A stretch of DNA of 64,000 nt from Heterodontus francisci. Taxonomy: Eukaryota. How positions within the stretch are numbered: the stretch's first letter is position 1; each line of letters begins with the position of its first letter. The DNA lies in assembly GCF_036365525.1 (NCBI RefSeq), contig NC_090382.1, positions 79,623,223 through 79,687,222 of the forward strand, written 5' to 3'. The translations under genes and the position numbers were made by a program. Below the pieces are notes generated by a model. It was not told the origin of the DNA, searched no databases, and worked only from the letters and a program-made list of their open reading frames with translations. Shown here piece by piece: positions 1 to 64,000 of the stretch.

Positions 1-419
1 TTGTTGAGTGTGCAACTGTAAAAGGACCACAATGTGAATAAAGCTGGAACATATTAGACCTAAAGTGTATGAAAATCAGGGCCTAATGCCTGTTTCAGAC
101 CCCTTTCAGAAATGTATCTGCGAATGGCCACAGCATATGCCATGCATACTGCAGGCAGTTTTTTCAGATATCCGGCATCCAAACCAGCAGTCCTTAAAGG
201 GACTTTTGGAGGCTGCCACTTAAAACTTAAGTATAACACTTGCATATTTGGTACTTACCTTATTGTGGAACTAAGAGGAGTAGCAGATAAAAGGCATGAA
301 AGTATGATGAAAAAGACAGTAATCAGAAACCCATTTTAACATATGGAGCTGTTAAACGGAGACTCTGTGCTTAGAATTGAGGAATAAGAGTGGAGTTTAA
401 AAAGTAATCAAAGCTGTCT

Positions 420-3400
420 ACAGTACTCCTGATAGCAGAAATGAAGTTGTAGTATACATTAATTCAGAGAAGAAAGGAGTTTGTAGCAAGAGCAGAGTTG
501 TTTTAATGGGAGGGTTTACTTTTCCTATAGATTGGGAAGGGCAGAGTAGCTCTGGTCAGAAGGGTAATGAATTTCTTGAGTGCATTCAAGATAGTTTTCT
601 AGAACCAACAAGAGTACATGCCATACTTGACTTATTAATGAGTATTGAGGCAGACTTCTTTGTTAATCTAAAAGTAAGGGAACATTTATCTAACGGTGAT
701 CATAATATGATCATATTCAACGTTAGGTTTAAAAAGGAGAAACTTACCACAGTTACTAAATTCTAGATTTTCGTAGAGTTAACTTTAATAGAATGAGACA
801 GAGATTCATAAGATGAAACTAGTCAAAACTGTTACAAGTAAAACTACAGATGAACAGTGGGAGGTGTTCAAACAATTTAGCTTTACAGGACTAGTATATA
901 CCCCTCGGGAGAAAGAGCTCTACATATCAAATAAAACTGTCATGATTGACTAAAAAGGTGAGAGATAACAGAAAACTAAAGGAAAGAGCTTATAAAAGTG
1001 CAAAGAATAGTGTAAATCCAAGGAACTGGGAGGGAGATAAAGAACAATAAAGGAAGACAAAAAAAAAGCTGCAAAAAGGGAAATGAGGTATATCAATATT
1101 AACAGAAAAAGAGTAGTCAAGAGTAATGTGGGCCATTTAAACAGATACTATTGCAATGAAAATAAGGCAAACAATTACTTTTTGTCATTTTTTTCACAGT
1201 ACAAGAGGATAATATATCTGACATTCAAGGGAAATTAATAATAAATCAAGGACTGGAATTCGCTCAAGTTAATTTAAGCAAGAAAACAATATTAGAAAAA
1301 ATAATGGGATGAAAGACTGGCATATCCCCAGGTCCCGATGGTTTCCCCCCAGAGTTTTAAAGGAAGTATGTGAGGAAATTGCAGATGCTTTAGCTATAAT
1401 TTTCCAAAGCTCTCTCAGGAATTGTCCATTTAGGTGGGAAAATTGCAAATGTAACTTTATTATTTAAAAAAGGTGGGAAAGAGAAACAGGGAAATTATAG
1501 TCCTGTTAACCAGCCCAACATCTATTGCAGGGAAGCTTTTGGAATCTATAACTAAGGACAGCTTGATTAAGCACTTAGAAGAATTTGAGCTGATTAGAGA
1601 TAGTCAATGTGGATTTGTAAAGGCTAGATCATATATAATGAACCTAAGTGCATTTTTCGATGAAGTAACTGAAATCTTAGGGGAATATTTTATGTAGTGG
1701 TGTAGTTTATATGGACTTCCAGAAGGTATGCAGTAAGACACCTAGTTAGAAGATTGCTTAGGCAGTAGAAGACAGATTAGGGATAATGGATATCTACTTG
1801 AATTGGAAGGCAGTGACTAGTGGTGTCCCAAAGGATCGGTGATGGAGCTTCAACTATTCACTATATTTATTAATTACTTAGCACAACAGAGAGCCATAAA
1901 TCCAAGTTTGTTGATGGCAAAAAGATTGGTGATATAATAAGTATTGTAAATGGGGGCATAAAATACAAAGAGACATTGATAGACTGAGTGGGCAAAACTG
2001 TAGCCGATGGATTTCAACACAAGTAAATGTGAAGTGATCCATTTTGGACCAAAAAAGGATAGATCTCAGTATTACTTACAGTCATAGAGTCGTACAGCAT
2101 AGAAACAGGCCCTTTGGCCCACCGTGTCCATGCCGACCATAATGCCTATCTATACTAATCCCACCTGCCTGCATTAATTCCATATCCCTCTATGCCTTGC
2201 TCATTCAAGTACCTGTCCAGATGCCTCTTAAATTTTGCTACTGTTCCTGCCTCACCCACCTCCTCAGGCAGCTCATTCCAGGTACCCACTATTCTTTGTG
2301 TAAAAAATTTACCCCTTTGGTCCCCTTTAAACCTCCTCCCTCTCACCTTAAATCTATGCCCTCGAGTTTTAGTCACCCCTACCATGGGAAACAGACTCTG
2401 GCTATCTACCCTATCTATGCCTCTCATAATTTTATATACCTCTATCTTGTCCCCTCTCAGCCTCCTTCGCTCCAGGGAAAATAGACCCAGCCTATCCAAT
2501 CTCTCTTTATAACTCAAGCCCTCCAAACCAGGCAACATCCTTGTGAATCTTTTCTGCACCCTCTCTAGCTTAATCGCATCTTTCCTGTAGTGCGGCGACC
2601 AGAACTACACACAGTACTCCAAATGCGGTCTAACCAACGTTATGTACAACTGCAACATGATGTCCCAACTCTTTTACTCAATGCCTCAGCTGATGAAGGC
2701 AAGCATGCCATACACCTTCTTCACCACCATGACTACCTGTGTTGCCACTTTCAGGGAACTATGTACTTGCACCCCAAGGTCTCTCTGCTCAACAACACTC
2801 CCCAGGGCCCTGCCATTCACTGCATATGTCCTGCCCTGGTTTAACTTCCCAAAATGCATCACTTTGCACTTGTCTGCGTTAAATTCCATTTGCCAATCCC
2901 TTGCCCACTTTCCCAGTTGATCTATATCCTGTTGTAACCTTAGACAACCTTCTTCACTGTCCACTATACCACCAATTTTGGTGTCATCTGCAAACTTACT
3001 AATCATGCCCCCTACATTCACATCCAAGTCATTAATATATATGACAAACAACAGAGGGCCCAGCACCGATCCCTACGGCACACCACTGGTCACCGGCCTC
3101 CAATCTGAAAAACAACCCTCCACTACCACCCTCTGCCTCCTATCACCAAGCCAATTTTGTATCCAATTTGCTAGCTCACCCTGGATTCCATGCATTTGAG
3201 CCTTCTGGACCAGCCTACCATGCGGGACCTTGTCAAAGGCCTTGCTAAAGTCCATGTAGACAACGTCCATCGCCCTGCCCTCGTCAATCCTCTTGGTCAC
3301 CTCCTCGGAAAACTCAATCAAAATTGTGAGAGATGATTTCCCACGACAAAGTCATGTTGACTATCCCTAATCAGACCATGCCTTTCCAAATGCATATAAA

Positions 3401-4990
3401 TCCTGTCTCTCAGAATCCCTTTCAATAACTTTCCCACCACTGATGTAAGGCTCACTGGCCTGTAGTTCCCTGGCTTATCCCTGCTGCCCTTCTTAAATAA
3501 AGGCACAACATTTGAGAGTTCCTGTCTGATGCCATCGAAATTAGCCTTCCCCCAATTTAGGATTTCAACCTGAGGACCAGTCCTATCCTTTTCCATAACT
3601 ATCTTGAAGCTAATAGAGTTATGGTCACTGGTCCCAAAGTGCTCCCCCACTGACACATCAACCACCTGCCCATCCTCATTTCCTAAGAGGAGATCGAGTG
3701 TAGCCCCTTCTCTAGTAGGACCATCCACATACTGCTTCAGAAAACTATCCTGGACACACTTCACAAATTCTTCACCAACTGAACCCTTAGCACTAAGGCA
3801 GTCCCAGTCAATATTTGGGAAGTTAAAATCACCTACTATTACAACTCTATAATTCCTACACCTATCTCTGATTTCCCTACATATATGTTCCTCCACTTCC
3901 CTCTGACTATTGGGGGGTCTGTAGTATAATCACATCAAAGTGATCACCCCTTTCTTATTTCTAAGTTCTACCCATATGGCCTCGCTGGACATTCCCCCCG
4001 GGATATCCTCTCCAAGTACTGCCGTGATGTTCTCCCTAATCAATAGGGCAACTCCCCTTCCTCTCTTACCTCCAGCTCTGTCACGCCGGAAGCATCGGTA
4101 CCCCGGAACATTGAGTTGCCAGTCCTGCCCATCCCTCAACCACGTTTCCGTAATAGCTATAATATCACAATCCCATGTACTGATCCATGCTCTGAGTACA
4201 TTTGCCTTACCTGTAAGGCTTCTTGCATTGAAGTAAATGCAGTTTAGCCTACCAGATCTTCCACGTCCTGCCCCTGCCCGGCCTGCCTACCAGACTTGCT
4301 TGCTTTAACCTCTACATTTAAATAGTCAAAAACTAGCAAAAGAGATTTAGGGGTCCATACAACAGATCACTAAAATCTAGTAGGTACACAAAATAAACAA
4401 AAAGGCTAATGGAATGTTAGCCTTTCTAACTAGAGGGTTTGAAATATAAAGGGGAGGAAGTTTTGCCACACTTATACAAAGCCCTGGTTAGGTAACATTG
4501 GAATAATTTGTACAGAACCTTAGAAAGTATATGTTGGCCTGGGAAGGAGTGCAGTGCAGATTCACCAGAATGTTACCATGTTTGCAACAGTTACATTATA
4601 AAGAGAGATTACATAAACTTGGCTTCTCTTCCCTTCCCTGGAATACAAAAGACTAAGGGGCAATTTGATTTAAGAAATTGATGGGGTAGACTTTTTCACT
4701 GGTGGGGGAGTCCTGGACAAAGTGACATAACCTTAAGAGCAGAGCCAGGCCATTCAGGAGAGAAATTAAGAAACACTTCTTCATACAAAGGGTAGCAGAA
4801 GTGTGGTACTCTCTTGCACAAAAAGCAGTAGATGCTAGCTCAATTAATAATATTAAATTTGAGATTGTCTAGTAAAAATCTATCAAAGGTATGAGAGGAT
4901 ATAGAGCCAAGGCAGGTGGATGGAGTTAAAATACAGATCAGCCATGGTCTCATTGAACAGTGTGGATGGGGCAGAATGGTCTACTCCTGT
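420..4990 (+). mobile_element. Old degenerate CR1-type LINE (ORF2 APE+RT remnants), interrupted at ~2080-4318 by a younger CR1
   Basis: ORF fragments 506-766 (DWEGQ..FLECIQDSFL..ILDLL..GDHNMI) and 1473-1697 (SQCGFVKARS..NL..FFDEVT); 3' part resumes at 4319 with CR1 3' end motifs; many stops and frameshifts. Confidence 0.85.
2080..4318 (-). mobile_element. Younger CR1/HER1-like LINE, 5'-truncated, with an internal deletion
   Basis: Minus ORFs 3930-4139, 3318-3896, 3073-3321, 2686-3066, 2155-2559 give APE (GDFNFP, SDHN) and RT (YMDFSKAFDKVPH, KFADD) motifs; 3' tail near 2080-2130. Confidence 0.92.
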
Positions 4991-5244
4991 ATATTTTCTG
5001 AGTGAGCTGTATCAAAGTGAGTTTCAGTCCGTCCAGTGCCTCAGCCAGCATGCATTCTTCAAACAACATCAGATTAACTGGTCATTTACTTCAGGTTGTT
5101 TGGGGACCTTGCAGGTGCAAATTGGCTGAAATATTTGCCTACAAAATAAGATGATTTCCTATAAAGCACTTTGGAAAGGTATGAATAAATAAATGCAAGT
5201 TCTTTCTCATTAGCAACATATAAATGAAACATTGTTGAATAAGA

Positions 5245-6131
5245 AGGTTGCTGGAGTTGTGGATAGTGTGGAAGGCTGTTGTAGGTTGCAGCGGGACATT
5301 GACAGGATGCAGAGCTGGGCTGAGAAGTGGCAGATGGAGTTCAACCTGGAAAAGTGTGAAGTGATTCATTTTGGAAGGTCGAATTTGAATGCAGAATACA
5401 GGCTTAAAGACAGGATTCTTGGTAATGTGGAGGAACAGAGGGATCTTGGGGTCCATGTCCATAGATTGCTCAAAGTTGCCACCCAAGTTGATAGGGTTGT
5501 TAAGAAGGCGTATGGGGTGTTGGCTTTCATTAACAGGGGGATTGAGTTTAAGAGCCGCGAGGTTATGCTGCAGCTCTATAAAGCCCTGATTAGACCACAC
5601 TTGGAATATTGTGTTCAGTTCTGGTCGCCTCATTATAGGAAGGATGTGGAAGCTTTAGAGAGGGTGCAGAGGAGATTTACCAGGATGCTGCCTGGACTGG
5701 AGGGCATGTCTTACGAAGAAAGGTTGAGGGAGCTAGGGCTTTTCTCATTGGAGCGAAGAAGGATGAGAGGTGACTTGATAGAGGTGTACAAGATGATGAG
5801 AGGCATAGATAGAGTGGATAGCCAGAGACTTTTTCCCAGGGTGGAAAGGGCTATCACCAGGGGGCATAATTTTAAGGTGATTGGAGGAAGGTTGCGGGGA
5901 GATGTCAGAGGTAGGTTCTTTACACAGAGAGTGGTGGATGCGTGGAATGCACTGCCAGCGGTGGTAGTAGAAGCAGATATATTAGGGACATTTAAGCGAC
6001 TCTTGGATAGGTACATGGATAATAGTAGTATGAAGGGTATGTAGGCAGTTCGATCCTAGAGTAGGTTAAAGGTTCGGCACAACATCGTGGGCCGAAGGGC
6101 CTGTACTGTGCTGTACTGTTCTATGTTCTAT
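5245..6131 (+). mobile_element. Young 5'-truncated CR1/HER1 LINE (ORF2 C-terminus and 3'UTR)
   Basis: Uninterrupted ORF to 6044 (LQRDIDRMQSWAEKWQMEFN...RGRFFTQRVV); tail GGGCCGAAGGGCCTGT...TTCTATGTTCTAT; possible 6-bp TSD ATAAGA. Confidence 0.93.
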
Positions 6132-6193
6132 AAGAGTGAAGTGGAAAGCCTGGCCTGTGAAACATGCCTTGTGTGGATGTACAGGGTGCCTGC

Positions 6194-8192
6194 TTAATGT
6201 TGACTACAAGATTCTGTCCAAAGTCATCACCAGTCGGGTCAAGTCTGCTCTGGAGTCAGTGATTCACGCTGACCAGACCTGTGCTGTACCCGTCAGGAAG
6301 ATCTCTGATAGTCTCACGCTACTCAGGGATACGATCGCCTATGTAGGATATCGCACACCGACATGATGGACGTGCTCTTCAAAATGGGGTTTGGGGTGGG
6401 CCTCTGCAATTGGATCAAACTGCTCTACACAACCATCAGTAGCGCAGTCTCATTCAATGGGTGGGAATCGGAAAGTTTCCTGATCCAATCTGGAGTCAGA
6501 CAGGGCTGTCCTTTCTTCCCTGTCTTGTTTGTTTGCTGTATCGAACCTTTTGCTGAGTCCATTAGGAAGGATGTGGGCATAAGAGGGGGGACAATCTCAG
6601 GCAGCGGAGGCACTCAGGTAAAACCTCCCTGTATGAGGATGACGTCGCCATCTTCTGCTCGGATCCACTGTCCGTTCGTAGACTGCTGAGCATCTGCGAC
6701 CAGTTCGAACTGGCCTCGGGTGCCAAAATCAACCACGGCAAGAGTGAGGCCTTGTTCTTTGGGAACTAGGCCGACCGATCTTTTGTCCCCTTCACCGTCA
6801 GGTCAGACTACCTGAGGCTGCTGGGGATATGGTTCGGAAGGGCTGGGGCGTGCACCAAAAGCTGGAAGGAGCGAGTAGCCAGGGTACACCATAAACTGAG
6901 CATGTGGGAGCAGCGATCTCTCTCCATTGTGGGTAAAAACCTGGTCATCAGGTGCGATGCGCTCACTTTGTTGCTGTATGTGGCGCAAGTCTGGCCCATA
7001 CCCCACTCCTGCGCCGTGGGGGGTCACCCGAAATATTTTCCACTTTATCTGGAGATCCAAAATGGACCGGGTCCGGAGGGACACGATGTTCAAACCTCTG
7101 GATAAGGACGAGAAAAATGTACCCAACGTCGCCCTCATCCTGATGACCACTTTCGTGTGTGGCTGCATCGAGCAGTAGGGAAACACCAAGTGTCACTATG
7201 TGCTGAGGTTCTATATGTCCCTGGTGTTACAAAAGACGGGTCTGGTCACATTGCCACGGAATGTTCCATCCAATTGGACCGTGCCTTCCCACCTATCCTT
7301 TGTGGGAAAGTTTCTGCAGGAAAACGCCTTTGACCACCAATCCATCAGGCAGTGGTCTGCACGGAATATCCTCAAGGCCCTACGGGAAAAGGAAATGGTG
7401 GATTGGGTCGGATAGTTCCCTGAGCAGACTGCCCAAGTCATTTGGCAGAATGTTTCATCACCAGAACTTTCAAGCAAGTACCAAGATATAGCTTGGCTGG
7501 TGGTGAGAAGGGCCTTCCCCATGAGATCCTTCCTGCACGCCCAGAGTCTCGCCCCCACCACACGCTGCCCTCGAGATGGCAGCAGTGGGGAAGAGACAGT
7601 TGCCCACCTCCTTCTGGAATGTGTCTTCACAAAGCAGGTGTGGAAAGAGATGCAGTGGTTTTTGTCGGGGTTCATTCCAAGCAGCTCTGTAACACAGGAG
7701 TCTGTGCTCTACGGGCTGTTCCCAGGGACGCACACCGAGATAAACAAAAACTGCTGCTGGAGGATCATCAATTCAGTGAAAGACGCTCTTTGGTCTGCCC
7801 GAAATTTGCTGGTCTTCCAGCGAAAAGAGTTGTCCACGACCGAGTGTTGCAGACTGGCACATTCCAAGGTCCAGGACTACGTGCTGAGGGATGCACTAAA
7901 GGTTGGGGCAGCTGCGGCAAAGGCTCAATGGGGAAAGATCACTGTGTAAGGTCCTCTTGCCATAGTGAACTGAGGGGCTGGACCCATGGGAAACCCCTTG
8001 GCTGTCTACACCAAATATGGGTTTGCTGTAAAATGTATATAACATGTAAAATGGAATGGAAGGGTTGTGAGGCAACTCACTCCTGTATTGAACAAAACTG
8101 ATTTCCTTTGCACTTTTTGGAATGTCAACTTGGTACTGTTTTGTAATTTTTTTTTTACAGATTTTTATGAATAAAGTATATTTTTAAAAAAA
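6194..8192 (+). mobile_element. Tx1/L1-clade non-LTR retrotransposon, 5'-truncated and frameshifted
   Basis: LLNVDYKILSK, DQTCAVP, GVRQGCP RT motifs; C-terminal zf-RVT-like CPRDG..EETVAHLLLEC; AATAAA 8170-8175 then A-tail; 14-bp TSD TACAGGGTGCCTGC at 6180-6193 and 8193-8206. Confidence 0.92.
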
Positions 8193-8206
8193 TACAGGGT
8201 GCCTGC

Positions 8207-8740
8207 AGAAGCGATAGTAGAGACATCCTAGACTGAGGGGGCAGCCGTTCAATTCCAGCACAGAACCCGAGGCCCTTGGCGGGTCCCAGCTCCGGCATCG
8301 ATGCTTGCTCGCGGGGTCTGCTGGGAATCGCGGGGCCTGTCGGGAAGATGGAGGATTGCAGCCTGGAGGAGTTCCTGAAGCGCAACCGGGAGGAGGCGGA
8401 CTGTGGACTGGAGCGGTTGCGGGGCTTGTCGGAGAGCGACAAGCACTGGACGGCGCGCAGGGACTTCCTGGCCCGGAACCTGTCCGATTACTCGCGGGAT
8501 CGCATGGATTACCTGGTCGCACTCTCCATGGTCTGGGCCAACCACGTTTTCATGGGCTGCCGGTGAGCGGGAGGCCGGGGCTTCGCTCCGTCTGTGTGGG
8601 CCAGACTCTTAAACTTAGCTGGCTGCCCGGGAATCACTCTGCCTCGCTGGGCAAGGGGTCCACTTGGATCTTTGCCCAGACCGTCAAGGGGCCTTATTGA
8701 GATTAGCTGCACAACAAGGCCCGGCGCTGGCCTCTGAGAC
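8207..8740. promoter_or_regulatory. CpG-rich island over CDKN2AIPNL exon 1
   Basis: Visibly high GC and CpG density relative to AT-rich flanks. Confidence 0.6.
8348..8562 (+). CDS. CDKN2AIPNL: CDKN2A-interacting protein N-terminal-like (XRN2-binding XTBD domain), coding exon 1
   Basis: ATG in good Kozak context (AAGATGG); MEDCSLEEFL...SESDKHWTARRDFLARN..LVALSMVWANHVFMGC matches the XTBD pattern; donor CG|GTGAGC at 8563. Confidence 0.92.
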
Positions 8741-9024
8741 CGGCTTCTTCCTCAGCAGTAACTCGGGGTTTTTCATTGGAGGGCCCAAAGAATTAGGTCC
8801 ACAATCTACTGTCCCACTCCCATTCACAGTGTCACTGATGGACAAGGGGAACACATCATGAAGGGTAAAGTTCCCCGTGTTTGCATTAAGGTACATCTTA
8901 CCCGAGGCATGAAACAAGGCAGCAACAGATTACTCAAATTCTGCAAACTGTCTATTTCTAAAAAGTGTTTGTAAAATTATTATTGTGTGTTGGGGAATTC
9001 GGTAGAATATATGATCAGAATATA

Positions 9025-9151
9025 TTCTGATGAAAGGTCGTCAACCTGAAGTGTTAACTCTGTTTCTCTCCACAGATGCTGCCTGACCTGAGTATTTCCA
9101 GCATTTTCTGTTTTTGTTTCAGATTTCCAGCATCTGCAGTATTTTGCTTTT
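9025..9151 (+). mobile_element. Short Penelope-like non-autonomous element with degenerate hammerhead motif (CDKN2AIPNL intron 1)
   Basis: CTGATGA-AAGGTCGTCAACCT-GAAG..TTAACTC then CCACAGATGCTGCC..CTGAGTATTTCCAGCA shared with other copies in the window. Confidence 0.7.
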
Positions 9152-9251
9152 ATGCAAATAGAATGTAGTTCCCTTTTTAAAAAATAATTTGATTCACAGG
9201 TACGATTGGCAGAATGACCTTCTATAGTGTAACTTGGATTTATTATTTTAG

Positions 9252-9351
9252 TTACAGTGAGCAGCTTATGGAGAAGGTATTGGAAATGGCCGAAGGAGTT
9301 GATGTTGAAGACGCACCACATTTCACTACAAGAGATGAGATAATGAAGCAG
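9252..9351 (+). CDS. CDKN2AIPNL: CDKN2AIPNL coding exon 2 (100 nt)
   Basis: TTTTAG acceptor, phase-compatible with exon 1; (R)YSEQLMEKVLEMAEGVDVEDAPHFTTRDEIMKQ; donor CAG|GTACTG. Confidence 0.92.
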
Positions 9352-9364
9352 GTACTGTACAATA

Positions 9365-9760
9365 AGGACGTAGAAAGATTTACAGCACAGAAGGAGGCCA
9401 TTCAGCCCATCATGCTCATGCCAGCTGAAAAAGAGCTCTCCAGTCTAATCCCACATTCTAACTCCTGGTCCGTAACTCTGTAGGTTATGGCACCTCAGGT
9501 GCATATCCAAGTATGTTTCAAATACAATGATGATTTCTGCCTCTCCCTTACAGGCAGTGAGTTCCAGATCCCCATCACTCTCTGGGTGAAAAAAAATTCC
9601 TCTGAACGCCCCTCTGATTCTTCTGCCAATTACTTTGAAAGTAATACTGTTTATTGACCTCTTTGCTAATAGAAATAGGTCCTTCCTATCTGCTCTATCT
9701 AGGCCCCTCATAATTTTATACTTCTCAATTAAATATCCTCTCTGCCTCCTCTGTTACAAA
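9365..9760 (-). mobile_element. CR1 LINE 3' fragment
   Basis: Minus ORF 9445-9711 MRGLDRADRKDLF..FKVIGRRIRG. Confidence 0.75.
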
Positions 9761-10290
9761 ATAACAGATTTCCATTTTCCTGTTCTGTTTTCCCTCCCAC
9801 AAATGCACTGCAAACCATTTGTCTAAAAAAAAATTCAAAATTGGGAAGAAAAAAGTGGATAACTTTCTTAAGATAAACTCTCCTATTTTTTTCCTCCTTG
9901 GGCTACACCTACTGACAGTGATCAGCCTCTGCAGATGCTGTTGTGAACTGGTTGTTTTCCCACAGTGCCATGCCTAGGGTACCTTATGGGATAGCTGATT
10001 CTGCAATCTGCCACTCTGGTGCTGCTTGGAAAATCTTACTTCTGCACCTATATTCCTGCCTCTGCTGAGAATTGCTTTGTGCCCTGGAGCTGGGTTATAG
10101 GTGTGCCATTTTTTCACTTTAGCATTATTAGCTGTTTTACAAGTAAACAATTTTAACCTCCATTTTTAAAAAAATGGTAAATACTGAGCTTTTCTTCGAT
10201 TTACAGGAATTACTGGATTAGGTATAAGGAAGCCTCTCTACCTCTCTTTAAGATGTTCCTTGAAACCTAAAGCTTTTGGTATCAAATTTT

Positions 10291-10392
10291 GTTCAGAAGA
10301 AAGATCACAGACCTGAAATGTTAACTCTGTTTTTCTCTCCACGGGTAATGACTGACCTGTTGACTTTTTCCAGCATTTTCTGGTTTTGTTTG
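10291..10392 (+). mobile_element. Short Penelope-like element copy (degenerate hammerhead) inside a SINE remnant, intron 2
   Basis: GTTCAGAAGAAAGATCACAGACCTGAAATGTTAACTC..TTTCCAGCATTTTC. Confidence 0.6.
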
Positions 10393-11126
10393 TTAAAACT
10401 CCTGTGAAGCGCCTTGGGATGTTTTACTACTTTAGAGGCGAAATATAAATACAAATTCTTCTTGTTTTAAAAACTCATCTCGTTTTCTCCATGGTCTTGA
10501 TGTTTGAATTCAGCTACAGCTGTGGAGAATTGTTTGGCATGTGCTTGTTACTTTCCGCATCATACAGGATTGAGAGCGAGAGCTCAGTGTGACAAGGGGA
10601 GGTAGAGAGGGAATTAGGGAGCTTGCAGATCATGTGCTGCCCCTAAATTTTACAGCAAGCTTTTTTTTGTTTTGAAAAGCTTTGTGAATGTGTGCTATTG
10701 AGAATTCTAGAGCTTTCCCTCTGATATTCAACTGTTTTTATTTAAATTAGGCATTTCAAGTAATGGGAGTCTTGTGATGAGATGGATAAGATGGGAAGTT
10801 CTACAGGCTGTGGGAATGATAAAAACGGTGTGAAATTCATTGCAGTTATTGAGTTGGGACAGCAAAGCTCTGAGGGACTGGAATAGTCATGAGATGTTAA
10901 TCAGGTTTTTTAATATTGAGTGGATCTTTGTATAGTGAATAAGGAACAAATATACTGGGACATGTTATATTATCTCCTTTTGAGAAATCAAGTGGTGAAT
11001 GATAATACAAGATGACAACATTACCATGATGTCATTTTACACCCCCTTGAGTAGAATTGTTGGAGGAAAAATAGTAAATTGATTTTTATATCAGTAAATC
11101 TAAAATGTTGTTCTTTTCTCTTTCAG

Positions 11127-11135
11127 AGACAGTAA
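11127..11135 (+). CDS. CDKN2AIPNL: CDKN2AIPNL terminal coding exon (RQ-stop); 3'UTR follows, AATAAA at 11955 and 12464
   Basis: Strong polypyrimidine acceptor GTTCTTTTCTCTTTCAG|AGA CAG TAA, in frame; human ortholog also ends a few residues into its last exon (recalled). Confidence 0.7.
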   Translation, partial: RQ

Positions 11136-12910
11136 AAGAGTACACCAGGACAGAGGTCTTTTGAGGGAACTGCAGTTTCCAAGGAGTAAGCAAAGAAGGC
11201 AGACTGAATGTACTGAAGTATTAGTCGCCAATGCAACAAAGAATCACATTTATTGCAGACGTCTAACCTGAATCTATGGCAAGATTTTATTTCATAGAAC
11301 TGGTTAGGGAGAGGCAGAAGCATTGCAGAATATCTTCAGTCAGGGCTCAAAATTTTAAATGATTTCAGAATTGGCATCAAATGTTTGCTTTTTAAATGCA
11401 TCAGTTAAATTGGTGACCAAGCTACTACTACTCTCTTCTGGCACTAAAGTTAAACAACTGTGGTAATTATGTGATGCTGCTTTATTGCAGATATTGCAGA
11501 AGGAGAAAGAAGTGCTTGATTTTTTTTTAACTGCCTGGAGCAGTACTAATTAAATTTGGAAAAGGTGCATTTTAATGAAGTTAGTTTTAGCTGCATTTTA
11601 CAATTAAACTAGGTTATATGATGCTGCTTAGTTTTTAGAAAGGGTCCAAGATCTTTTTTGATCTTGCTGTCCCAAATTATAGCTTGTAGGTGAAATTGAC
11701 TCCTTAGCATAAAGGAGCAAACAGATTTCATGTTATCTTCTGAACTTCACTGGATTTCCATTTCCTTACTGTGTTGTGGCCAACGTACATGTTTGGATAT
11801 AAATTTTTGGGGTGGGAGGGGAGTATTTCGATAGTGAAAACACTAGTTTAAAGATGCACTGGTTGGGTTCCTCCTATACATTAAATGCCTGATGTATCTG
11901 TGTTCTTGCTCAGAGTATAGAGTGTCTGTTAGCCTCTACAATGTTTTTTGATGTAATAAAGTCTAAGATTTCAAATATCTAGACGCTTAAATTAAACACC
12001 CTTGTGGCTGAAAGTATCTTGGCTTTATTACATGGTACTGATCCTGTTGTATTTATAGAATGCAAAAGATATTAACAGTGTACTGTGTGATTAAGGATGA
12101 TCTGCAAATGGAGGATTAGATCATATTAAATCTGTGCTTTTTTAACTGTTTTTTATGTGGTTGGAAATACATTTGTGTGGTACACTTTACCTTGTTGCAA
12201 TTTTGATTTTGTACACCCATGTAGTACATTGTTTTTCAATGTAGATAATAAGTAATTTTGTCTGGTTTTAATATTTTACATTGTTTTTGCTAGACGTGAG
12301 CCTGAACAGGATCTTAACAAAATTGTCAAATGCAGTAAATTCACCTCTTGAACAAATTCTGTTTTTATTTCGTATTTTTCATTGGATTTCAAATTTTTGC
12401 ATTTAATTTAAACTTTTAATTGCTCATGGGTCTGCTTGTTTGATTACTTCAAATTTTGGCCTGAATAAACTTTTTAAATGCATAATCGTCAAATGCAGTA
12501 ATCAAGGGTAATGTTGATATTGAGCAGCCAGTCTAGCTTGCTAATGGAACCTGCAGAGGTAGATCTCTTGCTAAGAGTTGGAATTCTGCCCATTCAGTGC
12601 TAGATAACCCTGTAAGGAGAGTGAGGTTTACCAGTGCCCTGTACTAGTAAGGTGTGCAATTTTAGCTGGTTAAATGAAAGCGGTACCCCTATGCATAGTT
12701 GGGGATCCTCATGTCGTTGCTCTATCAACCTGAATCTAAGCTTTCTAAACTTGGGTATAGGGGGTATGTCACTATTGGGATTGAAGGTGCTTCCATTATT
12801 AATATTTTTTGAGGACTGGTGTTTAAAAGATTGTGAAAATTGGTTCATTTGAAAGACTGAGGAGATGCCTGGATTTGGTTTTTCTTTAAAGGTTACTGGA
12901 AGGACACTTT

Positions 12911-13227
12911 GGACAGTGGCGCAGTGGTTAGCACCGCAGCCTCACAGCTCCAGGGACCTGGGTTCGATTCTGGGTACTGCCTGTGCGGAGTTTGCAAGTT
13001 CTCCCTGTGTCTGCGTGGGTTTTCGCCGGGTGCTCCGGTTTCCTCCCACATCCAAAAGACTTGCAGGTGATAGGTAAATTGGCTGTTGTAAATTGCCCCT
13101 AGTGTAGGGAGGTGATAGGGAATATGGGATTACTGTAGGGTTAGTATAAATGGGTGGTTGTTGGTCGGCACAGACTCGGTGGGCCGAAGGGCCTGTTTCA
13201 GTGCTGTATCTCTCAAAAAAAAATAAA
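12911..13227 (+). mobile_element. HE1-type tRNA-derived V-SINE
   Basis: A box GTGGCGCAGTGGTT, B box GGTTCGATTC, V-domain TGCGTGGGTTTT..GGGTGCTCCGGTTTCCTCCCACA, CR1-like tail GGGCCGAAGGGCCTGT. Confidence 0.9.
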
Positions 13228-13963
13228 CTAGAAGAGACAATGAAGTGCTAAATAAACATAAGGAGCCTCGCTGACTATTGGAGTTTACAGGGAAGTCACA
13301 TGTCTAGGTTTATGGTTGTCAAGAGTTTTGGCTTTTTGATTTTGGCTTGGACTGTTTGAATGTTCACTTGGTGTGTATCCTGCTAAGAGAGAAGCGACCC
13401 AACTCATCCTTTTCCACCTGTTTTGGAAAGTCTTCTGAGAATCCAGTGTGATAGCTGAAACCACAAATGCAGTAATTCTCCCGAAAAACCTGCAAGACTA
13501 TTCCCCGACACTCCTGAACAGAACTGCTCCGAAGGATTCCAGTGACCGCTGTCTGTGCACCAGGACGCCAGACCAGAGGCCATTTGGAACATTCCATATC
13601 TTATCCTTTTTCTTCAAGAATTGACAATAACTTCGCCAAAGTATTTTTTAAAAAGTATTTTTTTCCATTAACCGGTGTGTGCGTGTGTTAGGTTATTTTA
13701 AAAGGGTATATATATTCATACTTTCATATTTTAAACTGTGTTAATAAGCTTTGCATCTTTATTGAATAAGTCTTGTTTTATAATCAATAGTTTTGTTGTT
13801 TATTAAAGAAACCTGGTTGGCGGATTTTTTTAAATTCTGAAACTAATAGCAAGTATATAATTGGCCGTATCGGTAACTGGGTAAAACATTTAAACATACG
13901 TTGTGACTAGTGGAGTAGTGGAACTAGTAAAATACAGTGCATTCCTCCAACCTCAGTCGTAAC
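13228..13963 (+). mobile_element. LTR-retrotransposon solo LTR (3' part; 5' boundary uncertain)
   Basis: Ends in GTCGTAACA; 3' ~200 bp similar to the LTR at 43723-44619 (ATTAAAGAAACCTGGTT...ACAGTGCA..CCTCC..CCTC.GTCGTAACA). Confidence 0.65.
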
Positions 13964-15319
13964 ACTCTGCATTAAGTTTTGGGGTCTTTTACTCAGTTTA
14001 TTCATGCTCAGTATCAAAGATCACTCCCGTGAGTGAGCCCTCACTTCCCTTGAAGTTGGGTGTACCTTTATATGTCCAATATTTGGTTACTTTAGCAAGC
14101 ACAGGTATTGAACAGGAGACTTTGTCACTGTATTTAGGTTGCTAGATATAATAGCCCTCTTATGATTTTTCTAGACTTTGGAAAGTGATAGTCTAAACCA
14201 CCACCTGGTAGAATAAAGACTATGAACTATTTATTAATAGATAATCTGATGCAAAGCCTATACAGATTAATATTTTACACAATATTTAACTTGTGCTTCA
14301 TCCTTGGATGCAAAAAATAATAAACTTGACACTTTGCTAACTATCTATGTTAAACCTAGTCTACTATTCAAACATTGACTACATGTGGATTTGGATGGCC
14401 TGTATTGACATGCCAAGACCATACATTCTGTAGTATAGTGGTATGAGAAAAACTGATGTGTGGGAGCGTGAACCCAGAGATATACCTCTATCTTTTTTTG
14501 AAATTCAACCAGGAGCAAATAATTTTTTTTTTTAAATCACAATTACATAAAGCTATCATGATTTTAAAAAGAGATGCTTGTTGCCCAGGGTGTTTCTTTG
14601 TCCTATTTGAAGTTACAAACTAGGATATAGGGAAAATAATGGGTGCCATCCATGGTAGAAACTAGTGTATCAGTTTAGTACAAAACATCTGACAACTGTA
14701 ACAAAATTGTTACCAAGGATTTTTAGCTTAATTTGATAGATTTTTAGGACAAAACCAACAAATTGGTAAATGACTTCTAATTATTTTGCAATCAAAACAT
14801 ATTTGCATATCAGACCATAACTTGCATTATTAACAGACGGGCCATAACAAAAATTAAAATGACCAGTAAGTTCAAATGAATATCGATTTCCTGATTCAAT
14901 GGTGTGACTGAATCCCTATTCATCACATCAGTCTCCCACCCACTATCAGATAGGTTTCTCAATTGTGCAATCAATGCCTCAAAAATGAGAACTTCCTAAG
15001 GCACATGTCTGACTGAGCTGCTTGTGTCTTAGCATATCCTGAGTTGCATGAAAACCTGCCACTCCTGTGCTTATCATTTTCTTCCTTGACTTTGTGCACT
15101 GCAACATCTGCCTGGATGGTATATTGCAATTTTCACCCTTGGACAGATGGCCTCTCCCAGTCCGCTGTGTCCAGCTACCGTGCCTGGACATTATATGCGT
15201 GCTTTGGTATTGGTGGGCTAACAAGTGGGTACAAGCATCTCGCTGAATAGGTGAGCCCTCTAAGGAGTTCACTTGATTCCCAGCTGAAGTGTGAATTATG
15301 TGAGTACTGAATCCTCCCT

Positions 15320-15800
15320 TATGGAAGTGAATGTTTTCACAGTTGATGAAGAGGATAAGATACTAGTGACACCAGGGAACCTGAAAATAATGAAGGGGAG
15401 GAACTTAGTGGATTTAATATAAGTAAAAGTACAATAACAGAGAAAATAATGAGACTTGGATAGACAAACCTCCAGGACCTAATGGTATTCACCTCAGGCT
15501 ATTAAAAGAAATAGAGGACTTTGCATTAGTCACAGTTTTCCAAAGATCTCTAGATGCAGGAACTGCCTTGGTTTTGGAAAAGTGCAAATGTGACCCCATT
15601 ATTTAAGAAATAAGGGAGAAACCAGGTAAATAAAGGCGTGTGTGTTAAACATTAATGGTGTGGAAATTATTGGAATCTTAGAAACCGTGACATGTGGGTA
15701 AGTATCAGCTGATCATTATAGAGATTTGTTAAGGGTAGATTCTACCTGAGTAATTAGCTGATTTTTTTTGAGGTCACTAGCATAATGACATGGTCAGATT
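15320..15800 (+). mobile_element. Highly degenerate CR1 ORF2 fragment
   Basis: CCAGGACCTAATGGTATTCAC and GCAAATGTGACCCCATTATTTAAGAAA resemble the PGPD and ANVTPLFKK coding motifs. Confidence 0.6.
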
Positions 15801-17657
15801 ACTCCTTACCTTGTATCCTGATAATATAGTAATGAACAACTGACTTATTAGTGTCTGTTAGTGTCACAGGTTCTACCCAAGTTGACTTCTATAATCGCTT
15901 TATTATTAACGGTCCTCTTCATTGATGATACTGCCTCTGTACCAAATTAGTTTTCCTGTCATATGAAACTTATGCTTTGGCTATATCTTTTAGTAAACCA
16001 GTTCTCTTTATGTACATATCCTTCAAGCTCCAGTACCCTGTTTCTCATTTTTTAAATTAGTGTGAAAGTTTATTAATATTATGCTCCTAATGCCAGGTAT
16101 TTGATTTTTAGCCTACCTTAATGGATCACTTCTCTCAATCATGACTATGGCTATAATTCTAGTCTTTTTATTTTTGGTTTAAATATTTGCTGATTAAGCA
16201 TATTCTGATCCAATCTTGTATTCCTTTTTACATTTAAATGAAGTTTATTTTTAATTTTTAAAAAAACCTCATTTGCCAAAGTCCTCTAATTGTTTTATAC
16301 TCTGGCTTTCCACCTGAGCAGTAAAGCCAAAATCTGAATAGCAGTGACGCTAAATGAGCTTGCTTGTGTTGTTCCATTCACTAACTCATCCAAATGAGAA
16401 CCCTGTCAATAATTGTATCTTTACTAATGTCAATCCAGCTCCTTTATTCAGTTGGGACATATTAATCTTCCCAGCCAAACCTCCATGAGTGACAACCTTC
16501 ACTGATTCCAGCCCTGTGCTACCAGATTCTGTAACATTTCCCAGCCTTGCCTTGCATGAATGTGTAATAATTCCAGCTCTGTTGTGCTGTTGAGTTCAGC
16601 AACTCCCCACTAGCTCCCTTGGACTGTTGTGCTCAGTAAATTCTTCCAGCCAGTTTCTATAATTATGCCATCAATGTTTAAATACAAATATTCTAAAACA
16701 TGAAAAAAAAAATCAGTGTGATGTATTTTCCTCAACCAATAGCTGACAGAACATTCTCGTTCTCATTATTCTATCAAGGCGCAGGCTGCTGCTAGGTTGA
16801 GCCTCCTTTTAGCTTTGCAATGCAATGTTGGAAGTTATTCTTTAGGGGAATGTATTCTCCAGTGAGGATAATTATGCAAACTTCACCCTAATTATCTGCT
16901 TTTACTGTTCTTCCTGAATCAAACCAGGAAGCTGAGAGGGTGAACCACTCAGCTTGCTCTTAGAATCCCTTGGCTGGGGTAGCCCAGTGGACACTTGGCA
17001 TATTGATTTTTGCTCATATCCCTATAGGATAATTCCTCATGCCCCGTGGCAGTTTGACTGGGAAGTTCAGTGGTGTGGAAAAATTAGATCTATGCCTCAT
17101 ATGCTCGTAGCAGTATGCTGCCATCCAGTGTTTCATGATGCTAGTATTCTGTGGGCTCATTACCATCTCTGTTTCTCAGTGAAATGTTTCCTGTGGCCAA
17201 CTAAGATTCAGGATGAGGAGTTATTAATAAAAAGAAAATAGGAGCAGGAGTAAGCCATTAATCTCTGGAGCCTGTTTTCTCAATCTGTTAGATCATGGTG
17301 TCTTGCCTCCTATTTTACAACTGTGACTACACTTCAAAAGTAGTTCATTGGCTGTAAAGTTCCTTGGGATGTCATGAGGCTCATCCTTTCTGTATCTGGT
17401 ATTTGCATAGTTGCACTTGCCAGCATAGGTCACGGTGTAAAGCAGGAGCAGGAATCCTGGCTGATTTATTTTCACTCAGGCCTGAGATGCTGATGTAAGT
17501 TGTAAGCCCAAACTGCTGCCTGGCTGAGAATAACTAGCTCAGTACAGACTGGCTGTATGGCTTAGTGTTACACCATGTGATGTTTTCAGTCAACAGGGGA
17601 AATTTAAATATGTTTGGGATAAATTATTGAAGCATCAACACATGAAACTATAGAGTA

Positions 17658-17804
17658 AATAAAAGCAAGATGCTGGAAATCAAATAAAAACAAAAAAATG
17701 TTGGAAATACTCAGCAGGTCTGGCAGCATCTGTGGAGAGGGAAGCAGAGTTAATGTTTCAGGTCAGTGACCTTTCATCAGAAAATATATCAAAATATATA
17801 TTAT
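17658..17804 (-). mobile_element. Short Penelope-like element with the best-preserved hammerhead core
   Basis: Minus strand CTGATGA-A-AGGTC-ACT-GACCT-GAAAC at 17780-17755; 13-bp TSD AAACTATAGAGTA at 17645-17657 and 17805-17817. Confidence 0.75.
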
Positions 17805-18426
17805 AAACTATAGAGTAGTTGGGTACAGGTTTAGCACCCCTTCCCTTATCTATTTCTAAATGGGGGCCAAAAGTTCGGAAAGGAGGGAATGAAAACACAG
17901 CAAGAATATTGATACTCGACTGCTATTGTTGACTTCCTAGTGATCAGCTCAGAGCATTATTAACTGAGACCGAACAACAATCAGTCCATGCACCAGGGAG
18001 AAATTAAAAGGATTTAGTATGTTAAAAAGTAAACACTCACCTCTTCTCACCTATCCAAGCAATGAAATAATTAATTTTGACTATTGACCAACTGTGAGAA
18101 TATTTGAGTTTACATCAAAGGAACTTGCCACAGGCGAAATGTCCTTGATTTGTGGCAGGGGTGTGGGGTGGTGAGCAGTGATAAGCTGGGATACATAATG
18201 CTAGCTGCCTATTTTTCAGGTAACCTCTCAACTATATGCCATGTAATTGTAGTGAGGCAGAACTCTGTGGCAACGAAGATGTATTCAATGTAGAATTGAG
18301 CGACCTACATCATAACAATTGTTGACAGTAAATATGGTTTAAAATCAGGCTGTTCAAAGTTCACTTAAAGTACATTATCAGAAGCAAGCAGCAGTTCATC
18401 TAAGTACCTGAGACCACAAAGACCAA

Positions 18427-19244
18427 GGGTTGGATTTTCACTTTGGGGATAGGAAACGCTTTTGATATTGTTTCCGGGTCTTGAACCTGGCCCCAGGGAG
18501 AAACAGTCACTCTTTGGCATTTTCATGGAAACACCCCCTTAATTGCATGGAGAAAGATTCCCAGTTCAATTAAGGGCAGTTGGCAGGAGGGCTCTCAAAG
18601 CTGGAGGGCCAGAGACCTTGCAGCTTGAGAGGAGCAGCAGGCTGCAGTAAAGAGTAAGTAACTGAGAGGGTGCTTCAAAGTGGAGGCAGTGAGGCACTGT
18701 CTCTCAAACGTTTTTCAAAAACAAGAGAGTGTGGGTGGAAATCCCTCTACAGGGTGGCCTTTGGCTGCCCCAGGCAGGCAGAGAGGGTCGATAGGCTTGT
18801 CTGGAGTGCTGCCCTACTAGCAACCCTAACCCCCACAGCCTGTTGCTGGCTGCATGCTTAGAGGCAGTTAAACTGCCCCTTGTCGTGTCAGGAAACTGGA
18901 GGCCCACTGGAAAATCCCAGTCAGCCTCCTTTGATTCTGGTTAATAGGGCTCTTAATGAGTGTTCTGGTGAAAGGTCACAGATATGAAATATTAACTCAG
19001 TTTCGCTTTCCACAGATGCTGCCAGACCTGCTGCATATTTCCAGCAATTTCTGTTTTTATTTCTTAATGAGTGTAATTGGCTACCTGCCTTGTGGAGACA
19101 GGTAGCCCTACCAGCCATGAACCTGCCTTGACAAAAATGGCCAGCACCAGGAACAGGGTCAGGAAACTGGCCAGCTGCCGCTGGTATTTTTGGGCCCCAT
19201 CCGCCTCTGTTTATGACCTAGGTGGGGCTTGAAAATTCAGTCCC
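18427..19244. mobile_element. Non-autonomous DNA transposon, PIF/Harbinger-like
   Basis: Imperfect TIRs GGGTTGGATTTT / AAAATTCAGTCCC; GC-rich interior resembling 25230-25847 and 55704-56457. Confidence 0.55.
18964..19061 (+). mobile_element. Short Penelope-like element nested in the Harbinger-like element
   Basis: 13-bp TSD TCTTAATGAGTGT at 18951-18963 and 19062-19074; starts at degenerate core CTGGTGAAAGGTC. Confidence 0.75.
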
Positions 19245-19719
19245 AAAAGTGAGTTTGTTAGCAGAGAAAAGCCAGCACTCTCTGAAAGTGAAATATGCAG
19301 ACTGGTAGTTTTGAAAAAATAACAATGGTAAAGAGGAAAAAAGATTACGAAAACAGGAGCAAGATGTAAAGGAATATCAATGCATACAGGAGACTATCAC
19401 AAGGAGGTTTGTGCAAACACAAGGCAAAAGCAGCATCAACATATGCTTGAACTGGCAGAGGCTTAACTGCTATTATCAGTGTAAGAAGGTCCACCACATC
19501 CTGTGTATAAACCAATGTGGGTCAATTTTACCATATTTAACTTTAAAAGGGAGAATATAGATGGATTCCTTAATTAAAACAAACCACCAATGGGACATAG
19601 GAGTTTGGACAGTATAACTGGGATGAGTGGAAAGGACAGTAAGGCACTTTCTGACTTACAGTGCAGACCATATGATAATTCTTGATTATATTTATGCCTT
19701 AGGTATTTAGGAGTAACTT

Positions 19720-21060
19720 TAAAATCATATAGAAAATGCCACAATAAACTCAAAATTGAAGATTCAGGGTAAGTACAGAGAATGGACAAGAGACTGGTTG
19801 AAGGGTATAAAAACAGGCAGAGTAGTTAAATCAGCACGAAGGGTGGGAAAAGTCCTGAGTGGGATGCCTCAGTGCTCAGTGATGGGACAACCACTGATTC
19901 TAATTTACAAAAATGACCTCAACACAAATTTACAGATGAGATACCAAACAAGGTGGGAAGTGAAAATGGACGAGGAATTTCACTACAGAAATGGCAAGTT
20001 GTTAAAGTAGGCAGAAATATAATGTTCTACATGCAGAAAAGTAAAACAGATGGCACACCTACTCCAACAATGGTCTTGAGTTAGCTATGGATGAAGCTGA
20101 AAGATACCTAGGAATTTTAGTAGATAATGCTAAATACATCCAACCAATACTGAGCAATGATGGTGGAGGCAGATTCAATCATGGATTTCAAAAGGGAATT
20201 GGATAATTATTGAAGAGAAAAAGTTTGTAGGGTTATGGAGAAAAGGCAGGGGAGTGACATTAGCTGAGTAGCTCTTTCAGAGAGCTGGCATGGACACAAC
20301 AGGCTGAATGGCCTCCTTCTGTGCTGTAGCCATTCTATGATTCTAAGCCAACAAGATGTTGAATTAAAAGCAAAATACTGCAGATGCTGGAAAATCTGAA
20401 ATCAAAACAAGAAATGCTGGAAATACTCAGCAGGTCTGGCAGCATCTGTGGAGAGAGAAGCAGAGTTAACGTTTCAGGTCAGTGACCTGAAGAAGGGTCA
20501 CTGACCTGAAATGTTAACTCTGCTTCTCTCTCCACAGATGCTGCCAGACCTGCTATTTCCAGCAAGATGTTGAATTAGCTCGAACAGAAATGCAAATCAG
20601 AGAAGGTAATGATTAACTTTGTGATGTGGTCTGACTGTACCTTGAATATCACATGCATTTCTGATCACCAAGAAATGCAAGTGCAAAGTGCTTTAAGGTT
20701 AGTCCCCATTGTTAGGAGAAAAGATCGAAGAAAGCTGGGCTTTTCAGCCTGGAATCAAGGCAATCAACAGGTGATCTTAGACGTGTTATGGGTTATGAAT
20801 AGATGGAAATGGGTAAAGAAAAAGTTTACCCAAAAAATAATTTTAAACTGCAAGAGTAGAACTTGGAGAGACGTGTTCAGACAACAGAAGTGTACTTTTA
20901 AGACTGATGCCAAAAAATATTTCTTCCCACAGGATGATCAATGTGTGGAATAAACTTCCAGTTAGAGTAGCAGAGGGACAAACCCTGGAATCATTTAAGA
21001 AACAATCCAATACTACACCAGGTTGATGTTAGGATCTTTTAGATGGATGAATCAAGATAG
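19720..21060 (+). mobile_element. Ancient degenerate CR1-group LINE with later insertions
   Basis: SGMPQCSVMGQPLILIYKNDL (GVPQGSVLGP-like) in ORF 19756-20010; FFPQ 3' motif in ORF 20609-20953. Confidence 0.55.
20367..20562. mobile_element. Self-inverted (fold-back) Penelope-like element with hammerhead core
   Basis: Two inverted arms meeting at ~20487; CTGAAGA-AGGGTC-ACT-GACCT-GAAA on + at 20487-20511; 15-bp TSD CAAGATGTTGAATTA at 20352-20366 and 20563-20577. Confidence 0.8.
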
Positions 21061-21188
21061 CAAAACTGACTTCCATAGTTGAAATTATCTTGTAATTTAA
21101 AAAAAAAATTCATTGATAAGGAACAGCAATTACAAGATGATACAAGTTCATTATACTTTCAAAGCACTTATATTCGCAAAGTAAAGCT

Positions 21189-21194
21189 TTTATT
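21189..21194 (-). terminator. Candidate polyadenylation signal of UBE2B
   Basis: AATAAA on minus strand, upstream UGUA elements (e.g. 21235-21240), U/GU-rich downstream. Confidence 0.5.
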
Positions 21195-23819
21195 TAAAAA
21201 AAAAATCTGAAAAAGTGTTTGCATCAATACATATTGTACAACATACAAGCATCATGAAACTGCAGAGCCCAGAGGACTACCAACGTTCTTGCCAGTGTTA
21301 CCTTATAAAAATGGAACACAAGCCCATCAATTGTTCAATTGTTTCCCAAGCCTCCAAGAGGGAGAGAAAAGAGTAAAAACAAGGCAAAAAAAAAAAAACA
21401 CTACCTCGGCAAACATCATTACATAGTTGATATCATTAATCACTTTCTGTATAAATCACTTTACATTAAGAGAATAAATCATATTTTTCTTCAGCGAAAT
21501 AGATGGCAAACAGGTACTACTTTTGAATTACTTGAACAGAATCATAAATACATTTCCTTCACTGACTTCCTTATAAAAAGCACTGTAGAATAGGGTACAA
21601 AAATGTTTGATGCACCTTTAAAAGGGAGCTTAAGTTTTAAAAGAAAAAAAATACATCTTTACAAAACAAGGAATAAAAGAAATCCTTTATACAGCATTAA
21701 CAGAAATAATTAATTTTCACAAACCACAGCAGAAAGTGTAACCATTTGAAAAACATTACAACATTCCAATAGTAACACAACAGGTAATTACAGTAAAGTT
21801 AATTACAGCAAAAGCAGAAAAAATTAAAATATTTTCACACACACATGCATCACTAACCAAACTCCAAAGCTCCTCAAACGGATCAATCCTCACCTGGGCT
21901 ACCAACCTCACTACGGTGACACACCTAGTAGTGGCAAGGCCTGTAACTATTCCCTCCTAGAAAATAAACACAACTTTGGGTGCTTCCTACCAAACACTTA
22001 CCAATATAGATGCTCTTAATCTTCTGGCTGAGAAAGAGGCTCAGTAGCTGACATTCCTTTAAGTTTGGCTGCATGTTGGGAAAGCCACCCACCATTACTG
22101 GGGGGGCGGGGGAAGATTCTATACCAGCATGGCACAAAAGGTATTCATGAAGACCTTTTCAGGCTAATTGGTTGCTGTATCACTTAAAATAGGAAAAAAG
22201 GCTGGGGATACTCTAAATATGACATTTTCATTTGATTTTATAAATAATTGAGTTTTTTCTGCTTGTCTAAGTAGTTTTGCAGAGCCGAAACATAAAATGA
22301 AACTCTTAGCTTTACACATATACAGAACACCCCCGAGCACAGCTATTTCTTCAATATAGGAAAGAATACCAAAGGTATCCCCATTTATGGTAGCCACTAA
22401 ATCAGACAATGGAGATGTCAAGAGGATACTGAACATTTATAAGATTACAGCAAATTAGGATTATTGTTCCTTTAAAAACAAATTAGATTTTTTGCTCTCT
22501 GGAGCATAGGATGCCCATTATCAGTTGAACAAAAAAAAATTGAAGTAGTATTTAAATTAAAAGCCTCACTTGAATGGGCATCAGAAGATGAGATCATATT
22601 TGGCTGTGAAGCTTCTTACCAGCAGATAACCTACGAATACTCACTGCCTATCCAAGCTTGGGTGAAAAACAGACACTTGGTTTGTCAGCACCTGTGGTAT
22701 CTCACCTCCTAGAAATTAATATTTCAAGAGGGGGAAAGTGAATAATGAAAGGGAAAAGAGAAAGTTTTTTTGCTGGAACAGATGGTCTGGTGTGATAAAT
22801 GATTTGAAGATCTCTCCCAAACATAACTTGTGTAAACTGACATGTGCATCGAATATATGCAGGCTTTCAATTTTCCTTGGTGCATTCCTGAATTTAGTTG
22901 TGCAGAGCATCTACAAATGGGAGATGTATCAAAGTGCGGGTAGGCAATAGTCATCCATAGGAGGCGCAAAGCTACAAGTTATTACAGTTCTGTGTGCACC
23001 TGAATAATAGAAGCACCTGCCTTTACCTGATTTACACATTCAACTTTTCTCTGATTTATCTACATGACAAAATGCTGACTAAACACAGCTGCTTCCAGTC
23101 ACATTCTGCCATTCAGATTTAACAGATGGTAGTTTTCCCATGTGATAAAATAGATGCATTCCCCCCCCACCCCCAAAATAAAATGCGAGATAATGTGGAA
23201 AAGTATCCTCCTTTTGGGATCTAGTTCAGCTCAAATGTATTGCAAAACTGCATGAAAAGAAAAAGCCAGCTTACTACCAACCTATAGTGAGATCCACATG
23301 CTGTAAAAAGCAGCTCTTCATTAAGCAAATATCACAATAGGCTGTTCAAAGTTGCTGAGCAAATTACGTTGTAATTGCTCTCCTGTTCAAATGTACTTTA
23401 GGTGTTACAACTGGTGATCAGGACAGCAGCATAAAATATTGAACTAGAAGTTTAATGGATCCCAAAACCAGGATTTGCCTCCGTGCAAATCAAACTTTGT
23501 TGTTAGCAATTCAACACTTCACTCTCACTCGTATCAGTAAGGTGTGAATAAACTAGTTGGTGTAAAGTTGGATCAATGATGATGCCTAAACAAGGAAAGA
23601 GACCATAGAGTGTACGAGTTTATCAAATACTGCTTACAAATTCACATCATGCAACAAAAGAACCCTCTAACAGTACAAACGATAAAGGGTTAAAATTCCT
23701 TAAGAATGTCAGCAAAGAACGTATGCAGACTCTTCTGCCAGTCTTATGACACTTTTTTTGCATTTACTCAGGTAAAATAATGCATTGGGCAGTTAGCAGA
23801 GGATTCTTGTTGCTCTAGG

Positions 23820-23948
23820 TTAGCAGTCACTCCAGCTCTGCTCTACAATAGCAGATACCCTCTTCTCGTATTCCCGTTTGTTTTCTTGGTAAAGCTGTGC
23901 AGCCTGGCTATTTGCTGGACTATTTGGGTTTGGCTCATCAAGTAGGGA
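23820..23948 (-). CDS. UBE2B: UBE2B/RAD6 exon 6 (129 nt, includes stop)
   Basis: [42 protein letters not shown]; TCTTGTCTAG acceptor. Confidence 0.95.
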
Positions 23949-25229
23949 CTAGACAAGAAAAAGCAAACAGTCTGGGTTAGATTTTGGCATTTCACCTCTG
24001 TCATCCATTTTGATTTTTGTTAAAAGTTTTTCTAATAGTAAATAAAGCTTAATCAAATAGAAAGCCTCCTCCCACTCCGCACAATTAGGTGCCCTATATC
24101 ACTCTGCAACTAAAACAATGGGCAGCTGATTTTCTACCAGGCCTTTGCCAATAAGAATTTGGGACTAATTGCTACAAGATGCATGACATCGCAGGTTTTT
24201 ATTCCACTTTTACTGTGCAGCTTCCATTTAGCATTTACCCTATGGCACAGTTGAGATTAGAAACTTGGGCACAGGCCCACTATGTTGGGAGACAAATTGG
24301 AGAGTGAATTAATTTTTACTAAAAAAGGTGAGAAATGTCAATGTCAGGTAAAGAAACATTTCCAATTACTTTAACTGCATCATGCAAAGGAAATATTCAA
24401 ATTAGTCAAGTAGGAGGTGATAACTGGGGTTAAGACACCTTGTTAAGACAAGGGAGCTATGCCAAAAGGAATGACTGTATATTTTATATATGATTCTTTA
24501 AAACTGAAGATTAGAGTCAAAGCTGCTCTTCCTTCACCAGATACAAAATGAGAGTCTTGAGTGCACTGAGGTGAAGTGTAGCATAAACTAAATGAAGAGT
24601 AAAGTTTCAACAAATCTGCTTCAACAATGTACCTTAACCCCACTCTCTGAAGAACACACGCTACTGCACCATCCAGCCATACTAGTCGTGAGGCTGAATT
24701 TAGAGGTGGACCCTGGGTAGTTTCATGCACTAGGAGCTAGGCTGAGCCTGTCTCAAACTGATTTCTCTAGACTGGTGGGCAGGGGAAAAGATGGAAGGGG
24801 AAAAAAAGATTTAAATTAAATTAAATCAATCTCAAATCAGTCCAGGCTGAATGTGAGAGCCTTTTCTTCTAACCAACAAGATCATATTCAACTTTTTCCA
24901 TTTCTTTATTTGATAAAAAGTATGTACAGATCATTCTGCCACAATTTTGTTATTGATTTTTTTTTAAAGAAGTCATACGATTAGAACAGGAGCACAAAAG
25001 ATGAACAAAATCCACACTTTACTGCCAGGTGTTTGAATTTTCAAGTGGAACAGTTTTTTTTTAAAAAAAGGAAAAGTACAATTATCTCTGAGAGAAAATA
25101 GTTTGGCTAGGTTCCTAATGGGTATATGACTTCACAGATCAAAACTACCTATCAATGAGCGCAATTCTGGTGACTTAACAAAAGAACTTGCATTTATAAA
25201 ACACCTTTGACAATCTCAGATGTCCCAAA

Positions 25230-25847
25230 GGGCTGGATTTTGCGCTGGAGGCAGGGTTCCTGCCTTTTCGTGTCCCCCCACCCCCAGAGATATCCTCCTA
25301 TTTTTGTGAATCAAAGTTTTAGGAGGTGGGGACTCCCGGTCCTTTAAAGGGACAGGGATCCCGCTTCCAAGAGCTGCCAGCCAATCAGAGGGCTGGTGGC
25401 TCAGCAGTATTGACAAGGCCACCAGGAGCAGTGGCCACTTCTGGTACTGCAGAGACCTCAGGCTGGGCCCAGCGGTGGAACTTCGGAACAGAGGTAGATG
25501 AGGCGGGGTCGCCGGGGCCAATCTGGAAGGCCCTGGCTTGGGGGGCTGGTATCCCAGGAGATAAAGCTGTTCCCGGTGGGGGTCCTCCATGGGTCCCAAG
25601 TTACCCACGAAGGAGGGCCACACTACCTCCCCAAACCCGCAGGGAGCTGCCTCGTTTTCCAAGGCATCCTCCCCGCGTGGCAGTGGGATGAGGCCCTTAA
25701 TTGGCCTTTAATAGGCCACTTATGGACCTATCCCAGCCCCGGGAAGATCGCAGGGCGATGGACACTCCACACCCCACCCTCCCCCCACGATACTCCCTGC
25801 ACCTGGCCTCCAAACCCACCTCAGGGGGGGCTAATAAAATGCTGGCC
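25230..25847. mobile_element. Harbinger-like MITE inserted in a minus-strand Deu-SINE tail
   Basis: TIRs GGGCTGGATTTT / AAAATGCTGGCC, 3-bp AAA duplication; flanks rejoin as the SINE tail GATGTCCCAAAG|TGCTT..CCAATGAAGTACTTTTGAA. Confidence 0.65.
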
Positions 25848-25964
25848 AAAGTGCTTGACAACCAATGAAGTACTTTTGAATAGGAAACAACGTTGTAATG
25901 TAGAAAATGCTGGTGCCAATTTGTGCACAGTAAGTCCCACAACACAGCAGTGAGTTTTAGTTAT

Positions 25965-27872
25965 TTTTATTCTTTAATGGGATGTGGGAGTCACTGGCAA
26001 TGCCAGCATTTATTGCCCATCCCTAACTGTCCTTGAGGAGGTGGTGGCGAGCCGTCTTCTTGAACAGCTACAGTCCATGTGTAGGTACAACCACATTGCT
26101 GTTAGCGAGTTCCAGGATTTTGACCCAGCGATAGCAAAGGAACGGTAAGATATTTCCATTTATTGTCAGCCTGGTGTGTGACTTGGAGGGGAATTTGGAG
26201 GTGGAGGTGGAGGTGGTCGTGTTCCCAGGTGCCTGCGGCCCTTGTTCTTCTAGTTGGTGGAGATTGTGGGTTTGGAAGGTTCTGCTGTAGGAGCCTTGGT
26301 GAGTTGCTGCAATGCATCTTGGGAGATGGTACACACTGCTCCCACTGTGCGCCTGTGATGGAAGAAGTGAACGTTTAAGGTGGTGGATGTGGCGCTAATC
26401 AAGCAGGCTGCTTTGTCCTAGATGGCATTGAGCTTCTTGAGCTGCACCCATCCAGGCACGTAGGGAGTATCCATCACATTCCTAACTTGTGCCTTGTAGA
26501 CAGACAGGCTTTGGGGAGTCTGGAGGGGAGTTACTTGCCGCAGAGTTCCCAGCCTCTGACCAGCTCTTGTCGCCACGGTATTTATGTGGCTAGTCCAATT
26601 AAGCTTCTGGTCAATGGTAGTCTCCAGGATGTTGATGGTGGGGGATGAGAGTATGGCATCAAGGCTGCGGTTGTTGGAGGTCAATCATCTCAGCTCCAGG
26701 ACATCACTGCAGGAGTTCCTCAGGGCAGTGTCCTTGGCCCAACCCTCTTCAGTTGTTTCATCAATGACCTTCCTTCAATCATTAGGTCAGAAGTGGGGAT
26801 ATTCGCTGATGATTGCACAATGTTCAGCACCATTCGTGACTCCTCAGATACTGAAACAGTCCGTGTAGAAATGCAGCAAGACCTGGACAATATCCAGGCT
26901 TGGGCTGATAAGTGGCAAGTAACATTCGTGCCACACAAGTGCCAGGCAATGATCATCTGCAACAAGAGAGAATCTAACCATTTCCCCTTGACATTCAATG
27001 GCATTACAATCACTGAATCCCCTATCAACATCCTGGGGACCATTGACCAGAAACTGAACTGGAGTAGCCATATAAATACCGTGGCTACAAGAGGTCAGAG
27101 GCTAGGAATCTTGCAGCGCGTAACTCACCTCCTGACTCCCCAAAGCCTGTCCACCATCTACAAGGCCCAAGTCAGGAGTGTGATGGAATACTCTCCACTT
27201 GTCTGGATGGGTGCAGCTCCAACAACACTCAAGAAGCTCGACACTATCCAGGCCAAAGCAGCCCGCTTGATTGTCACACCATCCGCAAACATTCACTCCC
27301 TCCACCACCAATGCACAGTGGCAGCAGTGTGTACCATCTACAAGATGCACTGCAGCAGCACACCAAGGCTCCTCAGACAGCACCTTCCAAACCTCTACCA
27401 CAAGGACAGCAGATGCATGGGAACATCACCACCTGCAAGTTCCTCTGAAAGCCACACACCATCCTGACTTGGAACTATATCGCCGTTCCTTCACGGTCAC
27501 TGGGCCAAAATCCTGGAACTCCCTTCCTAACAGTACTGTGGGTGTACCTACCCCACACGGACTGCAGCCATTCAAGAAGGCAGCTCACCACCACCTTCTC
27601 AAGGGCAATTAGGGATGGCCAATAAATGCTGGCCTAGCCAGCGACGCCCACATCCCATGAATGAATAAAAAAATTCAGCAATGGTAATGCTGTTGAATGT
27701 CATGGGGAGGTAGTTAGATTCTCTCTTGTTGGAGATGGTCACTGCCTGGAACTTGTTTGGTGTGAATGTTACTTGCCACTTATCAGCCCAAGCCTGAATG
27801 TTGTCCAGGTCTCGCTACATGTAGCCACAGACTGCTCATTTATCTGATGAGTTGTGAATAGAACTGAACACC
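25965..27872 (-). mobile_element. CR1-group LINE (second family), minus copy split by a same-family plus copy
   Basis: Minus ORF 26418-26684 IDQKLNWTSHINTVATRAGQRLG; continues at 27673-27872. Confidence 0.8.
26647..27672 (+). mobile_element. CR1-group LINE (second family), plus copy, RT C-terminus and poly-A tail
   Basis: GVPQGSVLGP-coding, ORF 26793-27467 IFADD..IQAWADKWQVTF; tail CACATCCCATGAATGAATAAAAAAA. Confidence 0.88.
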
Positions 27873-28699
27873 GAACATAGAGTCCTTTTGTTTTTGGGTA
27901 TGAACTGAAATGGAGTAATTGAGCTTAACAACTTTGATTCTAACTAACTGGCATTTACAAATTGTTAAATTATGAAAATCTGACTTTTGTTGCGGTCACA
28001 ATAAAAAGACTAGTTATTGTAACTTATGTGAACAGTCTCTAGTTTGCAACATGGAACTGTCATATAGCAATTGGCACTTCTGAGTTCATCAGATGTAACA
28101 GGGAATCAACTTAAATAAATGTGTGCTGGCAGTGAGAGTCTTACCTGCTGGGATCACATCTTAGGATACCAGGAGAACTACACTGACGATTTTCCAACAT
28201 ATATGGTGATATGCCTTCTCGCCAGTAGCACATATCCATAAAAAATGGACTGGCAGAATTTATTCCAGGTGTTGAGATAACAACCAAACCAAAACTGCTT
28301 TGCCATAAGGCACAGGCAGTCTGAATATAAGCAGCTTCACACTCAAACTAAGCACTAATCAATGCAAGCTGTAGCCATAGAAACACTCATACGCCAATCA
28401 CCTGATTATAAGTAACTGAAGGAGACCCTTTCCGTCCTCAACACAAAATGTGTTGGACTAAAGACAAATTAAATAACAGAACTCTTCAAATCACTATAAC
28501 ATCCAACTGGCACATCCCAGTCAAGATTGTTGCTGCATCCTCTAAGAACATATTTCACTGTCAAGAGTGACTAGTGAATCCACTTAACATTGCATCACAC
28601 ATTCGGTAAGAAGTCAAACTTGATGCTGAATTAAAGTACTAATCTACTATATTCTATATTTATAAAATTTGTAGAGGTATAAACTATTGAAAACATTTA

Positions 28700-29380
28700 A
28701 TCATCCAACTATCCAGGGATAAGGGATTACAGTTACGTGGATAGACTCTAGAAGCTAGGGTTGTTCTCTTTAGAGCAGAAAAGGCTAAGAGGAAAATTGA
28801 TAGCACTGTCCAAAATCATGAAGTGTTTAGATAAAGTAAATAAACAGCAACGGTTTCCAGTGGCTGAAGGGTCACTCACCAGAGGACACAGATTTAAGGT
28901 GATTGACAGAAGAACCAGAAATGACACGAGGAATTTTTTTCCCATGCAATGACTGATTAAGATTTGGAATAAACTGAATGATAGGGTAGTGGATACAGAT
29001 TCAATGCCGTGCCATGGTGGTGGTCTGTCCAAGGACAGATCCTCTGCTGCTTTTCTCCACCCAGGAGAGATAAGCATGACAAGGGAAGTGGGTATATGAA
29101 GTGGTTTCCCGTTGCCTTCTTCCGACCAGAATGGGAATTGAACCCGTGCTGTTGACATCGTTCTGAGCCACATGCTAGCCTTCTAGCCAACTGAGCTACC
29201 TGCTCCTGACAGATTCAATAGTAGCCTTCAAAATGGAATAGGATAAATACTTGAATGAGAAAAATTGCAGAGATTTTGGGAAAGAACACAGGAGTGGGAC
29301 TAACTGGATTGTTCTTCGAAAGAGCCGACACAGATCCACTGGGCTGAATGGCCTCCTGCTGTGCTGTATTATTCTATTCC
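28700..29380 (+). mobile_element. CR1 3' fragment carrying an inserted SINE
   Basis: ORF 28761-28952 FSLEQKRLRG..TRGHRFKV; ATTCTAT tail at ~29370. Confidence 0.75.
29006..29208 (-). mobile_element. tRNA-derived SINE, distinct family
   Basis: A box TAGCTCAGTTGG, B box GGTTCAATTCCC on minus; 11-bp TSD ACAGATTCAAT at 28995-29005 and 29209-29219. Confidence 0.8.
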
Positions 29381-31070
29381 ATCAGTGAACATCCCCTCTT
29401 CTGTCTTTATGATAGAAGGAAGTTCATTCATGAAGCTGAAGACAGTTGGGCTTAGGATATTGCCCCGAGGGAATTCCTGTAGCCATGATTGGCCTCTTAA
29501 AAACTACAACCATCTTCCTTTGTGCTAAATATGACTCCAGCCAGTGGAAAGTTTCTCTCGATTTCCATTGACTTCAATTTTACTAGGGCTCCTTGATGTC
29601 AAATGCTGCCTTGACTAAAGGGCAGTCACTTTCACCTCACCTTTGCCCAGCTCTTTTGTTCATGCTTGGACCAAGGCTGTAGTGAGGTCTGGAGCCATGC
29701 TGGGCTCTGCCATTTTGGAGGATGGGACGTTTGTGGAGCCTCCTCCTCCTGTTATCTGTTTAATTGCCCACCACCATTCACGGCTAGATGTGGCAGGACT
29801 GTAGGGCTTTGATTTGATCTGTTGGTTATGGGGCCCCTTAGCTCTGTCTATAGCATGCTGCTTGCGTTGTTTAGCATGCATGTCGGCCTGTATTGTAGCT
29901 TCACCAGGCTGGCACCTCATTTTTAGGTATGCCTGGTGGTGCTCCTGGCATGCTCTCCTGCACTCTTTGTTGAACCTTGATTGGTCCCCTGACTTGATAG
30001 TAATGGTAGAATGAGGGATATGCTGGATAATGTGTTTACAAATTGTAGTGAATGCTCAGGTTTGAGCTGCTAGATCTGTTCTGAACCTATCCCATTTAGC
30101 ATGGTGGTAGTATGACACAACAGAATACAGGGTGTCCTCAGTGTGAAGGCAGGTCTTTGTCCCCACAAGGTCTGTGTGGTGGTCACTTCTTTCAATACTG
30201 TCATGGATAGATGCATCGGCAACAGGTAGATTGGTGAGAACGAGGTCAAATAGGTTTTTCCCTCATGGTAGTTCTCTCACCATCTACCTTGGGTCCAGTC
30301 TGGCAGACAATAATTCAGTTCCTGGCCAAAATCAGTCAGTGGTTGTGCTGCCAAGCCACTCTTGGTGATGGGTATATGGACATTGAAGCCCCCTCACCCA
30401 GAGTACATTTTGTGCCTTTGCTACCCTTAGTGTTTCTTCCCAGTAGTGTTCAACATGAAGGAGTAAAGATCTATCAGTTGGGGGAGGGCAGTAGGTGGTA
30501 ATCTGCAGGATGTTTCCTTTCCCACATTAGATCTGATGCCATGAGAGTCCGTGGGGTCTGGAGTCAATGTTGAAGCCTGCCAGGACTGCTTCCTCCTGAC
30601 TGTATACCACTGTGCCGCCACCTCTGGTGGGTCCATCCTGCCAATGGAACAGGATATACCCAGGAATGGTGACAGAGGAGACATTGGTTGAAAGGTATGA
30701 TACTGAGTATGACTATGTCAGCCTGTTGCTTGACTAGTCTGTGGAACAGCTCTCCCAACTTCGGCACAAGTCCCCAGATGTGAGTGAGGAAGACTTTACA
30801 GGGTCGACTAGCCTGGGTGTGCTTTTGTTGTTTCAGGCGCCTAGGTCGATGTCAGGTGGTCTGTCTAATTTTTTTCTTATTCGACTCTTTTGTAGCAGTT
30901 TGGTACAACTGAGTGACTTGCTAGGTCACTTCAGAGGGCCATTTCTGTGGGTCTGGAGTCACATGTAGTCCGACCAGTTAAGGATAGTAGATTTCCTTCC
31001 TTAAAAGGACATTAGTGAACCAGATGGGTTATGACGACAATCTGGTAGTTTCATGGTCACCATTACTGAT
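29381..31070 (-). mobile_element. Degenerate CR1-group LINE (second family), endonuclease/RT region
   Basis: Minus ORFs with PKLGELFHRLVKQQADIVIL (APE start) and SPATSSREWWWAIKQ. Confidence 0.7.
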
Positions 31071-32029
31071 ATGCCCTTCTACTACTGGAGTTAAGGTACA
31101 TAATTAAAACAGGATTACAGGAGCTGCCCAGTTTGAGGGGGTGGAAGAAAGGAGGAGTCAGATTATGGGCAATTAACTGGAAAAGGTGCACAGATAATGG
31201 GAAAATTTCAAACCAATGATTAACATACTAAATAATATATCCTTGGGCAGAAGCAATATTGCAGAAATAGTTGGAAGCTGGGGAGATGAATAATTAAAAT
31301 TGGAGCAAAACATGGGTAAAAAGGCATGTGACAAATCTAGGGCAAATACAAAAGAAAAATCAAGCACAATATAGAAAAATAGAAGTAAAAATGATTAGAT
31401 GGGTATGAAGAAAAGATGGCAAGTAAGTTTTTTTTTTAAAGAAAGGATTTTGTAACAAAAACAGTTAAAGAAAGGGTAGGGCCAATTAAGAGATTAAAAA
31501 AAGAAAACGGGGGATAAAAGAATACCAATGAGTACTTTGCCTCTGTTTTCACAAAAAGACAGACAATGGAATGAAAGGATACACGAAGATATGATGGAGC
31601 AACTGGATAGTATAACTATAGGTAAGGAAGTAGTACTGAAAAAAGTTGATGAAACTCAAAAGTGGAAAAGGCATCAATCAGCTCTGATGGCACACACCTC
31701 AGAATGTTAAGGGACTCGGAGAGAAGACTACAACCTTTCAACCATCCTTGGATATGAAGGTTGGAATGGGGGCGGCCAATGTAACACCTTTGTTCAAGAG
31801 GGAGAAAAGGATAGTCAGGTTAACTACAGACCAGTCACTCCAACATCAGCAGTGGATAAAGGTTCTAGGAGCTTAAAATATAGGAAGAAATACTTGCTTA
31901 GAAAGACACTCTCCACCTTAAGAACTTCCAGCATGGATTTATAAAAGATAAATCATGTCTCACAAACTTTAAATACTGTTCTTTGATGGATTAATGAAGC
32001 ATATTAATAGAGAATGCAATGAATGTTAT

Positions 32030-32290
32030 GCTTGGGAACACCACCACCTGCAGGTTCCTCTCCAAGCCACACACCATCCTGACTTGGAACTATATTGCTG
32101 TTCCTTCACTGGCGTGGGGTCAAAATCCTAGAACTCCCTTCCTAACAGTACTGTGGGTGTACCTACCCCACACGGACTGCAGCCGTTCAAGAAGGCAGCT
32201 CACCACCACCTTCTCAAGGGCAATTAGGGATGGGCAATAAATGCTGGCCTTGCCAGCGACGCTCACATCCCATGAACAAATAAAAAAAAA
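32030..32290 (+). mobile_element. 3' end of second-family LINE inside an older degenerate CR1 (~31300-32580)
   Basis: Same tail as 27420-27672. Confidence 0.75.
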
Positions 32291-32601
32291 GTGGATTTTC
32301 AAAAGGCATTTCATAAGATGCAAGGACAGAAAGCAAATTAGTGGTTAATGGATGTTTTTTGGATTGGAGGGAAAGAAACAATGATGTTCCACAAAGGTCA
32401 GTGTTGGGCCCACTGCTCTGCATAGAAGATATATAAATAAAAGCATTTGATGTGGATTGCCTATGGGGACTAAATATCAATTTGCAGGTGGCAAGAGGAG
32501 AGAACAAAATTAACTATGAAGGGGACTTTAAATGACTTCAGGAACACAGTTTAGTTAATTGGGTGAATAGATTAGATAACATTTAATGAGAGAAAAATTA
32601 C

Positions 32602-32690
32602 CTGAATAGACGTTAAAATTGATGAAACATCATAGGTTGGGCTCCAGCGATTCTGCAGAATGTCTAAGCATATACTGCCATCTGCATAAA
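32602..32690 (-). CDS. UBE2B: UBE2B exon 5 (89 nt, catalytic Cys88)
   Basis: [30 protein letters not shown]; AG/GT boundaries. Confidence 0.96.
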
Positions 32691-33177
32691 CTGAAAATAG
32701 AAAACACTGCAGGAAATTTTGTTTCTCACAGTAAGTAGTTGATGACACTATGTGCCAACTGCAGCTGGCTTATTCCTTTGATCTTGGAATACATTGCACA
32801 AACAAATGTTGGTTATTGGCCGGGCAGCAACAGTAACCAACATAGTAATATAAGAACATAACAGGAGCAGGAGCAGACCATATGGCCCCTCAAGTCTGCT
32901 CCATCATTCAATACGATCATGGCTGATCTTCTGCCTCAACTGCACTTTCCCGCCCACTCCCCATATCCCTTGATTCCCCGAGAGATCAAAAATCTGTCCA
33001 TTTCAGCCTTGTATGTACTCAACAATGGAGCATCCACAATCCTCTGGGGTAGACAATTCCAAAGATTCAAAAGCTTTTCAGTGTCTACCTTATCAAACCC
33101 CCTTCAGAATGTTTCAATGAGATCACTTCTCATTCTTCTAAACTCCAGAGAGGTACAGGCCCAATCTACTCAGCCTC

Positions 33178-33488
33178 CAAAATCTAGAACTAGGGGGTCA
33201 CTGTTTAAAAATAACAGGTCGCCCTTCTAAGACAGAGATGAGGAGAATTCTTTTCTCTCAGAGGATCGTGAGTCTTTGGAATTCTCTTCCTCAAAAGGCA
33301 CTGGAAGCAGTCTTTGAATATTTATAAGGCAGAGGTAGATAGATTCTTGATAAGCAAGGGGGTGAAAGGTTATTGGGGTAGGCGGGAATGTGGAGTAATC
33401 TGTTCAGCCATGAACTTATTGAATGGTGGAGCAGGCTCGAGGGGCCTAGTGGCCTACTCCTGCTTCTAATTTGTATGTTCATATGTTA
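33178..33488 (+). mobile_element. CR1 3' fragment nested antisense in the CR1 above
   Basis: TCTAGAACTAGGGGGTCAC..TTTTCTCTCAGAGG..TATGTTCATATGTT; similar to 39783-40268. Confidence 0.75.
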
Positions 33489-33736
33489 GCCTATAGCCCA
33501 TCATAGAAGAAGCCTCTTATCCTAGGAACAAATCTAGTGAACCTTCACTGTACCGCCTCCAAGGCAAGTACATCCTTCATTAAGCATGGAAACCAAAACT
33601 GTGCACAGTACACTGCATTTGGTACCAGCAAAGCCCTGTGCAACTGCAGCAAGACTTGCTTATTCTTGTACTCTATTCTGCTTGCAATAAAGGCCAACAT
33701 CTCATCTGCCTTCCTAATTGCTTGCTGTACTTGCAT

Positions 33737-34050
33737 TAGAGCATGGGCTACCTGACCCGAACCAGACGACATGTGTCGGGTTCGGGTCAGGTCAGAGCGT
33801 TCTTCCAGGTCCGGCATTCGGGCTCGGGTCAGGTAGGACACAGTGACAGCCAGGAAGTCAAGACTCCAGACTCCGCACAGGTCTGCAGTGAGCGATTCCA
33901 TCCAAGGTAGAGCACAACCTCTTTAATATAATCAACTTCATTCCGGTGGTCGGGTCGGGTGCAGGAAAAAATCAAAGGACTCGGGCCGGGTCGGATGTGG
34001 TTCTGTCAGGCTCTGGTTGGGTTTCAACTGCAGACCCGAGCAGGCCTTTA
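33737..34050. mobile_element. hAT-like MITE
   Basis: 8-bp TSD ACTTGCAT / ACCTGCAT (1 mismatch); imperfect ends TAGAGCATG / CAGGCCTTTA; multiple subterminal CCCGA/TCGGG motifs. Confidence 0.7.
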
Positions 34051-35612
34051 ACCTGCATGTTAACTTTCTGTATTCCTTGTAAGCATATACCCAAATTTAA
34101 TACCTTTTAAAAAATATTCTGCTTTTCTATTCTTACTAAAGTGAATAACTTCACATTTCCCACATTATGCTCCATCTGCCACCTTGTTGGCCATTCACTT
34201 AGCCAGTCTATATCTCTTTGCAGCCTCTTTGTGTCCTCCTCACAGATTACATTCCCAGTTAGTTTTGTATCATCTGAAAACTTGGATACATTACTCTCTG
34301 CCTCTTTGTAAATAGCTGAGGCCCCAGCACTGATCCTTACTCCACTACTTGCAGCCTGTCAACTTGTAAATGCCCCATTTATCCCTACTCTCTGGTTCCT
34401 GTCTGTTAACCAACTCCACGAGCCCTTATATTGCATATTAATTTTTTATGTTGCACCTTATCGAATGCCTTTTGGAAATCCAAGTATACTACATCAACTG
34501 GTTCCCCTTTATCTACCTTACTAGTTACATCCTCAAACAACTAATAAATTTATCAAAATTTCCCTTTCGTAAAATGATGTTGACTCTGTCTGATCATACT
34601 ATGATTTTCTAAGTGCATTGTTAAATCTTTAATAGATTCCAGCATTTTCCCCAATGAGTGACATCGGGCTAACTGGCCTGCAGTTCCATTTTCTTGAACA
34701 GTGGTGTTACATTTGCTAACTTCCAATCCGTTTGAATCATTCTAGAATCTATGGAATTTTGGAAAATCATAACCAGTGCATCCACCACCTCTGCAGCTAC
34801 CTCTTTTAGAATTCTAGGAAGTACGGCATCAGGTCTTGGGGAATTTGTCGATTTTTAGTCCCTTAGGTTTCTCCAATACCTTTTCTTTCCGGATATTAAA
34901 TTACCTCAATTTCTTCACTTATATTAGCCCTTTGGTTACCCTCTATTTCTGGTGTGTAATCGGGGTCTTCTACGGTGAAGACAGACATAAAATATTTGCT
35001 CATCGTCTTTGTCATTTCCTCATTCCGCATGATAATTTCTCCTGTCTCTGCTTCCAAGGGACTAACATTTATTTTAATTACCCTCCTTTTTATATACTTG
35101 AAAAAGTTCTTACAATCTGCTTTTATATTCCTGGCTAGTTTACTCTCGTATTCTATTCTTTTCCCCCTTTTTTTTTTAAAATCAACTTTGTGGTTGCCCT
35201 TTACTGGCTTCCAAAACACTCCCAATCTTACAACTATTTTTCACAACATTATAAGTCTCTTCTGTTTTTTCCTGATACTACTTGTCATGCACACCAGAAG
35301 TGCGATTATACAACAACCATGGACTAACTGTGAAAAGTTATGAAAAATGGACTTCGTCTTTAAAAAATGAACCTTTATTTTAAAAAGTGAACAATGGTCC
35401 AAAATGACCACCGAGGAAAAAGGGATTGGCCTTTTGTGCATTCAAACTGTCTGACAAAGACAAAAGGACAAATCTTCAAAGCTAAGAGGTGTCAATTGCA
35501 CCCCATACTAAAAATATTCCAAAATTGAATGTCTTCTTCTGAAACAAAGAAGGTGCGAAGTAGCCACGTCCTGGGCCATTGTGCGATCACCATGGGGAAG
35601 ACATGAGAACAT

Positions 35613-37556
35613 CTCCTAACAGGAAGAGATTGGAGGGTGGCAAATGTGACCCCACTATTTAGAAAAAGGAGGGAAGAGAAAAAACATTGAATTACAGACC
35701 AATTAGCCTTACATCAGTAGTGGGGAAAATGCTATAGTCTATAAGAAAGGATGTGATAGCAGAACACCTGGAAAGCATAAACAGGATTGGACAAAGTCAG
35801 CATGAGTTTACGAAAGGAATATCATGCTCAACAAATCTGCTGGAGTTTTTTTGAGGATGTAACTAGTAGAATAGATAAGGGAGAACCAGTGGATGTGGCG
35901 TATTTGGATTTTCAGAAGACTTTTGATAAGGTCCCACATAAGAGGTTAGTGCAAAATTAAACCACATGGGATTGAGGGCAATATACTGGCATGGATTGAG
36001 AATTGGTTGACAGAAAGGAAACAGAGAGTAGGAATAAACGTGTCTTTTTCCGGGTGGCAGGCAGTGACTAGTGGGGTACCGCAGGGATCAGTGCTTGGGG
36101 CCCAGCTATTCACAATATATATTAATGACTTGGGTGTGGGAACTACATGTAACATTTCCAAGATGACACAAAGCTGGGAGGGGAATGTGAGCTGTGAGGA
36201 GGATGCAAAGAGGCTCCAATGTGATTTGGACAATTTGGGTGAGTGGGCAAATGCATAGCAGATGCAGTATAATGTGGATAAATGTGAGGTTATCCACTTT
36301 GGTTGTAAAAACAGAAAGGCAGATTATCTGAAAGGTGATAGATTGGGAAAGGGGGAGGTACAACAAGACCTGGGTGTCCTTGTACACCAGTCACTGAAAG
36401 CAAGCATTCAGGTCGTATAGGACTTTGGTTCGGCCACATTTGGAATACTGCGTGCAGTTCTGGTCGCCACATTACCAAAAGGATGTGGATGCTTTGGAGA
36501 GGGTGCAGAGGAGGTTCACCAGGATGTTGCCTGGTATGCAGGGCGCTAGCTATGAAGAGAGGTTGAGTAGATTAGGATTATTTTCATTAGAAAGACGGAG
36601 GTTGAGGGGGGACCTGATTGTGGTGTACAAAATCATGAGAGGTATAGACAGGGTGGATAGCAAGAAGCTTTTTCCCCCAGAGTGGGGGATTCAATTACAA
36701 GGGGACACGAGTTCAAAGTGAAAGGGGAAAAGTTTAGGGGGGATATGCGTGGAAAGTTCTTTACGCAGAGGGTGGTGGGTGCATGGAACGCATTGCCAGT
36801 GGAGGTGGTAGACGCGGGCATGATAACGTCTTTTAAGATGTATCCAGACAGATACATGAATGGGCAGGAAGTAAAGAGATACAGACCCTTAGAAAATAGG
36901 CGACAGGTTTAGATAGAGGATTTGGATTGGCGTAGGCTTGGAGGGCCGAAGGGCCTGTTCATGTGCTGTAATTTCCTTTGTTCTTTGTTCTAGGGGCAGC
37001 AAGCAATTAGAAAGGCGAATGGTATGTTGGCCTTCATTGCAAGAGGATTTGAAATACAGGAGCAAGGATGGTCTCCTTATCTGAGGAAGGATGTTCTTGC
37101 CATGGAGGGTGTGCAAAGAAGATTTACTAGTCTGATTCCTGGGATGGCAGGATTGATGTAAGTGGAGAGATTGGGTGAACTAGGCCTATATTCACTACAG
37201 TTTAGAAGAATGAGAGGGGATCTCATAGAAACCTATAAAATTCTAACAGGACTAGACAGGCTAGATGCAGGGAGGATGTTCCCGATGGCTGGGGAGTCCA
37301 GAACCAGGGGTCACAGTCTCAGGATATGGGATATGCCATTGAATTCTCTACCGCAGAAGGCAGTGGAAGCCAAGTCATGAAATATATTCAAGAAGGAGAT
37401 AGATATATTTCTTAATGCCAAAGGGACCAAGGGATATGGGGAGAAAGCAGGAACAGGGTATGAATTAGACGATCAGCCATGATTCTTTTTTAAATGGCGG
37501 AGCAGGCCCGAAGGGCCAAATGGCCTACTTCTGCTCCTATTTTCTATGTTTCTATG
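35613..37556 (+). mobile_element. CR1 LINE inside the solo LTR
   Basis: ORF 36007-36258 VTSGVPQGSVLGAQLFTIYINDL; TTTCTATG tail at ~37545. Confidence 0.85.
36413..36992 (+). mobile_element. CR1 3' fragment nested inside the CR1 at 35613-37556
   Basis: ORF 36425-36721 [16 protein letters not shown]; own tail TTTGTTCTTTGTTCT; host sequence resumes GCAGCAAGCAATTAG. Confidence 0.85.
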
Positions 37557-39782
37557 AGAGCGATAACATCATTACCTTAAAGAGAGAGAGATGGAGAGAT
37601 ACATCCTAACAGCTTGTATTCTGGCCAAGCCAGAAAGTATGCCAGCCCTGCTGCAGAATCCTACATTTATATTACATAGCAGTGAAAGCTAAATCTTCAA
37701 CGGAACCTTCAATCAAGAGAGAGATCTACAATCATCTCAGGCTTGCACCCAGCGAGAACTTGATTTCGAAGAGAATTCAACAGGTTTATTGTAACCTCCC
37801 CCCCTACTAAAAGCCACCTTCTTTTTTCCCTTCTCTGTCTCTTCCCATCTGCAAGTGTGTGTTAGAGCGAATGAGTGAGTGGATGCGGTTGCGACAATTT
37901 CAGGATAAGGCGTATTGATCAATAAACAATTGACACTTTTTTAAAAAAAAAAACAGGAAAACCTGTCGCTGTCTGTTTATTTGGAAAATAAGACACCAAG
38001 AGGCTAAACTCTAATACAAATATACTTGCTGTGGTCAGGTGGGGAGTTGAACAATGGAACCACCAACATCACACCACATAATGTTAACATACTCTTAACT
38101 TCCCTAGTAAGCCATAGATTGATCTTTCTCACCGAGTTTTTTTTTTAAATGGTATGTATTTTTTGTTGAAGTTTTTGAATCATTTCATTAAATGTTTCCT
38201 GCTGTTTACCTACCATATCTTTTAACTATTTACCCAATCAACCTTAGCCAGTTCTCCCCTCATACCTATATAATTGCCTTTAAGTTTAATAATTTTGTTT
38301 TGGGCTCGAGTATGTCACTCTCAAACTTAGCATAGAATTAAATTGTTTGATCATCACTTTTTTCCAGAAGATCTTTTACTATGAGATTACTAATTAGCCC
38401 TGCCTCATTACACAATACTAGATCTAAAACAGCTTTATCACTAGTTGGTTCCACAACATATTGTTCTAGGAAACTGTCGTGAAAGCATTCTACAAACTCA
38501 TCTTCCAGACTACCTTTGCCAATTTGATTTGTCCAGTGATAAACACTGAAGCATTAAGAACCTGGGTTTGTAGTAAAAGAGTTTGTGAGAAGGTGGCAAT
38601 TAGCAGGGCATGTGTGGCACACTGCTGAAGATAATCCATTGGAAGGTGATAGAGTGGATCCTGGGTGGAAAAATACCACACATAGGCCAAAGCTGAGATG
38701 CAGGACTGAATACAGGTAGGCCTGAATGGAAAATTATGGAAATAGAACAGCAGGACTATCAGCATTTTCAAAAAGTTAACTTGGGCGTAAACCCTTTGTC
38801 AGAAATGGGACAGTGGAAATGGATAGACAGCCGTGGTAGTGAGTATGATGAGATGGTGCTGTTGCCAGCCTGGGCCAGATTCAGTGCCTAAATAACTTCT
38901 AAATTAGGTACCAGGAAAATGCACAGAAGCATAACAGGCATGACCTCCACTTAGTACTTCTTAACAACATGGGTGTGATTGGAACTGCAGAAATTGGAGA
39001 AGCATAGGTAAAAATATAAGCCGGTGTTTCACAACACCAGATATTGATACTCCTTTCACCGCATTCTCTTCCAACTCCCTTCAGCTTTAGTAAAATTCCA
39101 TGATGTGCATAAAGACTGATGTCAAGCACAAAATAAGTTTACTATTTGCATGATGTGATCAGGGTTTTAAAAATTCCCACTACTTCATCTTTCCAAATTC
39201 TCTATGAACCAGACCACAAAAATGTTTTCAAACCCATTGAAGGTGATATTCAGGGACTGCACTGCTGTTATCTTCCTTATAAAATTGATATCCAACATTG
39301 AATGACACTTGCAAAACCATGGTCAGAAAAGGAAACTCCACGTTCATTGCATTTAGTGTGCCCAGTGGAAGGTTGACAGCTCTCTCTGTAGAGGATCCCA
39401 CCAACAAAGATTTATCCAAAACCCGAAACCTGGATTGTGCAGTCAGCGGTGCAGTGACAGCGCTCGCAGCTGACCTTGAAGAAAGCTGCCCACAAAGGTC
39501 TAGCGATCTCTGTGGCGTGGATTTCCCCTTTCCCAATGGCAGTTTAAATCTGGCACCAAGTCAAGGGGATCTCCAGGCGTCCAGCAGCAGGGTAAGCAGT
39601 CAATCACACTGAAGTATTCTTACAGCCGGCAAACTAGGAAGTCAAAAGCTCCGAATCCCATCACTTTTAATTTAAATTAAGATAGTGAAATAAATGACTG
39701 GATTAAGGCAGAAACTAATATATTATAAACAAACTTTTAAATATTTTAAAATGTGGATTTTTTAAAAAATGATAATTTATAG

Positions 39783-40268
39783 AAGGTTTACTAGACTAAT
39801 ACCTGGAATGGGTGGGTTGTCTTATGAGGAAAGGTTGGACAGATTAGGCTTATATCCGTTGGAGTTTAGAAGAGTAAGACCTGATTGAAACATAAAAGAT
39901 CCTGAGGGGTCTTGACAGGGTGGACGTGGAAAGGATGTTTCCACTTGTGGGAGAATCTAGAAGTAGCGGTCACTATTTAAAAATAAGGAGTCGCCCATTT
40001 AAGGCAGAGATGAGGAGAATTTTTTTCTCTCAGAGGGTTGTGAGTCTTTGGAATTCTCTTCTTCAAAAAGCAGTGGAAGCAGAAACTTTAAATATTTTTA
40101 AGGCAGAGGTAGATAGATTATTGATAAGCAAGAGGATGAAAGGTTATTGGGGGCAGGTGGGAATTTGGAGTTGAGGTTACAATCCGATCAGCATGATCCT
40201 TTTGAATGGCAGAGCAGGCTTGAGGAGCCGAGTGGCCTACTCCCTCTCCTAATTGGTATGTTCGTAAT
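39783..40268 (+). mobile_element. CR1 3' fragment
   Basis: ORF 39920-40174 DVERMFPLVGESR..FFSQRVVSLWNSL. Confidence 0.85.
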
Positions 40269-41185
40269 AGAGAAATCTGAAATTCCACAAATGTAAAATC
40301 AGCTTTTCAGGGCCATTGATGGTGTTTAAGCAGTAAATATGAACATAGTACACTATTAAAAACCCAATTACACCTCATTCAACATAATGCAGACTTTCTC
40401 AACTTTTTTTTTCCCCCCCACAGTGAGACTAACAGTGTCAAAGTGGAAGTTTTCATCAATTCACTGACTGCTTCGGAATTGCACTCTTGGGGAACTTTAA
40501 CAGCATACACTCTGGAGAAGTGTAGAATCCTCTACCGCCATAGATGGAAAACACTTATTATTCATTCATGGGACGTGGGTGTTGCTGGCTAGGCCAGCAT
40601 TTATTGCCCATCCCTAATTGCCCTCGACAAGATGGTGGTGAGCTGCCTTCTTGAACCGCTGCAGTCCTTATTGTGTAGGTACACCCACAGTGCTGTTTTC
40701 CTCAGTGGAGGGGAAGAGAGGATGAAGCAGAGGAATCTTGAGGGAGAGAATAAAACCTGCAAATTTCCAATCACTGAGCTCCACAGTACTCCAATACACA
40801 TCATTCAGTTATTCTAGCTTTTAATATACTACATGGTAACAGTTTAATTATGGTCTAGCCAGATTAATTTTCTGGAGTTTTGCTCAATTATCCTGGGAGG
40901 TCAATGAAAAAGTTCAGGGAAGTTTATCTTTCTAAAGCGTGATCTGTGGTGGGAAATGGAATGCATCGGGTAGAATACATGACAGGGCAGGTTGTTATGG
41001 GTTTATGGAAGGAAAAGGTTCTCACTTATCTAATTCATACTAACTAGGTTCACCTAGGAAGAATGGCCAATTGGGCAAGAAACCCCAGAAAACTGTTGTG
41101 GTAGTATACCCCATTATGAGTCAATGACATCTTAAGAAAAAAACATTGAAAAGATATAGATTGTACAAGAATTTACAATACTTAC

Positions 41186-41275
41186 CATTTGGATGGAACA
41201 TTTTTGACACAAATCTAACAGTTGGAGGCTTATTAGGATATTCCTCTGTAAATTCTATAACCAGTTTGAAAGTAC
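41186..41275 (-). CDS. UBE2B: UBE2B exon 4 (90 nt)
   Basis: [30 protein letters not shown]; AG/GTAAGT boundaries. Confidence 0.96.
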
Positions 41276-41699
41276 CTATAAACAGAAAAACACATGACTC
41301 TCTATTGCACTTAATATTACAAAAAGACCTGAGTTAAGTGAAATAGTCGTTATGAATTAGAACTATTGTTCTCTCATTCAATCCCCCTGGTTTCTTTATA
41401 TGAGCCAAACCTTTAGGGGTTTGCAATACAAAAATCTTGGAGTAAATACTCCTTCCTACAAAAATATAAGAGGTACATTTTTGCAGTATGAAAGCAGTTG
41501 TAAATTTCTATGCATTAGGCACAATGATGCAAATATTCAGGCACCAATTCATAAAGCCTCACTAAAAACCTCTTTTCAAATATGCCTTTGACTCCACCCC
41601 CCAAAGTTTCTGTTTGATGTCCAACTTTCCCCTGCAAAACACTGTACAAAATACAATTTACCACTGCAACAAGTACAGATAACGTCCTAAATATAAATC

Positions 41700-42160
41700 C
41701 AATAAGAGAGTCTAACCACCTCCCCTTGACATTCAACATTATCATCGCCGAATAGCCCATCATTAACATCCTGTGGGTCGACACTGTCCAGGCTTGATGG
41801 CACCTCCCTACCACCTTAAATATTCACTCCTTCCACCAGTGATGCACAGTGGTTACCGCATGTGCCATTTCCAAGGCACCTCCTAGACCCGCGACCTCTA
41901 CTACCTAGAAGAACAAAGGCACCAGGCCCATGGGAAGATCCCCACAAAGACAAACGACATGGAAATATATTGATGTTTCTTCATCGTCTTTGGGTCAAAA
42001 TGCTGGAACTCCCTACCTAACAGCACTGTGGGTGTACCGACATCACAAGGACTGCTGCGATTCGAAAAGTTGGCTCACCAACACTCAAGGGCAATTGGGG
42101 ATATGCAATAAATGCTGGCCTTGCTAGCGACACCCTCATTCGATATATGTATTAAAAAAA
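41700..42160 (+). mobile_element. Degenerate second-family LINE 3' fragment
   Basis: Similar to 26960-27670 including GCAATAAATGCTGGCC tail. Confidence 0.7.
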
Positions 42161-42549
42161 ATATTTTTGTTCTTGATATTGCTGCTCATGAAAATGAGTA
42201 GCACCAATATGCACACTATCCTTTTCATGTATGACCATTGGGAACTTGTGCATTATGGTGTGTCATGGCATTAGTGTCCTGCAACCTACTTACTATGGAA
42301 CATCAGGAGCAAAGCACCTTTTTAAAGGGTGTTAAATCAGTCCAGTGACCCAACATGTAAACAGACCAACATGATATATAGTGAGTGTGGATCTGTGTCT
42401 TGCAAGATGCACAAGCTACCAGATAGGGAATGACGTGGTGCATGGAATAGAGCAAATTAATTTTCCCCCTTGCTTTCCAACTATTTTTCCAAATTAATTA
42501 ACAAAAAAAGGATAAAGTGCGTTTACTTTGTTCAGCAATGCTAACTTAC

Positions 42550-42575
42550 CATCTTCAAAAGGTGTTCCTTCAGGC
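42550..42575 (-). CDS. UBE2B: UBE2B exon 3 (26-nt micro-exon)
   Basis: (G)PEGTPFED(G); TTTCTAG acceptor, GTAAGT donor; phases fit. Confidence 0.95.
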
Positions 42576-43722
42576 CTAGAAACAGATAAAGTCAGGAGGT
42601 GAAAGAGAACAAGCATTAGAAATATTAAAAACACATTAGGGACCAGCACATGCCACCTACATCCTAACAAGTAGAAAATAGTAAGCCAATGAGAGGTTTA
42701 TATAACATTTTTAAAATCAGTGTGTTAACATATTGTACTTTAATTTGCACAATTTAAGACTGCTCTGCTGCATGCTGTGTGTGAGCAACTGAGTCATCCG
42801 GGTTACCTTGACAACAGAGGCCACATCAGCCTCCCACGACTATTCTGAATTGGCTCCAAGTTGTGCCTACCAAGAATAATTATAGTTAAAACTTTACTGG
42901 AGCAAGTTTGTAAATATTCCTCTTCTGTTCTGGGTTTCCAGTTGCATTCTTATCAAGATTTGCCCTGGTTAGGCAATTTCAGATTCTAAAAAAGTTAATT
43001 TACACTATAACATCAATGATTGGAGCAACTTAGTAACTATTATTACCATTTTTCTTCAACTGTTCGAACAAAAAAAAAGTAGAGCATCCCTCCGTTCCTG
43101 AAACTGTTGAATCTGCTGGTACAGAACCATATAGCAGCATTACTTTGTCCCAATGCCTATTTTTCATGTGTAAGCCTGAACACTGAGTGTTGACAGGTCA
43201 CCCAACTAAGTGACTACCACTGCCAAGACTGATCCAGTCCTCATCCAATACACACATGCACATTCCTCACCAGGAATCACAGGCCTGTGGTCAAGAGTAG
43301 CACACTACAATAGGAACAATGAGTCTCAACTGTAGTACCCCAATCCAGCCCAGGGATTGAACATGGGACAGTCTCAGTCAGTATGGTTAACTACCATGTT
43401 CATTTACCTGCAAGCAATGATTTAAAAAAAAAGTATTTTGTTTCAATTGAATTGCTGAATTATCTAGACTTAACAAAAATCAAAGTGGAAAATAATTTAT
43501 AATAGCTGGTTACTTTAATAATTGGTAAATAACAATCACAGGATTCGTGCAAATTTTAAAACAAGCATTTTACAGCTCCCCCCATAATTTGTGAATAAAT
43601 AAATCATGAAATGCAATACAAAACAGAGATATTGGCCCGGAATTTGTGACGGGAATAATGGCGAGGCTTTCAGTGCTCAATGTTATAATGGAGGAATTCT
43701 GACAGCAACTTCTGGAGTACGC

Positions 43723-44619
43723 AGTTATGAAAGTGCTTCTGCTTTTTGTTAAAAATATCTGTTGAGGAATTCATAGTCAAACCGAAGAAATGTTGGACCA
43801 GTTTTTTTTTCAAGTCATCAAGGGGACACTGGAAGAACTGGTTTGGCAACAATATTTACTGGTTGTCACATGATTCAAGTTAAAAATAGAACAGAAACCC
43901 TGGTAACTAGGAAAGATGTGGGCAGAGAAATGACAGTCGCACGCCCCTTGACAGGACAAGCTCAGGAGCAGCAGATCGCATCCGAGAGAGCAGCAAACTC
44001 GCAAGCTTTTGGTTGTAGTGTCAGTGTTTACCTTCTGGAATGAGATAAAGTTAGCACCTGCTGCTGAAGAAGTGTCATGGAGGAAGAGACCAGATTCTTG
44101 CTGAATGTTTAAAGAAAAGCCTGCTAGATTGGTTCTTAGCGCCGCCTGAAAGGCACTGTTCTGAGAGATCTCAGTGACCTGTCTACATGTACTCAGAGGC
44201 CCGACTGTATGCCAGTTTTGGAACACAACATATCTCATCTGCCGTTTTCTTCAAAAATGAGCAAGTATTCAGCTCAAGTGGTTTTTTTTTGTCTGTAACA
44301 GAGCTCTGAACAAAAATCCCTTTTATTTTTCCGGTTAACTGGTATACGTATGTGTGTGTGTGTGAGGGGCTAAGGTAAAAAAGGAACTTTAAAATTTTCA
44401 ATCTGTTTGTTTATGCTTCATTACTGGTTAAGACTTGTTTTGTAATAAACTGATAATTTTGCTGTTCATTAAAGAAACCTGGTTAGTGTGTTTTATTCTG
44501 GAAAAAAAAAAGTATATGATTGACCATATCATTAAGTGGGAAAATTTAAATGCATGTTGTGACCTATGGAGAAGTTTAACTGGAATAAACAGTGCAGTCC
44601 TCCCGCCTCGGTCGTAACA
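43723..44619 (+). mobile_element. Solo LTR (Gypsy-like), 4-bp TSD ACGC
   Basis: ACGC|AGTTATG (TGTTATG with one change) ... CGTAACA|ACGC; 3' part similar to ~13760-13963. Confidence 0.7.
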
Positions 44620-44667
44620 ACGCACATACACAAATAAACACGGAAATCCAGTCATTACTGGCAAGAG

Positions 44668-44976
44668 CGGCAGTGGTTAGCACCGCAGCCTCACAGTTCC
44701 AGGGACCCGGGTTCAATTCTGGGTACTGCCTGTGCGGAGTTTGCAAGTTCTCCCTGTGACCGCGTGGGTTTTCGCCGGGTGCTCTGGTTTCCTCCCACAG
44801 CCAAAGACTTGCAGGTGATAGGTAAATTGGCTGTTGTAAATTGCCCCTAGTGTAGGTAGTTGATAGGGAATATGGGATTACTGGAGGGTTAGTATAAATG
44901 GGTGGTTGTTGGTTGGCAGACTCGGTGGGCCAAAGGGCCTGTTTCAGTGCTGTATCTCTAAATAAAATAAATAAAT
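44668..44976 (+). mobile_element. HE1-type V-SINE
   Basis: Near-identical to 12911-13227; (TAAA)n tail. Confidence 0.9.
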
Positions 44977-46640
44977 AAGAGAAGCCCTGCTTATCTGCAG
45001 GGTGCAGTATTACAGTCCTTGCTGATAGATTTGACCTTTAAATGACTGCTATGGTGTGAACTTGCCCCATAGATGCACACTAAAAACGGCTGAAAAAGTT
45101 AGAACTAGTGCATTGAGAAGTAAGTGAGATTTAACTAGGCGGTAAATGATAATTACTAAACAACCTCTCTGTCCCTAAAAAGTTAATTTTACAACTATTA
45201 AATCTCATTCCTTCAGAAGAGATTTTTTTTTAAAAAGTGAGGATTCTTCAATCAGATTGGTTGAAAAGCCTTGATTTTGCTTGCCCCAGACACCATAGAT
45301 ACCATGTAGAGGGGGCTATGCTGGAAAATAAGCAATTAGAAGAAATCTCCACTGATAAGCCCACAAAAGGTCGGTGGGACAGCTGGCAGTGAGGTAAATG
45401 GCATGTGACTTCCTTCGTTGCTGAGAGTAAAATCTGGGCCTGGATTACATACCTAACAGGCCAGAATTAGTTCATCTTGGACAAGCAGGTGCTGAGAGGT
45501 CTGTGTTCTTTGGCTACAGAGAGTGGAACAAGAAAGACAGCCAAGGTTTGTAGTCCTCACCACTATCCAGAGTTCAGCTGGACTGTGTGCATGTGTGGAG
45601 ATTGGGAAAGGTCATGATCAAGAACAGCTATAATATTCCTTTTACGAGCTCACAGGTGAAATACGGCCATTTGGTTAAGGTACCAGCATGAGTGAACAGC
45701 TTGAGAGGAGAAAATTGGAAATAAAACATGAATGTATTGCTCACCATGTCGGTAAAAGTGCTCTTTATCTGATTCACTATTCTTGTTTCATAATCCTTAA
45801 AGCACTCAGCATAAAAACTAAACATATTTTGAATCTGATGCCCTCAAATCTGATCTTTTGTGTGATTTTTTATCTTTAAAGAAAGAAGATATACAAATGC
45901 CTTCCAAGTTGAGAACAGTGTGATGGTTCTATTTCACACACCAGCTACCATTAAGATTCCTGTGGGTGGAACTGGTGAATTTGGTAGCAAATTATGAGAA
46001 GCTCTGTACTGTGGACTTGCATTGACTAAGAAGTCAGTTGTGAGTGCTTTAAACCCATTTCATGTAGACTTCTTACAGGCAGCAAGCTCTTACTGCATTA
46101 GTCTGAGCTATATTTGAACCCAGGTATCAGCAGTGAAACAACTATACATTAACTCACTGCACCACCCTTCCCCAAAATATATTTTAAAAGCTTGAAGTGT
46201 CTTGGTGTATAATTATCTATTCTTTGTGTTTAAACTGTAATCTTCAAGTACTGCCTTGCTTTGCACAAGGTCTGCATAATACATGTAAAGTTCTTAGTTA
46301 AATGAAGAATCATTTTCTTTTTGCTATTGTTTGCTCCCTCCATCCCACGCTACAATAATCACCCAAGTTCCAATTCGAAGTGCTTACTTAGGGAACACGC
46401 TATAATAGGTGAAGTCAGTGGGTGAATTGAACAGAGACCGACGCTTACCATAAAGGATTTAATGAAACATTCTCCCTCTCTTCCAATGGTAGCAGTTATG
46501 AATCAAGTAAGTGATTGCTTGAGCCCTGTTCAGTCTTTTCCAGAAAAATGCTGGATGCTTTGGTTTAGCCCTTTCTCTTAGTTAACATTAAAAGCAAGAC
46601 AACATATAAAACCCCATTCACTCTACCTCCAATTACTCAC

Positions 46641-46721
46641 CCAAATATAACTGCATTCCAGGACATTATATTGTTATCAGAAGGTGCACCACTAACACCA
46701 GCCGGAGGATCCTCTTGCAGC
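46641..46721 (-). CDS. UBE2B: UBE2B exon 2 (81 nt)
   Basis: (R)[26 protein letters not shown](G); AG/GTGAGT boundaries. Confidence 0.96.
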
Positions 46722-49700
46722 CTAGTCAGACACAGTACATTTTAAAACACAAACTTACTACTTCTGATTCATTAATGATAACTTATCATAATAAGGTTTA
46801 AACAGAATACTAAAAAGATAATTACTCCACTCTGTGGGTCTTGTTGCACTGTATGAACCACTGCACACAGATTTCCAGAGAGGTATGCATACAACTTGTT
46901 GATTAGTCACATCCACTTGAAGTATGATATTCAAAGTCACCCATCCAGAAGTGATTTTCTGATCATAAATGTTGTTTTGTCCAAGAAGTTTTTGGATGCA
47001 AGCCATGCAATATGACTTCTCTGTACCAAAATAGGCAAGGCAGAGCAAAACTTGCTCCCAGGCACCAACGAGTTATGCTGAAGGCAACCACTTGTGTGGG
47101 TGTAATTCATTATTGTCACTCTCTAACAGCAGATCTCCTAAGATTTTAGACTTGCCATACCCTGCCAACTCCTGTGGTACAGCACAACTGCCAACCAATG
47201 CTGCTTGTAGCTCCTAACCATATTTTGTCAGTCACAGAGCTATTTTACAATATTGAGCTATCAGAGGTGAAAAATTTAACTTGTCACATAACTATAAACC
47301 TTCTCCATTTCAGTTAAATTATTGATTAGGGTGGCTTTCAATACAGTGCTCACAGACCTGGAGAGAAATGAAAACCAACCCACATCACTCCAGGAATTAC
47401 TGGAACATCCTCCATGTTCATAACAGTCCTAAAATAGATTCTAAAACAAGTTATTTTTAGAAAATGGACAGTATAAATAAAGGCAGAGCTTAACCACTCA
47501 TGGGATTAAACAGACTTAAGATCTAGTGCCCTCTTTTTAAAAATGTCAAACAAGTCATTGACTGCTCAATATTGTGTTTAATTTGTGTTATCTTTAAATG
47601 TTACAGTTTTAATTGCTTTCACCCAGTTTCATAGTATACTTGTTAAGAGTGGAAGCAGTATACAAAAAGTACATAAAATATCATCCAGTTTTGTTTTTGT
47701 GTGTTTGTTTTGTTAGTTATATTTGATTGTTAAATCTTCCTCTACACTGCTCCCATGTCAGGAACTGCATGTGTTAATTGCATAACAAGACTCTGCATTT
47801 ACATCAAATACTTCCACGTTCGATGTGTCACAGCCAGCTTCAAAGTATAAGTCAAATCAACTCTGCCCCAACAATATAACATAGCCTCACCCCCAGCACA
47901 GTGCGAAATTACTTGACCTAATGTAAAGTTACTTTCTCCCCTACTTGCTTCAAACTATTTCTTCTCTTCTTGGAAGATGCAGAAATTGCAGACTGCAGCC
48001 TGGGGGTGGGGGGACGTGTGGCGGGTGGACACAGTCTAAAGGTCTGCCCATGTTCAGTGACTGCTTCCTCAAATTTCCCCCTCTCTGTTTGTTACCTCCC
48101 TATGGCACCAGATCAGGAGGCCAAAGCAATTGTTTGGGCATGAACCCCAATCTTGTCATCCTACAGAGCTTTAGCATGGTCTGGATTACAAAATTTTGAA
48201 TAGTTCAATAAAAATAATTGATAAGTCTACAAATAACTGCCCTGGTTAACAAATCAATATACAGACTCCTCTGATGGCTCAAGACAAGACACTACTTCCG
48301 AGCCATAAAGACTAGTAGGTCCCAAGTTCAGTCCCCCAGTCTGTACTAAGCTTAAGTGACAGTCAGGCTGCAGTGCCCATTAGAAAAGAAAAGAGGGAAA
48401 AAAATACAATCGGCCATGGTTCCCACTCTCGATGGTTCTACTATAACTCCTGCTGGAAGTGCATGTTTGGATGCTGGGGGAGAGAAGGATCACTTTAGTC
48501 ATCATATGAAGAGAAATTTAAAAATATTGATATTCTAGTTACATCAGTTGACAGGAACACAGTGTACTCTATAAAGAAAATATACAATCAGTCTCACATA
48601 CACTTAAAAAATGCTACATACCCAGCCAGAGTTTTTTTTAAACTAATATTTTTACAAATAGCACATCATGTTCAACGCTGCCGCTATACTAAGCGAAACA
48701 TAATTGGTGGTTGCAGATACTTGTGCTATGTCCACTTAAACTGTGAAAACATTCAGCAATTCAATTTGAATGTTTTATTTCCAAATGTGGCTAATATTGG
48801 AGGTCATTTTGAACTACATGGCAGTCGGGTGAAGTATTAGCAGTTTTACATTTGTCAATGATGTTGCTTGTACCATGAGGTGATAGAGTTAAGAATCACA
48901 CCAGAATTGCACTGATTGTTAATCAGTGCAAACATCATCCAGTGTGGGACTGAGCCATCCTGACCAGTAAGGTCTCTGGTTCAATGAGCTGTGTTGAGTA
49001 AGCTAATCTCAACCTACTCAGTAGTTCAGGCAGTATATTTGGCTTTAAAGAAATATCAATTTATTTAAGCACCTATAATGATCTCAGGATGTCCCTAGCC
49101 ACAAAACCTATTTGTTAGTGACCTATGCTAGAAAGTGAGACACAGAATTACACCAGCACATTGTCCATGCTTACTCATGACGGATGGCAATCTAGACAAT
49201 GCAGCAGAGTATCTGTAGAGCAATGCATGCAGCAGGAAAGAAAATTGGGTGAGTGGGTGGAAGAAATGTACCGCAAAACGTTAGGCACATTTGCCTATAA
49301 TAATATATACAATCACAAACTAAAACAATATTTCTCCAATTTTAAATGAAATAACTTACCAAATCTATTTTAAGTACATCTATCTTATTAGCTATTGCAC
49401 GGAACAAAGGAAATGGTAAACCCACACTTACTGGCAGGAACCTAACTTTGTGTTTGACTTTCCTTTACTATGGTAGGAAAACTAAGAGGCAAAAAAAGTC
49501 ACCAGGATCAGCGCGACTGACACATGTACTGTATTTTACCGGCACTCCACGTATGCCCGCCTGCAGACAGACACTTTCCCAGCACCACAGGTCTGCTGCA
49601 CCCCGAGTTGTTCCACCACCATCAGGGGCCTGATTCATATTAACTTTTACCGACATCCACACGCAGGGCACATACTGAGCTTGAACAAAACGAGTGGCCT

Positions 49701-49842
49701 GGCTGACATTGGAGGCCTTACACAAGTACACCAGATTAACCAGCATCCACAGACCGGGCGCGCGCACACACACCCCGAGCCGAGGCCCCGGAGACGCCCG
49801 GACACTTGACAAGCTCCCTTCCGCGCCTCGATCCATTTTCAC

Positions 49843-49886
49843 CTTTTAAAGTCCCTCATCAGCCGCCGTCTCGCCGGAGTGGACAT
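49843..49886 (-). CDS. UBE2B: UBE2B coding exon 1 (44 nt)
   Basis: MSTPARRRLMRDFK(R), the RAD6 N-terminus; donor AG|GTGAAA; exon sizes 44/81/26/90/89/129 sum to 459 nt = 152 aa plus stop. Confidence 0.96.
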
Positions 49887-49899
49887 AACGTCAACAGTC

Positions 49900-50970
49900 G
49901 AACCACAGCAAGTCACTACGCGGTTATTGATTTAAATGTTTCCAGATTCACAGCAACAAAGAAGCCCAGATCTGCCCGCTCTGTTCCGGCTTCGGCCCAA
50001 CGCCGCTTCCCACCCCCCGCCCCCTTCTCTCCGCTCCGAGTAAACAGCAACCTCCGTGGCCGGTCGGCACCGTTCCTTCCTGCATTAGCCAATCACCACT
50101 CCGGCAGTAACATAACCAACCAATCACTTTGCCAATAAAACTACCACAATGACCAATCACAGTTCAAGACTAATGCACAAATCAAAACCAGCATAGGTAC
50201 TATCCTATCCAATCATAATTGAGCTACTCACTGACGCCAGCACAAATCGAACAGGAAAAGAGTATTGCAGCTTAGCCCCTTTTCACATGCGGAGGGGGAT
50301 TTATTTATCTACAGACATTTGTATTTCACTTTTTCTGTGCCTGTCGAAGTGGATTTTTCACACAGCTTGATATGAAATAATGTATTAACTGTATTAAGAA
50401 ACAAACTCTTTTCTTCAAGATATCTCTTAATCCATACTATGGCCGTAAACATAACTTCACCCCCTTATTGTAGATGAAGCTGTCGCGTCACCCGGCTTCT
50501 GACGCAATCGAGGTTTCTGAGAACATCGGGACGTCACTTGGCAACGGGTGGGCGTAGCCTCGGGGAAGGCGCCGGAAGGGCGTGGCCTCGGGGAAGGCGC
50601 CGGAAGGGCGTGGCCTCGGGGAAGGCACGGGTGGGCGTGGCCTCGGGGAAGGCACGGGTGGGCGTGGCCTCGGGGGCAGGGGTGGGAGGGGCGTAGCCTC
50701 GGGGGAAGGAGTGGGAGGGGCGTGGCCTCGGGGGAAGGAGTGGGAGGGGCGTGGCCTCGGGGAAGGGGTGGGAGGGGCGTGGCCTCGGGGGGAATACGTC
50801 GGAGAGGCAGGCGGTGAAAAGCGGTTCTCTCCCTGGCGGAGTGGAGGCAGGAAGTCTTGCATTGACTTTTATAAGCTGTGGTTGGGCTAAGATTGTTAAA
50901 TATATTCACTGGAGATTGCTGTTTCTCTGTTTAATTATTTTGCAGTAGCAATTTAAAGAGGGAAGTGAGT
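49900..50970. promoter_or_regulatory. Probable bidirectional CpG-island promoter for UBE2B (-) and CDKL3 (+)
   Basis: CCAAT at 50089, 50120, 50132, 50153, 50209; ETS TTCCGG at 49984; TGACG half-CREs; X-box at 50533; candidate + strand donor GTGAGT at 50965. Confidence 0.65.
50546..50792. repeat. GC-rich minisatellite, 9 units of ~27-30 bp
   Basis: Core GGGCGT(G/A)GCCTCGGGG repeated 9 times with variable purine-rich spacers. Confidence 0.92.
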
Positions 50971-51351
50971 CCGGGAAGATGAAGGGCTCCAGCCCCTGTA
51001 CTTTAATCGGAGTAAATAATGATTGTTGTTTAAATTACACGGACATTACACGCCCGGTTTATTCCTGATTTGTTTTAACCTGCCCTTAATAAATAAATAC
51101 ATCCTGTTCAAGAGTTGACCAAATTCTGGGAGTGACGTTTGAGAGATGCCTGTTTAAATGTCCAGAAACAACGTGCAGACAATGAGGGAGTGATTTTCAC
51201 TCCTGATCATCTGAGTCAGTTTGCAGCTGTGTCGTGTTAATTCTGAAAGGCTGCGTGGGTTAAGTGCGGAGCAAAAAAGCGGAAAGAGGTGACTAATTTA
51301 TCAAACTTTTCCCCTGCACCTTCTCTAAAGGTGGAGTATTAAAAAGCAGAG

Positions 51352-51481
51352 GCAAAACAAAAAGTGCTGGAAATACTCAGCAGTATTTGTGGAGAGAGAT
51401 GCAGAGTTGACATTTCAGAACCTGCTGAGTATTTCCAGCACTTTTTGTTTCAGATTTCCAGCATCTGCACTATTTTGCTGC
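51352..51481. mobile_element. Self-inverted Penelope-like element, hammerhead portion lost
   Basis: AAAAAGTGCTGGAAATACTCAGCAG / CTGCTGAGTATTTCCAGCACTTTTT inverted; near-TSD TAAAAAGCAGAG / TAAAAGGCAGAG. Confidence 0.65.
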
Positions 51482-52082
51482 TAAAAGGCAGAGCCCTGGG
51501 GAAGGCAAATTTAAATGAATCAACTCCTGTTGTGTGTCTGGCTTCCTGTTCGGATCCGCGTTCTATAACGCGGGTTTGGGAACTCCAAATTCCATTGTTT
51601 GTAGTAACCAAGTGAGTTGCTATGGGAGCGGCTGAGCTCCAAGTTATGAACACTGAGAACAGAAAGACGAGATCAAAACCATTCACAGCAGGACGATGGG
51701 TGTGGGATCAACACGTGCCTCTTGAATAAGAGTTGTGTTTACCTCCGGTCGGATTGAAAGCAGAGCAAATATTGCACCCGCTGGGTTTTAGCCACCAACC
51801 GAATGGAATTTGTTTGCTCTACTAAAGAGTGATTAAAAAAACACAACTTCACGAATCATCGCAGGATGGATGCGTCTGAGCACCACTTTAAACTAATTCT
51901 GGATTTTCAATGATTGGACTCATTCTTGAGTAGGTAGGTTATGTAGAAAGGTCGTTTTACTCGAATGCAGATATTTTATATTTAGGGGAGTTAGCAAGAA
52001 TTAATTCATTTAAAATACACTGTAGCATCTGTCGTGCATCTACCAAATCACAACCTGTACTGCAAAGGATTGGTATGAATCA

Positions 52083-55000
52083 TAGGACCATAGAAAGTTT
52101 ACGGTACAGAAAGAGGCCACTTGGCTCATTGTGTCTGTGCTGGCTGAGAAACGAGCCACCCAGACTAATCCCACCTTCCAGCATTTGGTCCGTAGCCCTG
52201 TGGGTTACAGCACTTGAAGTGCATATCCAGACACCTTTTAAATGTGTTGAGGATTTCTGCCTCTACTACCCCTTCGGGCAATGAGTTTCAGACCCCAACC
52301 ACCCACTGGGTGAAAAATTCTTTCCTTATCTCCCCTCTAATTTTTCTACCCATCACTTTAAAGCTATGCCCCCTAGTTACTGACCTCTCTGCTAAGGTAA
52401 ATAGGCCCCTCACAATTTTGCACATTTCAATCAAACCTCCCCCCAGCCTTGTCTGTTCCAAGGAGAACAACCTCAGCCGATCCAATCTTTCCACATAGCT
52501 GCATTTTTTCAGTCCTGACAACATCCTGGTAAATCTCCTCTGTACCCTCTCTAGTGCAATTACATCCTTTCTGTAATGAGGTGACTGGAATTGCACACAG
52601 CACTCAAGTTGTGGCCTAACTAATAATTTATAGAGATTTATAATAAGTTATAAAGAGCATAACCTCCCTGCTCTTATATTCTATACCTCAACTAATGAAG
52701 GAAAAGTTTCCATATGCCTTCTCAACCATCTTAACTAATCTGTGGACATTCACTCCAAGATCTCTCACTTCCTCTACGCCTCTCAGTATTCTCCCATTAA
52801 TTGTGTATTCCTTTGCCTTGTTTGACCTTCTCAAATGCATCACCTTACACTTCTCCAAGTTGAATTCCATTTGCCACTTTTCTGCCCCTGACCAGACCAA
52901 CAATATCTTCCTGCAGCCTATAGTTATCTTCCTCGCTAACAACCACATGGCCAATTTTTGTGTCGCCTGCAAACTTCTTGATCATGCCCCCTACATTTAT
53001 GTCCAAATCATTAATATATTCCAGAAAAAGCAGGGGACCCAGCACTGAGCCCTGTGGAAAGCCACAGGAAACAGCCTTCCGGTCACAAAAACACCTGTCA
53101 ACAATTACCTTTTGTTTCCTGCCACTGAGCCAATTTTGTATCCAGCTGTTACATTTCCATGGACATTTATTTTAACCAGTCTGCCGTGTGGGACCTTGTC
53201 AAAGTCTTGCTAAAATCCATGTAGACCACATCAACTGCACTATCCTCATCAATCCTCCTTGTTACTTCTTCAAAAACTTCAATCAAGTTAGTCAGACAAG
53301 ATCTTCCGTTAACAAATCCATGCTGACTATCCTTGATTAATCCATGCCCTTCTAAGTGACAGTTTATCCTGTCTCTCAGAATTGATTCCAATAATTTGCC
53401 CACTACTGAGGTTAGACTGACTAGCCTGTAATTATTCGGTCTATCCCTCACTCCTTTTTTAAACAAAGGTACAATGTTAGCAGTTCTCCAATCCTCTGGC
53501 ACCACACCTGTATGTGAGGACTGGAAAATGATGGACAGACCTTCTGCTATTTCCTCCCTGGCTGCTTTTAACAGCTTGGGGTACATTTCATCTGGCCCTG
53601 GTGATTTATCAACTTTCAAGGATGCTAATCCCATTAATACTTCCTCTCTCCCTATGTTTATCACATCCAATACTTCACATCCCTCTTCCTTAACTACAAT
53701 ATCTGCATCATCCCTCTCTTTTGTGAGGAGAGACACAAAGTATTCATTAAGAACCATACCAATATCTTCCGATCTACACATAGGTTACCTTTTTGGTCTT
53801 TTATGGGCCCTACTCTCTCCTTAGTTATCCGCTTACTCTTAATGTATTGATAAAACATCTTTGGGTTCACCTTGATTTTGCTTGCCAATATTCTTTCATG
53901 CCCTCTCTTTGCTTTCCTAATTTCCTTTTTGATTTCACCCCTTCACTTTCTATACTCCTCTCAGCTTTCTGTAGTGTTGAGTTCTCGGTGTCGGACATAA
54001 GCTTTCCTTTTCTGCCTTATCTTACCCTGTAAGCTCCTTGACATCCATGGGGCTCTAGATTTGGCTGTTCTACCCTTTTTCTTTGTGGAAACATGCTTAC
54101 TCTGAACCCCTTGAATCTCCCCTTTGAATGCCTCCTGCTGCTCTGACACTGATTTAGCTTCCACTTTCGCTAAATGACTCCTAAGCTAGGTAAAATTGGA
54201 ATTGCCCGAATTGTGAACTCTAACTCCTGTTCTATCCTTGTCCTTTTCCATAATTATGTTAAAACTGACTGAATTATGATCACTATCACCAAAATGCTCT
54301 TCCATTGCCCTTCCTTCCACCTGCCCTGCTTCATTTCCTAAAACTAAGTCCAAAACTGCGCCCTCTCCTTGGACTTGCTATATACTGGTCAAAATAGTTC
54401 GCCTGAATGCACCTCAAGAATCCTGCTCCCTCAATTCCTTTCACACTAAAACTATCCCAGTTGATATTGTATTGGTTAAAATTCCATACTGCCCTATTGT
54501 TTTTGCACTTCTCAGAGATTTGCCTGCATATCTCCCTCTAACTGTTTGGAGGTCCATAGTACACTTCCAGCAGCGTGATTGCTCCTTTTTTGTTCCTTGG
54601 CTCAATCCATATGACCTCATTTGATGAACCCTCTAACTGATCATCCCTCCTCACAGCTGTAATTGTTTCTTTCACCAAAACTGCCACCCCCCCTCCTTTT
54701 TTATCCACTTCTGTATCGCGTCTGAAAACGCTGTAACCAGGAACGTTGAGCTGCCATTCCTGTCCCTCCTTAAGCCATGTTACTGTAATAGCTATTTTAT
54801 CATACTGCCACATGCCTATCAGTGCCCTCAGCTCATTTACTTTATTTGCTATACTCCTTGCATTGAAGTAGATACCCTTGACCACTGCCAAACTCTTTTT
54901 TTAAATTTTCTAGCCTTTGTTTCCTCTGCCTTCCTGACTAATCCATTAATTTTCTGCCTTCCATTTCCATTTTTGATTTTGTCTCAACTGAGTCTACCCT

Positions 55001-55448
55001 CAGGTCCCCATCCCCCTGCCAAACTAGTTTAAACCCTCTCCAACAGCACTAACAAAGCATCTCGTAAGGAACTCAGTCCCGGCTCTGTTCAGATGCAACC
55101 CGTCCGGCCTGTACAGGTCCTATCTCCCCAGAGCCGGTCCCAATGTCCCAGGAATCTAAAGCCCTCCCTCCTGCACCAACTTTCCAGGCACGCATTCATC
55201 TTATTCTTCTATTCCTGTACACACTTGTGTGTGGCACTGGGAGAAATCTGGAGATTACTACTTTTGAGGTCCTGCTTGCTAATTTCTTACCTAGCTCAGT
55301 AAGCTCTTTCTGCAGAACCACTTCCCTCTTTCTACCTATGTCTTTGGTACCAATGTGGACCACGACTGCTGGTAGTTCACCCTCCCCACTCAGAATGCTC
55401 TGCAGCTGTTCAGTGATATTGTTGACTCTGGCACCAGGGAGGCAACAC
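52083..55448 (-). mobile_element. Near full-length CR1 LINE (part of ORF1 plus ORF2, frameshifted)
   Basis: ORFs 54538-54891 (APE, NARSIANK), 53167-53781 (KSPGPD, YMDFSK), 52845-53045, 52288-52596. Confidence 0.92.
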
Positions 55449-55703
55449 AGAGCACCAACCAGCTCTACTTCCCAAATGGCTGTAAGTTTTGAAAATTAAA
55501 TTGTTATAAAGAAAAAGAAACTTGCAATTATATAACATCTTTCAAGAACTGTTGTGGGATTACACATGGATTCAGTAGTGCTAGAGGATGTGAGATAGTT
55601 AGAACAGGGTTTGCAGATGTAATTCAGTACCTACATTTAAGTCATACATTTTGTCGTCATTGTATTTCCATTATTCCTTTATCCATATTTATAATGAAAC
55701 CAA

Positions 55704-56457
55704 GGGCTGGATATTACGGTGGGCAGGGGGGAGGCCCATCCACTGGCCGAAAGGTCGGTGGCGATCCCGCCTTCGCCGGGCCTGGGGATCCAGACAGAAT
55801 TTTACGTTCCCCAAGCCCTTACTTGGTCTTGGGTGGGACTTCCACCTCATTGAGGCAGAAAGTCCCGCCTAATGGAGCTGCCGACCAATCAGTGGGCCAG
55901 CAGCTCTTAGTCCCAGCAGCGCCACCAGGAGTGGTGACCACTGCTGGGACTACACCCAGGAAGATGATGGACATCCCTGGAAAAGAGGTAAGTTTTTAGG
56001 GCCTCACCGGGGCCAATTGGGCGGGACCCGGCAAGGCAAGGGAGGTCGGTTGGGGGGGGGGCGGATGGGGGGTGTGTTGTGCGTTGAAGCAGTTGGGGCT
56101 TCGGGGGCGGCCCTCCATCGAGCACTGGGTCTCCGATCAGGAGTGCCCCCCCCCCCCCCCCAGCCTGCCAGAATGCTGCCTACTTTTGTCAGGCGAGTTT
56201 TCTGAGGCCTCGGGCACCTGCCAGCCAAACATAAAATACACGTGGCAGCAGGGTTAATTGTTAATTATGGTTAAGCATGGTTAATTAAGTTAATTGGCCA
56301 CTTAAGGGCCTTGATTGGCCTGGGGCGGGCGGGCTGTTTCTCGCAGCCGCCACTCCGCGTAAATTGTCAGCGGAGGTGGGAGCCGGTCGGGAATGCCCCC
56401 CAGCCTCCCACTCTATTTTACGCCATCACACTTTTTTGGGGGCGTGCAATTCCGGCC
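55704..56457. mobile_element. Harbinger-like MITE
   Basis: Ends GGGCTGGATATT / AATTCCGGCC|TAA; interior AGCTGCC..CCAATCAG..GCCACCAGGAG shared with 25230-25847. Confidence 0.6.
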
Positions 56458-56620
56458 TAACTCTGTAAACGTGTCACATTGCACTTTCCTACCAGCTGCA
56501 GCACCTCCACTGCTGGGTATTAAATTAGAGTGTGCAACGTTTACATAAGCAGTTTCCGTTATAAATGTGGACACAGGAATTTTAATTGAAAAATTGATAG
56601 GGCTGAATAGATGAACGATT

Positions 56621-56641
56621 TTTATATATATATATATATAT
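56621..56641. repeat. (TA)n microsatellite
   Basis: About 10 TA units. Confidence 0.9.
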
Positions 56642-56869
56642 GATTTTATGTTTAAGAGCTCTTGTCCAATTATATTCTGTTGTTGTGCTGTTTCCTATTG
56701 AGTCTTGCATTAAAAATAAATCAAGATGCTGTTTTGGATTTTTTTGGCAAAGCATCTTACAGTTTATGGGTTTTTTACGCCAGATATTTTCTTGGTTTCG
56801 GCATCATTCTTGGAAGCAGACCTCACATCCCCTATGATCTGCAGTGCAATATTTTCTGCCCAACAGCAT

Positions 56870-57302
56870 CAGCCGTGGATTAAATGGGAAGCACTCTTGC
56901 ATCTGAGTCACACTTCAGAGACTTAAGCACAAAAATATAGGCTGACATTCTAGTGGAGCACTGCACTGTAGGAGGTACTGTCCTTTGGATGAGATGTTAA
57001 ACTGAGGCCCTGTCTGTTCTCTCAGATGGGCATAAAAGATCCAATGGCACTATTTTGAAGACGAGCAGGGAAGTTCTTCCCCAGTGTCTTGGTCAATATT
57101 TATCCCTCAATCAACAACCCTAAAAAAAACAGATGATCTGGTCGTCACACCACTGTTTTGGTAATTACTGTGTGCAACTTGGCTGCTGTGTTTCCTATAT
57201 CACAGCAGTGAGTACACTTCAAAAGTATTTCATTGACTGTAAAAGTGCCTTGGGATATCCAGGGGTTGTGAAAGTTGCTATATAAATGCAAGTTTTTCTT
57301 AT
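56870..57302 (+). mobile_element. Deu-domain SINE (SacSINE1/AmnSINE1-like)
   Basis: GATGAGATGTTAAACTGAGGCCC..AAAGATCCAATGGCACT..GAAGA core and tail GTGAAAG..GCTATATAAATGCAAGT. Confidence 0.75.
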
Positions 57303-57988
57303 TCCAATGATAAGATGACACAAGGACCATAAAAATATCCCTTATTCCATACACATCCTATGGAAATATGTTACGTGCTACCACATGAATTCTCCTATCT
57401 TGGAAGATGGATTGAATAGGCACTTCACGGTACGGCACAGACTTTGGGCCAGTGGCTGGTTTACTTAAGTAAAACACAGTAATGAATAATATGCTGTTTG
57501 AGAATGTATGCCCTTACACTCCTTGGCCTATGAAAACAACAAAGGTACAACGTTTTCTGCAAACATGGGCTGTATGACGGAAGTCTAGCTTAACTCGAGG
57601 AAGCTGAGCTGGTTCAGAATTTTAAAATTCAGACAGCCTTTTCCTGTTTTCTGCAAAATTGTACACAACACTGGCAGAGGATCCTAGCAATACAAAAATA
57701 TTCTAAATTTTTAAAACTCAAGCAATTCATGACAAAATCCAATTTACTACTGCCCTCATACATACAAATCCAAAGCTCCCACAAGAAAAAGGGAAGAAGG
57801 GCTTTAAGTTATATAGCACCTTTCATGAACTCAAGATGTCTCGAAGCGCTTTACAACCAATGGATTACTTTTGAAGTGTAGTCACTGTTATAATGTAAGA
57901 AATATTCAAATAACCAAATATTTAAACTTTGCCTGCAAAAGTAAATTGCTACCTCTCTTGATCACACCTAACTTTTGTTCTCCACCGG

Positions 57989-59900
57989 TGATATGCTCCT
58001 CCTGCGCTTTGTGGGAAATCAGGGACGCTTGCAGTATCCCTGACGAATGTGTGTGCAGGAAGTGTATCCATCTGCAGCTACTGGCAACCCGCATTACGAA
58101 GCTGGAGCTGCAGGTGGTTTCACTGTGGAGCATCCGTGATGCTGAGGACTTCGTGGATAGCATGTTTAGCGAGGTGGTCACACCACAGATAATGGCCGCA
58201 CAGGCAGAAAAGGGATGGGTGACCAACAGGCGGAGTAGTAGGTGCAGACAGGTAGTGCAGGGGTCCCCTGTGGCCACCCCCTCTCAAACAGATATACCGC
58301 TTTGGATACTGTTGGGATGGCCTCCCAGCGGAAAGCAGCAACAGCCAAGTTTGTGGCACCACGGATGGCTCTGCTGCACAGCAGGGAGGGAAAAAGACTG
58401 GGAGAGCCATAGTGATAGGAGATTCAATTGTAAGGGGAACAGACAGGCGTTTCTATGGCCACAAATGAGACCCCAGGATGGTATGTGCCTTCCTGGTGCT
58501 AGGGTCAAGGATGTCTTGGAGTGGCTGCAGGACATTCTGAAGGGGGAGGGTAAACAGCCAGTAGTCGTGGTACATGTCGGTACCAACGACATAGGTTAAA
58601 AAAAGGGATGAGGTCCTGCAAGATGAATTTAAGGAGTTAGGAGCTAAATTAAAAAGCAGGACCTCAAAGGTAATAATCTCAGGATTACTTCCTGTGCCAC
58701 GTGTTAGTGAGTATAGGAACAGGAGAATAGACCAGATGAATGCGTGGCTGGAGAAAAGGTGCAGGAGGAAGGGATTTAGATTCCAGGGACATCGGGACCG
58801 GTTCTGGGGAAGGTGGGACCTGTACAAGTGGGACAGGTTACACCCAGGCAGGACCGGACTAGATGTCCTCGCGGGGGCTTTTGTTAGTGCTGTTGGGGAG
58901 GATTTAAACTAGAATGGCAGGGGGATGGGAACCTGAGCGGGGAGACTGAGGAGGAGGAAACAAGGATAGAAACGAAAGACAGGGAACAAAAAGGCAAACG
59001 TGGAAGGCATAGAAATGAAGGGCAAGAAAAAAATAGGACCATAGTGCGAAATATTGCTAAGATGACTAAGAAAGTTAAAAAGACAAGCCTAAAGGCATTG
59101 TGTTTCAATGCGTGGAGTATTCGCAATAAGGTAGGCGAATTAATTGCGCAAATAGATGTAAATGGATACGATATAGTTGTGATTACGGAGACATGGCTGC
59201 AGGGTGACCAAGGATGGGAACTGAACATCCAGGATTATTCAATATTTAGGAACGTCAGGCAAAAAGGGAAAGGAGGTGGAAATCAATACAATAGTGAAGA
59301 AGCATATTAGTTCAGAGAATCTTGATGTGGAATCTGTATGGATGGAGCTAAGAAACAACAAGGGGCAGAAAATGTTGGTGGGGGTTGTGTATAGACCCCA
59401 AGACAGCAGTGGTGATGTAGAGGATGGCATTAAACAGGAAATTAGAGGCGCATGCAATAAAGGTGCAACTGTAATTATGGGTGACTTTCATCTTAATATG
59501 GATTGGGCGAACCAAATTAGCAATAATACTGCAGAGGAGGAATTCCTGGAGTGCGTACATGATGGTTTTTTGGACAAGTACATTGCGGAACCAACTAGAG
59601 AACAGGCCATCCTAGACTGGGTATCGTGTAATGAGAAAGGATCAGTTAACAATCTTGTTGTGCAGGGTCCCGTGGGGAAGGGCAACCATAACATGATAGA
59701 CTTCTTCATTAAGATGGAGAGTGAGCGAGTTGATTCCGAGACTAGGGTCCTGAATCTATATAAAGGAAACTATGAAGGTGTGAGGCGCGAGTTGGCTATG
59801 ATAGATTAGGGAACATTACTTAAGGGTTGGCAGTGGATAGGCAATGGCTAGCACTTAAAGAGTGCATGGATGAATTACAACAATTGTTTATTCCTGTCTG
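57989..59900 (+). mobile_element. CR1 LINE 5' portion: ORF1 (Zn-finger plus SGNH esterase) and APE, 3'-truncated
   Basis: CSSC..CRKC, GARVKDV, VVVHVGTNDIG, DRLHP; APE motifs NAWSIRNK, ITETWL, GVVYRP, MGDF. Confidence 0.9.
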
Positions 59901-61414
59901 TAAAGATTGGTTCCAGTACAATCCTTCACCAACTGGCTTTCTAAAATATAATATTGCCTTCTGTAAGGAGACAAACTACAGACGCAGCAGGAGTCCCATG
60001 CGCCTCAGGCAAACTGCCATTGTGCTAAGAAAATGCCAGTTAATTTGCATGATAATTGCCTTAATTGGCTTCCCGCTGCTGCCAGGTGGATTGCAGTCCA
60101 GGCATGCAGCCCACCCCTGGGAAAAGCAGCCGGAGGCGGGAAAACATCAATAAGCCAACCTAATACACTTTTTAAAAATTTTCCTCTCTTCCCCCCACCT
60201 TCCAAACCTGCCTCCAAGGGGCTGGGAAAATACCCCCCATTGTTTCTAATTTATATTTGCTACTTGGAATGAGAAGCTCAGTGCGAACCCGTTGAATGGG
60301 CAAACAATACCTAATTGGGAGAGGCAGTTGAACCAGGAGCAGTAGCCTAGAAACTACAAAATGATCTAGTGATATTAGAAGACATGGTACTCAACATATC
60401 TAATTACTATAGGACAACAATCAACAACACAAATAAAATGCTGAAATATCTAGCCAAAATAGCAGAGCAAGAGTCACAGGAAGTCAAACATAAACTGTAT
60501 AGTGCTCTGGTTAGATTACACTGAATATTGTGTCCAGTTTTGACCACCAGCGCACAATCTAGACATTCAAGACACAAGATCCTTAGCCTCAGAGTAATAA
60601 ATTGTGAGGAAAAACTGGAGTTTGGTTTTCCAGCCTTGAAAGGAGGCGATGGAGAGAAATAACATTATAAAGGGAGATAAGATAGTAAATGGTGTATAAA
60701 AGGTAATTCCGGAATACAACTTAAAATTAAGCTGTAATAGTAGGACAACAAGACACAGGTTCAAACTATTGAAAGGTAAATTTAGGATTGATATCAGAAA
60801 CTTGTTTTCATAAACTGATCAACAAGTGACTCCATGCACTTTTAAGTGGGATAGTGGATGTGTATGGCTGGAATTATTTAAGAGATTCTGTAGTGAAGGC
60901 TCTGGATGGATCAGTGAGGGAATTGAGACAATTTACTTTCTTCATCTGTATCAATTTTGTGAGCAGCTGTGACGATGACGAAGCACAGAGCAAGAACAAG
61001 GCATCTGTCCATGAAAGAGGAAATTAAATGGGTATATAAGGCTGTTTTATACAATCCCAGCCAACAATGCAATGGACAACATACTCTTACGCTTCCACCA
61101 ATTTTATTTTGAAAACAGCCATTCCCCTCTGCAGAAGCATTTGGCCATGCTTCAATGCTTCCCATCAGACCACAGCCAGAGTCACTAATTCAGAATGGAG
61201 TGCACTGTGGATGAGAACTGCACCTTGCAGCTTTTAACTCTGGGCAGGGGTGCTCCAACATTCTGTAACCCGCACCTCCCTTTATTACTATTATATTTCA
61301 TAGAGCTGAATAGGAATAAGGTGCTGTTAATTAAACACATATTCCATATGTTTTCACTGACTATAATCCATAACTCCTTATTAACAGCAACATATATATT
61401 CTGATACAGGTTAA

Positions 61415-61609
<195 letters not shown>

Positions 61610-63399
61610 TGAATTATTATTAATTTGGGGGAAAACTGGAGACTGAGCAGGTAGAAAATGTAATTTTAAAGTATTCGGGTGGATTTATTAAAAGTGAAAT
61701 AAGTTTTCCCTAATGGATCAGTGGGTAAATGCACCATGTGACATGGTACTGAGTCATGTAAAACAGGAATGTCCTAGGTTTAGCATTTGGTCTATGTTAT
61801 CAAATGTCAACTGGGACTAGGTGGTGGGTGCTCCGATATTCCTTAGTTCCCTTGGGCTAGAGAAGAGAAATATTAGACCGGGCTTCTGCTTGCTGGAAGT
61901 AATGCTGTTGCTGAGGATAGATTTGGGCCTCTTGGAATCGCAACCTACAATTCTCTACACTAATCCCTCACGAAGTATCCTGGAGAAGATGGGCATGTGT
62001 TTTTGTAAAACCCCCTCAGCAACAGCAGTGAATTAAGCAATTGGTGACAAGTAAGTTTGGCGTCTGGCATTGAACTTGGACATTGTGAACATCAATGTGA
62101 CTACTATACTGCAAATTGTTCGCTGTGGGCCTTTCTGCCACACTGAAGGTGGATGCCTGTTATATAGCTGAGGAGGAAACCGTTGAGACTTGTAAGGATA
62201 GCTAATGAAGGTCCGATCTAGAGGTTGGCAATGAGAGTTGGATTGCACATTGCTGATGCTGAAGCCTTGCACCTCTGACTGATGGAACCACTGTCAGTCG
62301 GTTATAGTGTCTGTCGTGTATTTACAAAAATGGTCACAGTGCACTTATATTTTATGGTGACTTATGTATTGTCATCCAGACCTCATTAATTAGCATTTTA
62401 GCTGAGGATATTTTTGGATTAGTAGTTCCAGAATGGCCTGAAGGTTGTTTGTGTGCAAGCATGGATTCCACTGATATCAACGACTCTAAGGTTGCCATGG
62501 TACTCATATTTGGAATGAATAGGGAAAGATTACTTCCTCTGGTTTTGGAGAAGTGGTCAGGTCTTCATCACTTTAAAAATATCACTGGGTAGAGAAGTTA
62601 GAAGAAATTTCTTTATGCAGAAAGTTGTTAGAGCATAAAATGCTTTATCACAGGCAATGGTTGAGACAGAGACAATTCCATGTTTTAAGGAAAAAAATAG
62701 TATAAATACTTGAAACTGGAAAATAGAAGGATGTTAGGAAAGAATGGTGTGATTAACTTCAGTTTGCTCAGCATAGATACAATGGGCCGAATGGCCTCAT
62801 GGAGCTGAAAACTTCTATGGTGTCATAAAATACTTGGCCAATCTTTGGGTTTTATGAGGGAAGCTGGAAAATGCACCAAATGCAATTTGTGTCATTTTAT
62901 TCCTTATAATACAACTTAAAATACACTCTCATAGTGATTAATTTTCATAAATCACAGTTGAAGCCATTAGTTTTCAGTTTTCACAGAAAAGCAAAGTGAA
63001 CTGTGGAATGTGATCCCAAACAATAATAAAAATTGTGAATTCCAAAGAAATAAAAAGGAATTTAACTTATTCAGTTGGTCATAGACCTTTATTCAGGGCT
63101 GATTTTCAGTTGTAAGTTGCTTTTTCAAAGGTTGGTTCTTTGCAGGTTGCGTCAACCTTTTCAAAGCTGTTCATTAGCTTTTCTGAGTTTAGTAGGTTAT
63201 GCTTCTTGTGAGGAGTTTCTGACCAGCAAAAGAGCTCAAAGCTTTGTTTATCTGTTGATAAACAGCAACAATTGACTATCCTTCTTGGGGTGGCAAATGG
63301 AGTTGGCTCCAAGATGACATGAATGACGACGGAAGATTAGAATTCAGTCAACTCTCCTTGGTAGACTCTAATTTGCAAACTGAGCCATTCAGGTAGTTA

Positions 63400-63880
63400 A
63401 AACAAAAGCAACATACTCCGGATACTGGAAATCTGCACGACACGTTGGCACAGTGGTTAGCACCGGAGCCTCACAGCTCCAGCGACCCGGGTTCAATTCT
63501 GGGTACTGCCTGTGTGGAGTTTGCAAGTTCTCCCTATGTCTGCGTGGGTTTTCTCCGGGTGCTCCGGTTTCCTCCCACAAGCCAAAAGACTTGCAGGTTG
63601 GTAGGTAAATTGGCCATTCTAAATTTGCCACTAATATAGGTAGGTGGTAGTGAAATATAGGGACAGGTGGGGATGTTTGGTAGGAATATGGGATTAGTGT
63701 AGGATTAGTATAAATGGGTGGTTGATGGTCGGCACAGACTCGGTGGGCCGAAGGGCTTGTTTCAGTGCTGTATCTCTAAACTAAACTAAACTAAACTAAA
63801 CTAAAATGTTGGAAATGCTCAGCTGGCCGGGCATCTGTGGAGAGATAAACCGAGTTAACATTTCAGGTCTTTGATCTTCC
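63400..63880 (-). mobile_element. Short Penelope-like element split by an HE1 SINE
   Basis: AAAAGCAACATACT..GATACTGGAAATCTG before, TGTTGGAAATGCTCAGC..GCATCTGTGGAGAGA..GAGTTAACATTTCAGGTC after the SINE. Confidence 0.65.
63436..63805 (+). mobile_element. HE1-type V-SINE, (CTAAA)n tail variant
   Basis: Same head and V-domain as other copies; longer middle; CTAAA repeats at ~63776-63805. Confidence 0.9.
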
Positions 63881-64000
63881 ATTTGAACTTCAAACCACAG
63901 GTCTTCAAATCTCCAGGACACTGTTCATAATTGACCAGACAACCTGGCAGTTAAAGAGATCTGGATGGGTAGATCTGTCACAGGGGATTGAGATTCTTCC

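What the first reader, a model, noticed from the sequence alone, without database searches (positions are those of the whole stretch)
17645..17817. Hammerhead-ribozyme-headed ~100-200 bp mobile element family (7 copies, several with 13-15 bp TSDs)
Seen: a short non-coding repeat recurs at 9025, 10291, 17658, 18964, 20367, 51352 and 63400. Aligning copies by eye gives a 5' consensus (GUU)CUGA(U/A)GA-A-(A/G)GGUC-ACU-GACCU-GAAA-CG-UU-AAC. This contains both conserved hammerhead boxes (CUGAnGA and GAAA), a 5-bp stem II, a palindromic AACGUU in place of stem III and a possible short GUU/AAC stem I. Three copies have exact 13-15 bp TSDs, and in 18964-19061 the insertion starts right at the core. Known: minimal type I hammerheads with palindromic, dimer-dependent stem III occur in Penelope-like element terminal repeats. 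Inference: this is a non-autonomous, self-cleaving, retrozyme-like element mobilised in trans by a Penelope-like RT/GIY-YIG protein. No copy here is fully intact (CpG decay of the stem III CG). I cannot tell whether this shark family is already catalogued.
Basis: partly seen in the sequence, partly recalled or inferred. Interest (0 to 1): 0.8.

Follow-up and report, generated by a model that had tools for sequence, protein, structure and literature searches.

The report
Stub ends of shark Penelope retrotransposon
The short ribozyme-bearing repeats are not a separate mini-element but the stub ends left by a very abundant, still-intact Penelope-type jumping gene, a known class; their regular ends hint at how such elements copy themselves.

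Summary
The repeat, the hammerhead-like core and the three exact 13-15 bp TSDs are real. The interpretation needs correcting. These are not a separate non-autonomous retrozyme family. They are 5'-truncated pseudo-LTR ends of an autonomous Neptune-type Penelope-like element (PLE). The same genome holds intact 3,296-bp tandem units with a 916-aa RT + GIY-YIG ORF, and 30,916 exact copies of the young hammerhead region. Short and long copies share the same variants. Minimal hammerheads in PLE ends, solo truncated copies, inverted ends and the 'tail' are all published. This scan also reported such stubs in two other shark genomes. Three regularities are new to my searches. (1) 5' ends pile up at the hammerhead's first base (50 of 99), below a TATA-like box, and none falls at the cleavage site. 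(2) 3' ends fall at two sites about 36 nt apart. (3) Inverted insertions nearly always pair one long with one short end (26 of 27; older copies 28 of 30), with TSDs of about 14 bp. Best model, inferred: a dimeric RT primes from both nicks near the capped RNA end and runs off it. Ribozyme activity and the transcription start are untested.

The parts
17645..17657 (.). Left copy of 13-bp target-site duplication
   Evidence: exact repeat with 17805-17817
17658..17782 (-). Solo PLE pseudo-LTR stub, element positions -2 to about +133 (tail-containing 'long' 3' end), older subfamily
   Evidence: 82% identity to the intact unit
17748..17782 (-). Minimal type I hammerhead: CUGAUGA at 17780-17774, 5-bp stem II, GAAA; stem III palindrome broken by CpG decay (ACGU to ACAU); predicted cut between 17752 and 17751 if intact
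17783..17804 (.). About 22 nt of AT-rich filler between the element's 5' end and the TSD; origin unexplained
   Evidence: outside the match
17805..17817 (.). Right copy of 13-bp TSD
9025..9153 (+). Solo stub -2 to +132 (long end); no exact TSD
10291..10391 (+). Solo stub -3 to +98 (short end), decayed
18951..19074 (+). Solo stub about -2 to +97 (short end), insert 18964-19061 between exact 13-bp TSDs
20352..20577 (.). Head-to-head inverted insertion: left arm (-) about +133 to +10, right arm (+) +1 to about +82; exact 15-bp TSD; long + short ends
51340..51493 (.). Head-to-head inverted insertion: left arm +93 to about +20, right arm +62 to +127; 12-bp TSD with 1 mismatch; short + long ends; lacks the CUGAnGA box
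63398..63888 (-). One old stub split in two (63398-63435 = +136 to +99; 63804-63888 = +85 to about -4) by a younger SINE-like insertion at about 63446-63803

Best explanation
The repeats are dead-on-arrival by-products of an autonomous Neptune-type Penelope-like retrotransposon (3,296-bp unit, 916-aa RT + Zn-linker + GIY-YIG ORF). SHOWN: short copies are the pseudo-LTR/5'-leader segment (about -4 to +96 or +133) of that element; 5' ends cluster at the hammerhead's first base; 3' ends fall at two sites about 36 nt apart; inverted insertions join one long and one short end within a TSD of about 14 bp. INFERRED: (1) a TATA-like box at -34 and an initiator with A at -4 start the RNA exactly at hammerhead stem I; (2) a dimeric protein nicks both strands about 14 bp apart and primes reverse transcription at two internal sites near the RNA 5' end, one site per nick, as in the Anolis Poseidon element in vitro; (3) RT reaches the capped end after only 100-137 nt, and if this short cDNA is joined in directly the result is a solo stub, or a head-to-head pair when both nicks extend; (4) longer and tandem copies need a switch to the repeated 3' end of the RNA, a tandem read-through RNA or a circle. 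Stubs lack the upstream promoter and the ORF, so they should not propagate. The hammerhead probably cleaves weakly and as a dimer, and cleavage is not what makes the stubs.
For: Upstream continuity in 22 of 60 loci, into GIY-YIG coding sequence. 27 of 147 scored genomic matches have the full 924-codon open frame. 13 full ORFs in 8 fetched loci, 3,296-bp period, hammerhead at each junction. RVT_1 E=1.2e-5 and GIY-YIG E=0.0018, both below Pfam gathering. Linker cysteines C782/C787 invariant and C790 near-invariant among 58 aligned homologues. Young 5' ends: 50 of 99 in -10..+10, 6 in -30..-11, 1 in +11..+20, 0 in +21..+33; older: 30 of 63 in -10..+10. At event level 23 of 42 direct insertions are solo stubs. 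Genome-wide exact counts: 30,916 for +1..+42, 13,838 for -21..+21, 1,253 for +113..+154. 3' ends: 22 short and 20 long among 42 direct insertions. Inverted: 26 of 27 long+short, binomial p=4e-7, TSD 10-19 bp with 14 of 26 at 14 bp, against 0 of 300 control pairs above 9 bp; older set 29 of 31, or 28 of 30 without one edge row. TATA-like TTATAA/TTAAAA near -34 and YYANWYY-like start at -4 in young and most older long copies (consensus motifs recalled). Short and long copies diverge equally (0.7% vs 0.6% young; 8.3% vs 8.9% older) with the same variant mix. N-terminal 1-345 homodimer model: score 0.46, best of 3 controls 0.02, runs agree in >=11% of contacts, pLDDT >=61, alignment not used; the mark was reached by 21 of 30 solved pairs and 0 of 23 single chains in microbes, and 17 of 29 pairs (animals 7 of 16; only 1 of 7 without an older solved relative) and 0 of 30 singles in eukaryotes. 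PMC11167929: both strands cut and extended, two internal RT starts define the tail, dimer predicted, hammerhead cleavage not needed in vitro.
Against: The transcription start was not measured: only Logan contigs of guessed-RNA runs were available, and they cannot show ends. The -4 stop is not absolute: of 41 copies spanning the pLTR-ORF junction 22 run on past -35, only 4 end at -6..-3, and 15 end at +11..+112, one of them at +30, the cleavage site. All 8 full-length loci carry upstream sequence to -34 or beyond. The sequence before -2 also looks like a 3' splice site, and in D. virilis an intron ends at helix I. PMC11167929 saw no difference in RT start between top and bottom strands in vitro, so a fixed one-site-per-nick pairing is not shown there. 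Exceptions: one short+short (L203, no TSD) and three inverted events with an outer end elsewhere; one short+short and one long+long among older events, two borderline ends (+114, +121) counted as long. Both arms of inverted pairs are counted in the 99. Samples come from the first 36 Mb of contig C1 (junction set: first 180 Mb). The dimer pass may reflect likeness to solved folds or a generic long helix.
Confidence: 0.8

Rival explanations
1. A separate non-autonomous, self-cleaving retrozyme-like element mobilised in trans by the PLE protein.
For: Stubs outnumber ORF-bearing junctions about 25-fold, have a sharp 5' boundary and TSDs. Non-LTR retrozymes are reported as PLE derivatives, including in one chondrichthyan (bioRxiv 10.64898/2026.07.22.740005).
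Against: No private variants; same two 3' ends as long copies; no promoter-like sequence upstream; no tandem arrays of the short unit among mapped insertions; 0 of 99 starts at the cut site.
Confidence: 0.07
2. Same PLE origin, but the 5' boundary is a splice acceptor: an intron in the pseudo-LTR ends at -3 and stubs come from spliced RNA with a very short first exon.
For: Branch-point-like, pyrimidine-rich, YAG sequence precedes -2 in most subfamilies; -2 is the commonest single end (12 of 99); the D. virilis intron ends at helix I (intron 46 nt after the start).
Against: No upstream exon remnant in 37 copies ending at -10..+1 (2 chance-like short matches); no splice joint ending at -3 among the 15 joints shown of 79 (contigs show presence only); the TATA-like box sits about 30 nt above -4.
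Confidence: 0.12
3. Same PLE origin, but RT terminates there because the stem II hairpin refolds in the new cDNA and dislodges the enzyme; no RNA end is involved.
For: Many inverted junctions use the stem II palindrome; 14 of 99 ends lie at +1..+10; many long copies pass straight through.
Against: The hard edge is on the upstream side (-4 to -7), where the initiator-like motif lies, not at the 3' foot of the hairpin (0 ends at +21..+27); the motif is only about -8 kcal/mol.
Confidence: 0.12
4. Stubs are copies of hammerhead-cleaved or circularised RNA.
For: No sense-strand AATAAA/ATTAAA in the unit; upstream partial units are closer to their own last unit than to other loci (L188: 0 of 2,590 nt vs 5-25; L093: 2 vs 4-17; not in L097), which a circle would explain for long tandems; model proposed in PMC4209133.
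Against: Cleaved templates would start at +30 (0 of 99 young, 2 of 63 older at +28..+33; 1 of 41); a circle has no stop at -4.
Confidence: 0.05
5. A DNA-transposon MITE.
For: Some copies are palindromic.
Against: Variable TSD, unequal arms, 5' truncation, continuity with an RT ORF.
Confidence: 0.01

Closest known systems
Neptune-clade EN+ Penelope-like elements (Craig et al. 2021, PMC8557442; passages seen)
   Same: Single ORF with RT, CX2-5CxxC linker and C-terminal GIY-YIG; partial tandems; inverted 5'-truncated copy; 30-40 bp tail; hammerhead in the pseudo-LTR.
   Different: Clade assigned here by the linker motif only, no tree with reference elements; no microsatellite bias is obvious at the junctions printed (not counted). 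Whether this family is in Repbase or Dfam could not be checked.
Minimal hammerheads of metazoan PLEs (Cervera and De la Pena 2014, PMC4209133; parts 1-2 of 4 read)
   Same: Short helix I (4 bp), extra nucleotide between 9 and 10.1, palindromic 15.2-16.2, G10.1-C11.1 in the young subfamily, mostly solo motifs from truncated PLEs, pairs on opposite strands.
   Different: Helix II is 5 bp (7-8 bp in the Schistosoma families). The youngest, most abundant subfamily has CCGA (U4C); older ones have CUGA with A-U or G-U at 10.1-11.1.
Poseidon of Anolis carolinensis, PAc (Frangieh et al. 2024, PMC11167929; parts 1-2 of 4 read)
   Same: Two internal RT starts bounding the tail; both strands cut; predicted dimer through an N-terminal helix; no RNA ends at the ribozyme cut site.
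   Different: Poseidon lacks the Zn linker; its ORF starts inside the hammerhead, here 168 nt downstream of C3. The text read does not treat inverted insertions, TSDs or a 5' pile-up.
Adineta vaga Penelope families (Arkhipova et al. 2013, PMC3846280; passages seen)
   Same: Inverted pLTR, tail optionally on one of the inverted pLTRs, 8-10 bp TSD, TATA plus Inr-like motif in the pLTR, solo pLTRs.
   Different: That paper explains palindromes by self-priming on an antisense template and TSD-less solo pLTRs by recombination or deletion; here many solos have TSDs and the long+short rule is counted.
Non-LTR retrozymes (PMC7229834, listing only; bioRxiv 10.64898/2026.07.22.740005, part 1 of 5 and passages)
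   Same: Type I hammerhead, non-coding, related to PLE pLTRs.
   Different: Defined as tandem repeats with a hammerhead per unit; these stubs are dispersed solos or inverted pairs ending at RT start sites.

Membership tests
EN+ Penelope-like element | Single ORF with PLE-type RT and C-terminal GIY-YIG endonuclease | tested here: met
   916-aa ORF; RVT_1 E=1.2e-5, GIY-YIG E=0.0018, both below gathering; DKG and YIDD motifs; 1,114 homologues among 8,000 scored candidates
EN+ Penelope-like element | Tandem or partial-tandem units forming pseudo-LTRs, with 5'-truncated upstream copy | tested here: met
   8 of 8 full-length loci; 3,296-bp period
EN+ Penelope-like element | Inverted 5' copies and optional 30-40 bp tail | tested here: met
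   30 of 72 non-edge young insertions inverted; 3' ends near +96 or +133
Neptune clade | CX2-5CxxC linker between RT and EN | tested here: met
   C782-x4-C787-x2-C790, conserved in the 58-sequence alignment
Neptune clade | RT phylogeny groups with reference Neptune elements | not tested
   No named reference sequences were at hand
Minimal type I hammerhead of PLEs | Core CUGAnGA ... GAAA ... NUH with helix II and short helix I | tested here: met
   Young: CCGAAGA in 76 of 91, GAAACGUU in 88 of 91; older: CUGAUGA or CUGAAGA in 33 of 54; hammerhead fold within 0.1 kcal/mol of the MFE for the young form. U4C reported as tolerated though weaker (PMC9608096, PMC3088659; passages)
Minimal type I hammerhead of PLEs | Compensatory covariation in helix II | tested here: inconclusive
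   Pair 10.1-11.1 is G-U 27, A-U 17, G-C 8, unpaired 2 of 54 older copies (few independent events). Inner pairs invariant in sources; changes at +12 leave the partner unchanged in nearly all of the 100 listed of 1,033. An apparently compensated stem proved to be one old insertion in a duplicated region
Minimal type I hammerhead of PLEs | Self-cleavage, dimer-dependent | not testable with these tools
   The double-hammerhead fold (-13.9 kcal/mol) is less stable than a competing duplex (-25.0) in cofolding; needs a bench assay
Non-LTR retrozyme | Tandem repeats of a non-coding unit, each with a hammerhead | tested here: not met
   The tandems found are of the 3.3-kb coding unit; short copies are solo or inverted
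Non-LTR retrozyme | Abundant circular RNA | not testable with these tools
   Only contigs available
Non-autonomous PLE family | Own lineage with diagnostic variants | tested here: not met
   36 short vs 38 long young and 21 vs 17 older copies share variants over +1..+45; small sample, short region

The most novel reading that the evidence does not exclude
The stubs are a genome-scale record of the PLE reaction. A dimer primes from both staggered nicks with a fixed assignment of one RT start site per nick (54 of 57 inverted insertions are long+short). Each RT first makes a retrovirus-like 'strong-stop' cDNA to a capped end that coincides with hammerhead stem I, and a transfer to the repeated 3' end of the RNA yields long and tandem copies. 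The most successful young lineage did this with a weakened U4C ribozyme, so the hammerhead may act as a slow, dimer-gated decapping or 3'-end switch rather than as the maker of the template.
Probability: 0.4. Interest if true: 0.65.

Novelty: new member of a known kind. Interest (0 to 1): 0.4.

Why it matters
As a 'new ribozyme element' it is ordinary: minimal hammerheads in PLE ends and their solo remnants are described across metazoans. Its value is as material. The PLE transposition cycle and the role of its hammerhead are open questions, with one Poseidon element reconstituted in the papers read. This genome offers an intact, very young Neptune-type element with tens of thousands of near-identical ends. 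They give sharp, testable rules (start at -4, RT starts near +96 and +133, a 14-bp stagger, long+short pairing) that would explain solo, inverted and tandem PLE structures with one mechanism.

Tried and rejected
Rfam scan of the window: no hammerhead match; the miRNA-like hits are the inverted pairs. First core pattern was mis-spaced and found nothing (corrected); the pattern was one position short and is uninformative (redone). Stubs as cleavage products: rejected, no pile-up at +30. CUGA as mere CpG decay of CCGA: rejected for older subfamilies, since CUGA dominates (T at +2 in 40 of 54) while the mirror product CCAA occurs once, and it goes with different alleles at +5 and +9. Covariation by double-mutant search: 169 hits, many the two commonest transitions; the recurring compensated stem is one decayed insertion in a multi-copy region (10 of 13 loci fetched), so it was not counted. 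RNA evidence: 4 of 22 listed runs laid, all contigs, 3 only guessed to be RNA; depth peaks over +3..+103 as copy number would predict, so nothing follows on expression or RNA ends. Clusters of 5' ends near -296, -305 and -360 are alignment or cap artefacts and were treated as 'long'. tblastn found no piece of the ORF in the window. Searches for prior print: hammerhead + Penelope + shark gave 1 review (listing only); searches found no paper on a long+short rule, a strong-stop step or this shark family. Most subscription papers, Repbase and Dfam are not searchable here; Lunse et al. (PMC5785218) was not held; the bioRxiv supplements, which list chondrichthyan retrozyme families, were not seen and may bear on novelty.

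Full report
Numbering: C3 of the hammerhead core is +1; the predicted cut lies after +29.

1. Observation. The seven loci are real and homologous. The core pattern occurs at 5 window sites with at most 3 mismatches, against 0.04 expected. The three exact TSDs are confirmed at 13, 13 and 15 bp, and a fourth has 12 bp with one mismatch. Two loci (20367, 51352) are head-to-head inverted pairs, 51352 lacks the first core box, and 63400 is the far end of a copy split by a SINE-like insertion. Rfam has no hammerhead match.

2. What it belongs to. The window lies in a 6.01-Gb genome; the closest named protein relative is from a bamboo shark (71% identity over 76% of the query). One exact 34-nt older hammerhead variant occurs 1,824 times, with 0 for the reversed control. 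Of 60 loci, 22 continue upstream into shared sequence of up to 1.27 kb that encodes a Cys linker and a GIY-YIG domain. Searching with that protein gave 126,345 candidates; 147 were scored and 27 of them have a 924-codon open frame. Eight such loci hold 13 full ORFs in 3,296-bp units with a hammerhead at each junction. The 916-aa product has RT, a CX4CXXC linker and GIY-YIG, the Neptune layout given in PMC8557442. Exact counts show the scale: 16,174 and 24,154 for young and older downstream anchors, 30,916 for the young hammerhead, 13,838 when 21 upstream bases are required, and 1,253 for the junction into the ORF. The window copies are 72-95% identical to the young unit and belong to older subfamilies.

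3. Ends. I sampled copies by an anchor downstream of the ribozyme, so that 5' ends were not preselected: the first 100 of 16,174 young matches (99 after removing one identical context) and 63 anchors from 60 loci around the first older matches. 5' ends fall in -10..+10 in 50 of 99 young and 30 of 63 older copies; in young copies 6 fall in -30..-11, 1 in +11..+20 and none in +21..+33. Both arms of inverted pairs are counted there; by event, 23 of 42 direct insertions are solo stubs, 17 are longer and 2 start after +10. 3' ends are bimodal, near +96 and near +133 (22 and 20 of 42 direct insertions). This is the 30-40 bp PLE tail, which PMC11167929 ties to two internal RT start sites. Of 77 unique young events 5 touched a locus edge and were set aside; of 30 inverted events 3 had an outer end elsewhere, and 26 of the remaining 27 join one long and one short end (p=4e-7) with TSDs of 10-19 bp, 14 of them exactly 14 bp. 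Control flank pairs never exceeded 9 bp in 300 trials. An older set gave 29 of 31, or 28 of 30 without an edge row, and includes both window pairs. Tail asymmetry is described qualitatively in PMC3846280 and PMC8557442; I found no count or mechanism for it.

4. Why ends pile up at -4. Long copies show a TATA-like hexamer near -34 and an initiator-like motif with A at -4, in the young and most older variants (consensus motifs recalled). The A at -4 is also the first base of the 4-bp helix I. No exon remnants precede the breakpoints. Short and long copies carry the same variants and divergence. The simplest reading is run-off of RT at the capped RNA end, from start sites only 100-137 nt downstream, with a few bases trimmed on joining. 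Against it: the start site is unmeasured; 22 of 41 junction-spanning copies run on past -35, 4 end at -6..-3 and 15 end at +11..+112; and the same stretch resembles a splice acceptor, as in D. virilis. Long and tandem copies therefore need a template switch, a tandem read-through RNA or a circle. Upstream partial units usually match their own last unit better than other loci, and the unit has no sense poly(A) signal; this fits any of the three.

5. The ribozyme. It matches the metazoan minimal hammerhead of PMC4209133: short helix I, extra base before helix II, palindromic ACGU, GUU triplet. The young subfamily has CCGAAGA (76 of 91) and G10.1-C11.1 (86 of 91); older ones have CUGAUGA or CUGAAGA with G-U, A-U or G-C. 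U4C is reported as active but weaker in a viroid (the primary paper was seen only as cited). Covariation is inconclusive. The monomer fold is at the energy minimum for the young form, but the double hammerhead competes with a more stable duplex. Activity is untested. In PAc, cleavage needs the protein and is dispensable for insertion in vitro.

6. Dimer. Two copies of residues 1-345 fold as a dimer through antiparallel helices 77-106: score 0.46, best of 3 controls 0.02, at least 11% of contacts shared between runs, pLDDT at least 61, alignment not used. The mark was reached by 21 of 30 solved pairs and 0 of 23 single chains in microbes, and by 17 of 29 pairs (animals 7 of 16; 1 of 7 without an older solved relative) and 0 of 30 singles in eukaryotes. 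This supports, and does not show, the dimer also predicted for PAc.

7. Verdict. A new member of a known kind: stub ends of an intact, recently very active Neptune-type PLE. Confidence is about 0.95 in the identity, about 0.65 each in the start-site run-off and in paired priming by a dimer. Two earlier notes of this scan reached a similar reading in other shark genomes; I saw them after forming mine and did not check their windows. Papers: PMC4209133 and PMC11167929, parts 1-2 of 4 (plus passages of the latter); bioRxiv 10.64898/2026.07.22.740005, part 1 of 5 and passages, supplements not seen; PMC8557442, PMC3846280, PMC6765202, PMC2377424, PMC9608096 and PMC3088659, passages only; others as search listings.

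Noticed in passing
window 63446-63803, also 12917-13230 and 44670-44975: Three copies of a 300-350 bp SINE-like repeat (81-94% alike) with tRNA A/B-box-like motifs by eye and a pentanucleotide tail; the one at 63446 splits a PLE stub and so is younger than it. ARAGORN calls no tRNA.
   Followed up: partly
window 50544-50791: GC-rich tandem array of about 20-nt units rich in GC-box-like motifs, resembling a CpG-island promoter.
   Followed up: no
window 2093-6129, 32841-37556, 39781-40266, 52091-54873: Many mutually homologous old fragments (64-83% alike) of one or more long interspersed repeats; not identified.
   Followed up: no
window 25958-27733, 32028-32290, 40555-40697, 41698-42163: Another repeat family with nested and inverted copies, up to 92% alike.
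   Followed up: no
L281-L290 (G000 contigs C28, C39, C126, C140, C160, C194, C202, C206, C290): A region of at least 6 kb present in 10 fetched copies (90-100% alike) that carries one decayed PLE with an altered but fully paired stem II; a large duplicated unit or giant element of unknown kind.
   Followed up: partly
L091 4780-4813 (G000:C2:92976779): A tandem array with four full ORFs and 0 differences between the three units compared begins at -34, right at the TATA-like box; a likely very recent insertion.
   Followed up: partly
window 17658-17680 and L002, L003, L005, L007, L015, L016, L030: A recurring deletion of about 10 nt inside the tail between short direct repeats; a subfamily mark or recurrent slippage near the RT start (these loci were picked by likeness to this copy).
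   Followed up: no
L170: One inverted insertion whose second arm ends at +34, close to the ribozyme cut site, inside a 16-bp TSD; single case.
   Followed up: partly
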